Positions 1 through 38,401 of a stretch of DNA of 38,401 nt are shown piece by piece. The notes below the pieces were generated by a model that searched no databases, had not been told where the DNA came from, and saw only the letters and a list, made by a program, of their open reading frames with translations. The DNA is from a virus. Taxonomy: Duplodnaviria; Heunggongvirae; Uroviricota; Caudoviricetes. The position numbers and the translations under genes were made by a program. Within the stretch, counting starts at the first letter, position 1; each line of letters opens with the position of its first letter. The stretch lies in IMG/VR virus record IMGVR_UViG_3300044259_000172. The stretch is one strand, 5' to 3'.

Positions 1-158
1 CCAATAGAATATAGAAGGGTCATATGAAATTCGAATGGCTCATCAGAAATACTTCCATCATATTTTGTAGAAGTATCCAACCCCCATCTAGACGCTAATT
101 TTTCTAATCTTAAACTCGTAACATTATCAGTTAAAAGGCAAACAAATTTTCTATTCAT
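1..158 (-). CDS. Partial CDS running off the window edge; putative 2H phosphoesterase, T4 gp57B/Acb1-like
   Basis: Not in the ORF track. Hand translation from ATG at 158: MNRKFVCLLTDNVTSLRLEKLASRWGLDTSTKYDGSISDEPFEFHMTLLYSIG. HMTLLYS resembles the first HxT motif of 2H enzymes (T4 57B HSTICYS). AGGA upstream within the end of gp15. Second HxT motif not visible. Confidence 0.5.
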   Translation of the reverse strand, partial: MNRKFVCLLTDNVTSLRLEKLASRWGLDTSTKYDGSISDEPFEFHMTLLYSI

Positions 159-164
159 AGGATA

Positions 165-974
165 TTATATTCCTTGCTTTGCATCAAAATCCGCAATTTC
201 TTTCAAAGTAGCTTGAACTGTTACTACGGAATCTGGTAATCTAGACTCATTAATATCTATTCCATACTTATCCACATAAGAATTTATTATAACCTTTTCA
301 ATTCTATTGGCCTTTTCATTCCAATTTTGATTTTTCGGAGGAGTACATGATGATGGATCACTAGGATCATAATTTGTAGTAATAAAGTTTATTAGAGCAT
401 TTTCATAATTTGATCCAACATTACTATAAAAATTAATGGTTGAAGAAAAATTTAAAGTTACTTCAATTCTTCTGGGATCAGATTCTTCACCTTCATAAGA
501 ATCATCTAAAGAAACCGCCGTTAAAGTAATTGGAACATCTATAGATTGATTTTTAATTGGAGTATTCATCATAGAAATTGTTAATGTAGGATTAAAGAAA
601 GGAATTATTTGCTCTATAATTTGAAATACATCATTCATATCTCTAGCTAAAATATAAAGAGCAGTTTCAATGGTATATGGAGCAGGTGATCTAATGCCTT
701 GAATTACATTATGCTGATTTATTCTAGCATCTGAATTCATTCCAATTCCAATAAATTCAAATGACATTCTTGGAAATATTTCATTATAAGGTTGTCTGTC
801 TGGCGTGTCTTGAATAAGGGTTTTATCCAATCCTGCATACTTTATAGGAACGGTTGTAGCATGGACAATATATCCATTTTCATTAATAGTTGCTATTTTT
901 ATGTCACTAAAAAGAGATGCAAATGCTGCTAAAAATTTTCTTATGTGACCATTATAAAATGGTTTTCCAAGCAT
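165..974 (-). CDS. gp15: Tail sheath stabiliser / tail completion protein, T4 gp15-like
   Basis: N-terminus FYNGHIRKFLAAFASLFSDI, VPIKY, FPRMSFE, QIIEQIIPFFNP, DVPITL match the gp15 family; follows gp13/gp14. Confidence 0.9.
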   Translation of the reverse strand: MLGKPFYNGHIRKFLAAFASLFSDIKIATINENGYIVHATTVPIKYAGLDKTLIQDTPDRQPYNEIFPRMSFEFIGIGMNSDARINQHNVIQGIRSPAPYTIETALYILARDMNDVFQIIEQIIPFFNPTLTISMMNTPIKNQSIDVPITLTAVSLDDSYEGEESDPRRIEVTLNFSSTINFYSNVGSNYENALINFITTNYDPSDPSSCTPPKNQNWNEKANRIEKVIINSYVDKYGIDINESRLPDSVVTVQATLKEIADFDAKQGI

Positions 975-1390
975 TATTTAGAGATCCATCCGGCAGTTTC
1001 GCCAATATAAGTAAATGAATATGATTTGAATGCCTCATTTAGCAATAAAGACGCTATAACTTGGCCATTCAATCTTTGGCCATTAAAAATTAATGTTACC
1101 GGATTTAATTGAAATGTTCCTCTTTCGTCAAAGAAAGTGAATGAACTTCCTATAGTAGGATCCGATGGAAAAATAATAGAAAATGATTGCTGAGCAGAAT
1201 TTACTAAATAAGATCCAGATCCATCAATTAAATTTGTAGATGAAGAAATTGAAGAAAAGGAAGTCGGAGAGATTGTATTGAATATTTTTTCAAAATTATT
1301 ATTTACTTTTCTAAAGGCCGCTCTAGCTGTATCTCCATCTTTTGAATTAGGAGCTGATCCTACATTTACTACTTCATATGATATTGTCAT
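974..1390 (-). CDS. Short gp9/gp10-like baseplate or tail-fibre connector protein
   Basis: VNVGSAPNSKDGDTARAAFRKVNNNF resembles the gp9/gp10 N-terminal motif (IGNVVDDGTGD...KINENF); C-terminal LVNS..FSIIFP.DPTIG...FD.RGTF.LNPVT repeat unit typical of T4-like virion proteins. Confidence 0.6.
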   Translation of the reverse strand: MTISYEVVNVGSAPNSKDGDTARAAFRKVNNNFEKIFNTISPTSFSSISSSTNLIDGSGSYLVNSAQQSFSIIFPSDPTIGSSFTFFDERGTFQLNPVTLIFNGQRLNGQVIASLLLNEAFKSYSFTYIGETAGWISK

Positions 1391-2233
1391 TTAAAATCCT
1401 AAGGTTGTTTTTGTTCCATAAAGTTCAGACTCAACTGAAATAGAATTATTAACAGAAGAATTTGGGTATTTCATTTGGGTCAATTTTTTTGGACCACTTT
1501 GATTATTTATAATATAATCGTCATCCCAATCAATTGAAGTATCCCAGTCATTATTCGTGACTGATATATCTTCTCTATCTGAAGTAACAGGAAGAAAATA
1601 ATCATCAGACATATCTTCAGAAGCTAATTTAAAAGAATCATCAATTGTTACACATGTAGAATCTGCGGTAAAAAAGTGATAACCATCAATTCTATTTGAA
1701 GACAGAAAATTCTCTATGAGATCTTCCGTATCAGGTTCAAGATAATTGAAAACATCTTTCTTAAATTCTTTATTTTTATTATGTTCATATGGTCGACATT
1801 CCATTTTCCAATAATAATACTTTCCTCCTGAAACCCAAGGATCTCTATTTCCCATATCATTAATTTGATATATTTGTTTAGTTTCAGTGAAAATTAGAAT
1901 ATCGCCAGGTTGAGGGAATTGCTCACCTGTTAAAAGGGTAAATTCAGTTTTGGAAACGGCAAAAGTGGAGCTTCCTCCATTAAATTCAGGTCCGAATTTT
2001 TGAATGATAAAATTGTTAGGATAAAATCCCCCAGTTTCTTCTCTAAAAACTGTAATTTTTATAGCTTCTTTAAAATTTGAAAGAAATAATTCATTCATAA
2101 CAATATCTTGGATAACTACTTCTCTAGGTAGATACCAGCAATCTATTCCTGCCCAATTTATAGATTCTTTTACTAAATTATCAAAAAGATTTTTTGCATC
2201 TTCATTGAAATAATTTTTCATCATTGGATGCAT
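1391..2233 (-). CDS. gp14: Neck protein, T4 gp14-like
   Basis: LVKESINWAGIDCWYLPRE, KFG, PGDILIF, DPWVSGGK motifs; position next to gp13. Confidence 0.85.
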   Translation of the reverse strand: MHPMMKNYFNEDAKNLFDNLVKESINWAGIDCWYLPREVVIQDIVMNELFLSNFKEAIKITVFREETGGFYPNNFIIQKFGPEFNGGSSTFAVSKTEFTLLTGEQFPQPGDILIFTETKQIYQINDMGNRDPWVSGGKYYYWKMECRPYEHNKNKEFKKDVFNYLEPDTEDLIENFLSSNRIDGYHFFTADSTCVTIDDSFKLASEDMSDDYFLPVTSDREDISVTNNDWDTSIDWDDDYIINNQSGPKKLTQMKYPNSSVNNSISVESELYGTKTTLGF

Positions 2234-2255
2234 TTCAATTATTTCCTTTTAAGTT

Positions 2256-2537
2256 TTATGGAAGGAGATAAATTATTCTCGCTGAAGGAAAAGCCTGTTG
2301 AACTTTCTTTTCTGCAACTTTATAATCATCTGTATAATCAACAATCATTCCAGATTTTTCTAGTTTCCCATAATCTGAAGGATGATCCGGATAAGTATCA
2401 ATGGTAAATGTCCATGTTCCTTTACCATTTGGGGTTTCATCATTAATAGATTCATAAGGAGAAGTGTCAATTCTAGCTTCAGTTAAATTCTGTCTAGATT
2501 CATTGACTAGTTCATCTTCAAAAATATTTGTAAACAT
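2256..2537 (-). CDS. Hypothetical 93-aa protein, possible processed internal virion protein
   Basis: ORF track; acidic N-terminus with IFE/LVNE/LTE motifs followed by a compact domain (PNGKGTWTF...YKVAEKKVQ...LLP). Confidence 0.55.
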   Translation of the reverse strand: MFTNIFEDELVNESRQNLTEARIDTSPYESINDETPNGKGTWTFTIDTYPDHPSDYGKLEKSGMIVDYTDDYKVAEKKVQQAFPSARIIYLLP

Positions 2538-2563
2538 TAATTTCTTTCTTTCTCTTGGAGGTA

Positions 2564-3343
2564 TTAACTTACGTAAATCATTGTGTAATCGGAATAAGTG
2601 GAGAGGAGTTCATCTTCGAGTTCTTTAATACGCTCATTTGCTTCTGTTTTAAACGCCTCTCCATTTAAAGTTATTCCTCCTGGCAATTCAACATTACTAA
2701 ATTTTGTAAGGTTTTCTCCCCAAGTTCTTTTAAATAGATTTGTTGTGTAATCAATGAACCATTCAACTTGCCAAAAATTTTCTTCGTTTTCTAAAGAAAC
2801 ATCCGCATCATAAACAATAAAATTTCCTGATTTAATTCCAGGATTTCCTATAATTCTTAATTGTCTTTTCGTTCTAGACCATCTGAAAATATCTTCTCTA
2901 TTAAAATGAGCATCATAAATCATTGCATCTTTTTTAGCTAAAAAGTAATCAACAATAGGGCTTGTTCTAGAATCACCAGGCCCAATAGGTAACATATAAC
3001 CATTTTGTGTATAATTATATGATCCTTGGGTCTCATAGGCAATTCCTAGAGCACTAATAATAGGAGCTGTCATGGATATCGCAGATCTATAAGACAATAT
3101 ATGATTTACTTCATAAACTTCATCTGGGACTGGATAATAACCATTTTGTAAATCTTGGTCAGTCACCTGATGAGCAATAAATAATTTTTCAGTAGAATCC
3201 CTATGATATTCAAGAAATTTTTTCTTTGCTGCTGCAACTAATATCTTTTCCTGATCAGGAGTGATATTAATTTCCATGAAAGTTAATCTCTTTTTGCAAT
3301 GAGAAATGAACTCAGACTGATTGGTTGGGTATTCTAAACTCAT
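2564..3343 (-). CDS. gp13: Neck protein, T4 gp13-like
   Basis: PTNQSEFISHCKKRL..INITPDQ...EYH and WFIDYTT...WGENLTKF..VELPGGITLNG match gp13. Confidence 0.9.
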   Translation of the reverse strand: MSLEYPTNQSEFISHCKKRLTFMEINITPDQEKILVAAAKKKFLEYHRDSTEKLFIAHQVTDQDLQNGYYPVPDEVYEVNHILSYRSAISMTAPIISALGIAYETQGSYNYTQNGYMLPIGPGDSRTSPIVDYFLAKKDAMIYDAHFNREDIFRWSRTKRQLRIIGNPGIKSGNFIVYDADVSLENEENFWQVEWFIDYTTNLFKRTWGENLTKFSNVELPGGITLNGEAFKTEANERIKELEDELLSTYSDYTMIYVS

Positions 3344-3659
3344 AGATAAATTCTATATTTCCGTTTTGTACAACATAGTTATTGTTTTGTTCATCATTTT
3401 TATATGTAACATATACATTATATCTATAAACATAATCAAACTTCAATTCAGGATTAAATGGTATCAATCCTATATTATCTTCAAAATTTATCTCTTGATA
3501 AAATCTTTCAATTTCATCAAATGGTCTATAAATAAATCCTTTAAAATTTAGTAAACTAATATCCGGGACATATCCATCCAACTCAATAGGAATAATATCA
3601 AATGTATTATCCTGTCCATAGATAAATTTTAGATTGATATCTTTCTTTTTAAATGACAA
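3312..3659 (-). CDS. Hypothetical virion protein with BppU-N-like beta-sandwich
   Basis: INLKFIYGQD...DGYVPDIS...YRYNVYV...VVQNG pattern resembles the small gene often found upstream of gp13 in T4-like phages. Confidence 0.5.
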   Translation of the reverse strand: MSFKKKDINLKFIYGQDNTFDIIPIELDGYVPDISLLNFKGFIYRPFDEIERFYQEINFEDNIGLIPFNPELKFDYVYRYNVYVTYKNDEQNNNYVVQNGNIEFIYEFRIPNQSV

Positions 3660-3849
3660 CGTCTTCTCCCAAAAGTTTTAGGACTTTATTTAATTTTTCT
3701 TCTATAGACAAAAGATGTTTTTCCTTTGCTCGTTTTCTTTTAAAGTCTTCATATGACTTTAGATCAGAGACCAAAATCGCTTTTGATCTCTTATCTCTTA
3801 CCAACCCAGATGAATTTTCTACTTTCAAATAATCAGTGCTTTGTGTCAT
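3649..3849 (-). CDS. Conserved small hypothetical protein (66 aa) with C-terminal coiled coil
   Basis: LKVENSSGLVRDKRSKAIL...SYEDF resembles the small gene that follows VrlC-like genes in T4-like phages. Confidence 0.6.
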   Translation of the reverse strand: MTQSTDYLKVENSSGLVRDKRSKAILVSDLKSYEDFKRKRAKEKHLLSIEEKLNKVLKLLGEDVVI

Positions 3850-3859
3850 ATGATATCTA

Positions 3860-6800
3860 TTAAGGAGCCGTTGTTACAACTCTAAAATTTTTAACTTTAG
3901 GTACGACAGAAGAATTATCAGAAAGAAGTACTAATTTAATTGCAATCACATTCGCTTTAGTATATTCATAGTCATTGTCAGTATAACTAATAGTCGTAGT
4001 TGTTGGAATAAAGCTTACTTCTGTAAAACTTGTATCATTTCCGGATATAATTGCATTTGAAGTGCTTTGCTTCATCTTTACCCATTGCTTTGACTCAATA
4101 GTATTATTGTCATCTGGAGATTTAGCTCTATAATATACTTCTACATCTGTACCAAATCTCTTATTAACATCAAATGTAACAGTTAAATAATCTGTTTCAT
4201 ATCCATCTTGAAGTGTAACATTTCTAGTAATATATCTTGCTAAAGCATTACCTCCGGAAGGATCAGTTTCAAATCCTTTATAGGAAATTGAAGCTCCCGA
4301 TCCATCTCCACCATCAATAACAAATGTAGGAGCAGAAGTATATCCTGAACCAGGATTTACAATTTTAATTCCTGTTAAAACTCCAGAGGTAATAATTGCC
4401 TGAAGAATAGCTCCTGAACCACCTCCGCCTGAAACTGCGATAGAAGGAACGGTATTATATCCTGAACCAGGATTTGTAATAGTGAAACCTGACTTTATAA
4501 GTCCTAAATTATTCACTTGATTGTGAACTGTAATTAAACTATTTCTTGTTAAATCCAAGAATGGGCTTACATCTTTATTTGTAGTATTGATAGTAATCTT
4601 TGAAGCAAAATCATTATTTCCAAGAATTACCTTTTCGAGAGAAGGAATTTCTTTATTCTTAAGATAATACTTAGTGAATGCTCCTTGTACTAAAGTAGAA
4701 GAATTCTTTAGAGAGTATTGAGCATCTATCGTAGTAACATTAGAGAAATTTATAGGTTCAAAATTATGAGTAAATTCTGAAATATAAACATCCTTCGTAT
4801 AAACCGCATTGAAATTAATTTCGCCTGGAGTATTTGTTGGAAATACTGCCTTATTAAGTTTGAATGTCAAATCCTGATTTTGGAATGCTGTCCATGTAGA
4901 AGCATTCTGAGATTTAAATAGAGACCCTAAAGAAATCTGAGACATAATTGTAGAGGTTGTTCCTAGGACAGTTTGACCCATTGTTGCAACATAAGTTTCA
5001 TATTCTAAAGATGAAGAAAGAAGAACAATAGCATATTCTTTTCCTGGTTCAAGATAAACAGGAGCATCAAAATAAACATCAGTTCCAGCTGAAAGAATAC
5101 TTGCAAGATCCGCGGTATTAGTCGGAATTGCGATATCATCAGGTTTTACATAAACATGAGAAAATGGAATAATATTAGAACTGTCAGGATATCCATTTGT
5201 TACAGTTCTAAGTTGAACTTGAAGAGGATAACCAGAAGAACTTGGCTTATTTCTCATATAAAGAGTTGTTGATGTTACAAAAATACCATTTGGATATGCA
5301 GCCGAAGATACAGAGAATGTTTGAGCTAATGGGTCAGCCCCTGCTCCTCCATTATGGTCACTATCTCTCGCCGTTCCTGTTCCGGAACTTACAGGAACAG
5401 TTGTAACAGAAGATGATGTCGAAGAAGTAGAAACTACCGTTTGAGATGCAGTAACAGTTGAAGTAGAAACAGTCGGAGTTCTTGTAGAAATAACCGATTC
5501 TCTTACAGTTGTTTGTAGACCTGAAGATGTAAAAATATAAGTCGCATAAGTTGTAGCATTGTCTTTATTTTTTTGAGAATCGTCAATTACAGTGATAGTT
5601 CTATCACCAGTCTTGAATTTTCCTGCTGGAATATTTAAGACAAATTTAACTAATCCACTACTATCTGATCTTACTACGCCTTCAGAAAGAGAAGCATAAC
5701 CAGTTAAAGGAGTAACTAAACTATTTACATTTGTTTCATCGAAAAATACGTGTAAATCTCTATTAGCTCTAAGAGCACCACCTTCACAAGCAATAGAAAC
5801 TGCTCTCATATAATATGCAAGATTTACATCTGTAACATATTCACCAATAGAAGAAGTAATAGTTTCAGTACCCAAAGTTGTTTGGGTACCCGTTCTTACT
5901 TGATTTGCTGTAGTTGTAGTAGTATTTGTTGTAGTAGTTGTATTTCCTGAAGTAGAAACTGAAGTATTTGTCGTTGATCCTGCCCAAGTAGTTTGCCAAG
6001 CATCCCATTGAGTTCCAAATCCTGGAGCCATTCCTTCAATTGCAGAATAAAGAGCTTCCCATGCGTCATTATCACCTTCAAGGTTTACCATAACAGCGGG
6101 GGCTTTTGTGGTATCAACCCAATCATCTGATGGGGGATTACATGCCATTACTCCAATATAATCTGTAACTAAGAAAGGAGTTACAGATTCAGAATTCGAA
6201 GCAATATTGTTCCATAAGAAAACTTCTTCAGACCATGGAAGAGTGATAATTTCTCCGATTCTATCCATAGAAGAAGTATTAGATTGAACGCCTGATCTCG
6301 ATGAAACTTGTAATGAAACATTGGCAGAATCATAAGCAGGTCTCATAATATTATTGCTTACATCAACTGCACATTTATAATCCGCATTATCAACATTTCC
6401 AACTCCATGACCTGTAAACGAATCGACCAAGAAGCCATTCTTGAATCTTTCAAGCCCATTTTCATCATAAATAGTCGTATTTTTTGTATCAAATTCAAGC
6501 AATGATAATGCCGTATAATATTCAAGACGATCGATTCTCTTTTCAAGACGCCCGATATCTCTCATAGTATATCTTTTATTATCAACATATCTAGTTTGGC
6601 AATCAGTTCCCTTTTTTGTATATGCAGGAACATCAAGATAATAAAGAACCATAGCATCTTCAGGAATTTTTGGATACTGTGGATTTACATCAGGCTTTCC
6701 TTGAATAGTTGAGAATGTTCCGTTCCAATAAAGAACTACTGCATCTTTTCTAGGAAGATAAAATTCGTAGTCAGCTGAAATCGGAATATTAGGAACAGGA

Positions 6801-9100
6801 ATTGCCTGATTATTTGGAGAAGGTCTAAAATCTAATACATCAGAAAGATTATAAGTTTTTCCTGATGTAGAAGTATATGTTGGAATATCAGCATAATCAT
6901 CAGGATATGAATCAACTGAAAAGTATCCTTGCCCAGCATGAATATAGTAATCAATATTAATGATTACAGTCTTATCTTGAGGAATGCTTGCTCCATTTCT
7001 TAGAGTAATAGCCCCGCTTTCATAAGTGGTATCTCTTTGTCCTTTATCAAGAATAAAATTCGAAGCATAATCAGTTCCATCTATAGTGATAGAATTAATT
7101 TTGATCACATCAATTGTATTCAATGAATAGAATGAATTAACTCCATTTATCGTTCCTGCATTGACGTTAATATTTTTTGTAGCTCTAGTTTTTGTTCTTG
7201 GAGAAGTTTGCCCCATTTGGACTGGGATTAGAGCATTAACTGAACCTGCCGTAGAAGCAAATGTTACATTTAGCTGTTTTCCTGCATTCGTAATTGTGAT
7301 ATTTGATACTTGAAGAGGTAAATTTGTATCGGCACTAGTGAAGATATAAAGTCCTTGTTCAATATCAGTTCCTGCAAAATTGGCTTCTATAGGTCCATAA
7401 AATGTAGATTGATTTCCTGAACTTAAAGAGAAAATAGCATTCGTTCCTGTCCCAGCAGAAGAAAAATATTGATGTGCCGTGAATGACGTATTTGACGCCC
7501 CATTTGGAGCAAGAGTAGCAACTCCTGCCTGGGGAATTTCATAAATTAATGAAGATGATGCTGATGAGAAAAGTGTAACTTTTCCTGAAATAATAGATGC
7601 AGGATCAATATTAGCAGAAAATCCACTATATCCTACAGATCTTACATTATCAAGAGCAAATCCACTATTAAAAGATGAACTTAAGATATAAAGTCTATAT
7701 TTTACAGTTCCAGAAGTGATATTTCCAGAATCATATCTCATAAATAGAATTTTTAAAGATCCTATTACATCACCTGTATTATTAATACCACTATAAGCAC
7801 TAATTGTTGCAATATTTGATGTATTTAAAGTTCCTGTAAAATTCGTAACAAGAATATAATTTCCAAAAGAAGGAACAATATTATAGTTTTCTACAAGTTG
7901 CTTTGTTCTAGCTCTAGGAACATTGATTTCAGTAGATGAAATCTTTTCAATTTCAAATCCTCTAACATAAGCTTTTCCTTTTCCGATATCAACAGAAAAA
8001 TCATCTTCAATTGTATAAGTCATACCAGCCTGAGAAGAATTTGCCGAAAATGTTTTATCAATTCTAAATTGATTCGTATCAATAACTTCAACAATATTAG
8101 CTTTGCCATTATTTGAAGGAAGGCCTTCAAGAATAATAACATCTCCAACTGACATAGAATGAACTAATGAAGTTCTTAAAACTCCAGTAGTTAATACTTG
8201 AGAAATTTTATTCTTAACACCTTCTTCGAGAATTAGAGTGAATGGATTTACTGTATAATTTCCAGATTCATCATAAGTTCTTCTTGCCAATTCTTTTGCG
8301 AGATCAGAATATACTGTAGTGTTTGTTATAGATTTTGTATTACCATCTCTAATTTCATAAAGAACTGCATAATTAGAAGGTTTTGTATCTCCATCCTTGA
8401 CATAAATTAATTCAGCATTAATCTTAAGTCTATCTGCTCCTTGGGCACCATAATTCTTTGAACCTCTAGCTGGATCCAATAAAGAACTATCTTGAACTGA
8501 TGTTACAATTTCTTCGGACCAAACTAGACCAGCCGTTCCAGTAGGAGTAGAATTGAAATCTTCTAAAATAATAGATTGTTTTGCAATCTCGACGAATTTA
8601 GAGTTAATGAAGAATACACCATTATCAACACCTAAAAAGAAGCAGAATCCTGTCTCAGAAATTGTGCCATAAATATTTTGATCTTCAACTTTTACTCTAT
8701 TTCCAACAGCGAATAAATTTTTAGAATCTACGAAAAGAACTTTTTTTCCTGAAGAAATTTTTGTCTTTAATACGAGCCCTTGATATCCAGTAGTAGCTCC
8801 TGTACTATCAATTTCATCTACAACATTATCAACGAATTCTTCGAGAACAACTGGGAATGTATTATAAGTGTCTTCAAGAACTACATAAGAAATTTGTTTT
8901 ACTGTAAGCTGCCCACCAATAACTTGAGTTCCTTCAGTAAAGATGTGAGAAGCATGTGTCCCCATCTGATTTGAAAGAATACTCTGAAGAGTAGTTAATT
9001 CAGATGCCTGAACAGGTCTACCTGGATTAAACAATACTTGATGGAAATTTTTCGAAGAATCGAAATTATCGTAATAAGGAGCACCTGAGATTAATGACAT
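3860..9100 (-). CDS. Large virion structural protein, DUF4815/VrlC-like
   Basis: PYYDNFDSSKNFHQVLFNPGRPVQASELTTLQSIL, APGADR-like QGADRLKI, LARRTYDESGNY, RYTMRDIGRLEKRI..LEYYTALSLLE, RFKNGFLVDSF, DPLAQTF, GSLFKSQNASTWT; two NPGSGY-T-x-P Gly-rich repeats near the C-terminus. Confidence 0.85.
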   Translation of the reverse strand: MSLISGAPYYDNFDSSKNFHQVLFNPGRPVQASELTTLQSILSNQMGTHASHIFTEGTQVIGGQLTVKQISYVVLEDTYNTFPVVLEEFVDNVVDEIDSTGATTGYQGLVLKTKISSGKKVLFVDSKNLFAVGNRVKVEDQNIYGTISETGFCFFLGVDNGVFFINSKFVEIAKQSIILEDFNSTPTGTAGLVWSEEIVTSVQDSSLLDPARGSKNYGAQGADRLKINAELIYVKDGDTKPSNYAVLYEIRDGNTKSITNTTVYSDLAKELARRTYDESGNYTVNPFTLILEEGVKNKISQVLTTGVLRTSLVHSMSVGDVIILEGLPSNNGKANIVEVIDTNQFRIDKTFSANSSQAGMTYTIEDDFSVDIGKGKAYVRGFEIEKISSTEINVPRARTKQLVENYNIVPSFGNYILVTNFTGTLNTSNIATISAYSGINNTGDVIGSLKILFMRYDSGNITSGTVKYRLYILSSSFNSGFALDNVRSVGYSGFSANIDPASIISGKVTLFSSASSSLIYEIPQAGVATLAPNGASNTSFTAHQYFSSAGTGTNAIFSLSSGNQSTFYGPIEANFAGTDIEQGLYIFTSADTNLPLQVSNITITNAGKQLNVTFASTAGSVNALIPVQMGQTSPRTKTRATKNINVNAGTINGVNSFYSLNTIDVIKINSITIDGTDYASNFILDKGQRDTTYESGAITLRNGASIPQDKTVIINIDYYIHAGQGYFSVDSYPDDYADIPTYTSTSGKTYNLSDVLDFRPSPNNQAIPVPNIPISADYEFYLPRKDAVVLYWNGTFSTIQGKPDVNPQYPKIPEDAMVLYYLDVPAYTKKGTDCQTRYVDNKRYTMRDIGRLEKRIDRLEYYTALSLLEFDTKNTTIYDENGLERFKNGFLVDSFTGHGVGNVDNADYKCAVDVSNNIMRPAYDSANVSLQVSSRSGVQSNTSSMDRIGEIITLPWSEEVFLWNNIASNSESVTPFLVTDYIGVMACNPPSDDWVDTTKAPAVMVNLEGDNDAWEALYSAIEGMAPGFGTQWDAWQTTWAGSTTNTSVSTSGNTTTTTNTTTTTANQVRTGTQTTLGTETITSSIGEYVTDVNLAYYMRAVSIACEGGALRANRDLHVFFDETNVNSLVTPLTGYASLSEGVVRSDSSGLVKFVLNIPAGKFKTGDRTITVIDDSQKNKDNATTYATYIFTSSGLQTTVRESVISTRTPTVSTSTVTASQTVVSTSSTSSSVTTVPVSSGTGTARDSDHNGGAGADPLAQTFSVSSAAYPNGIFVTSTTLYMRNKPSSSGYPLQVQLRTVTNGYPDSSNIIPFSHVYVKPDDIAIPTNTADLASILSAGTDVYFDAPVYLEPGKEYAIVLLSSSLEYETYVATMGQTVLGTTSTIMSQISLGSLFKSQNASTWTAFQNQDLTFKLNKAVFPTNTPGEINFNAVYTKDVYISEFTHNFEPINFSNVTTIDAQYSLKNSSTLVQGAFTKYYLKNKEIPSLEKVILGNNDFASKITINTTNKDVSPFLDLTRNSLITVHNQVNNLGLIKSGFTITNPGSGYNTVPSIAVSGGGGSGAILQAIITSGVLTGIKIVNPGSGYTSAPTFVIDGGDGSGASISYKGFETDPSGGNALARYITRNVTLQDGYETDYLTVTFDVNKRFGTDVEVYYRAKSPDDNNTIESKQWVKMKQSTSNAIISGNDTSFTEVSFIPTTTTISYTDNDYEYTKANVIAIKLVLLSDNSSVVPKVKNFRVVTTAP

Positions 9101-9112
9101 ATATTATCTATT

Positions 9113-9829
9113 CTATTGTTCTAAATTGATTTGGAAGACAAATCTGTTTATTTGTTCATCGGTTCTGAATAATGGTTCTATTGGAACATAAATAATCGGA
9201 TATCCGTAATATTGAACATTTGCTTTATTTATGTATGTATCATTTAGAACATCAGTCTGATTTGGATTTAGATAAATTCCTATAACTCTAAATTTTCTAT
9301 CTAAAGGAAGATATCCGGTTTCATCACCAATTATAGAAAATGAAACCCAAATTTGTCTAATAATTATAGGAGTTTTATATAGCAATTTCTCCGATAAAAG
9401 AGAAAGAGGGATCAAATCTTCAGAGACTAAATATTTTCTATCATCAGTGATAGTTTCAAGGAATTCCCATAGGGCCGTTCCTGCATTATCTACTAATATA
9501 CCATTAAAATGATTGGGAGATGCACCTGATGTACCTGCCTGAGTGCATAGATATACATTCCCATTATTGGAATAGATTATATCTCCAACTGAATAATTTT
9601 TAGGAATCCAATCAAATCTATCAACCATAAATGCTAATGACTCTACACCTAATCTTTTCAAAAAAATGATTTCATCAGAAAAATCTGATGGGCTAATTTC
9701 TGTCAAAGGAGGAACATCTGGATTTCCCCATACTGTATCACTTCTTCCTAAAAACCCATACATTTGAGATGCTAAGGCTGAATTTAATATAGTTGATATA
9801 ATTGAAAAATTTCTATTAATAGTTGACAT
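9113..9829 (-). CDS. gp8: Baseplate wedge subunit, T4 gp8-like (compact)
   Basis: GRS..W...PP, RFDW, LWEFLE, FRVIGIYLNP (T4 FRQISIITNP), IIYVPIEP..RTDEQ align with gp8. Confidence 0.85.
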   Translation of the reverse strand: MSTINRNFSIISTILNSALASQMYGFLGRSDTVWGNPDVPPLTEISPSDFSDEIIFLKRLGVESLAFMVDRFDWIPKNYSVGDIIYSNNGNVYLCTQAGTSGASPNHFNGILVDNAGTALWEFLETITDDRKYLVSEDLIPLSLLSEKLLYKTPIIIRQIWVSFSIIGDETGYLPLDRKFRVIGIYLNPNQTDVLNDTYINKANVQYYGYPIIYVPIEPLFRTDEQINRFVFQINLEQ

Positions 9830-9840
9830 AATCTATTTAT

Positions 9841-10836
9841 TTAGGATGAAAGCGCCTTTACAAAGAAGTTATTAATTTCAAGAATTTCGCTATTTCCATT
9901 TGGAACTATTGTTACTAAGTCTCTATTGATAGCCATCGGAATTCCGACATATCTAGCTGAAGGATAATATGATCTATCTTCAAGCGCATATGAGCATTCA
10001 TTTGAATAATTATTATCCCAACCTGAGTAAAATGTTGTGCTTCTTCCAAATGGAAGATATCCAGATGGATTTACCATTTTATAAAGAAGATCTTTCCATT
10101 GATAAAAAGGAATATTTACATCAATGATATATGAAAATAGCATAGTCAGATAATTATCCTGTAAAACTATTGTCGAATCATCAAGTATTCCTTGGACATT
10201 ATCTGAAGATATTAAATATCTTTTTCTTTGAGATGTAAAATCGATTTCAAGATTATAAAGAACTCTAAATAAAAATCTAAATGAATCTTCTGTTCCTCTT
10301 TCTGCATAAAATTCTAAAATATACTTCGAAAGAATAGTTTTATCAACTGCCATATCACTAGGAAAATCTGATAAAACCTCCTTAAAAATATAATCCTTGA
10401 ATTCATCGAATGTAGTATCAATATTTGCATACTTTTCTAGATTGTGAATTAAATCTGATGGTTTATATTCTGCACCAGTATAAAGAAAATAGTATTCAAT
10501 GAGTTTTTTAAATAACGGGTATTCATCGGAAATATATGCAGGAATAAAATCTTCAAGAGTTAATGCTAATGTTCTATCAGCATATTCTATAGTTACACTT
10601 ATAATTCTATCAGAAACAAAAATCCAAAGATCTATATTAGCTTCATTTGGGGCAATATTATAAGTCACCGAATTTGTTCCATTATCTGAAATTTTAGAAA
10701 ATGGAACAATATAGTTTTTGTTAGTCGAAACAAAAATTAATGATGAACTATTTAGAATATATTCAGTATTTCTATATAATCTTATTGATGAAGATTTAAC
10801 ATTATCAAGATTTATTGTATTTGTTACTATATTCAC
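9841..10836 (-). CDS. gp7: Baseplate wedge initiator, gp7-like (short)
   Basis: IPAYISDEYPLFKKLIEYY, NIDTT, EFYAERGTEDSFRFLFRVLYN, LQDNY..FSY, MVNPSG motifs; lies between gp6 and gp8. Confidence 0.7.
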   Translation of the reverse strand: MNIVTNTINLDNVKSSSIRLYRNTEYILNSSSLIFVSTNKNYIVPFSKISDNGTNSVTYNIAPNEANIDLWIFVSDRIISVTIEYADRTLALTLEDFIPAYISDEYPLFKKLIEYYFLYTGAEYKPSDLIHNLEKYANIDTTFDEFKDYIFKEVLSDFPSDMAVDKTILSKYILEFYAERGTEDSFRFLFRVLYNLEIDFTSQRKRYLISSDNVQGILDDSTIVLQDNYLTMLFSYIIDVNIPFYQWKDLLYKMVNPSGYLPFGRSTTFYSGWDNNYSNECSYALEDRSYYPSARYVGIPMAINRDLVTIVPNGNSEILEINNFFVKALSS

Positions 10837-12545
10837 TTGATAACCTCATAACTAATATTAATATCCTTTTCGAGAATTCTTAGAATTGTATAATCTTCAG
10901 AGAAAATACTTTCTCTCTTAGGAAGAGCTGTAATTTCCATAGTATTATCAGTGATCGCTTGAATATTAATTTGACCAAAAGATCCACTTCCTTTGGAAAG
11001 ATCTACGGTTCCAATAGTTTTCACTAAATTTCCATTTGAAACATAATAAAGATTCAAATCAGATCCAGAATTTTTGATAAAACAAGAAACCCCCTGATAA
11101 GTAAATTGATTAGTTTTTAGAGATTGAATTTCATTTTTAAAATCAAAAGTATACGAATCCAAAGTATTTACATAAATTGGTATACGTGATATAATATTTA
11201 AAGAAAAATCATATTGAATATTAACTGAAGTTGTAATATCATTGATAAATTTATTTGAGATAAATTTTCTTTTAAAATCTTCAATATTATTCTCCGAATA
11301 AGATAAAATCGTATCATAAAGATTTGTTTTAATAACATCAGTAGAAACTGTTCCATCAAAATATACATTTAGATTAATATTTAAATCGATATATTCCGGG
11401 GCTTTATATTCTAAATTAGTTAGAATTACAAATCTGGAACTTTCCAATTCTGCTATAATTTCATCAATTCTATCCTGGGTTAAATTATCAATATAAGGAT
11501 TAAGTGAAACGTAAGTGGTTCCGAATGCTCCGGAATTTTTTCCTGACCAAACATTGACAGATTTAATTTCTGGGTAATTGTGAGGAATAATTACATTTGC
11601 ATTATAATCATTAAGAATAATTCCCTGAGAAGAATAATATTTTGGGGCATTGAATTTTATAGAATCAATACTTTCTAAATCTGCCCCTCCTGAGGATTTT
11701 TCCTTTACATTTATGGTAAATTTTGCACTATTAATTGGATCTGAAACTGTAGGAGTTTTTCCAAAATTAAAATTTTTATAATCATTTCCATTGATACCTG
11801 ATGATACAAGATATGTCACAATGACACTTCTATTCTTTGGAACTACTTTTCCTAATACTCCATCCCCAAAATAGATCTTATACAAATCATTAAAGCTAGT
11901 CTCAAGATAAAATACTTTACTATCTGATTTCGCATCGAATATTCTATTCATTTTTTCATATTTTGTATAAACAACGGAATTTAAATCTTCTTGAACATAT
12001 ACTTCAATAGTAGAAGTGTCTACATTCGCATTAGGAATTTCTATAAAATCTCCATCGAATGCAACAGTAGTATTTGTAAAAATTCCTTCATAGATTGGAA
12101 TAGAAGAAAATGTGTATCGATTTCCTATTCTCTGAGCAATATATGATGAAGTTGTCATAAAAGAAAGAGTTTCGGTTGAAGATTTATTTGTTAAAAATTT
12201 CGTTCCTTTAGGAAGAAACAGAGTATTTGGTAAATTAGAAGAATCTGAATCTGTGACAATAATATCAATGATTGATCTTGCTGATGTAACAGATTTAGGT
12301 GTGTACATCAACATTTTTGCTCTTGATGTTACATTTTTTCTCAACTGGGCCGAATCTAAAAACATTTCAGAATTGGATACATTTGCCTGAATGGAATCTA
12401 CATGAATTCCATATGACATTAAATTGATAATTTGATCAAGTCCTGATTGGGTTAGATCAAAATCAGTAAATTCAGTCTGAGATTGCAAAAAATTTTTGAA
12501 ATCATCTCTAAGATCAGAAAAATCTGTTTTTGCTATAACTGCCAT
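10833..12545 (-). CDS. gp6: Baseplate wedge subunit, T4 gp6-like
   Basis: DFSDLRDDFKNFLQSQTEFTDFD, EMFLDSAQLRKNVTSRAKMLMYTPKS, IYFGDGVLGK, GGADLESIDSIKFNAP. Confidence 0.92.
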   Translation of the reverse strand: MAVIAKTDFSDLRDDFKNFLQSQTEFTDFDLTQSGLDQIINLMSYGIHVDSIQANVSNSEMFLDSAQLRKNVTSRAKMLMYTPKSVTSARSIIDIIVTDSDSSNLPNTLFLPKGTKFLTNKSSTETLSFMTTSSYIAQRIGNRYTFSSIPIYEGIFTNTTVAFDGDFIEIPNANVDTSTIEVYVQEDLNSVVYTKYEKMNRIFDAKSDSKVFYLETSFNDLYKIYFGDGVLGKVVPKNRSVIVTYLVSSGINGNDYKNFNFGKTPTVSDPINSAKFTINVKEKSSGGADLESIDSIKFNAPKYYSSQGIILNDYNANVIIPHNYPEIKSVNVWSGKNSGAFGTTYVSLNPYIDNLTQDRIDEIIAELESSRFVILTNLEYKAPEYIDLNINLNVYFDGTVSTDVIKTNLYDTILSYSENNIEDFKRKFISNKFINDITTSVNIQYDFSLNIISRIPIYVNTLDSYTFDFKNEIQSLKTNQFTYQGVSCFIKNSGSDLNLYYVSNGNLVKTIGTVDLSKGSGSFGQINIQAITDNTMEITALPKRESIFSEDYTILRILEKDINISYEVIK

Positions 12546-12551
12546 AATGTT

Positions 12552-12932
12552 TTAATGAATCCTTTTTAAGATAGTTTTAAAGACTCCAACAAGTCTTGTC
12601 TGATTTATTGTATATGAAATAGAGGCAGTTAAATTATGATCTTCCATTTGGACGATAATTTCATCCACTGTTATTCTAGGTTCAAATTGTTTTATTATAT
12701 TTTCTATAACATTCTTTAGAGTATCTGCTATAAATTGGCTATATGGTAAAAATAATAAATTTCTGACATCTGCAGAAATATTATTCAGAAAAGGAATATC
12801 ATCTTGCTCAGTCAAAATCAACATTTTTAAATGCTGATTTATAGCTTCTACATTTACTTTTTTCCTGATATCTCCTTTAGCCGTCATTCCTAAGGACATA
12901 TCGATATCTGTATATTTTTTTATTACTACCAT
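12552..12932 (-). CDS. gp25: Baseplate wedge subunit, T4 gp25-like
   Basis: YTDID, DI.KKVNVEAINQ.LKMLILT...PF, I..II..FEPR. Confidence 0.9.
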   Translation of the reverse strand: MVVIKKYTDIDMSLGMTAKGDIRKKVNVEAINQHLKMLILTEQDDIPFLNNISADVRNLLFLPYSQFIADTLKNVIENIIKQFEPRITVDEIIVQMEDHNLTASISYTINQTRLVGVFKTILKRIH

Positions 12933-12937
12933 AAGAC

Positions 12938-12945
12938 TATTTATA
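12938..12945 (-). promoter_or_regulatory. T4-type late promoter TATAAATA
   Basis: Exact TATAAATA on the minus strand ending 5 nt before the gp25 ATG. Confidence 0.7.
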
Positions 12946-13013
12946 TTTCTTTAAGGTGTCATATATGATATCTTAAATTGATTCTGTTATCACAAAGATC
13001 AATTTATGTCACT

Positions 13014-14906
13014 TTAAATGTAAGTGAACCCTTTATCGAATCCTTTAACTTCTGTATCACCTGATGCATAAGATTGAGTTTTAGAAGTATCTATAGGAGT
13101 AAATTTTTCTATTGACTTTGAAATTTTATCACTTTTTGAATTTTTAGTTCCATCCGAAAGAGTATTAGCGGCTCCTCCATCAGATCCTCCTCCAGATTCT
13201 GCGGGTGCTGATCCAGCTGAACCACCTAAAGCACTAGCTAATCTAACTACTCCCCCTCTATCGGCCCATTCAGCTCTATCAACTTTAGGACTAGCATTAA
13301 TTTGAGATCCTTGTAATTTAAGAGCTCCTGTAGAAAATACTGATGTTGTTCCATTTGAAGTGAATGTGCTATTTCCAGATGATGAACCTACTACCGAATT
13401 TCCTTTTGATACTACATTCATATTTCCTACTGATAAAATATTAGCATTTCCATTAGCAGATAATGAAAAATTACCTCCAATATTTAAAGATGAATCTGAT
13501 GCGGAAATCATGTTTATTTTTTTAGCAGATCCTAGAGAAATGTCTCCATCATGAGAAATTCCCGAAATAGAAGCAGCTTGAATCGATAAATCTCCATCTA
13601 CCCCATAATTTTGAAATCCTCCAATATTCACAGCAGAATCTCCTACTATTTTTAACAATGAAGATCCATCGATACTTTCACTTTTCTTTCCATTAACAAC
13701 AACATTATAATTTCCTCCTACAAGAAGATTATAATCATTTGCAATGGAATGATTTAAAGACCCATTAACCTTAAGACCACAATCTCCATTAACTATAATT
13801 TGGCAAGTTCCATTGACTAAAATAAAATTGTTTCCTAAAATGGCTTCATATGAACTTCCTACGACAATATGTCTATATGATCCATCTGGCATAACTTCAT
13901 ATCCTGTCCCAGTTTTATGCCTTTCTTGGATTCTTTCAAATCCTGGAGTGCTATCATATTCTTTAAAATGCCCAGATTCATATTCATTCATTTTATTATG
14001 AGGGAAAACGGGCGCTGCTGGTGAAGAAGGAAATGCGAATGATGCCGCATCAGGTTGAACTTGAGATGAAACGGCATTATGAGCTGCGGCATCATAGGCT
14101 TGTTTAAAATTAGAAGCTTTGGCAGCAGAAATTGGGTCACTATTAGTTCCACCAAATTCAGAAACCATCATTGCATAATATTGAGATGCCTTTGTTCCAT
14201 TAGCATCTGCACCATCTGATCCATTTCTTAAATTTCTAGCTCCTCCTGCACCAGTTAAATGAGCAGCTGCTAAATAACCAGCAACTTCATCAGCAGGAGA
14301 TCCAGGATTTATAACTTTCATTCTAAGTAATGCTTTATAATTCATTCTAGTGTATTGCAAAATACACTTATTTTGAATTTCTTGATTACTTAAAAACGAT
14401 TCCTGGGAAGAAATGCTTTCCTTTCCAGTCCAAGATGAAGGATTTTTAAGAGCTCTAGTTGCACATCCAGCATTTACAAATCCTAAGTCTTGTAAAGCAG
14501 GTGATCCTAATTGCCATCTTCCAGAATAACCGATGCTATTAACTTTAGAATAATCATTTCCAGATTCTCTTTGCCCTAAACGATTTTTATATTTTTCCCA
14601 TTGATCTGATGTAAATGGCCCCACAGTTTCATTTGCTGCATATGATTGTTCTGATGTAGAATCTTGAGCTTTATCTCCTACCCCATCAGAATTTGAAGCA
14701 AATTCTAAATGGCTTGGTACCTCGTGATCAGCCTTTTCAGCGATATCTCTCACATCTGGTTTAGTTTTAGCAAAAGTTGTAGCAGCCATATTGGTCGATG
14801 GATGACCAATATCTCTATATTCAGGTCTAGAGTAAGAATTTACATCATCGCTTTTGGAGGTTGACGTAGTTTTATCCTGAATAAATTGAGCAATGTCTAT
14901 TCTCAT
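13014..14906 (-). CDS. gp5: gp5 C-terminal half: lysozyme-like (SLT/GH23-type) domain plus triple beta-helix needle
   Basis: LGQRESGNDYSKVNSIGYSGRWQLG...YLAAAHLTGAGG lysozyme-fold motifs; FPHNKMNEYESGHFKEYDSTPGFERIQERHKTGT matches T4 gp5 YPY..ETESGHIQEFDDTPGQER; followed by 8-residue VxG beta-helix repeats; no OB fold. Confidence 0.85.
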   Translation of the reverse strand: MRIDIAQFIQDKTTSTSKSDDVNSYSRPEYRDIGHPSTNMAATTFAKTKPDVRDIAEKADHEVPSHLEFASNSDGVGDKAQDSTSEQSYAANETVGPFTSDQWEKYKNRLGQRESGNDYSKVNSIGYSGRWQLGSPALQDLGFVNAGCATRALKNPSSWTGKESISSQESFLSNQEIQNKCILQYTRMNYKALLRMKVINPGSPADEVAGYLAAAHLTGAGGARNLRNGSDGADANGTKASQYYAMMVSEFGGTNSDPISAAKASNFKQAYDAAAHNAVSSQVQPDAASFAFPSSPAAPVFPHNKMNEYESGHFKEYDSTPGFERIQERHKTGTGYEVMPDGSYRHIVVGSSYEAILGNNFILVNGTCQIIVNGDCGLKVNGSLNHSIANDYNLLVGGNYNVVVNGKKSESIDGSSLLKIVGDSAVNIGGFQNYGVDGDLSIQAASISGISHDGDISLGSAKKINMISASDSSLNIGGNFSLSANGNANILSVGNMNVVSKGNSVVGSSSGNSTFTSNGTTSVFSTGALKLQGSQINASPKVDRAEWADRGGVVRLASALGGSAGSAPAESGGGSDGGAANTLSDGTKNSKSDKISKSIEKFTPIDTSKTQSYASGDTEVKGFDKGFTYI

Positions 14907-15748
14907 ATAGGAGTAAATACCGTATCTGTATCAATTTTACGAAGCGTTTTTAAATCTTCATAAGAATATTTTATTTCATCTACAGTTAGAATTTGGGAAA
15001 AATTATCAATAACTGAATTTAATGAAGATATTAAATTATCCATCTGTTCTTTATCTTTTATGAATTTTATAAACGAAGAATAAGATGCAATATAATCATA
15101 TAATATATCTATAGCATTATTCAGCTGGTCATAAATTGAATAGACTTCATTATATACTTCATCAGAATTAAAAATGGACTGTATTCCGCTTGAATATGAT
15201 GTTAGATTATAACTAGAATGAATATCAACTAATTGGTCAATAATATCAAACAGAATTGTATTTTGATTGAATATTTCCAATCTAGAAATATTCAATTGGA
15301 TATAATAATCAGTAACTAATTTTGCATTTTCTTCAGAACTATTTCTAATATATCTTTCTATGAATGAAGGAAAAATATTGAATGGATTATAATTCAATTT
15401 TAAATTTGCAGAATTTAATTTATTTTCCGATTCTTTAAATGAATAAGAGGTTTTGTTAAATTCTGCCACATCTTTAAATAGTGATGATAATCCATTATCA
15501 GAAACAAGTTTAGATAATTCTTTCGTTAATCCATTTTTTGCTAATTGTGCAATATCAGATGGAGAAATATTTGTGTTGAATATATTTCTAAATGATTGAG
15601 CAGTTTGAAAAATTGATCCTAAATCAGAAGCTAGAGCATTTATTTTTGTAGGATCAAAATCAATATCAAAGGGTCTTGCAATTTCTGTAGGCAAGACTGT
15701 TTGTAAAATATCTTTTGCGTCATCAATTTTATTATAAAATAAGCTCAT
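14903..15748 (-). CDS. Hypothetical, probably alpha-helical, protein between the two gp5 halves
   Basis: 281-aa ORF with 4-nt start/stop overlaps at both ends; no motif recognised. Confidence 0.7.
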   Translation of the reverse strand: MSLFYNKIDDAKDILQTVLPTEIARPFDIDFDPTKINALASDLGSIFQTAQSFRNIFNTNISPSDIAQLAKNGLTKELSKLVSDNGLSSLFKDVAEFNKTSYSFKESENKLNSANLKLNYNPFNIFPSFIERYIRNSSEENAKLVTDYYIQLNISRLEIFNQNTILFDIIDQLVDIHSSYNLTSYSSGIQSIFNSDEVYNEVYSIYDQLNNAIDILYDYIASYSSFIKFIKDKEQMDNLISSLNSVIDNFSQILTVDEIKYSYEDLKTLRKIDTDTVFTPI

Positions 15749-16578
15749 GCTGGTGTATAAATTCCTACTAAATTTGCCTGAGAATACCCAGATATTTTAA
15801 CCTGGTCAGATTGATTTCCTCCTAGAACTAAAATTCTTCCATTCTGAGTACCACAAACGAAGCCAACATGACCAGATTGAGAATTAGTTCCTCTATTAAA
15901 AACTACAATATCACCATATTCAATATTATCCTTTTTTCTAAATGAAGGAGAAGTAGTAAAAGATTTTGCAAACCCGGTCACTCCTTTAATTGAAACTCCT
16001 GCATTCTTCAAACACCATGCAGCGAATGCAGCACACCATGGGGTTTCATCTCCAGATCCAATTCCTACGGTTTTTAAATATTCCATAATTTTAGGATTAT
16101 GTTGAGATCCTTTTATTTCTTTTGTTCCTATTTCCCCTCTAGCAATTTGAAGCCATTTTGGCCCATCACCTTTTGGTGTAAAATCTCCAGGAACTCCATT
16201 ATTGTTATCATTTACATTATTAGAACCTTTTGAAACTATATCAGTAGGAGATCCAGTTCCTTCTAAGGTATTCACAGAACCTAAAACAAAAGGCATCTGT
16301 TGGTCTTTTCCATCTAACCAAATTCCAAATACTGTTGATCCTTCCATTAATCCATTAGGAGTTGTTCCTACTCCAGACAAAGAAGCATTTGTTGCAGGCA
16401 TTAAAATTTGGGCCCAAGGCAAAAGATTTGTAGGAATAAGAGTTTTGTCTTCAGTATGACTTCCAAAGACTCTAACTCTAACTCTTCCTAATTGAATAGG
16501 ATCAGCTCTATCTTCTACTACTCCGAACCAAAATTGAGGATCGGTTCCAAAATAATTTGGAAGATATTGTTGCTTCAC
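15745..16578 (-). CDS. gp5: gp5 N-terminal half: OB fold plus NlpC/P60-CHAP-like (TIGR02594-type) peptidoglycan endopeptidase
   Basis: WFGVVEDRADPIQLGRVRVRVFGSH...LPWA...GLMEGSTVFGIWLDG..QQMPFVLGS is the gp5 OB fold; PKWLQIARGEIG.KE...NPKI..Y...DETPWCAAF...GHVGF...VLGGNQ is the TIGR02594 signature; GTG start. Confidence 0.88.
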   Translation of the reverse strand: MKQQYLPNYFGTDPQFWFGVVEDRADPIQLGRVRVRVFGSHTEDKTLIPTNLLPWAQILMPATNASLSGVGTTPNGLMEGSTVFGIWLDGKDQQMPFVLGSVNTLEGTGSPTDIVSKGSNNVNDNNNGVPGDFTPKGDGPKWLQIARGEIGTKEIKGSQHNPKIMEYLKTVGIGSGDETPWCAAFAAWCLKNAGVSIKGVTGFAKSFTTSPSFRKKDNIEYGDIVVFNRGTNSQSGHVGFVCGTQNGRILVLGGNQSDQVKISGYSQANLVGIYTPA

Positions 16579-16886
16579 TTAATCACCGTCTTATTTGCTT
16601 CATTAATTTGAGCATTTCTTTTTGCAATATATTCTTTAACTGCTGCCATATTAGGGGCGCATCTCAAATTATTATTTCTAAAGAGTTTATCAATGAAATC
16701 TATAAGTTGTTTATTTGTCGCATCTAATGGAGGAAAATCAGATTGTTTGATATATGGGCACACTAGAAGTGAGTCAGGAATAGCAATATTCTCGAATGTA
16801 GGTTTATCAACGTATATAGTCTTAGTGCACCCTTGGGCAAGGGCGAGGACGCAGGCCAATACTAGAACTTTAGATATTGATTTCAT
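16575..16886 (-). CDS. o-spanin (outer-membrane lipoprotein, Rz1-like)
   Basis: Signal peptide with lipobox LAQG-C, IPDSLLVCP, downstream of and overlapping the i-spanin. Confidence 0.8.
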   Translation of the reverse strand: MKSISKVLVLACVLALAQGCTKTIYVDKPTFENIAIPDSLLVCPYIKQSDFPPLDATNKQLIDFIDKLFRNNNLRCAPNMAAVKEYIAKRNAQINEANKTVIK

Positions 16887-17251
16887 TTTCCATACACTCC
16901 TTGAACTCTCTTTAGATATTCCATAACAGATTTTGGAGCCTTTTCATTTTCATCGGTTCCAAGATTAGAAGTTGTTCCTTCTAATTTTTGGCTTAAATCC
17001 GAAACTTCCTGATCTCTCTTGTTTACCTGATCATTTATCAATTTATAGTTATCTTCAGCCAATTTTAATTTGACATTTAATTCTCTATTTGATTTATCAA
17101 GTTCCTCAATTCTCACTTTTTGCGTTGCATTTTCTTGAATGATTGAATATGATTTATATCCAACTACAGAAATGAAAATTAGGCCGGCAATAATTGCCAG
17201 CCACTTTATATTTGTTTTTAAAAATAGGGTAATAGCTTCTAATGTAAACAT
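16883..17251 (-). CDS. i-spanin (Rz-like)
   Basis: Single N-terminal TM segment (WLAIIAGLIFISVVGY) then a long coiled coil; paired with a lipoprotein. Confidence 0.78.
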   Translation of the reverse strand: MFTLEAITLFLKTNIKWLAIIAGLIFISVVGYKSYSIIQENATQKVRIEELDKSNRELNVKLKLAEDNYKLINDQVNKRDQEVSDLSQKLEGTTSNLGTDENEKAPKSVMEYLKRVQGVYGK

Positions 17252-17269
17252 GATAAAGTATTTATCATG
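17249..17269 (-). promoter_or_regulatory. Late promoter-like GATAAATA (17259-17266) inside a perfect 9-bp hairpin that includes the i-spanin start codon
   Basis: Minus strand CATGATAAA-TAC-TTTATCATG; the 3' arm ends in the ATG. Confidence 0.6.
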
Positions 17270-17275
17270 AGATGA

Positions 17276-17512
17276 TTAAGCAGGACCATTTTCCCTTCGA
17301 GATTTAATATAATTTTCTGCACCAATATTCATATTGATTCGATCTTTATTCCATTCTCGAAGCTCATGCCCTTTCTGAAGAGGAACTACCTTCATAGAAG
17401 TTACATCAGGCTTACGACGATCAGCATCGATGATCCAACGAAATACCTGTGGAAGGCGATCATATGAACGCTTAGACATTTGTGGATACAATTCCATTTC
17501 ATTTGCTCGCAT
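17276..17512 (-). CDS. Hypothetical protein (78 aa)
   Basis: ORF track; AGGA upstream; co-oriented with neighbours. Confidence 0.55.
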   Translation of the reverse strand: MRANEMELYPQMSKRSYDRLPQVFRWIIDADRRKPDVTSMKVVPLQKGHELREWNKDRINMNIGAENYIKSRRENGPA

Positions 17513-17525
17513 TGTATATGTCCTT

Positions 17526-18095
17526 TCAAGACGGATAAGAAAAATTTTCCAAAAGTGGCATTAATTCTTTTTCGATAGAATCGCCATAAAACCCAAAACT
17601 ATTCATTGTTTTTGTTCTAGTTTCAAGAGGAGTCTTCATAATTTGTTTTATCACTCTATTTCTGAATTTGATATCAAATTCAAATTTAAGTCTTCGTTCA
17701 ATTTTATTTTCAATCTTAAACATTTGATGAACTTGATCTTTACCGAGGGTTTTAATCAATTCATCAAATTTTTCAAAATCCATGGACTGGCGAAGATTAT
17801 TACATTTATAACAAGAAATTTCTAAATTTTTAGGATCATTGGATCCACCAAATTCTTTACAAATAATATGCTCAAGTGTTGCAATTAATAACTCATCATC
17901 ATGAACATCAGAATCTAAATAAGTTTTTTCTCCACAAAAGCAACACTTTCCTTCATTTATTATCCACTTTCTCCTCTTAATGATTTGAAGATTTAAAGAT
18001 TTCAAAGACCAAATATCATCCTTTTCTAAGAGAGATTTAATCCGAGATCCATGAGCTTCAAAGCTCAAATCAAATAAGTTATCAGTGATAGACAT
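17526..18095 (-). CDS. Free-standing HNH endonuclease
   Basis: CCFCG...ATLEHIICKEFGGSNDPKNLEISCYKCN (CxxC...H...N...CxxCN). Confidence 0.85.
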   Translation of the reverse strand: MSITDNLFDLSFEAHGSRIKSLLEKDDIWSLKSLNLQIIKRRKWIINEGKCCFCGEKTYLDSDVHDDELLIATLEHIICKEFGGSNDPKNLEISCYKCNNLRQSMDFEKFDELIKTLGKDQVHQMFKIENKIERRLKFEFDIKFRNRVIKQIMKTPLETRTKTMNSFGFYGDSIEKELMPLLENFSYPS

Positions 18096-18124
18096 TTTTA
18101 CAACCTATGTTCAACTCTTGATAT

Positions 18125-18153
18125 TTTATATCACATGCAGAAGATAATGTAAA
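18125..18153 (-). promoter_or_regulatory. Early-type sigma70-like promoter
   Basis: TTTACA-N17-TATAAA in the intergenic gap upstream of the HNH gene. Confidence 0.55.
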
Positions 18154-18166
18154 TAGTCTATGTAAA

Positions 18167-18472
18167 TTAATATTTTTTAAAATCCAAAAGCCCTGCTGCC
18201 TCATTTTTATAAATTGAGGTAATTTCTCTTTTAAGATTATCAATTTCAAAAATCAATTCTGATCTTGTTTTACCTTCATATTCATCATAAAGAGGATGAG
18301 TCATTCCATAATCTTCAGGTTTATACCCTAATGATACAATGTAATTATATGGATGATCTTTATCATCATGGTTTAGGGCAAACCTATTAACTATCATTCC
18401 TCCTCGCTTAATCCAAACTGGAACTTCAATATCAGGAGGAAGATTGGTATCAATATCAGCTACAGTATTCAT
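18167..18472 (-). CDS. Hypothetical protein (101 aa)
   Basis: ORF track; 1-nt overlap with the upstream gene. Confidence 0.55.
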   Translation of the reverse strand: MNTVADIDTNLPPDIEVPVWIKRGGMIVNRFALNHDDKDHPYNYIVSLGYKPEDYGMTHPLYDEYEGKTRSELIFEIDNLKREITSIYKNEAAGLLDFKKY

Positions 18473-19125
18473 TATGATTTTCCTTTTGCTGGGTCGTTTC
18501 TTTCTTCAGATCTTTCAAAATAATCCCAATCAAGTTGAAGTTCATGATTGATAGAATTTCCTACCAAATTATATTTTTCTTTAGAAAAAGAAATCTTTAC
18601 GAAAGTCCTCATTCCAGGCTTATTTACATTTGCAACTCGATGGATAACTCCTTGATCAAGACGAAGGAGATGCTTATCTTTATAAACTCTGTGATGTTCA
18701 ACATCAGGTTCGGCGATATCTTGCATTTCTTTCAAAGAAATAGAATGATCTTGTGTAAATTCTACAAACTTTGGCGGTTCCCAAAATAATGTTCCATTTG
18801 TATTTGACCAAATATAATTCAGATCATCCGTCATAAATCCATCAGAATGCCATCCAGGACGATTTCCTGGATTGTCCGCAGATACGTAAAGTGTTTTTGC
18901 TGTGATATAAACATAACTATCCTTAAAGATTTTAGAAGCATCATAAGCGGCTTCTCTAATGATAGGAAGAAATTGTTTCAAATTTTTAGGAGTGTTTGTC
19001 ACACAATTTCCAGGAATTTTGATAGGGCAATAAAGCCAAAACATCATTTCTGTCGGATTTAGATCAATAAGACCAAGGTCAACAGGCTTGCTTCCATAAA
19101 TTTTACTCATTTTCCAATTCCTCAA
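18472..19125 (-). CDS. Putative 2OG-Fe(II) oxygenase
   Basis: RPGWHSDG (HxD), VIHR (distal His) and RTFVKISFS (Arg) in jelly-roll-like spacing. Confidence 0.6.
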   Translation of the reverse strand: MRNWKMSKIYGSKPVDLGLIDLNPTEMMFWLYCPIKIPGNCVTNTPKNLKQFLPIIREAAYDASKIFKDSYVYITAKTLYVSADNPGNRPGWHSDGFMTDDLNYIWSNTNGTLFWEPPKFVEFTQDHSISLKEMQDIAEPDVEHHRVYKDKHLLRLDQGVIHRVANVNKPGMRTFVKISFSKEKYNLVGNSINHELQLDWDYFERSEERNDPAKGKS

Positions 19126-19450
19126 AAATATAAAGACCTAATTCCATCTGAACAAAAACTTTACAAAATCCTACATAACGAAGATTTAGATTATCTGGAA
19201 TTTTACCTCCACACTTAAAGGCCCAAAATTTTCGTTCTTCATCAGGAACATCCGTTCGAACGACTGCCCAAAGCCAGAACATTCCACCTTGATCTTCCAT
19301 TCGAATAATTTCAGCTCCTTTAGGAAGTTTCATTGTAAATTGTTCAAGTACAGGCATTTGATATTTAAAAATAACTTTGCCTGTAGTATCTGACATCTTT
19401 TGCCCGCGAACGGTTACATCCCATTGATCTAATTGAATTTCTGGATTCAT
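19103..19450 (-). CDS. Small phage hypothetical protein (DUF7352-like)
   Basis: IFKY.MP......MKLPKGAEII....Q.G...LWAVV.TD.P.E.R.F...G pattern common in phage early genes. Confidence 0.55.
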   Translation of the reverse strand: MNPEIQLDQWDVTVRGQKMSDTTGKVIFKYQMPVLEQFTMKLPKGAEIIRMEDQGGMFWLWAVVRTDVPDEERKFWAFKCGGKIPDNLNLRYVGFCKVFVQMELGLYIFEELENE

Positions 19451-20685
19451 TTATTTACCTCATTTTCAAAAACATGATGAATGATATCAATCCCAAATTC
19501 TTCCCAAGACTTTTGTTTAGAAGAAAATTGTTGAAGTTTCATTCTAATTTGTTGCTTTGCAATATTTTTCACAGATTGATTTGGATCATCATTCTGCAAA
19601 TCTACAAACAATTTGAATGCGATACCGCATTCTTTATTTTGAAGCTTAGAATTATTAATTGCATGAGCAAAATTCTTTCTATCTTCCCGAGTTTTTTCAC
19701 ATTTGAAGAAATCGATATTAGAAATTTTACAAATTCTAACGATTCTAGAAATCAAATCTTCTGCATAGTAATTAATATCATATTCAACAATCTTCTTTGC
19801 ATGATCAAGCTTTGGCTTCAAAATTAAATCAGCATTCGAATAAATATCATCCCATTCTTCAGAAAGATATGCTCTTACAAAATGTCGATCAGATCGCAAC
19901 AAATCAGTATATCGATGCATTTTGACGTACCAATCGCCTTTAACTTTCACCCGATGACCTGAATCCAGACGAATAACAATTCCTTCTTTGTCATCAAATG
20001 ATTTTACTTCTTTGATCATTTCATCAAAAGTTGAAAATGTTTCTTCAAAGGATCGAACGAGTGGAATTGAATAATCGCTAGAAATAGATTGAAGAGTTTC
20101 AAGATCAAAATAAGTTCCTGGAATATTTTGACGAATATCCAAAAGAGTCAATCTCGGTTCAGGATAATCAATCACAATTTTATTAGATCGCGAAGTGAAT
20201 TCAAAAATAGGAGTACAATCATAGATTTCCCACATATCACGAAGAAAATCCTGAATATTTTCTTCAGTACATGCAAAATTTTCAGCAAACATAGATGTAT
20301 CAGTGATGCCAGCTTTGGTACCGAGTCTAATACCCTTTTCCAAAGGAATTGAGCGAATCATTGATCCATCTAGTTTGATGAATGATCTATGAGGTTCTTG
20401 TACAGGAAAATATGAAGTTTGTTCACGTTCTCCATAATTGAAAAATTTATGAAATGGTCGAGAAATAAGTTCACCGGTAGAATTTAAAAATGCAATTCCT
20501 CGGCATTCACGAATAAATTTGTCTTCTTCCTTTTCAATAGGAGGAAAATTATCCGGGTTCAACCCATTATAATTAAAAACAGTATATTCGCCTTGATCTA
20601 CTTCATGAAAAGTAGTAGGATCACGAAGCTTTTCACGAAAAGCTTTAATATTTTCAATTACTGGAAAATTATAATTTAGGTCCAT
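19447..20685 (-). CDS. rnlA: RNA ligase 1, T4 Rnl1/gp63-like
   Basis: RECRGIAF, RPFHKFFNYGE, motif I KLDGS, TPIFEF, NKIVIDY, EGIVI, VKVKGDWY. Confidence 0.9.
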   Translation of the reverse strand: MDLNYNFPVIENIKAFREKLRDPTTFHEVDQGEYTVFNYNGLNPDNFPPIEKEEDKFIRECRGIAFLNSTGELISRPFHKFFNYGEREQTSYFPVQEPHRSFIKLDGSMIRSIPLEKGIRLGTKAGITDTSMFAENFACTEENIQDFLRDMWEIYDCTPIFEFTSRSNKIVIDYPEPRLTLLDIRQNIPGTYFDLETLQSISSDYSIPLVRSFEETFSTFDEMIKEVKSFDDKEGIVIRLDSGHRVKVKGDWYVKMHRYTDLLRSDRHFVRAYLSEEWDDIYSNADLILKPKLDHAKKIVEYDINYYAEDLISRIVRICKISNIDFFKCEKTREDRKNFAHAINNSKLQNKECGIAFKLFVDLQNDDPNQSVKNIAKQQIRMKLQQFSSKQKSWEEFGIDIIHHVFENEVNK

Positions 20686-20730
20686 CTTTAATTTTTCTCA
20701 CTATTAGATATGTCTCTCATTTGTAAATAT

Positions 20731-20759
20731 AGGATATATTATTTTAGTGTGATTGTAAA
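20731..20759 (-). promoter_or_regulatory. Early-type sigma70-like promoter
   Basis: TTTACA-N17-TATCCT upstream of the RNA ligase; a second TTTACA lies at 20722-20727. Confidence 0.45.
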
Positions 20760-20761
20760 TA

Positions 20762-20769
20762 GATAAATA
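20762..20769 (+). promoter_or_regulatory. Late promoter-like GATAAATA at the head of the + strand island
   Basis: One-base variant of TATAAATA, 23 nt before the first ATG; same octamer at 27854, 28536 and 17259 (minus). Confidence 0.55.
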
Positions 20770-20792
20770 TAAAAAATAAGGATTAAATTACA

Positions 20793-21083
20793 ATGGCGAC
20801 ACCATCAGCTCATATAGCCCTAGGAACTGTTAAAGGCGGATTTCCTATTTTGGATACAAAATTCACTTCAATCGATTTAGTTCCAGGAGATGTTTATACC
20901 ATAACAAATTCTAATTTCAATTATATGGTAATGTCATCTCAAACAAATTTGTGGGTAGCGTTTACATTCGATGGCTCTACTCCTAATCCAGAAGTAAACC
21001 CAAGATTTTATATTACCGCTGATACTTTATGCCCATTTTTTGTATCTCAAGGAACAAAAATAGTTGTTGCTGAGGTAGTTTAA
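20793..21083 (+). CDS. Small beta-rich protein, paralog of 28564-28845; putative appendage adaptor
   Basis: SAHIALGTVKGGFPILDTKF...NY...WVAF...P.P...PR...PF.V..GTKI aligns end to end with the 93-aa ORF. Confidence 0.7.
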   Translation: MATPSAHIALGTVKGGFPILDTKFTSIDLVPGDVYTITNSNFNYMVMSSQTNLWVAFTFDGSTPNPEVNPRFYITADTLCPFFVSQGTKIVVAEVV

Positions 21084-21085
21084 AA

Positions 21086-21253
21086 TTGCCAAATTCTGAA
21101 AAAAAGGGTTCAGCCTTTACAATTTATAAATTTAAAAAATCACAAGAACTTCCTACTCTTCCAAGCGACGGAAGATATGTGGTTGATGATACTGTTGAAC
21201 CTATTCTTTTTGTAGTAAATGATGATGGTAAATTTGTAATAGATACGGAATAG
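21086..21253 (+). CDS. Small hypothetical protein (55 aa, TTG start), below the ORF-track cutoff
   Basis: Hand translation LPNSEKKGSAFTIYKFKKSQELPTLPSDGRYVVDDTVEPILFVVNDDGKFVIDTE; GAGG 10 nt upstream; fills the gap exactly. Confidence 0.45.
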   Translation: MPNSEKKGSAFTIYKFKKSQELPTLPSDGRYVVDDTVEPILFVVNDDGKFVIDTE

Positions 21254-21263
21254 GGAATAAAAT

Positions 21264-24008
21264 ATGGCCATAGAAACAGTAAATTCATTAGTTCAATTAG
21301 TTACGGACTTAAATAAACAAACTATTCCTTTAAAAGCTGGAATTAATGCAAATTTAAAACCTAATTTGCAATCTTTAGGAACAGTAGGAGGGGATGTAAA
21401 TCAAATCCCAATCTTTACAGCACCTGGAGTATTTTCTACTATTGATAAAAATAATCTAATTCAAGGTCTTAATTATGATAGTTATGTTCCTACTATTTCT
21501 GATAGGTCTGCTTATGATAATGAAGCAAAAGATTATAAAGTTTTAGTTGGAGATAATGGGTCTGGTAGAGCTGTTCTCTTTATTAAAAAATCGAATTTGA
21601 GTGCTGATTGGTCAAGCGCAATTTTTATAACAGGAGACAGAGGGCTTAGAGGGTTTCAAGGAGATAAAGGAGACAAAGGTGATCCAGGAGTAGGAACTCA
21701 AGGACCAAAGGGTGATACTGGTCCAGCTGGAGCTGATGGCGCAACTATTAATGTTGTCGCAGGAACTACTACGACAACTTCTCCAGGAACCAATGCTCAA
21801 GTTACTTCAACTTTAGTTTCTCCTACTCAATTAAGATTAGATTTTCAAATACCAAGAGGACAAGATGGTTCGGGAACTGGGAATGTAGTAGGTCCATCTA
21901 CAGGGACATATACTGGGCAATTTGCGATATTTTCTGATTCAACCGGAAAAAGAATTGAAGGCCTTTCAAATATTTCAGCTGATATTGTAACATTTAGCGT
22001 TGCAGGAATTGATGTTCCTACAACTGCAGATGATGTGCAAAGTGTTATCGAATATTTAGTTTCAAGAAGACCTCCTTCTTCTCAAGTTCCTTTTAGTAAT
22101 ACAACCTCATCTCTTCCAAATAATCCATCAAATGTCCAGGCTGCTATCGATTCATTGGCAGGAAGAACTATTTATGGATCTGGAATTGTATTCAATAATA
22201 CAACCTCATCTCTTCCAAATAATCCATCAAATGTCCAGGCTGCTATCGATTCATTGGCTTCGAGACCAATAAATTCTAATCAAGTACTTTTTGATAATAC
22301 TGGAATTAATATTCCAGGAAGTCCTACAGAAACTCATGCTGCTATTTCTAATTTTTATTCAGACTATTTGGTTAAAAATAGTGAAAGATGGACAAAGACA
22401 GAGCTTCCAGCTCAAGCTTTAGGAAAGAGCATTTTAAATTCAAATGATCAAACTGCGATTAGAGGATTAATTTCTGCTAACAGATATTTGGATGATATTA
22501 CTCAATCTGAAGCGGAAGCTGGAACTTCTACAATTCAAAGAAATTGGTCATCTTTAAATGTAAGACAATCGATAAATTATCTTTTATCTAATGTATGGGG
22601 AACTCCTTCTCTTTATTGGACAAAAGCTGAACTTCCTGCCTCAACTATCGGTAAAAATCTTCTAAATGTAGTTGATCAAGCTACAGGAAGATCTTTATTG
22701 AATGCTCAAGTTCTTTTAGATGATGTAACTCAAGCAGAAGCTGTAGCTGGAACAAGCACAACTAATAAAAATTGGTCATCTCTAAGAGTTAGACAGGCTA
22801 TTAATGCAGTCACGAGTTTAATTCCTTCCGATGCTGCTAGTGTAACTTTTGATAATTCTATTGCTGGATATCCATCTGCTCCTACAAATGTTCAAAAAGC
22901 TCTTGAAGTTGTAAAATCCATCATTCCTACAACTGCGACAGGAATCAATTTTGATAATTCTGTAACAAATTTCCAGGATAATCCTGTTAATGTACAAAAA
23001 GCTATTGAATCTGCGACAAATCTGATAAATCTTCAGAGTGAAGCTACGGGGGTAGGATTTGATAATTCTACAATTCAGTTAACTGGAACTCCAGATACAG
23101 TTTATAAAGCTTTTGCATCAGTAAAATCGATGATTAATACTGTATCATCTTCTTCAAATATCTCTTTTTCTAACACTGCATCTTCGATCCCAGGATCTCC
23201 TTCAAATGTTCAATCTGCGATTGATAGTTTTCATACTGAATTTAATTCTGCCGTTGCCGCAAAATTAAATCTAACAGGTGGAACATTAACCGGGGATTTA
23301 AATATCCAAAAGAATACTCCTTCGTTATATTTAAATGAAACTGGGCTTAATGCTAAATGGAGAATTCAACATGGAGGTGGAGGAAATTTAAGATTTGACC
23401 AATTTGATTCGTCAAATAATCAAGTTACTCCTTTAACTATTAGCCCTACAGGAGAAATTACTTCTCCATTAATTGGGGCATTATCTACGGCTCTTGGATC
23501 AAAAGTAAATGATACTGGTGATACAATGACCGGAGATCTTGCGATTAATAAGAATTTTCCAGCAGTTTCCTTTCAATACCCAACATTTCCTACTTGGAAT
23601 ATTGGGCCTAGAGAAGACGGTAGATTTTATTATTATTTACCAAATACCTTAGTAGCTCCTTTAAGTTTTGGACAAGATGGATCTATCGCATCAAATCAAT
23701 TTGGTGATTTGTTAACAGCTTTAAATTCTAAGGTTAATGATACTGGTGATACAATGACCGGAGATTTAACAATCTCCAAAACTTATCCACAAATGAAATT
23801 GACTTATACCGGAGTGGCTTCATGGGGGATTTACACAAATATCGATGGAAAAATGTATCATCAATATACTCCTAGCGGAGGATCTCCTTCAAATCCTATA
23901 GTATTTGGATCTAATGGATCTATTTCAACTGCACAAATTGGAGATTTAAAGACAGCTTTGGACAATATAAATACAAATACTATAGTGATGGCAATAGCCT
24001 TAGGATAA
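21264..24008 (+). CDS. Tail fibre protein with collagen-like segment and several repeat families
   Basis: G-x-y run GDRGLRGFQGDKGDKGDPG..GPKGDTGPAG; about seven F(S/D)NT...P.NVQ.AI repeats; two DD(I/V)TQ.EA.AGTS repeats; KVNDTGDTMTGDL repeats; C-terminal IVMAIALG. Confidence 0.85.
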   Translation: MAIETVNSLVQLVTDLNKQTIPLKAGINANLKPNLQSLGTVGGDVNQIPIFTAPGVFSTIDKNNLIQGLNYDSYVPTISDRSAYDNEAKDYKVLVGDNGSGRAVLFIKKSNLSADWSSAIFITGDRGLRGFQGDKGDKGDPGVGTQGPKGDTGPAGADGATINVVAGTTTTTSPGTNAQVTSTLVSPTQLRLDFQIPRGQDGSGTGNVVGPSTGTYTGQFAIFSDSTGKRIEGLSNISADIVTFSVAGIDVPTTADDVQSVIEYLVSRRPPSSQVPFSNTTSSLPNNPSNVQAAIDSLAGRTIYGSGIVFNNTTSSLPNNPSNVQAAIDSLASRPINSNQVLFDNTGINIPGSPTETHAAISNFYSDYLVKNSERWTKTELPAQALGKSILNSNDQTAIRGLISANRYLDDITQSEAEAGTSTIQRNWSSLNVRQSINYLLSNVWGTPSLYWTKAELPASTIGKNLLNVVDQATGRSLLNAQVLLDDVTQAEAVAGTSTTNKNWSSLRVRQAINAVTSLIPSDAASVTFDNSIAGYPSAPTNVQKALEVVKSIIPTTATGINFDNSVTNFQDNPVNVQKAIESATNLINLQSEATGVGFDNSTIQLTGTPDTVYKAFASVKSMINTVSSSSNISFSNTASSIPGSPSNVQSAIDSFHTEFNSAVAAKLNLTGGTLTGDLNIQKNTPSLYLNETGLNAKWRIQHGGGGNLRFDQFDSSNNQVTPLTISPTGEITSPLIGALSTALGSKVNDTGDTMTGDLAINKNFPAVSFQYPTFPTWNIGPREDGRFYYYLPNTLVAPLSFGQDGSIASNQFGDLLTALNSKVNDTGDTMTGDLTISKTYPQMKLTYTGVASWGIYTNIDGKMYHQYTPSGGSPSNPIVFGSNGSISTAQIGDLKTALDNINTNTIVMAIALG
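22097..22258 (+). repeat. 63-bp exact direct repeat within the tail fibre (22097-22159 and 22196-22258, period 99 nt)
   Basis: taatacaacctcatctcttccaaataatccatcaaatgtccaggctgctatcgattcattggc occurs twice. Confidence 0.9.
23508..23765 (+). repeat. 30-bp exact direct repeat (23508-23537 and 23736-23765) encoding NDTGDTMTGD
   Basis: aatgatactggtgatacaatgaccggagat occurs twice, 228 nt apart. Confidence 0.85.
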
Positions 24009-24012
24009 TAAA

Positions 24013-24351
24013 TTGACAACAAGTAATTTTTTACAAAAAACTAGTTTAGATATTGGAACTTCAGTTGTCTCCATTGGAGGTTATACAGTTCCAGCTTCAA
24101 CACAAACCATAGTTATTGGATTAACTGTCTCGAATAAAACTACTTCAACTATTCAGGTCTCCATTAGTTATTATAATGGAACTACTGATGCTTATGTAGT
24201 CAAGAATGCTTCGATTGTTCCGGGAGGATCTATCGTAGCGGCAGGGGGAAATCAAAAAATTGTGATGGCAGCAGGATCTAGTGTCAGAGTAATCTCATCT
24301 GCAGCAACATCAGCTGATGCTATAATGTCAATTCTTGAAATAGGACCATAA
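24013..24351 (+). CDS. Small tail-fibre-associated beta-sandwich protein (TTG start)
   Basis: IGTS...GGYTVPAST.TIVIGLTVSN...YVVKNA.IVPGGS.V...GNQKIV...S..S..SADAIMSILEI family that typically follows AIALG-ending fibres. Confidence 0.75.
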   Translation: MTTSNFLQKTSLDIGTSVVSIGGYTVPASTQTIVIGLTVSNKTTSTIQVSISYYNGTTDAYVVKNASIVPGGSIVAAGGNQKIVMAAGSSVRVISSAATSADAIMSILEIGP

Positions 24352-24354
24352 TAA

Positions 24355-25581
24355 ATGAGTTATATCGGAAATACTCCTACATTAACAACTAGAATAGATT
24401 ATATTTTTGTCTCATCTCAAGGACAATTGACATTTTCGGGAACAGATTCTAATAATCTGGTTCTCTCTTATAATCCTTCTAATGTTGATATATTTGCGAA
24501 TGGAGTGCTTTTACCAAGAAGTGATTTTGTGGCAAATGATTCAAGTTCGGTTATATTATCTTCAGCGAGAAATTCTGGAGACGTTATTACCGTTAGAGCT
24601 TACGGAATTCCAGATTCTATTAATGCTCTTTTACCAGGAAAAGTAGATGTTTCTTCTGCAGGGATCCTTTCCTCTTTTAGAAACAAAATAATGAACGGAA
24701 ATTTTGATCTTTGGCAAAGAGGAACTACCCAAACGACTTCTGGATATGGAGCAGCAGACAGATGGCTTTCAGGTAATTCCGGGTCAACTAAAACTACCTC
24801 ACTTCAGTCATTTACTCTAGGCCAAACTGATGTTCCTGGAAATCCAACTTATTTCTGTAGGACTGTAGTTTCATCTGTAGCAGGAACTGGTAATTTTGTT
24901 AATTTTTCTCAATCTGTAGAAGGAGTCCAAACTCTTTCTGGCAAAACTGCTACTTTAACTTTTTATGCTAAGGCTGACGCATCAAGACCTATGGGTGTTG
25001 AGTTTGCGCAAAATTTTGGATCATCAGGAAGTCCGTCATCACCTATATTAGGAATTGGTGCAACTAAAGTAAATCTAACAACTTCCTGGGCAAGATATGA
25101 TGTTGTAGTTTCTATTCCTTCAATTACAGGAAAAACCTTGGGAACTGATACTAATAATCTATTATTTATAGGGTTTTGGTTTGATGCAGGATCTTCTTAT
25201 AATTTAAGAAGTGCTTCCCTTGGTCAGCAATCTGGTACTTTTGATATTGCTAGAGTTTCTCTCGTTGAAGGAGATGCCAGATCAGATCTTAATCCATTTT
25301 CGGAAAGACATCCTCATCAAGAATTAGCTTTATGTGAAAGGTATTACCAAGTAATGCCTGGGACATATTATGCTTTTTCCGCAGGAGGAACTGCTACAGT
25401 TAGAAGATATCAAATAACATTTAGAAATCCTATGAGAGCTTCTCCTTCAGTTTCATGGAATTCGGGAGATACTTTTTATGTGGATGAAAAAAATAACAAA
25501 ATGATTAGATGGTATACGGACCCAGGATCAAATGCAGGTGAAAGAGCATTAGGAACTATTATTTGCGATGCAGAACTTTAA
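24355..25581 (+). CDS. Tail fibre / receptor-binding protein 1
   Basis: MSYIGNTP N-terminal anchor, VDIFANGVLL, FRNKIMNGNFDLWQRGT...ELALCERYY carbohydrate-binding-type domain, C-terminal DAEL. Confidence 0.85.
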   Translation: MSYIGNTPTLTTRIDYIFVSSQGQLTFSGTDSNNLVLSYNPSNVDIFANGVLLPRSDFVANDSSSVILSSARNSGDVITVRAYGIPDSINALLPGKVDVSSAGILSSFRNKIMNGNFDLWQRGTTQTTSGYGAADRWLSGNSGSTKTTSLQSFTLGQTDVPGNPTYFCRTVVSSVAGTGNFVNFSQSVEGVQTLSGKTATLTFYAKADASRPMGVEFAQNFGSSGSPSSPILGIGATKVNLTTSWARYDVVVSIPSITGKTLGTDTNNLLFIGFWFDAGSSYNLRSASLGQQSGTFDIARVSLVEGDARSDLNPFSERHPHQELALCERYYQVMPGTYYAFSAGGTATVRRYQITFRNPMRASPSVSWNSGDTFYVDEKNNKMIRWYTDPGSNAGERALGTIICDAEL

Positions 25582-25612
25582 GATATATAATGATATTAGA
25601 AAAGGAATATAA

Positions 25613-26104
25613 ATGGCAGTAGAATCAGCACACTATGATATGTTTGGAAATATAGTCGCAGTTATTGACGGGACGACTTATTCCATTCCAGATGAAATGG
25701 GAAATCGTTTCAGACAAATGGTAAAGGAATGGGAAGATTTAGGAAATACGATTGCACCTTATGTAGCTCCTCCTGCACCTATCGTCATTTATAAACCTAT
25801 AATTGAAGCTATTGCGGTATTTAATATTAATGGGGATGATATTGAAACTGTTGATCTATCAACAAAATTTTCTGGAGCAGCTAAAGTGGATGTAGGTAAA
25901 TATGTTCTAATGTTTTCTGAGCCAAGAGCTGATTCGAATTATATGCCTCTTGCATATTCTAATGATAATACCGATGCTAAATGTTCAATTAAATCTGATG
26001 AGATGTTTGATTCTTATTTCTTTGTAACTTGTGTCGATTCTCAAAATACTCCTATTGATATTACAAAATTATCAGTAGAAATTAAATCTCTTGTAGCAGC
26101 TTAA
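25613..26104 (+). CDS. Tail fibre assembly/chaperone-like protein 1
   Basis: IPDEMGNRFRQMVKEWEDLGNTIAPY motif shared with 26378-26875; C-terminus GKYVLMFSEPRADSNY resembles fibre-tip domains. Confidence 0.65.
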   Translation: MAVESAHYDMFGNIVAVIDGTTYSIPDEMGNRFRQMVKEWEDLGNTIAPYVAPPAPIVIYKPIIEAIAVFNINGDDIETVDLSTKFSGAAKVDVGKYVLMFSEPRADSNYMPLAYSNDNTDAKCSIKSDEMFDSYFFVTCVDSQNTPIDITKLSVEIKSLVAA

Positions 26105-26117
26105 AGGAAATTAAAAT

Positions 26118-26366
26118 ATGAAAATTGTATGTAATTCATTCAACAAAGTAACAGTATGGACGACATTTTCTGCTGATATTCCAGCCGCTGTAAAACAAAT
26201 TGTTGGAGTAGGAAATCCTTATTGGGCATGGGCATCCATTCCTGCGGGAAAAGTAATTGGGGCAGATTTTACAAATGCACCAATTTGCTCCTCAGATTTA
26301 ACTCAAATCGCTTCTGATATTGCTGCCATTACAGCTCTTCCAAATGATGTGTTAACTTATCAATAA
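26118..26366 (+). CDS. Hypothetical protein (82 aa)
   Basis: Good SD (AAAGGA); sits within the fibre cassette. Confidence 0.6.
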   Translation: MKIVCNSFNKVTVWTTFSADIPAAVKQIVGVGNPYWAWASIPAGKVIGADFTNAPICSSDLTQIASDIAAITALPNDVLTYQ

Positions 26367-26377
26367 GGAAAATAATA

Positions 26378-26875
26378 ATGGCTGTAGAAAGTGCTAAATT
26401 CGATCCTAAGGGGTCGATTATTGCCGTTATCGATGGAACGACATTCACAATTCCAGATGATTTTGGCAATAGACATAGGCATATGATTGAAGAATGGGTA
26501 AATGAGGGAAATACTATAGAAGAGTATGTTCCTCCTCCTGTTGATTTAAATGCATACGTCGCAAATCTTAGATATGAAAAGGAAATAGGCGGAACTGTTT
26601 GGAACACTTATCCAGTTCATACAGATAGAGAAAGTCAAAATAAAATTTCTGCGGAAGTTTTGGCTATTTCCTTAGGTTTAAGACAGGATGGAGATCCTTG
26701 GAAGTTTAAGGATGGTGAATTTAGGCCAATAACAAATGCTCAAATGACGGACATTGCTAATACGGTAAGATCTCATATTAGAAATGTTTTTGGAAAAGAA
26801 TCTTTAGTAATTGATAAAATTAATTCTAAAGAAATTACTACAACAGACCAGATTGATATCATATTTAATGAGTAA
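26378..26875 (+). CDS. Tail fibre assembly chaperone, DUF4376-like
   Basis: N-terminal IPDDFGNRH..MIEEW...GNTIEEY; C-terminal LRYEKEIGG...TDRESQ.KI...WK.KDG.F...T..QM..IA..V..HI...F.KE pattern. Confidence 0.75.
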   Translation: MAVESAKFDPKGSIIAVIDGTTFTIPDDFGNRHRHMIEEWVNEGNTIEEYVPPPVDLNAYVANLRYEKEIGGTVWNTYPVHTDRESQNKISAEVLAISLGLRQDGDPWKFKDGEFRPITNAQMTDIANTVRSHIRNVFGKESLVIDKINSKEITTTDQIDIIFNE

Positions 26876-27848
26876 TACATCAGATTTATCATTCTCGAAT
26901 ATATCTAAACAATCTGTTTCTTCAGGAGGAATTCTTTCTTCTTTTAGAAACAAAATCATAAATGGAAATTTTGATTTCTGGCAAAGAGGGACATCTCAAA
27001 CTTCAGCAGGTTATGGATCTGCGGATAGATGGTATTGTGATAATATCGGTTCTACTAAAACTACTTCTAGGCAAACATTCACTCTAGGTCAAACTGATGT
27101 TCCAGGAAATCCAACTTATTTTTGTAGGACTGTAGTTTCTTCTGTTGCAGGTGCTTCAAATTACGTAAATATCTTACAAAGAATAGAAGGAGTTCAAAAT
27201 CTTTCTGGTAAAACTGCTACTTTAACTTTTTATGCTAAGGCTGACTCAGCAAAGCCAATAGCAGTCTCATTAGTACAAAATTTTGGTACAACAGGAAGTC
27301 CATCATCTAGAGTTTTGGCGATAGGTTCAACTAAAGTAAATCTAACAACTTCCTGGGCAAGATATGATGTCGTAGTTTCTATTCCTTCAATTACAGGAAA
27401 AACCCTTGGAACTGACAATAATGATTTTCTAACTGTGGTATTTTGGTTTGATACTGGATCAAGCAATACAGAATCCGCTTCTCTTGGCCAGCAATCTGGT
27501 ACTTTTGATATTGCTAGAGTTTCTCTTGTTGAAGGAGATGCTAGATCAGATTCTGACCCATTTTCTCCTAGACATATTCAACAAGAATTGGCCTTATGTC
27601 AGAGATATTATTATAGTTCTTCTCTTGGGGTTGTTGCCTTTCCTGACTCTATTTCGGGTACACCTACTGATACGAGATCTAAATTTGCATATCTTTATTT
27701 TCCTGTTAGGATGAGAAGGGGTCCTTCAACATCTGGTACTGCAGGATTTTCACTTATAGGGGGAATAGATGGAATAATAGCTTCTATAGCAGCAGCTCAA
27801 AACGCAAGTTCAATTATTAGTACTTGGATAGCAGACGCCGAATTGTAA
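26868..27848 (+). CDS. Tail fibre / receptor-binding protein 2, lacking the N-terminal anchor
   Basis: ATG at 26868 (in frame with the track ORF from 26811, overlapping the upstream stop); FRNKIINGNFDFWQRGT...ELALCQRYY...DAEL; only about 20 aa before the shared domain. Confidence 0.8.
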   Translation: MSNTSDLSFSNISKQSVSSGGILSSFRNKIINGNFDFWQRGTSQTSAGYGSADRWYCDNIGSTKTTSRQTFTLGQTDVPGNPTYFCRTVVSSVAGASNYVNILQRIEGVQNLSGKTATLTFYAKADSAKPIAVSLVQNFGTTGSPSSRVLAIGSTKVNLTTSWARYDVVVSIPSITGKTLGTDNNDFLTVVFWFDTGSSNTESASLGQQSGTFDIARVSLVEGDARSDSDPFSPRHIQQELALCQRYYYSSSLGVVAFPDSISGTPTDTRSKFAYLYFPVRMRRGPSTSGTAGFSLIGGIDGIIASIAAAQNASSIISTWIADAEL

Positions 27849-27851
27849 TTA

Positions 27852-27890
27852 GTGATAAATAATCCTATATAATCTAAGGAGATTTATCAC
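27852..27890 (+). promoter_or_regulatory. RBS-sequestering hairpin with late promoter-like GATAAATA (27854-27861) in its 5' arm
   Basis: GTGATAAAT-AA-TCCT-[atataatcta]-AGGA-G-ATTTATCAC then C-ATG of the endolysin. Confidence 0.7.
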
Positions 27891-27891
27891 C

Positions 27892-28530
27892 ATGCATATT
27901 ATCGATGTCGTAAATAAATTTTGCCCAAATGCAAAACCTGCTTACATTCAGGCTTTTAAAGAAAATGATTCCAATTTTGTAAAATATGGAGTAAATTCAA
28001 CTAAAAGAGTTTCTCAATTTTTAGCCCAAACTATTCATGAAACTGGGCAATTTACTATTTTTGTTGAAAATGGAAATTATAATCCTGAAAGAATTCCTGA
28101 AGTTTGGCCTACAAGATTTAAAACAGTAGCTGCCGCATCTCCTTATGCTCATAATCCTCAAAAATTATTCAATAATGTTTATGCAAATAGAATGGGAAAT
28201 GGTCCAGAATCTTCAGGAGATGGATACAAATATCGCGGTAGAGGAACTTTACAGACTACAGGTAAAGAATCTTATGATGAATATGGGAAAGAGTTAGGAA
28301 TTGATCTTGTAACTAATCCTGATCTTTTACTTGATCCAAAATACATCCTTCTTCCGGCTCTTCTTGAATGGCATAATAAGGGATGTAATGAATTTGCAGA
28401 TAAAGGAGATATAAACTCTATTACATTAAAAATTAATGGAGGATATACAGGTCTTACTGAGAGAAAGCAATGGCTTTCAAAAATTCAGGCATTCATTGGT
28501 TCTTCCAATATAGAATTTGCTTCAGCTTAA
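27892..28530 (+). CDS. Endolysin, glycoside hydrolase family 19
   Basis: FLAQTIHETG, VENGNY, YANRMGNG, GDGYKYRGRG..QTTGKESY, ITLKINGGYTGL.ER. Confidence 0.92.
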   Translation: MHIIDVVNKFCPNAKPAYIQAFKENDSNFVKYGVNSTKRVSQFLAQTIHETGQFTIFVENGNYNPERIPEVWPTRFKTVAAASPYAHNPQKLFNNVYANRMGNGPESSGDGYKYRGRGTLQTTGKESYDEYGKELGIDLVTNPDLLLDPKYILLPALLEWHNKGCNEFADKGDINSITLKINGGYTGLTERKQWLSKIQAFIGSSNIEFASA

Positions 28531-28535
28531 ATAGT

Positions 28536-28543
28536 GATAAATA
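28536..28543 (+). promoter_or_regulatory. Late promoter-like GATAAATA heading the second cassette
   Basis: Intergenic, 20 nt before the ATG of the 93-aa paralog. Confidence 0.55.
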
Positions 28544-28563
28544 CTAGAAAAGGAAGATAAAGA

Positions 28564-28845
28564 ATGTCAGCACATTTAGTTTTTGGAAATGTCAAAGGAG
28601 GTCATCCTATTATTGACACAAATTTTGTATCAGCGGATATAGCTCATGGAACAATTTATACATCTCCAGATGTATCTCATAATTATCTTATTGTTCATAC
28701 TGATGAATTAGCTTGGGTAGCATTCAGCTCTGATTCAACTGTAGATCCAGATCCTTCTAAATCTCCTAGAATTTTAGTAGCAGCTCACTCGCCATTTCCA
28801 TTTTACATTAAGCCTGGTACTAAAATTAAAACGGCAGCAGCTTAA
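28564..28845 (+). CDS. Small beta-rich protein, paralog of 20793-21083; putative appendage adaptor
   Basis: SAHLVFGNVKGGHPIIDTNF...NYL...WVAF...PDP...PRI...PFYIKPGTKI. Confidence 0.7.
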   Translation: MSAHLVFGNVKGGHPIIDTNFVSADIAHGTIYTSPDVSHNYLIVHTDELAWVAFSSDSTVDPDPSKSPRILVAAHSPFPFYIKPGTKIKTAAA

Positions 28846-28857
28846 AGGAAATTTTTT

Positions 28858-29034
28858 ATGATTTCCTTATCAATGGGATTAGGATTTTCTTTGATAGGAT
28901 CAGTTTATTCTAATCAACAAGATACTACTAATATTCCTCCAAATGCCATGTTTAGGACAGTTGGAGGAATTGTATATTATGCGACAAGTAGCGTACAAAA
29001 TAATGCATATGCAGTTAGGAATTCATCTCAATGA
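28858..29034 (+). CDS. Small protein (58 aa) with N-terminal SLSMGLGFSLIG motif, below the ORF-track cutoff
   Basis: Hand translation MISLSMGLGFSLIGSVYSNQQDTTNIPPNAMFRTVGGIVYYATSSVQNNAYAVRNSSQ; AAAGGA SD; ATGA overlap with the next gene. Confidence 0.65.
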   Translation: MISLSMGLGFSLIGSVYSNQQDTTNIPPNAMFRTVGGIVYYATSSVQNNAYAVRNSSQ

Positions 29035-30722
29035 CAACTTTAACATTTGATTATGATTTAGATCAATTTTTTCAAAGGCTTCGAGGTTGGTGGTCTGCTC
29101 AATCTTTATCTGGTGCAGTCGATGGATCAGATGTCAATAGACTTCTAGATTTAACATCACACGGGCAGAGTATGGTTTCTGCATCAGCTTCTACGGCTCC
29201 TATTCTTAAATTAAATGGACTAAATGGGCATCCTACTCTTAATTTCGCAACAGGTAAAAGACTTGTAGCATCAACAATGGGTAATGGAGGAATTTTTCAA
29301 TCTGGAGCTATTTCACAGCCATTTACAATGATAGCAGTAGCAAAATCAAGAAGTGTAGATGCAGGAACAGCTAGAGTAATTTTATCATCAACCTCAGCAA
29401 GTCAATGTAGTTTACTTATCAATTCGACTGGATTACTCCAAATTGCTGCTGGAAGCAATGGAGCTCAAGGAGGACCTGTTATTGATGATGACACTTTCCA
29501 TATCGTAATTGGTTGTTTTGACACTGGATCAGCTGCTTTATTTGTTGATGGATATTGTGCAGGTGCTTCTTCAGGACAAACCCATGGAACAAATACTCTT
29601 GCTCAATTTACTATGGGATCAGTTGCTTCAGGAGCATCTTATTTTAATGGTGAAATCGCCGAAGTAATGCTTTTAGAAGGAAGACCTAAATTGCAAGAAA
29701 TTAAGATGATTAATGATTATCTTTCTTCTAAATGGGGATTAAATCTCGTAATCCCTTCTCAATCATCAGCAAATCCGATTACAGGAATTGATGCAAATTC
29801 GGTCACTTGTCGTACATGGTTACCTACCACAATAACTTCAACAACACCTGTATGTATAGTTTCTCACCAAGCAGGTGGAGATAGCAATATTACTTTATCT
29901 TATGGCATGTATCCATACATAAGAGAATTAGTAAATGCTGGTTTTTGTGTAATAGCCTCGGATAATGGAGGAGCAAATACTTGGGCTAATTCGGCTGCTC
30001 AAGCATCTCTTATGGCAGCTTATAATTTAGCATCATCGCAATTAACGGCATTAGGCGGTGGAGCAGGAAATGTCATGCTATTAGGATTTTCTATGGGCGG
30101 AGGAAATTCTATGATAGGAATAGCATTAGGAGGATTTCCTGCAGGTAAAATAAAAGCTTTAATGTCAGTAGATGGAGTTATGGATTTGTCTACTCTTTAT
30201 TCTCAATCTACATATACTTCAACAATTGAATCTGCTCATGGTATTACATCAGGAATTTTATCGGGGGCAACGATAGTAGGTGCAACATCTATTCCTACTA
30301 CAGCTTCATTTCCTACAATAGGAACAAAACTTATGGTAGGAAATGGAACTTCCAATGTAGAAATTGTCACAACGACAGGATCTTCAAATGGAACTTCCGT
30401 TCCATGTACAGCATTGACAAAACCACATGCATCTTCAGAGCAAGTTTCAGATTATCCTACAAAAACTTCAGGAAGAAGTGCAGTTACTCGTTCTCCAAAT
30501 GATTATACAGGTGTTAGATATTTTAGATTTTATGCTTCGTCTGGAGATACATCAGTTCCTAAAACTTCAAATGCTGATGCAATGTCGGCTCTTTTAGCCA
30601 CAGCATCATCTCCGCCTATAGAATATGCGGTTATAAGTCACCCAGGTGGGCATCTTCAAGGTGGGCATATGGCAAAAGATATGGTAGCATTTGCTTCTAG
30701 ATCTGGTTTAATTACAGTATAA
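29031..30722 (+). CDS. Putative tailspike: LamG/ConA-like domain plus alpha/beta-hydrolase (esterase)
   Basis: GWWSA...G..V..LLDL...FNGEIAEV...INDYLSSKWG LamG-type domain; LLGFSMGG nucleophile elbow (Ser354), GDTSV (Asp506), HPGGH (His537/His541). Confidence 0.75.
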   Translation: MTTLTFDYDLDQFFQRLRGWWSAQSLSGAVDGSDVNRLLDLTSHGQSMVSASASTAPILKLNGLNGHPTLNFATGKRLVASTMGNGGIFQSGAISQPFTMIAVAKSRSVDAGTARVILSSTSASQCSLLINSTGLLQIAAGSNGAQGGPVIDDDTFHIVIGCFDTGSAALFVDGYCAGASSGQTHGTNTLAQFTMGSVASGASYFNGEIAEVMLLEGRPKLQEIKMINDYLSSKWGLNLVIPSQSSANPITGIDANSVTCRTWLPTTITSTTPVCIVSHQAGGDSNITLSYGMYPYIRELVNAGFCVIASDNGGANTWANSAAQASLMAAYNLASSQLTALGGGAGNVMLLGFSMGGGNSMIGIALGGFPAGKIKALMSVDGVMDLSTLYSQSTYTSTIESAHGITSGILSGATIVGATSIPTTASFPTIGTKLMVGNGTSNVEIVTTTGSSNGTSVPCTALTKPHASSEQVSDYPTKTSGRSAVTRSPNDYTGVRYFRFYASSGDTSVPKTSNADAMSALLATASSPPIEYAVISHPGGHLQGGHMAKDMVAFASRSGLITV

Positions 30723-30732
30723 AGGAAAAAAA

Positions 30733-32847
30733 GTGGCTTCATTATCATTAGGTGTAGGATTTTCAATGGTAGGTCTATCTACTAAATTAGTAGATCTTGT
30801 AATTTATCCTATATCAATTTCAGGAACCCTTGAAAATGCGATAGTAGGAAATTATTTTTCATTTTTTCCAATGGTTTCAGGAGGATCTGGAACAAAAACT
30901 TTCTCTTTATCTGGAACTCTTCCTTCAGGATTAACATTTAATACTTCAAATGGATCTATTTCAGGAATTCCTACAGGATCTGGAATTTTCTCTAATATAT
31001 CAATTGCAGTATCAGATCCAACAGGTTCTGCTACACTTTCAAATATTTCATTGACTATAAAAGAAACATCTTCTATATCTTTAATTGCTACTTCTTATGA
31101 TATTCCAGTTTCTGTAAAATCTTCAACTTCTATAAGTCTTTCTCTTTCTGGAAATACTGCGACAGAAGGATCAACTGTAACGTTTATTGCTACAGTTTCA
31201 GGAGCAAATATCCCTACTGGAACGGTAACTTTTTATGATATGGGATTACCTCTTTCTACCGTTAGTTTGAATAATGGAGTAGGAACATTTAATACATCTT
31301 CTTTACCTTCAAGAGATCATATCATTTCTGTAGCATATAACGGAGATGACAATAATAAAACATCATTTTCTTCTCAATTAAAATTAACTATTGATGCAGT
31401 TATTAATCCTCCTGTAAATACTTCTGTTCCAGTTGTATCTGGAAGCACAGTATCAGGTTCAGTTTTAACCTCAACTACTGGATCTTGGACAGGAACTTCC
31501 TTAACATATTCATATCAATGGATCTGGGCTGATACTTCAACTCCTATTTCTGGAGCAACATCATCTACTTATACTCTAGTAGATTCTGATGGTGGGCATC
31601 AAATTTCATGTATAGTTACCGCATCAAATTCTGCTGCTACCGTAAGTTCTACTTCGTCTCCAACTTCTACTATTACTATTCCGATAAGATACCCAGTTAA
31701 TACGGTAGCTCCAACTATTTCAGGAACTCCTTCAACTGGGTCTACTCTTACTGCATCAACAGGAACTTGGTCAGGAAATTCTATTGTCTATACTTATCAA
31801 TGGATCTGGGCTGATACTTCAACTCCTATTTCTGGAGCAACATCATCTACTTATGTTCCAGTTTCTGGAGATGTTGGACATACTATAAATGTTCAAGTTA
31901 CTGCAACAAATTCTTATGGAACAGGAACTGCTTCTGCTACTCCTACTTCAGCTATTACTGCTCCTATATTATATCCAGTTAATACAGCAGTACCAACTAT
32001 TTCTGGGACTGTTTCTGTAGGATCTACTTTAACAACTACAAATGGAACTTGGGATGGAAGCGGAATAACTTATACCTACCAATGGTATTGGGCTGATACT
32101 TCTACTCCTATTTCTGGAGCAACGTCATCTACTTATATCATTGCATCAACAGATGCTACACATACTATCAGTTCTCACGTAACTGCTACGAATACCTATG
32201 GAAATTCTACAGCAAATTCAGCTGCAACAACAGTAGTAGTTTCTACTTCTGGTGTTACATTCTTTAGTGATACATTTACCGCAGCTGATGGAACACAATT
32301 AATTGCAGGATCTTATGTAGCTGATACAGGTCAGGCATATGAAACTCAAACTGGGGTAACTGTTGACGTTCTTGCTAAGATTTATAATGGAGAAGTGTAT
32401 AACCCTGCCGCTTCATCTTGGACGAATACTCCAAGAGCTAAAACAACACAAACCGCGTCTAATTATTATGTAGAAGGTGTTCTTGATTGTATTTCAGTTC
32501 TATCTGGAGAAACTGTAGGTATTACAGGTAGAGCTTCTGCTACCGAACAATCTTTATATTTTGCTAGATATTCAAGAGTTGTAAATGGGTGGCAATTATA
32601 TAAAACTGTGACAGGAACATCTACTCTTCTAGGATCATATTCTGATACCTTTACATCAGGACAAAGAACTCTTCGTTTAGAAATGAATGGTACCTCATTA
32701 AAAGTTTATGTGGATGGAACTCTCAGAATTTCTGCGACAGATTCATCGATCGCAGGACCAGGATCTCCAGGAATGAGAATTGGAGGATCTACTCAATCTC
32801 CTACCACCGGTACTCACATTACATCACTTAAAGCAGTCACATTGTAA
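30733..32847 (+). CDS. Multi-Ig-domain virion protein with C-terminal ConA-like domain
   Basis: GTG start; He_PIG-like SGTLPSGLTFNTSNGSISGIPT; Big_3-like VTFIATVSG..PTGTVTFYD...YNGD; three PVNT..P.(I/V)SG...TYQW.WADTSTPISGATSSTY repeats; KVYVDG C-terminal beta-sandwich. Confidence 0.8.
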   Translation: MASLSLGVGFSMVGLSTKLVDLVIYPISISGTLENAIVGNYFSFFPMVSGGSGTKTFSLSGTLPSGLTFNTSNGSISGIPTGSGIFSNISIAVSDPTGSATLSNISLTIKETSSISLIATSYDIPVSVKSSTSISLSLSGNTATEGSTVTFIATVSGANIPTGTVTFYDMGLPLSTVSLNNGVGTFNTSSLPSRDHIISVAYNGDDNNKTSFSSQLKLTIDAVINPPVNTSVPVVSGSTVSGSVLTSTTGSWTGTSLTYSYQWIWADTSTPISGATSSTYTLVDSDGGHQISCIVTASNSAATVSSTSSPTSTITIPIRYPVNTVAPTISGTPSTGSTLTASTGTWSGNSIVYTYQWIWADTSTPISGATSSTYVPVSGDVGHTINVQVTATNSYGTGTASATPTSAITAPILYPVNTAVPTISGTVSVGSTLTTTNGTWDGSGITYTYQWYWADTSTPISGATSSTYIIASTDATHTISSHVTATNTYGNSTANSAATTVVVSTSGVTFFSDTFTAADGTQLIAGSYVADTGQAYETQTGVTVDVLAKIYNGEVYNPAASSWTNTPRAKTTQTASNYYVEGVLDCISVLSGETVGITGRASATEQSLYFARYSRVVNGWQLYKTVTGTSTLLGSYSDTFTSGQRTLRLEMNGTSLKVYVDGTLRISATDSSIAGPGSPGMRIGGSTQSPTTGTHITSLKAVTL
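31513..32136 (+). repeat. 60-bp direct repeat core in three tandem Ig domains (31513-31572 and 31795-31854 exact; approx. 32077-32136 with a few mismatches)
   Basis: tatcaatggatctgggctgatacttcaactcctatttctggagcaacatcatctacttat at 282-nt spacing. Confidence 0.88.
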
Positions 32848-32856
32848 GGAAATAAA

Positions 32857-35694
32857 ATGACACTATCAAATATTATTAACAATGGAACAGTATCCTTAAC
32901 TGCTAATGTAAATTCAACAACCCCACTAACAGGAACAGTTGAATTTTATGATGGATCTACTAAAATAGGACAAACTCCTATTTCATCAAATATGAATATT
33001 TCATCTGTTATTTCATCAATTGGAAATCACCAATTGCAGGCAAAATATTTGGGAGATGCGACACATTTAAGTTCAGATTCTTCTCAATTAAATGTGAATG
33101 TTTCTGAATCAAATCTTCCAGATTTTACATATGATTCTGATACAATTTTATGGATTAATACAGTTAATGCTAAATTAACGACGGCATCCTTGACTCTTTT
33201 GACTAAAAGAGAAAAATATCATTATGATAGAATGATTAAAAGAATGAAATTTGATGAGACATGGTCTTATCAATTATCTCTTCAATTAAGAGCTGCCCCT
33301 TCTCAAGGAAATTCATCAAGACAAAAGATTATTAGTTCTGTTGATATTAGAAATCCTTCTATTAATTCAACTGAAATAGGAACTATAAATGAAACTCCAG
33401 ATACTGGATCTATTTCAGGAAATACTTCATCTTATATTAATACGGGATTTGATTCAAGTCTTTTGAATCAAGATGATAATTTCATCATGATGATGACAAA
33501 TAAATTGGAAACTGAAACTTATTCAGGAACGGCCCTAGATTTATGCGGTGTTATTTCTGGAGGAATTGGATTGACTATCAATCCTTATGTTTCAGGAACT
33601 GGTGGAATAAGTATAAGAAATAACAATGCATCCTTGACACCAGGGTCTGCATCAAGTGTTTCTAATGGTTCTGGGTTCGTAGTTATTAATAGAGATTCTT
33701 CCACTTCCGTAACATGCTATAGAAATGGCAAAAAACATCTCAATTTAAATCTTTCATCAGCAGGAAAAGTTTCAGGGAACATATTTCTAGGTGCAGTTAA
33801 TAATGGAGGAACTCCTACAACTGCTTCTACTGGGTTTAGATATTCTGCTTTTGGGGCAGGACGTTCAATGCCAGCAAATTTACAGAAGAAATATTATGCA
33901 TCAGTTAGAACTTTGGTTGATGCCATTCAATGGGGGCTTGTAGATTTCAATGAACCTGGAACGAATCCTACTAATGTTGTAGCAGATGCAGTTGTTTATG
34001 GTCTCACTTCTAATGGGATTGCTGCAGCTTATGAATTAAAACGTCAAGGTAAAAATGTAATTTTAGTAGGAGGTTGGAGAGATTTTCCAGGAAACCTAGG
34101 AGGAATGATGGCAGGAGGATTAGGGTTCTCTGACTTTGATAATCCTTCAGGTATCGCAGGACTTTCCAAATTAATTCTTGCTCTCATCAGATCTAAACAG
34201 AACATTAATACTGACTATTTTAATTGTAGATTTGCTAATTATACATTCAAACAACTACTGGATCCAAATAAACCATGTGGGCTTGATATTCCAGTCTATC
34301 TTTCGGAAGGAATTGAATCAACTACGAATGATGGTGGAACAGTTACCACATCCATTAAGACAGTTGATGGAAGAAGATTTTATGCAAAATATTTTATAGA
34401 CTCTTCATATGAAAGCGATTTAATAGCTCTTTCAAATATTTCTTATAAAGTAGGAAGAGAAGCTTCTTCTACCGGAGAAGAAATAATGAATGGATGGAGA
34501 GGAACTTCTACATCCTTTAATGAAGGTTCTCACCAGTTTAATGTTAATGGAACTTTGGTAAATGTAGATCCATATAAAACAATAGGAGATTCAACTTCTG
34601 GATTAATTTATGGGGTAAGACCTTGGCCTACAGGTAGAACTACAGGACAAGGAGATGTTGCAATTTATAAAAATAGATTAGTAACAAGTTCATCATTAAC
34701 TACTCCTGTGACTCAATCATTTAATTTTAGATTAATGATGGCCACCTCTGCGGTTTTTGTTTCAGATGAAACTTGGGCTTCTACCCCTCCTCCAAATTAT
34801 CAATCTTCCGAATTTGAATCTCTCTATAGATTTTGCGAGGCTGCAACCGCTGCAAGCTTATCTTATGGATATGTTGGAACTATTTTAAAAGCAGACTCTG
34901 TAGGAACAGGAGCTCTGGATATCAATTCTCAAGGAGGATTGTCAACAGATTTTTGGTTTGGAGCTTGGGATTATGTAGAAGCTTCTTATGCTGCAAGAGA
35001 GATAATCTGGAATGAAACCAAACAAAGAACTTATAGATTATTTTATGCTCATAGAAATGAACCTAGAATTCCATCAGCTTTGAGAACATCAGCAAACACA
35101 TTTAGTTTTCATAATGAAAATTTTGTAGATGTTTATAAAAATGATGATATTCATATGTCAACTCAATTGTATATCAGAGAAGCAAGAAGAATAATTGGAG
35201 ATCTTATCATTGATGCAAATGATATGGTTAAAACCGATGGAACTACTCCTAAAAGCATAAAAACTATTGGATTGGCTTCATATGCAGAAGACTCGCACCA
35301 TACTGGTCAATATGTTCATCCTACAATTTCAAAAATTTGGAATGAAGGAGGCTTTCTAAGATTTGGACCAGGAGGCGCTGACCAATTAACTCCAATTCCT
35401 TATGAAGCAATTTGTCCTAAAAGAACAGAATCTACGAATGTATTTTCTATTTTTGGATGTTCAGCGACACATGCAGCCTTTGGTTCTATAAGAATGGAAT
35501 TTACTGCTTGTATGTTAGGTCAAGCTGCTGGGATGGCAATAGCCATAGCCTTGGAATCGGGAAATATTGCTATCCAGGATGTTCTTTATAATACAAATTC
35601 TAATGATAATTTAAATCTTAGATCTAGATTATTAGCATCTGCAACAAATACTGCCTATGGAGAAACAACTCCTATTCTTCCAATGGTTAATTAA
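32857..35694 (+). CDS. Ig-like + LamG-like + FAD-dependent oxidoreductase (PF12831-type) fusion; putative virion appendage enzyme
   Basis: N-terminal Big_3-like TGTVEFYDG...YLGD; from about aa 375 AVVYGLTSNGIAAAYELKRQGKNVILV, LGGMMAGGLG.SD, AKYFIDSSYESDL, Y.VGRE, QSFNFRL, YIREARRIIG, IGLASY..DSH, IPYEAICPK, SATHAAFGSIRME...MLGQAAG. Confidence 0.8.
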   Translation: MTLSNIINNGTVSLTANVNSTTPLTGTVEFYDGSTKIGQTPISSNMNISSVISSIGNHQLQAKYLGDATHLSSDSSQLNVNVSESNLPDFTYDSDTILWINTVNAKLTTASLTLLTKREKYHYDRMIKRMKFDETWSYQLSLQLRAAPSQGNSSRQKIISSVDIRNPSINSTEIGTINETPDTGSISGNTSSYINTGFDSSLLNQDDNFIMMMTNKLETETYSGTALDLCGVISGGIGLTINPYVSGTGGISIRNNNASLTPGSASSVSNGSGFVVINRDSSTSVTCYRNGKKHLNLNLSSAGKVSGNIFLGAVNNGGTPTTASTGFRYSAFGAGRSMPANLQKKYYASVRTLVDAIQWGLVDFNEPGTNPTNVVADAVVYGLTSNGIAAAYELKRQGKNVILVGGWRDFPGNLGGMMAGGLGFSDFDNPSGIAGLSKLILALIRSKQNINTDYFNCRFANYTFKQLLDPNKPCGLDIPVYLSEGIESTTNDGGTVTTSIKTVDGRRFYAKYFIDSSYESDLIALSNISYKVGREASSTGEEIMNGWRGTSTSFNEGSHQFNVNGTLVNVDPYKTIGDSTSGLIYGVRPWPTGRTTGQGDVAIYKNRLVTSSSLTTPVTQSFNFRLMMATSAVFVSDETWASTPPPNYQSSEFESLYRFCEAATAASLSYGYVGTILKADSVGTGALDINSQGGLSTDFWFGAWDYVEASYAAREIIWNETKQRTYRLFYAHRNEPRIPSALRTSANTFSFHNENFVDVYKNDDIHMSTQLYIREARRIIGDLIIDANDMVKTDGTTPKSIKTIGLASYAEDSHHTGQYVHPTISKIWNEGGFLRFGPGGADQLTPIPYEAICPKRTESTNVFSIFGCSATHAAFGSIRMEFTACMLGQAAGMAIAIALESGNIAIQDVLYNTNSNDNLNLRSRLLASATNTAYGETTPILPMVN

Positions 35695-35708
35695 AATATT
35701 TGATGGGA

Positions 35709-36065
35709 TCAAAGATCAATCCCATCAACTTCTTTAGCAGAAGAATCCCATTGCTTCCGAACCTTTTCGATAATACCAGGATAACGATATTCAAATTCCT
35801 GGTACAATCCTTTTCGAACTTCTTTAGCAATTTTAATATCATCAGCCCAAATCATAAAAGTTTTAATTTGGGAATTATAACCAATTTTATACTGAGTGAC
35901 AGGATCAATATCTACGATCCATTTACGATCACCCGAAGAATCGATAAAAGTGTAATAATTGAAATAATGAAGAATATCTTCGAGATCCTTTTCAATAGTC
36001 TTTACAAAATCTTCAATCTTGATCGGAAGATGACGAAGCCCTGAAATTTTCACATTCTTGATCAT
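35709..36065 (-). CDS. Hypothetical protein (118 aa)
   Basis: ORF track; GGAG SD; coupled to the upstream small ORF by an ATGA overlap. Confidence 0.6.
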   Translation of the reverse strand: MIKNVKISGLRHLPIKIEDFVKTIEKDLEDILHYFNYYTFIDSSGDRKWIVDIDPVTQYKIGYNSQIKTFMIWADDIKIAKEVRKGLYQEFEYRYPGIIEKVRKQWDSSAKEVDGIDL

Positions 36066-36235
36066 TTCTTTTTCTCCCTTTCAATAATTCCAACATATTC
36101 AACTTTATCACCACGATCTTTCATCTTTTTACAATAAACTCTTGCGAGCCATTCTGAAAAATAAGATGATTCAAAAGGAATAAATCTATCCCCATTTCCG
36201 ATCTTAATTTCTCCTTTGATAAAGTATTGTGGCAT
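36062..36235 (-). CDS. Small hypothetical protein (57 aa), below the ORF-track cutoff
   Basis: Hand translation MPQYFIKGEIKIGNGDRFIPFESSYFSEWLARVYCKKMKDRGDKVEYVGIIEREKKK; GAGG SD; promoter just upstream. Confidence 0.55.
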   Translation of the reverse strand: MPQYFIKGEIKIGNGDRFIPFESSYFSEWLARVYCKKMKDRGDKVEYVGIIEREKKK

Positions 36236-36269
36236 CTCTAAATTAACCTCTTATAACTTTCTATAAGAT

Positions 36270-36298
36270 ATTATAGCATATTTCATAGAAGTTGTACA
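36270..36298 (-). promoter_or_regulatory. Early-type sigma70-like promoter
   Basis: TGTACA-N17-TATAAT with an extended -10 TG. Confidence 0.65.
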
Positions 36299-36684
36299 CT
36301 ATTCTTTTTCATATTATGACCAAAATAATAAAAATCTCCAGATGTAATTGACACAAATTCTCCTTCTGAAGAGTCACACAATTTCATAATATCGGAACAA
36401 ATTTTATATTGAGTTTCCCATCTATTTTTCAATCCCCAATATTCGATTTTTTCAAAAGCATCTCCATGCTTTTCGAGATTTTCTTCTGTTTCGAAATATT
36501 GTTTTGAATGATGAACAAAAGGAAATTTAAAATTTACGGAGATTTTTAGAATATAATGAGTCGCCAAAAACTCATCAATTAATTCTTGGCGATTCTTCAT
36601 AATTTTGTCAATAGATATTTGACAAGCTTCCTTTACATCCTTTTTATTCAGAACTCCAAAAGATTGGTTCAATAACATACTCAT
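36283..36684 (-). CDS. Hypothetical protein (about 133 aa)
   Basis: Track ORF starts at 36738, but ATG at 36684 right after the phosphatase stop is the more likely start. Confidence 0.5.
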   Translation of the reverse strand: MSMLLNQSFGVLNKKDVKEACQISIDKIMKNRQELIDEFLATHYILKISVNFKFPFVHHSKQYFETEENLEKHGDAFEKIEYWGLKNRWETQYKICSDIMKLCDSSEGEFVSITSGDFYYFGHNMKKNSVQLL

Positions 36685-36686
36685 TA

Positions 36687-37148
36687 TCAAAAATCTCCTG
36701 GAGCACATTGAAAACAGGGAATTCCATTTTCTCGCCACATTGAAACTACAATGTCTCTATCATCCACGGCAAATTCAATATCAAAATGCTTGACAAATTT
36801 GTCAAGCATTTCCTTTTTTACGATATTATCAGGCCTGCGATCCCCTTCTGACCTCATAAAAAGACGATTATGGATGCTGATTTGATGATCATGAGAAAGA
36901 TTTTCTTCAAGCCATTGAACAGTTTCATCATAAAATTCTGCTGATCTGCCTGAAGAATAGAGAATGACAAATTCTCTAGATGCAACGATCATATCATGCA
37001 AAATCTTTACATGCTTGTTTGGTGTATCATTTACACATGCAGCATTGAATGCATACCAATTCTTTGGAGCATGTTGAACATATTTTCGCCGATGAGTAGC
37101 ATCACAGAGTGTACCATCGAGGTCAAAAATTACAGCTTTAAATTTCAT
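36687..37148 (-). CDS. HAD-family polynucleotide 3'-phosphatase (stand-alone T4 PseT/PNKP phosphatase-type domain)
   Basis: IFDLDGTL, SGRS, LFMRSEGDRRPD.IVK.E, AVDDRDIVVSMWRENGIPCFQCA.GDF. Confidence 0.88.
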   Translation of the reverse strand: MKFKAVIFDLDGTLCDATHRRKYVQHAPKNWYAFNAACVNDTPNKHVKILHDMIVASREFVILYSSGRSAEFYDETVQWLEENLSHDHQISIHNRLFMRSEGDRRPDNIVKKEMLDKFVKHFDIEFAVDDRDIVVSMWRENGIPCFQCAPGDF

Positions 37149-37180
37149 CTAAGACAATCCTTTATAAATTTGTTATTGAA

Positions 37181-37209
37181 GATATAATCTAAATTTTTGG
37201 TAATGTAAA
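37181..37209 (-). promoter_or_regulatory. Possible early-type promoter
   Basis: GTTTACA-N17-TATATC upstream of the phosphatase; the -10 element is imperfect. Confidence 0.4.
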
Positions 37210-37215
37210 CAAAAT

Positions 37216-37458
37216 TTATTCATCTTCTTCATCTGAATATTCAATTTCTACTTCTTCTCCAGATTTTACAGCAGCAATGACCTCATTCAAAATATTAGAA
37301 AAATCCATTGGACTATAAAGATCTCTATAAAATTTACAATCTTCTGGTTCTATATTTTCAGAGGCTGATCCTCGAAATTCGCCATTCACATAAATGGAAT
37401 GAGTTTCAAGATCATCTCCATAATGTGAATTTTTAGAAGTTTTAAATTCAATTTTCAT
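37216..37458 (-). CDS. Hypothetical protein (80 aa), acidic C-terminus
   Basis: ORF track; AAGG SD. Confidence 0.6.
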   Translation of the reverse strand: MKIEFKTSKNSHYGDDLETHSIYVNGEFRGSASENIEPEDCKFYRDLYSPMDFSNILNEVIAAVKSGEEVEIEYSDEEDE

Positions 37459-37481
37459 TTTAATAAACCTTATTTATGTGA

Positions 37482-37631
37482 TTAAAGCCCTAGTGTATAA
37501 AGAAATTCCCAATGTGATTTACCATCTGTATCATCCCAAGCAAGCAAAATTCTTCCCGTAGGTAATGTATCAATTGAAACAAAATGATATCGAAAATAAT
37601 TATCAATATAAAATATAATTTCATGGGTCAT
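37482..37631 (-). CDS. Possible small protein (49 aa)
   Basis: Hand translation MTHEIIFYIDNYFRYHFVSIDTLPTGRILLAWDDTDGKSHWEFLYTLGL; fills the gap; AAGG upstream. Confidence 0.4.
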   Translation of the reverse strand: MTHEIIFYIDNYFRYHFVSIDTLPTGRILLAWDDTDGKSHWEFLYTLGL

Positions 37632-37648
37632 TTCATTGAACCTTTATA

Positions 37649-38293
37649 TCAGAGGGTCTTTATATTATCAACTAGATTTGCGAATTCAGGATCTTCCCTG
37701 AAATGAGTTTCATGAATTTCTTCAATAAGAGTTGATTGAAGAAATTCAATAGAAAATGTATATTTTCGATTTTTATTGAATGGAGGTTTTGATCTCCAAA
37801 TGAGAGAATTGTCCTTATTGTCATTGTATTTTACAAGAGGAACAATGAGATTTGGAGCAAAATAACAAATCGATTCAATCATTGATTCATAAGTTCCTCC
37901 TACATCAGACAAAACTGCCTTTATAAAAATCTCTTTATTTTGATCAGACACATATTCCGATTCAAGAACCCTTTTATCAAAGATAATCCTCGGCTTAGTC
38001 AAAAGGAGAATAGAAAGAATAGCAACTTCCTTTTCTTCTTCAGTCAAAAGAGGAACAATATCTTTCAAAGTAAAATCAGTATCTTCGATGACATCATGAA
38101 AAAGAGCTACCTTAAATGCAGTCATATAATCAACCCTGGAATGTAGTTGATATTGTTCTATGATTCTTTTAGTTTCAAGAGCTACACGAAATGGATGAAG
38201 CCAATATGGGCAATCCAAGGAATCTACTTGACCTTCATGAAATTTCTTCATTTCATTTACGAGATATTTCTTATTGTTGATCATTACATTCAA
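37649..38293 (-). CDS. HD-domain hydrolase, SpoT/Mesh1 small-alarmone-hydrolase-like
   Basis: H.GQ.D...PY.LHP..VA, ALFHDVIEDT, LLTK, VK..D..DN motifs. Confidence 0.8.
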   Translation of the reverse strand: MNVMINNKKYLVNEMKKFHEGQVDSLDCPYWLHPFRVALETKRIIEQYQLHSRVDYMTAFKVALFHDVIEDTDFTLKDIVPLLTEEEKEVAILSILLLTKPRIIFDKRVLESEYVSDQNKEIFIKAVLSDVGGTYESMIESICYFAPNLIVPLVKYNDNKDNSLIWRSKPPFNKNRKYTFSIEFLQSTLIEEIHETHFREDPEFANLVDNIKTL

Positions 38294-38362
38294 ATCCTTT
38301 TACATTCGATAGAAATATGAGAAACCGTTGTATTTCCGGTTTCTTGTTCTATAATTGATTTT

Positions 38363-38390
38363 ATTTTATACAATGTTTCAGGATTGTAAA
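38363..38390 (-). promoter_or_regulatory. Early-type sigma70-like promoter
   Basis: GTTTACA-N16-TAAAAT upstream of the HD gene; an 8-bp hairpin (38320-38344) lies in the leader. Confidence 0.5.
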
Positions 38391-38401
38391 CATATTCGCA
38401 T

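Follow-up and report, generated by a model that had tools for sequence, protein, structure and literature searches.

A tightly packed unit of five late genes in a T4-type phage is a mosaic, in which the gene for a small, lineage-specific protein (P0001) is followed by two gene pairs, each of which also turns up by itself in unrelated prophages of Rhizobiaceae. That the unit encodes a glycan-directed predicted esterase (P0003) together with a second putative enzyme (P0005) is well supported. We tentatively favour, with somewhat less than even confidence, the view that it is a horizontally assembled late accessory cassette whose products act extracellularly on host glycan and are individually tethered to the virion. 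The unit occupies positions 28564-35694 of the window, i.e. the whole 38,401-nt stretch of viral DNA (IMGVR_UViG_3300044259_000172) that was analysed. The source is an uncultured T4-superfamily phage of 154 kb, with a probable host in the Rhizobiaceae (Rhizobium or Agrobacterium); the host and its polysaccharide are deduced only from the origins of the homologues.

All five ORFs are on the + strand, with intergenic gaps of 12, -4, 10 and 9 nt, and the P0002 stop codon overlaps the P0003 start (ATGA). The first-pass annotation had described a compact, late-expressed unit of five genes, and this description holds: a single late-promoter motif stands in front, and a hairpin that is likely the end of the transcription unit stands behind. 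A scan of 20.7-35.7 kb found four + strand ATAAATA sites, each no more than 50 nt 5' of a gene start, and none inside the five-gene unit. The extended motif TAGTGATAAATA is common to the unit and the endolysin gene (copy at 27855), and related late-promoter motifs at 20763 and 23967 also lie no more than 50 nt 5' of + strand starts. Upstream of the unit are T4-type structural genes, a tail-fibre cluster and the endolysin gene. A blastn search of the five-gene unit against 50,697 phage records returned no match. The features are:

20793..27848, + strand: tail-fibre operon, with a P0001 paralogue as its first gene
27892..28530, + strand: endolysin gene (phrog_181, E 4.7e-65), with its own GATAAATA, directly 5' of the unit
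28537..28544, + strand: T4-type late-promoter-like motif GATAAATA, 20 nt 5' of the first ATG (P0001)
28564..28845, + strand: P0001, 93 aa, small beta-rich protein
28858..29034, + strand: P0002, 58 aa, with an alternating Gly/Ser-hydrophobic N-terminal tag
29031..30722, + strand: P0003, 563 aa, LamG/ConA-like domain and predicted alpha/beta-hydrolase carboxylesterase
30733..32847, + strand: P0004, 704 aa, GTG start, Ig domains and a C-terminal ConA-like domain
32857..35694, + strand: P0005, 945 aa, Big_3_5 domain, ConA-like module and PF12831 domain
35700..35728, no strand: palindromic hairpin with a 13-bp stem, 3' of the P0005 stop at a convergent gene junction

P0003 joins a LamG/ConA-like region (aa 17-216; Pfam Laminin_G_3, PF13385, E 3.9e-11) to a predicted alpha/beta-hydrolase carboxylesterase (aa 249-557) that contains a highly conserved, beta-rich insert at aa ~404-475. 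In the AF2 model (pLDDT 87.2), a ConA-like fold spans residues 12-229 (Z 20.8 to AbnA domain 4) and an alpha/beta-hydrolase fold spans residues 248-563. The latter resembles many esterases (Z 19.4-21.9, with 183-268 residues aligned), with Z scores of 21.9 to PET46 and 21.2 to LC-Est1C, and feruloyl and carbohydrate esterases also. The Ser-Asp-His hydrolase proposed in the first-pass annotation is borne out by a triad, S354, D506 and H541, that is in canonical order and invariant across 17 sequences, with S354 inside a GxSxG nucleophile elbow (G352-x-S354-x-G356). PDB profile matches of the alpha/beta fold were all to esterases or hydrolases (best E 0.0017); aa 240-563 had no Pfam match at E <= 10, and two short relatives of P0003 match PF12697. 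P0003 also matches phrog_10356, which is labelled 'virion structural protein'; this label and that of 'tail fiber' are similarity-based where relatives carry them.

P0005 consists of a Big_3_5 domain (aa 8-82), an LPxFxY-helix with a ConA-like domain (aa 85-357) and a PF12831 'FAD_oxidored' domain (aa 377-910; E 1.7e-49), with a score of 169.7 bits where the cut-off is 27; PF12831 was matched by each of the 41 aligned relatives too. In its AF2 model (pLDDT 89.6) the ConA-like domain lies at 128-357 (Z 15.8), and aa 85-355 resemble a chain of the Pan3 tailspike (Z 14.9, 216 residues); aa 85-365 alone had no Pfam match at E <= 10. The FAD-binding subdomain of the flavoprotein fold aligns with urocanate reductase (Z 15.8) over 219 of ~580 residues, and the rest of the PF12831 domain had no solved counterpart among the matches listed. 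In a Foldseek search with the full model the ConA-like domain dominated and flavoprotein matches were weak, and phmmer found no match to P0005 among PDB sequences at E <= 1. The dinucleotide motif is non-canonical, YG(L/G)TxxG, with Thr in place of the second Gly of GxGxxG, a swap common to P0005 and nearly all 41 relatives; the downstream GG...GxLGxxD motif is conserved. The FAD oxidoreductase that had been read from this gene stands as a matter of family and fold, but without the canonical GxGxxG, and 'flavoenzyme' is to be understood in that sense, any FAD binding being putative. P0005 and its cellular relatives nonetheless have 26 invariant residues in common, including seven Arg and the Thr of the altered motif, which argues for a working site. 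Literature searches on PF12831 / FAD_oxidored and on rhizobiophage FAD oxidoreductases yielded nothing relevant, and no member of the subfamily to which P0005 belongs is known to catalyse a given reaction.

P0004 begins with a tag (aa 1-20), followed by He_PIG and Big_3_5 Ig domains, tandem repeats and a ConA-like end. The Ig-type repeat has a unit of 282 bp (94 aa) in ~2.3-3 copies (nt 31502-32137), and the C-terminal domain covers aa 495-704 (nt 32215-32844). These C-terminal 210 aa superpose on ConA-like (DUF1080-type) models with TM 0.71-0.81 by query, in comparisons that used the Atlas model only, and on DUF1080/3keto-disac_hyd and GH16-named clusters with TM 0.74-0.78. The domain had no Pfam match at E <= 10, and the PF06439 HMM (DUF1080, 3-keto-disaccharide hydrolase / endo-glucanase) had zero matches in the whole phage genome; the resemblance to PF06439 is at the level of fold only. 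The catalytic ExDxxE motif of GH16-type enzymes was absent on inspection. Among 2348 relatives of the C-terminal domain, 86 were scanned, with GDSL esterase domains in 32 and PF06439 in five. We considered and set aside the idea that P0004 and P0005 form a two-step '3-keto-glycoside' pair that oxidises and then eliminates, because P0004-type domains are mostly joined to GDSL or SASA esterases and are missing beside most P0005 relatives, and because the PF06439 HMM fails. The ConA/LamG-type domains noted earlier in the three large proteins, and the Ig domains in two of them (P0004 and P0005), were recovered by these analyses.

P0001 matches phrog_24131 (E 4.8e-11) and has a paralogue with 41% identity at 20793-21083. 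Its homologues are confined to Sinorhizobium phages of the phiM12 group and RHph_I1_18; neither a word search nor a pattern scan of IMG/VR yielded further relatives, Pfam gave no match at E <= 10, and structural neighbours in the Atlas are unnamed viral clusters of ~100 aa (TM 0.78-0.82). P0002-like ORFs lie directly 5' of LamG-hydrolase genes in two other phage contigs, L010 (9852-10001, where the ORF is uncalled) and L009 (9834-10001), with conservation at the protein level despite a GC content of 52-55% there and 33% here. The alternating N-terminal tag, a peptide of 10-20 aa, is found in this genome on P0002 and P0004 only. Of 47 long homologues of P0005 in phages, at least 14 begin with an alternating peptide of this kind, which leads through a Gly-rich linker to LPxFxY. 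The tag alone had no Pfam match at E <= 10 and no PHROGs match, and a PHROGs search with the N-termini of tagged relatives matched only the start of the LamG region (phrog_26223 and phrog_18498). A signal peptide or SAR domain was set aside, since the tag appears too short and lacks a charged n-region. Complex prediction for P0003 with P0002 gave a score of 0.08 (mark 0.32). One conceivable role for the short alternating peptide is that of a portable plug-in tag, by which such enzymes are tethered to widely differing virions.

Both gene pairs are found apart from this unit. The first, a P0002-like ORF with a LamG-hydrolase gene (78-83% identity), lies 3' of lysis genes in L010, a siphovirus-type Rhizobium contig, and occurs also in L009, a different phage. 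The second lies 3' of lysis genes in a myovirus-type A. vitis prophage, where the P0004-like protein is 47% identical over the C-terminal domain and the P0005-like protein 66% identical. No P0001 relative was found in the contexts where either pair occurs apart. GC3 is 0.12-0.17 in this unit and 0.50-0.66 in relatives, yet amino-acid identity is 66-81%, which suggests long residence under selection. More than 30 viral contigs, and three Rhizobium phages in culture, encode relatives of P0005, usually 3' of tail-fibre or lysis genes; in 20 viral loci the genes upstream are mainly those for endolysins, spanins, and tail fibres or spikes. The LamG-like plus PF12831 architecture is the same in Rhizobium phages RHph_N3_19, RHph_Y55 and RHph_I72 (30-36% identity to P0005) and in Agrobacterium vitis prophages (52-66%), and a ConA-like domain is fused in every phage PF12831 protein of this type. 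These genes differ from P0005 in their positions, which include a place between terminase and portal (RHph_N3_19), the head genes (RHph_Y55) and post-lysis sites, and most of the proteins begin with a short peptide tag whereas P0005 begins with an Ig domain. Such varied positions point to the behaviour of a mobile cargo gene rather than a fixed structural part. Esterases accompany such modules in phages: GDSL in phiM12 gp203 and L004, and SASA in L009.

The link to glycans comes from cellular relatives of the PF12831 domain, ~90 of which carry Sec or lipoprotein signal peptides. One locus has the order SusC-SusD-GDSL esterase-PF12831, others contain sulfatases with GH31 or GH2, and fusions join PF12831 to GDSL, dockerin (on one distant relative only) and Golvesin_C. 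Secreted PF12831 proteins of Bacteroidota, Verrucomicrobiota and Planctomycetota superpose on P0005 370-945 with TM 0.81-0.84, and share with it the invariant residues, GxTxxG and esterase partners; they differ in being ~550 aa long, with signal peptides and often Golvesin_C, and in lacking LamG or Ig domains. Action on host surface glycans, as the first-pass annotation had envisaged, is likely, because these cellular relatives are secreted and are encoded in SusC/SusD, sulfatase or GH loci, beside or fused to esterases; an oxidative mode of attack, also proposed there, is speculative. The name 'putative xanthan lyase' carried by cellular relatives is automatic and gives no activity, because characterised xanthan lyases belong to PL8 (PMC5673643). 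Separately, uncharacterised 'FAD-dependent oxidoreductases' are mentioned in the literature on actinobacterial xanthan loci; these need not belong to PF12831. Conceivably, though on balance we think it unlikely, the PF12831 subfamily of P0005 is a class of polysaccharide-active enzyme, so far undescribed, that is built on a flavoprotein fold and that rhizobiophages deploy on acidic, acylated EPS; this idea is prompted by GxTxxG, the abundance of invariant Arg, His and Tyr, secretion, and the pairing with esterases in PULs and phages. The chemistry could be a flavin-assisted oxidation or elimination, or that of a cofactor-free lyase.

Gene structure, folds, conservation of the catalytic triad, modularity, and the phage and bacterial contexts are shown directly; in the scheme that we favour, which substrate is acted on and in what order, how the proteins are tethered, and whether flavin chemistry takes part are what we infer. 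The cassette would have been built by horizontal transfer of two portable gene pairs behind P0001: P0002 with the LamG-targeted serine carboxylesterase P0003, and the tagged, Ig-rich P0004 (with its ConA-like, lectin-type end) with the Ig-LamG-PF12831 enzyme P0005. The products would work outside the cell on an acylated, acidic host surface polysaccharide (EPS, capsule or LPS). P0003 would remove acyl groups first; the PF12831 domain of P0005, as the phage version of a secreted PUL family that habitually works beside esterases, would next modify or cleave the exposed glycan, and the ConA-like and Ig domains would keep the enzymes on the polymer. We are inclined to think that the proteins are held on the particle separately, not as parts of one integrated machine, by a short N-terminal peptide and flexible linker that would be carried by P0004 itself and possibly lent to P0003 by P0002. 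Hints that favour tethering are the tagged homologues, the P0001 paralogue in the fibre operon, the likeness to Pan3 and the fibre and lysis neighbours. Against the scheme as a whole stand the varied gene positions, the lack of a known anchor domain and the globular form of the predicted models, as well as the altered GxGxxG and the Sec export of cellular relatives, which is unusual for non-covalent flavoproteins.

The closest known arrangement is in the T4-superfamily rhizobiophage phiM12, where a chitinase-type endolysin comes first, then a P0001 homologue (32% identity) and a large LamG-esterase protein, in the order endolysin - (GIY-YIG) - SmphiM12_400 - SmphiM12_398. The large protein joins a partial GDSL esterase, an Ig repeat (44% identical to the P0004 repeat) and a P0005-type LamG module. 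The phiM12 cassette differs from this unit in having a single large protein and in lacking PF12831, the alpha/beta-hydrolase and the small tagged ORF. Its grammar is otherwise that of this unit. Enzymatic tailspikes and side fibres (depolymerases and deacetylating esterase spikes) are late and modular, combine lectin-like and Ig domains, and carry enzymes that act on host surface glycan. This unit resembles them in its late expression, modularity, lectin-like and Ig domains and putative glycan enzymes, and differs in its catalytic folds, an alpha/beta-hydrolase and a flavoprotein. The models of P0003 and P0005 are compact and globular, without the trimeric beta-helix typical of spikes, and Pfam and PHROGs searches detected no recognised particle-binding or anchor domain in the proteins of the unit. 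A rhizobiophage precedent is the virion-associated, ExsH-like EPS glycanase of phiM12 and phiM9 (PMC4621102).

The same enzymes might instead be soluble late proteins, produced alongside the lysis proteins and released at lysis, that de-acylate and degrade EPS or biofilm matrix, or destroy receptors on debris, and so aid the spread of progeny. We regard this as possible but unlikely. In the window, as in phiM12, L010 and the A. vitis prophage, the modules lie directly 3' of endolysin or spanin genes, and across viral contigs these two kinds of gene are what most often stands upstream; differing gene positions, globular models and the lack of a recognisable anchor domain would also fit free enzymes. 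However, a free cytoplasmic enzyme would have no evident need of the conserved N-terminal peptide and Gly linker, and particle surfaces are suggested by the Ig domains and by the P0001 paralogue in the fibre operon. In many prophages the tail operon simply ends with the lysis cassette, and adjacency to lysis genes may therefore be incidental.

At the other extreme, the first-pass annotation had proposed that all five products form one virion-borne multi-enzyme appendage, with P0001 as adaptor and the tag as docking element, in the fashion of a cellulosome. One promoter and tight packing, a tag common to P0002 and P0004, and P0001-like genes ahead of large LamG proteins, in phiM12 as well as in two cassettes of this phage, would all suit such an assembly, which we nevertheless consider improbable: other phages carry the two gene pairs apart from each other, without P0001 or any relative of it; P0003 and P0005 themselves lack the tag; and none of the five proteins matches cohesin or dockerin (PF00404). 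The likeness to a cellulosome goes only as far as the idea of several glycan enzymes with a common docking element, and here the tag is on two of the five products, with no scaffold identified. It is similarly doubtful that P0005 is a cargo-gene product with a role away from the host surface (e.g. an intracellular redox enzyme), or that its PF12831 domain is a catalytically dead binding module; in either case the clustering with the esterase would be incidental. The oxidoreductase family name and fold, the degenerate dinucleotide motif and the movement of the gene between phage modules, like a moron (mobile accessory gene), point in that direction; against it are the invariable ConA-like fusion in phages, the secretion of cellular relatives and their place in glycan loci with esterases, and the invariant residues, the altered motif's Thr among them.

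To our knowledge, the enzymes with which phages breach the bacterial sugar coat almost all belong to the beta-helix hydrolases or lyases or to the SGNH esterases, so a flavoprotein-fold domain in this role, if true, would be a new catalytic class. Conservation of the PF12831 domain extends from glycan degraders of soil and water, in whose PULs it is encoded, to numerous phages and prophages of Rhizobiaceae. Its assignment here would, if correct, offer a first lead on function for a large subfamily of secreted PF12831 proteins. Because there are cultured relatives and simple substrates, the case is readily testable. Rhizobial EPS governs symbiosis and biofilm formation, such that enzymes that de-acylate or cut it would be useful tools, and such enzymes may influence which hosts phages can infect in agricultural soils.

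The five plus-strand genes form a tightly packed, late-promoter-headed unit, as the first-pass annotation had proposed. Their ORFs fill 28564-35694 with gaps of 12, -4, 10 and 9 nt (the -4 gap being an ATGA overlap), a purine-rich ribosome-binding site precedes each ORF, and GATAAATA lies 20 nt upstream of the first ATG. Between 20.7 and 35.7 kb, the plus strand has four ATAAATA sites (20763, 23967, 27855 and 28537), all <50 nt upstream of a gene start and none inside the cassette. The main features are:

20793-21253 region, plus strand: P0001 paralogue (96 aa, 41% identity) and a 55-aa ORF at the head of the tail-fibre operon, preceded by the GATAAATA motif
28564-35694, plus strand: cassette of P0001 (93 aa), P0002 (58 aa), P0003 (29031-30722), P0004 (30733-32847) and P0005 (32857-35694)
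35700-35728: hairpin with a 13-bp stem, after the last cassette stop; the next gene is convergent

Given the spacing, the single upstream GATAAATA/ATAAATA motif and the terminal hairpin, one late transcription unit is a reasonable reading. P0004 and P0005 share a frame across their junction (32845-32859), parted by one TAA and 9 nt that hold the ribosome-binding site; the homologous pair in an Agrobacterium vitis prophage (L002, 9986-10003) likewise shares a frame, its spacer being one TAA plus 12 nt. Translation of P0005 probably proceeds by re-initiation; alternatively, read-through may give a fusion protein.

The window spans bases 72153-110553 of a viral record that is 154,347 bp long, carries direct terminal repeats and has a GC content of 31.6%. 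On the minus strand lie genes for T4-type neck, baseplate and hub proteins, for a giant VrlC-like protein and for an RNA ligase of the gp63 type; the plus-strand block, from 20.8 kb on, holds the tail-fibre operon and an endolysin. The start of that operon resembles the start of the cassette (GATAAATA, P0001-type gene, small ORF, large gene), the P0001 paralogue being followed by an unannotated 55-aa ORF (TTG start, no tag) and a 914-aa collagen-like fibre gene. A pair of paralogous fibre-tip genes (phrog_4492) lies at 24355-27848, and ahead of each stands a gene for a ~164-aa tail-fibre-assembly-like protein (25613-26104; 26378-26875), these two also being paralogues. Relatives of P0001 are limited to this phage and the group of the Sinorhizobium phage phiM12, in which the gene order mirrors that of the window: endolysin, P0001-like gene, large GDSL/Ig/LamG protein. 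The closest cultured matches of the baseplate wedge protein, at only ~30% identity, are in the Agrobacterium/Rhizobium phages OLIVR5/6, IG49, LG08 and IC12 (~150 kb); together with the origins of the cassette homologues, these point to a probable host in the Rhizobiaceae.

The claim that the five genes constitute one system did not hold up. Rather, the unit is a mosaic, with two portable gene pairs that recur separately in other phages. In the myovirus-type A. vitis prophage, the lysis genes are followed by a gene for a 432-aa Ig protein, with a C-terminal domain 47% identical to that of P0004, and then by one for a 950-aa protein, with a PF12831 (FAD_oxidored) domain 66% identical to that of P0005. 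A P0003-type LamG-hydrolase is encoded, at 78-83% identity, in L010, a contig of siphovirus type assigned to Rhizobium sp. by binning, where it immediately follows lysozyme and spanin-like genes; L009, another large phage contig, also encodes one. In both, a small P0002-homologous ORF, absent from the gene calls in L010, ends on the hydrolase start codon; because of this recurrence, P0002 is taken as a real, conserved, translationally coupled partner of the LamG-hydrolase. Neither these hydrolase contexts nor that of the A. vitis prophage contains a P0001 homologue. GC3 of the cassette genes (29031-35694) is 0.12-0.17, versus 0.50-0.66 in relatives with 66-81% amino acid identity (L002, L004, L009 and L010). 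Synonymous sites have completely taken on the composition of the AT-rich phage, and the protein sequences have been conserved. The cassette genes have therefore been in this AT-rich genome for a long time and are still under purifying selection.

The domain assignments of the first-pass annotation were confirmed for all three large proteins. P0003 (563 aa) has a Laminin_G_3 match, and its AF2 model (pLDDT 87.2) pairs a ConA-like domain (Z 20.8 against AbnA domain 4) with an alpha/beta-hydrolase domain closest to PET46 (Z 21.9) and LC-Est1C (Z 21.2), followed by feruloyl, carbohydrate and acetyl esterases. A profile search against PDB sequences returned alpha/beta-hydrolases (best E 0.0017), the sole exception being one laminin match on the LamG part. 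The proposed Ser-Asp-His triad, S354 (GxSxG), D506 and H541, is invariant in 17 homologues. The best-conserved stretch is a beta-rich insert between hydrolase strands 6 and 7 (aa ~404-475), which may be a substrate-binding lid. This insert is near-identical between Rhizobium-type and Arthrobacter-type homologues.

P0004 (704 aa) contains the expected Ig domains (He_PIG and Big_3_5), and a 282-bp tandem repeat encodes additional Ig-type units. Its C-terminal 210 aa have no Pfam match. Their Atlas model superposes with ConA-like clusters of the DUF1080 type (TM 0.74-0.78); the PF06439 HMM has no match in this phage genome. Among 86 scanned of the 2348 relatives of this domain, 32 carry a GDSL esterase domain and five match PF06439. 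In L009, a 775-aa SASA-type esterase (12748-15075) terminates in a P0004-type ConA-like domain. On the 105-kb contig, this gene comes ~1 kb after the LamG-hydrolase gene and ahead of those for terminase, portal and capsid. Known members of the DUF1080 group range from a 3-keto-glycoside hydrolase and a promiscuous endo-glucanase to CBM66-like binders (PMC9007349, PMC10881899, PMC5673643). For the P0004 C-terminal domain, a catalytic role is conceivable, but a lectin-type role fits the distribution better.

P0005 (945 aa) combines Big_3_5 with a strong PF12831 match. Its AF2 model (pLDDT 89.6) has a ConA-like domain at 128-357 (Z 15.8) and a flavoprotein FAD-binding subdomain whose first match is urocanate reductase (Z 15.8 across 219 residues), with Thi4, MnmG, fumarate reductases and ketosteroid dehydrogenases next; among the matches listed, no solved chain covers the other ~350 residues of the PF12831 domain. 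A sensitive word-seeded search recovered 764 relatives. The long forms, of ~780-1040 aa and joining a LamG-like domain to PF12831, are phage- or prophage-encoded; their sources include 34 IMG/VR loci (for the most part 48-67% GC), three Rhizobium phages in culture and prophages of A. vitis. Their upstream neighbours in 20 of these viral loci are chiefly endolysins, spanins and tail fibres/spikes; the gene lies between terminase and portal in RHph_N3_19 and among head genes in RHph_Y55. Two IMG/VR contigs labelled as giant-virus MAGs hold distant relatives (23-27% identity), one with two tandem copies.

The short forms (~520-690 aa) have cellular origins, in Bacteroidota, Verrucomicrobiota and other groups. 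Nearly every one starts with a Sec or lipoprotein signal peptide (a Tat motif occurs in only 2 of ~90), and fusions to Golvesin_C, a GDSL esterase or a dockerin occur in some. Their loci are glycan-oriented: a Sphingobacterium sp. chromosome (L048, 2375-11644) encodes ECF sigma, FecR (anti-sigma), SusC, SusD, a 227-aa GDSL esterase and a 547-aa PF12831 protein, with no classical glycoside hydrolase or lyase called within that stretch, and other loci hold sulfatases together with GH31 or GH2. The Sphingobacterium locus is a minimal polysaccharide-utilisation locus and a suitable cellular model for finding the PF12831 substrate. Between phage and cellular forms, 26 residues are invariant, seven of them Arg, and the whole domain superposes at TM 0.81-0.84. 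Their dinucleotide motif is YGxTxxG, not GxGxxG; the downstream GG...GxLGxxD is retained. We found no biochemical characterisation of this PF12831 family, and nothing evident justifies the automatically assigned name 'xanthan lyase', as the xanthan lyases known so far belong to PL8 (PMC5673643). The flavoprotein fold and conserved site argue for catalysis; flavin use is only possible, given the changed motif and the fact that cellular relatives are exported by Sec, and the oxidative attack on glycan originally suggested is likewise only a possibility.

One and the same peptide, in which Gly/Ser alternate with hydrophobic residues, stands at the N-termini of P0002 and P0004 and in no other ORF of the 154-kb genome. 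A similar N-terminal peptide is present in at least 14 of the 47 long relatives of P0005, followed by a Gly-rich linker and the conserved LPxFxY-helix segment with which the LamG module begins; other relatives have different short N-termini ahead of the same linker. P0005 and its A. vitis homologue have an Ig domain where the tag would be, and the upstream Ig protein carries the tag. As a short peptide that varies between lineages and sits on a flexible linker, the tag is a candidate docking element.

The fact that the modules can occur apart speaks against the integrated, 'cellulosome-like' appendage originally envisaged for the five products, and we consider it improbable. Release of the proteins at lysis, rather than carriage on the virion, is conceivable but rather unlikely. 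We lean, with some hesitation, towards proteins tethered individually to the virion, in preference to release at lysis. The accessory domains appear to behave as targeting modules, and we read the cassette as one for host-surface-glycan processing, which would comprise a lectin-guided carboxylesterase, a lectin/Ig protein and a PF12831 enzyme of a secreted, esterase-partnered family.

Follow-up and report, generated by a model that had tools for sequence, protein, structure and literature searches.

We describe a phage gene, P0001, whose 945-aa product joins Ig-like and lectin-like parts to a complete flavoprotein domain of the PF12831 family. The gene lies in a stretch of 38,401 nucleotides (the window) from the IMG/VR virus record IMGVR_UViG_3300044259_000172. 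With a probability of about one half, we consider P0001 to be a late-expressed, particle-associated accessory enzyme of the tail-fibre block that acts on host surface polysaccharide. The positions of the gene and its homologues, the residues kept across the phage clade and the glycan-related fusions of the bacterial relatives all bear on this reading.

Table 1. Features of P0001 and of its neighbourhood, in window coordinates.
Feature	Position	Strand	Remarks
563-aa protein	29031..30722	+	Laminin_G_3 at aa 95-223, then alpha/beta-hydrolase-like part with G-F-S-M-G motif
Upstream partner gene, 704 aa	30733..32847	+	He_PIG, Big_3_5, repeated Ig-like domains, C-terminal jelly-roll-like domain
P0001, whole gene, 945 aa	32857..35694	+	Open reading frame checked; last gene of rightward late block
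Big_3_5 (bacterial Ig-like) domain, aa 8-82	32878..33102	+	Pfam E 6.7e-13, 49.5 bits vs cut-off 35.5
Two-helix linker (aa 94-132), ConA/LamG-like beta-sandwich (~aa 127-351) and helix (aa 340-359)	33109..33972	+	AF2, Foldseek
Complete PF12831 (FAD_oxidored) domain, aa 377-910	33985..35586	+	Pfam E 1.7e-49
Dinucleotide-binding beta-alpha-beta, aa 379-426	33991..34134	+	Y-G-x-T-x-x-G; V-G-G-W-R-D after strand 2; GGM..GGLG..D
Inserted cap (substrate) domain, ~aa 530-865	34444..35451	+	R625, R658, D688, N690, Y772, R774, Y809, D812, H814
C-terminal flavin-side signature, aa 869-892	35461..35532	+	S-A-T-H ... R-M-E ... G-Q-A-A-G
Terminator-like hairpin, 13-bp stem, between convergent genes	35700..35728		Starts 6 nt after P0001 stop codon

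Late-gene setting of P0001 and its homologues

The window (G+C 35%) is part of a complete 154-kb T4-like phage, the nearest isolates of which are phiM9-type phages of Rhizobiales; a megablast of 18 kb against phages gave no match, and no tRNA was seen within the window. The P0001 frame is open throughout and follows an AAGGA Shine-Dalgarno sequence placed 7-8 nt before its ATG; judged by its profile scores (Table 1), a 945-codon frame of this kind in DNA of 35% G+C is far beyond chance. It ends a rightward block (21264-35694) with tail-fibre PHROG matches inside it, in which tail fibres are followed by a GH19 endolysin (27892-28530), a LamG-esterase, an Ig protein and finally P0001, a placement in a tail-fibre/late structural block such as tailspike and tail-fibre depolymerases have. 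Replication and nucleotide genes are distant from P0001 and convergent to it, on the other strand. The LamG-esterase, which is the 563-aa protein of Table 1 and a putative esterase from its motifs, matches a PHROG named 'virion structural protein'. The Ig protein is the 704-aa upstream partner, and its Big_3_5 domain is 32% identical to that of P0001. The same pairing of the 704-aa gene with P0001 is found in L092, an unrelated phage of 53% GC that carries, in the same cassette, a copy of P0001 with 57% identity over the whole length.

Some features of these junctions were considered and set aside. The 704-aa and 945-aa frames are in frame with a single TAA between them, both in the window and in L092, and a read-through that fuses them is unlikely, since TAA terminates strongly and an AGGA ribosome-binding site precedes each of the two genes. 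An open reading frame at 35700-36044 (+) was rejected as a downstream partner or chaperone because it looks like the low-complexity antisense of a real convergent gene at 35709-36065 (-), and the small genes downstream of homologues were ruled out as a conserved partner, as they encode unrelated membrane proteins. A complex prediction for aa 1-372 of P0001 with the C-terminal domain of the 704-aa protein scored 0.00 and was counted neither way.

Among the homologues, about 16 of the 18 informative contexts are late or structural modules of phages or prophages, three isolated Rhizobium phages among them. One homologue lies between two Phage_tail_2 genes and another, in L105, immediately precedes a P2-type tail fibre and sheath; their junctions with the Phage_tail_2 genes and the P2-type fibre are overlapping or leave gaps of 1 nt. 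Further copies precede a J-like tail protein (L098), separate the major head gene from a head-closure gene (L104), follow an SU10-type capsid gene or, in prophages, follow tail genes. In L005 a Phage_lysozyme gene is found upstream and a membrane protein gene downstream, and in L003 a DUF1515 gene follows. Scanning IMG/VR with a pattern from the single protein gave no match. The three Rhizobium phages, RHph_N3_19 (QIG73101, annotated as 'hypothetical'), RHph_Y55 (QIG68875) and RHph_I72 ('FAD dependent oxidoreductase domain-containing protein'), encode the lectin-like plus PF12831 unit in late/structural blocks, with 30-36% identity over 78-91% of the query. Unlike P0001 they are without the N-terminal Ig domain. 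Their genomes are of podo- or sipho-type and measure 54-69 kb, and the genes beside them encode portal, terminase or head proteins, whereas P0001 ends a T4-like tail-fibre block. Our literature search found no studies of these annotated homologues.

The earlier note on this DNA had spoken of a tailspike. This term proved too specific, as P0001 has no known tail-fibre anchor, PHROG match or beta-helix; the homologues occupy head, connector, tail or lysis-adjacent positions. The absence of a PHROG match, a tail-fibre anchor, a coiled coil or a trimeric beta-helix, together with the compact globular model, counts against particle incorporation. Such a variable gene place is the behaviour of an accessory 'moron' and constitutes no proof of incorporation.

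Two readings of the setting have then to be weighed. P0001 could be a free enzyme directed, as a particle-borne one would be, at host surface polysaccharide. Synthesised late in the cytoplasm and no part of the particle, it would be set free by lysis and remove capsule or EPS near the burst cell, which would aid progeny spread or escape from trapping on debris. In the window (the GH19 endolysin), L092, L005 and L003, P0001 or its homologue follows or adjoins lysis genes, which speaks for such an enzyme, as do the varying gene position and a compact, monomer-like fold that has neither an anchor nor a PHROG match. Against it stand the N-terminal Ig-like domain, homologues that are fused to tail-fibre N-termini, the copies wedged between Phage_tail_2 genes and before the P2-type tail fibre at overlapping or 1-nt junctions, and the neighbouring LamG-esterase with its virion-protein match. 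Ig-like domains in phage genomes are reportedly found almost only on virion proteins (Fraser et al. 2006). We regard the free enzyme as unlikely, while being the alternative that survives best, and the presence of P0001 in the virion as rather probable.

Domain structure and conservation of the putative active site

The first domain of P0001 bears out the Ig-like domain that the earlier note had proposed: Pfam assigns it to Big_3_5 (Table 1). It is the only element recognised at the N-terminus, where neither Pfam nor PHROGs gave a tail-fibre family match; some homologues do have tail-fibre PHROG segments. PHROGs and NCBIfam gave no match for P0001. The AF2 model of the protein is confident overall (pLDDT 91.5, pTM 0.90), the Ig domain being poorly modelled, and the linker, beta-sandwich and helix that follow reach pLDDT values above 90 and pack rigidly against the flavoprotein domain. 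Over query residues 127-351, Foldseek matched the model to the NTNH, BoNT Hc-N, trans-sialidase lectin and CBM40 jelly rolls at probability 1.0 and E ~1e-6; normalisation to the full-length model accounts for the low TM values. The LamG-like domain of the earlier note is accordingly kept as a jelly-roll fold only: aa 83-372 have no Pfam match even at E<=1, Laminin_G families included, and 'LamG-like' is a fold resemblance in the model rather than a family assignment. One homologue gives a faint Laminin_G_3 match. About 90 homologue clusters keep the lectin-like part and the FAD domain together.

The assignment of the remainder to PF12831, also put forward before, was confirmed by a Pfam profile check, with a score of 169.7 bits against a cut-off of 27 over profile positions 1-408 of 416. 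Every motif quoted in support of it could be located in the 945-aa translation: VVYGLTSNGIAAA at aa 379-391, GGLG at 420-423, FIDSSYESD at 513-521, YIREARR at 772-778, SATHAAFGSIRME at 869-881 and GQAAG at 888-892. Confident models show a flavoprotein of Rossmann type into which a cap domain is inserted, and no known depolymerase fold. A single-protein sequence search of the PDB gave no match and a profile search returned only Rossmann N-termini, while the viral structures of BFVD yielded generic flavoprotein folds only. Fumarate reductase, urocanate reductase and 3-ketosteroid dehydrogenase (KstD) (PDB 6t85, 1qo8, 4c3x, 7p18) have a cap inserted at the same place; about 220 of 581 residues align at 12-15% identity, with the cap unmatched, and there is no profile match past the first 50-150 residues. 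This likeness is best taken as one of fold class rather than of membership in the FAD_binding_2 class.

Conservation was counted in 109 phage-clade representatives and 41 bacterial ones, 67 bacterial relatives being used for the G-x-T-x-x-G count. D426, R625, R658, D688, N690, Y772, R774, Y809, D812, H814, R879 and E881 are each found in 105-109 of the 109 phage-clade and in 40-41 of the 41 bacterial sequences; R879, M880, E881 and the cap residues vary little or not at all, and all are present in the query. The dinucleotide signature of the query, Y-G-L-T-S-N-G...A-A, is typical of the family and differs from the textbook GxGxxG, the third glycine of which is a threonine throughout the subfamily. 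In the phage clade, G382 is kept in 103/109, T or S at position 384 in 99/109 and a small residue at 387 in 108/109; G-x-T-x-x-G occurs in 64/67 bacterial relatives. The phage clade lacks the canonical glutamate after strand 2; the segment V-G-G-W-R-D at this place is clade-specific, and an acid at 409 (D409 in the query) is found in 100 of the 109 representatives. In bacterial relatives the acid either ends strand 2 or is part of an S-P-D-x-H variant, with which the W-R-D-x-H of the phages aligns. H872 is relaxed, being present in 71/109 phage-clade sequences vs 41/41 bacterial ones, and the query has it.

Since a threonine replaces the third glycine, the glutamate is missing and H872 is relaxed, flavin binding cannot be taken for granted, and these deviations lend some credit to a catalytically dead flavoprotein fold that serves only as a receptor-binding head, the more so as phage receptor binders frequently originate from enzymes. 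This second reading of the earlier note does not withstand the conservation data well. All eleven family-invariant residues and most of the near-invariant ones are kept across the 109 phage-clade clusters as they are in the bacterial enzymes, the motif deviations are common to the bacterial relatives and therefore no phage-specific decay, and H872 is retained in the query. We hold the dead fold to be very improbable. With all invariant cap residues and a family-typical dinucleotide signature, the flavoprotein domain of P0001 is apparently still catalytic and not a mere binder. Flavin binding is considered likely.

Bacterial relatives and the link to glycans

The lectin plus PF12831 unit is recurrent: it forms one well-supported clade of more than 100 clusters at 50% identity. 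Homologues number more than 3000. The phylogeny, which had been proposed as a way to find a bacterial donor, nests this clade among secreted bacterial PF12831 proteins. The latter share the full-length domain with P0001 at 29-34% identity and TM 0.7-0.9 between models and, like P0001, combine G-x-T-x-x-G and the invariant cap residues with a carbohydrate-binding module next to the catalytic domain. They are secreted via Sec or Tat signals and come mostly from Planctomycetota, Verrucomicrobiota, Bacteroidota and Acidobacteriota, with fusions to a CBM6/35/36-like Golvesin_C module, to polygalacturonase and to arylsulfatase. Unlike these proteins, with their signal peptides and C-terminal CBM6/35/36-like module, the phage clade is without a signal peptide and shows the N-terminal lectin-like jelly roll, the V-G-G-W-R-D/E segment and a late-gene context. 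Two clade members lie in contexts that are not phage-like, which counts against the preferred reading, namely the lectin-less P0058, which adjoins a polysaccharide pyruvyl transferase gene, and P0005, which adjoins genes for a GT4 glycosyltransferase and TatAC. The pyruvyl transferase neighbour at the same time favours a link to glycans.

Fusions among the homologues include short-tail-fibre and tail-fibre PHROG segments, He_PIG Ig, Laminin_G_3 and a SASA esterase, and an esterase or lipase is found beside or fused to the unit in four independent cases: the window, L003 (GDSL), P0043 (SASA) and L116 (lipase). Owing to the glycan-type fusions of the bacterial relatives and the esterase partners in phages, the substrate of P0001 is probably a surface glycan, and the glycan link drawn in the earlier note holds; that P0001 is active on a glycan we consider quite likely, more so than flavin binding.

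The same relatives leave very little room, slightly less even than for a dead fold, for an intracellular auxiliary enzyme of nucleotide, DNA or lipid modification or host metabolism with incidental Ig and lectin parts: FAD enzymes for DNA hypermodification do occur in phages, a FAD-dependent lyase (PDB 8z2o) is among the weak structural matches and P0001 lacks a signal peptide, but the 8z2o match covers the shared Rossmann part only (TM 0.17-0.31), the relatives are secreted, CBM-fused and from phyla rich in polysaccharide degraders, and the gene sits in a late structural block far from the convergent replication and nucleotide genes.

Proposed function and comparison with known systems

Under the preferred reading, that of a particle-associated enzyme, the target would be the capsule, EPS or LPS of the host. 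The Ig-like domain might act as a spacer or weak adhesin and the lectin-like jelly roll might hold the glycan, while the PF12831 chemistry would take place in the cleft between the dinucleotide-binding domain and the arginine-rich cap. The Arg, His and Tyr residues conserved in the cap point, by analogy, to an acidic substrate, and the likely target would be a sugar residue of anionic type (uronic, ulosonic, pyruvylated or sulfated). As no NAD(P)H is available to a particle outside the cell, a bound flavin is proposed. It could work as an oxidase with O2 as acceptor, giving a keto-sugar that then undergoes beta-elimination, or in a redox-neutral manner by transient oxidation, elimination and re-reduction; the neighbouring or fused esterase may strip acyl groups first. 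The GH4 and GH109 glycosidases use NAD+ in this second way: the cofactor stays tightly bound and undergoes no net oxidation or reduction. They provide a mechanistic analogy only, with NAD+ as cofactor and unrelated active sites, for glycosidic bond cleavage by a bound cofactor of this type, which would suit an extracellular enzyme. Oxidative or redox-neutral bond cleavage, as opposed to a simple modification, is put forward tentatively, as somewhat less likely than not. It is doubtful, although conceivable, that the lectin plus PF12831 clade represents a new catalytic class among phage enzymes that process polysaccharides, in which a virion-attached flavoenzyme would cleave or prime the acidic surface glycan of the host by flavin-mediated oxidation and subsequent elimination, O2-dependent or redox-neutral, with a partner esterase.

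To our knowledge, the phage depolymerases and surface-glycan modifiers characterised so far are without exception hydrolases, lyases or esterases, and they belong to few folds. Tailspike and tail-fibre depolymerases and deacetylases (beta-helix lyases and hydrolases, sialidases, SGNH esterases) are, like P0001, modular, late and located in the fibre region, and likewise combine binding modules, an enzyme-type domain and partner esterases; in both cases host surface polysaccharide is the substrate to be expected. P0001 differs from them in its two-domain flavoprotein-type fold, which is not a beta-helix, beta-propeller or SGNH fold, in having no known particle-binding N-terminal domain, and in that trimer-forming features are not evident. 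Our literature search yielded no description of a phage tail enzyme that has a flavoprotein domain and no publication on a lectin-flavoprotein fusion, which agrees with the earlier remark that no characterised phage tailspike has a flavin redox domain. Nor did it find a functional study or demonstrated reaction for any PF12831 member, and no solved structure matched by sequence, so the chemistry of the family had rightly been called poorly defined.

If the preferred reading is true, a flavoprotein domain in phage-host recognition would widen the known chemistry and supply a further class of enzymes with which to remove capsule or EPS; if the protein is free or inert, the finding shrinks to an unusual accessory gene. 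PF12831 is abundant in glycan-degrading bacteria, and the phage clade would be a natural experiment with a defined substrate, the host surface polysaccharide. With Rhizobium etli or R. phaseoli as culturable hosts, RHph_Y55, RHph_I72 and RHph_N3_19 make the function of PF12831 directly testable, and these phages could become the first tractable handle on its reaction in bacterial polysaccharide-degrading loci.

A minor point concerns the name 'xanthan lyase', which secreted bacterial PF12831 proteins often bear wrongly. Its derivation from Paenibacillus XalA was considered and found to be wrong, as XalA and the Bacillus GL1 enzyme belong to PL8. The name arises from the shared C-terminal CBM6/35/36-like 'Golvesin_C/Xly' module and therefore says nothing about the flavoprotein domain.

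Architecture, family and putative flavin site of P0001

The reading frame of P0001 is open and encodes 945 aa. All the motifs quoted for it in the earlier note were recovered (aa 379-391, 420-423, 513-521, 772-778, 869-881 and 888-892), and the PF12831 assignment was borne out by a full-length match to Pfam FAD_oxidored (aa 377-910, E 1.7e-49, profile positions 1-408 of 416); judged by its sequence, P0001 is a bona fide member of this family. A Big_3_5 Ig-like domain occupies aa 8-82 (Pfam, E 6.7e-13). The stretch between both domains gave no match in the Pfam search; in the AlphaFold2 model (pLDDT 91.5, pTM 0.90) it forms two helices followed by a beta-sandwich, which Foldseek matched to the lectin-like jelly rolls of NTNH/BoNT Hc-N, the trans-sialidase lectin domain and CBM40, and residues 85-945 make up a single rigid unit. 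The fusion of Ig, LamG-like and flavoprotein domains described earlier is correct overall, with "LamG-like" holding as a resemblance of fold (Foldseek) and failing as a Pfam match.

With P0001 as query, an exhaustive phmmer search returned 3069 cluster representatives at E<=1e-3, of which 479 passed E<=1e-30. The ~100 strongest matches align from about residue 85 of P0001 to its end and thus have the lectin-like plus PF12831 unit in common. A FastTree tree without outgroup was built from 150 representatives together with 38 copies from bacterial genomes. In it, every lectin-fused sequence and every one of the V-G-G-W-R-D/E type fell into one clade of ~110 tips (support 99), hereafter the phage clade; this phylogeny, proposed earlier as a route to the bacterial donor, nested the clade among secreted bacterial proteins. 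The best GTDB species-genome matches, only 29-34% identical to P0001, stem from Planctomycetota, Verrucomicrobiota, Bacteroidota, Acidobacteriota and Paenibacillus. GenBank labels two Rhizobium phage homologues FAD-dependent oxidoreductase proteins.

The dinucleotide signature of P0001 departs from the textbook form, with Thr in place of the third glycine; the glutamate that follows strand 2 is also missing from the phage clade. That threonine is common to 64 of 67 bacterial relatives, whose acid either closes strand 2 (…E-P-G-x-H) or stands two residues further on (…S-P-D-x-H). It is with the latter form that the W-R-D-x-H segment of the phage proteins aligns, D/E409 being kept in 100 of 109 phage-clade representatives. 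H872, relaxed in one third of the clade, is kept in P0001. Tat signals are found in some bacterial relatives, as expected of proteins exported with their cofactor. From these comparisons, flavin binding by P0001 appears likely.

Genomic setting and exchange

The window corresponds to bases 72153-110553 of a 154,347-bp IMG/VR virus record that has direct terminal repeats and is rated complete. Among its leftward genes are those for a T4-type baseplate, both the wedge and a lysozyme-carrying hub. The 1746-aa protein shares 34-36% identity along its entire length with VrlC-like proteins of phiM9, Atu_ph04, P10VF and others, which are roughly 150-kb T4-superfamily phages of Rhizobiales; these matches place this low-G+C phage nearest the phiM9-type members of that group, and the gp6-like wedge protein indicates the same kinship. 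With a G+C content of only 30-36% in the window, our guess for the host would be a low-G+C alphaproteobacterium. The 563-aa protein of the rightward block matches phrog_10356 ("virion structural protein") and is probably a lectin-esterase. Beyond P0001, genes converge from the opposite strand.

Features of the window and of the related viral contig L092
Feature	Position	Strand	Description
1746-aa protein, phrog_358	3860-9100	-	"VrlC virulence-associated protein-like"
HNH endonuclease	17526-18095	-	between baseplate genes and fibre block
gp63-like protein	19447-20685	-	RNA ligase / tail-fibre attachment catalyst; between baseplate genes and fibre block
Rightward block	21264-35694		in order: collagen-like fibre protein, two phrog_4492-type tail-fibre proteins, DUF4376 protein, GH19 endolysin, 563-aa protein, 704-aa protein, P0001
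563-aa protein	29031-30722	+	Laminin_G_3 (aa 95-223), then alpha/beta-hydrolase-like part with G-F-S-M-G nucleophile-elbow motif
704-aa protein	30733-32847	+	Ig-like domains, C-terminal jelly roll
N-terminal stretch of 704-aa protein	30733-30780		L-S-L-G-V-G-F-S-M-V-G-L
P0001	32857-35694	+	Ig, lectin-like and PF12831 domains
13-bp hairpin	35700-35728		after P0001 stop codon, between two convergent transcription units
ORF 3' of P0001	35700-36044	+	low-complexity, probably spurious
118-aa ORF	35709-36065	-	convergent, looks real
PNKP-type HAD phosphatase	36687-37148	-	convergent, just past late block
HD-domain protein	37649-38293	-	convergent, just past late block
L092 cassette	215-7755		tail fibre, endolysin, small ORFs, Ig/jelly-roll protein, Ig-lectin-flavoprotein
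L092 Ig/jelly-roll gene	3592-4890		homologue of 704-aa protein (44% identity)
L092 flavoprotein gene	4903-7755		950-aa copy

Homologue contexts were counted in 18 loci picked from the best matches. The lectin-plus-PF12831 family is phage-associated, its clade members lying mainly in late modules of phages or prophages: in a prophage, following DUF6950 and GDSL tail genes (P0002), after a pectate-lyase-type protein and phage lysozyme (P0003), between two Phage_tail_2 genes (P0061), immediately before P2-type tail fibre and sheath (L105), before a J-like tail protein (L098), between major head and head-closure genes (L104), after a tail fibre (L094) and before the large terminase (L093). Isolated Rhizobium phages carry copies between terminase and SU10-type portal (RHph_N3_19), between head-morphogenesis and major head genes (RHph_Y55), and in RHph_I72. 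P0116, sister of the phage clade, follows an SU10-type capsid gene; its contig (ENA ERZ28653421), an SU10-like phage with the PF12831 gene in the structural block, also encodes APS-kinase-like and sulfotransferase-like proteins, a hint at sulfated glycans. Two contexts look cellular, with P0005 adjoining a GT4 glycosyltransferase and TatAC, and the lectin-less P0058 a polysaccharide pyruvyl transferase in a Brevundimonas MAG.

The L092 copy (IMG/VR UViG_2855527181_000002; 53% G+C) is 57% identical to P0001 over its full length, Ig domain included. The likeness of L092 and window implies that a two-gene cassette moves between very different phages. Its presence in both L092 (53% G+C) and the window (35%) indicates module exchange between distant phages and subsequent full compositional adaptation, the window copy being fully in keeping with the local base composition. 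In each cassette the Ig/jelly-roll and flavoprotein genes share a reading frame, separated by one TAA plus 9 or 12 nt; the chance of both pairs being in frame is ~1/9. As both downstream genes come with an AGGA site of their own, this probably reflects ordinary coupling or the trace of an old fusion.

Proposed function and its alternatives

PDB fold matches to two-domain flavoproteins leave the inserted cap domain of P0001 outside their span. The whole PF12831 domain matched uncharacterised AlphaFold DB proteins at TM 0.7-0.9, including fusions named polygalacturonase and arylsulfatase, and the nearest ESM Atlas models were PF12831 proteins, nearly always with a Golvesin_C module. This CBM6/35/36-like domain also occurs in Bacillus xanthan lyase, which explains the misleading "xanthan lyase" names. 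Their domain composition shows the bacterial relatives to be built like carbohydrate-active enzymes, with a catalytic domain and a binding module; the phage proteins share this logic but carry a lectin-like domain in front. Homologues also bear SASA carbohydrate esterase, Laminin_G_3 and He_PIG Ig domains and tail-fibre PHROG segments, and in four independent cases an esterase/lipase gene is adjacent to or fused with the flavoprotein gene.

We propose that P0001 is a late, probably particle-associated enzyme. Its jelly roll would bind host surface polysaccharide, which the partner esterase would first deacylate, and an anionic sugar would then be processed by the flavoprotein domain within its arginine-rich cleft. 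Only two extracellular flavin chemistries seem feasible, oxidation with O2 or redox-neutral catalysis, for which the NAD+-dependent GH4 and GH109 glycosidases provide an analogy; either could end in beta-elimination of the glycosidic bond. The main rival is the same enzyme acting as a free protein released at lysis, as favoured by its gene frequently neighbouring lysis genes and wandering in position between phages, and by P0001 having neither a known anchor domain nor, in the PHROG search, a match. The tail-fibre-enzyme setting of P0001 resembles that of known phage depolymerases, but it fails two of their defining features, anchor domain and catalytic fold, and should not be filed as a tailspike.

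A flavoprotein fold reused as a receptor binder, one of the options in the earlier note, fares worse, as the conserved residues speak against a catalytically dead domain retained as a binder. When 109 phage-clade and 41 bacterial representatives were compared, D426, R625, R658, N690, Y772, R774, Y809, D812 and H814 were unchanged in 109/109 of the former, with D688 and R879 kept in 108 and E881 in 105; each of these twelve residues is kept in 40 or 41 of the bacterial ones. The inserted cap domain (~aa 530-865), which in related flavoproteins closes over the flavin, holds eight of the twelve. Purifying selection on catalysis would leave just such a pattern. Our literature search found no paper studying a protein of this kind; the culturable Rhizobium phages with homologues make the chemistry of PF12831, a large orphan family, testable.

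Of 23 phage-clade homologues whose N-termini are short, 8 (P0003, P0013, P0016, P0028, P0032 and others) start with a (Gly-hydrophobic)n peptide, e.g. M-G-I-G-L-G-I-G-L-G-L, followed by a conserved L-P-x-F-x-Y-E helix. The 704-aa protein upstream of P0001 begins similarly, and such stretches may possibly be attachment peptides.
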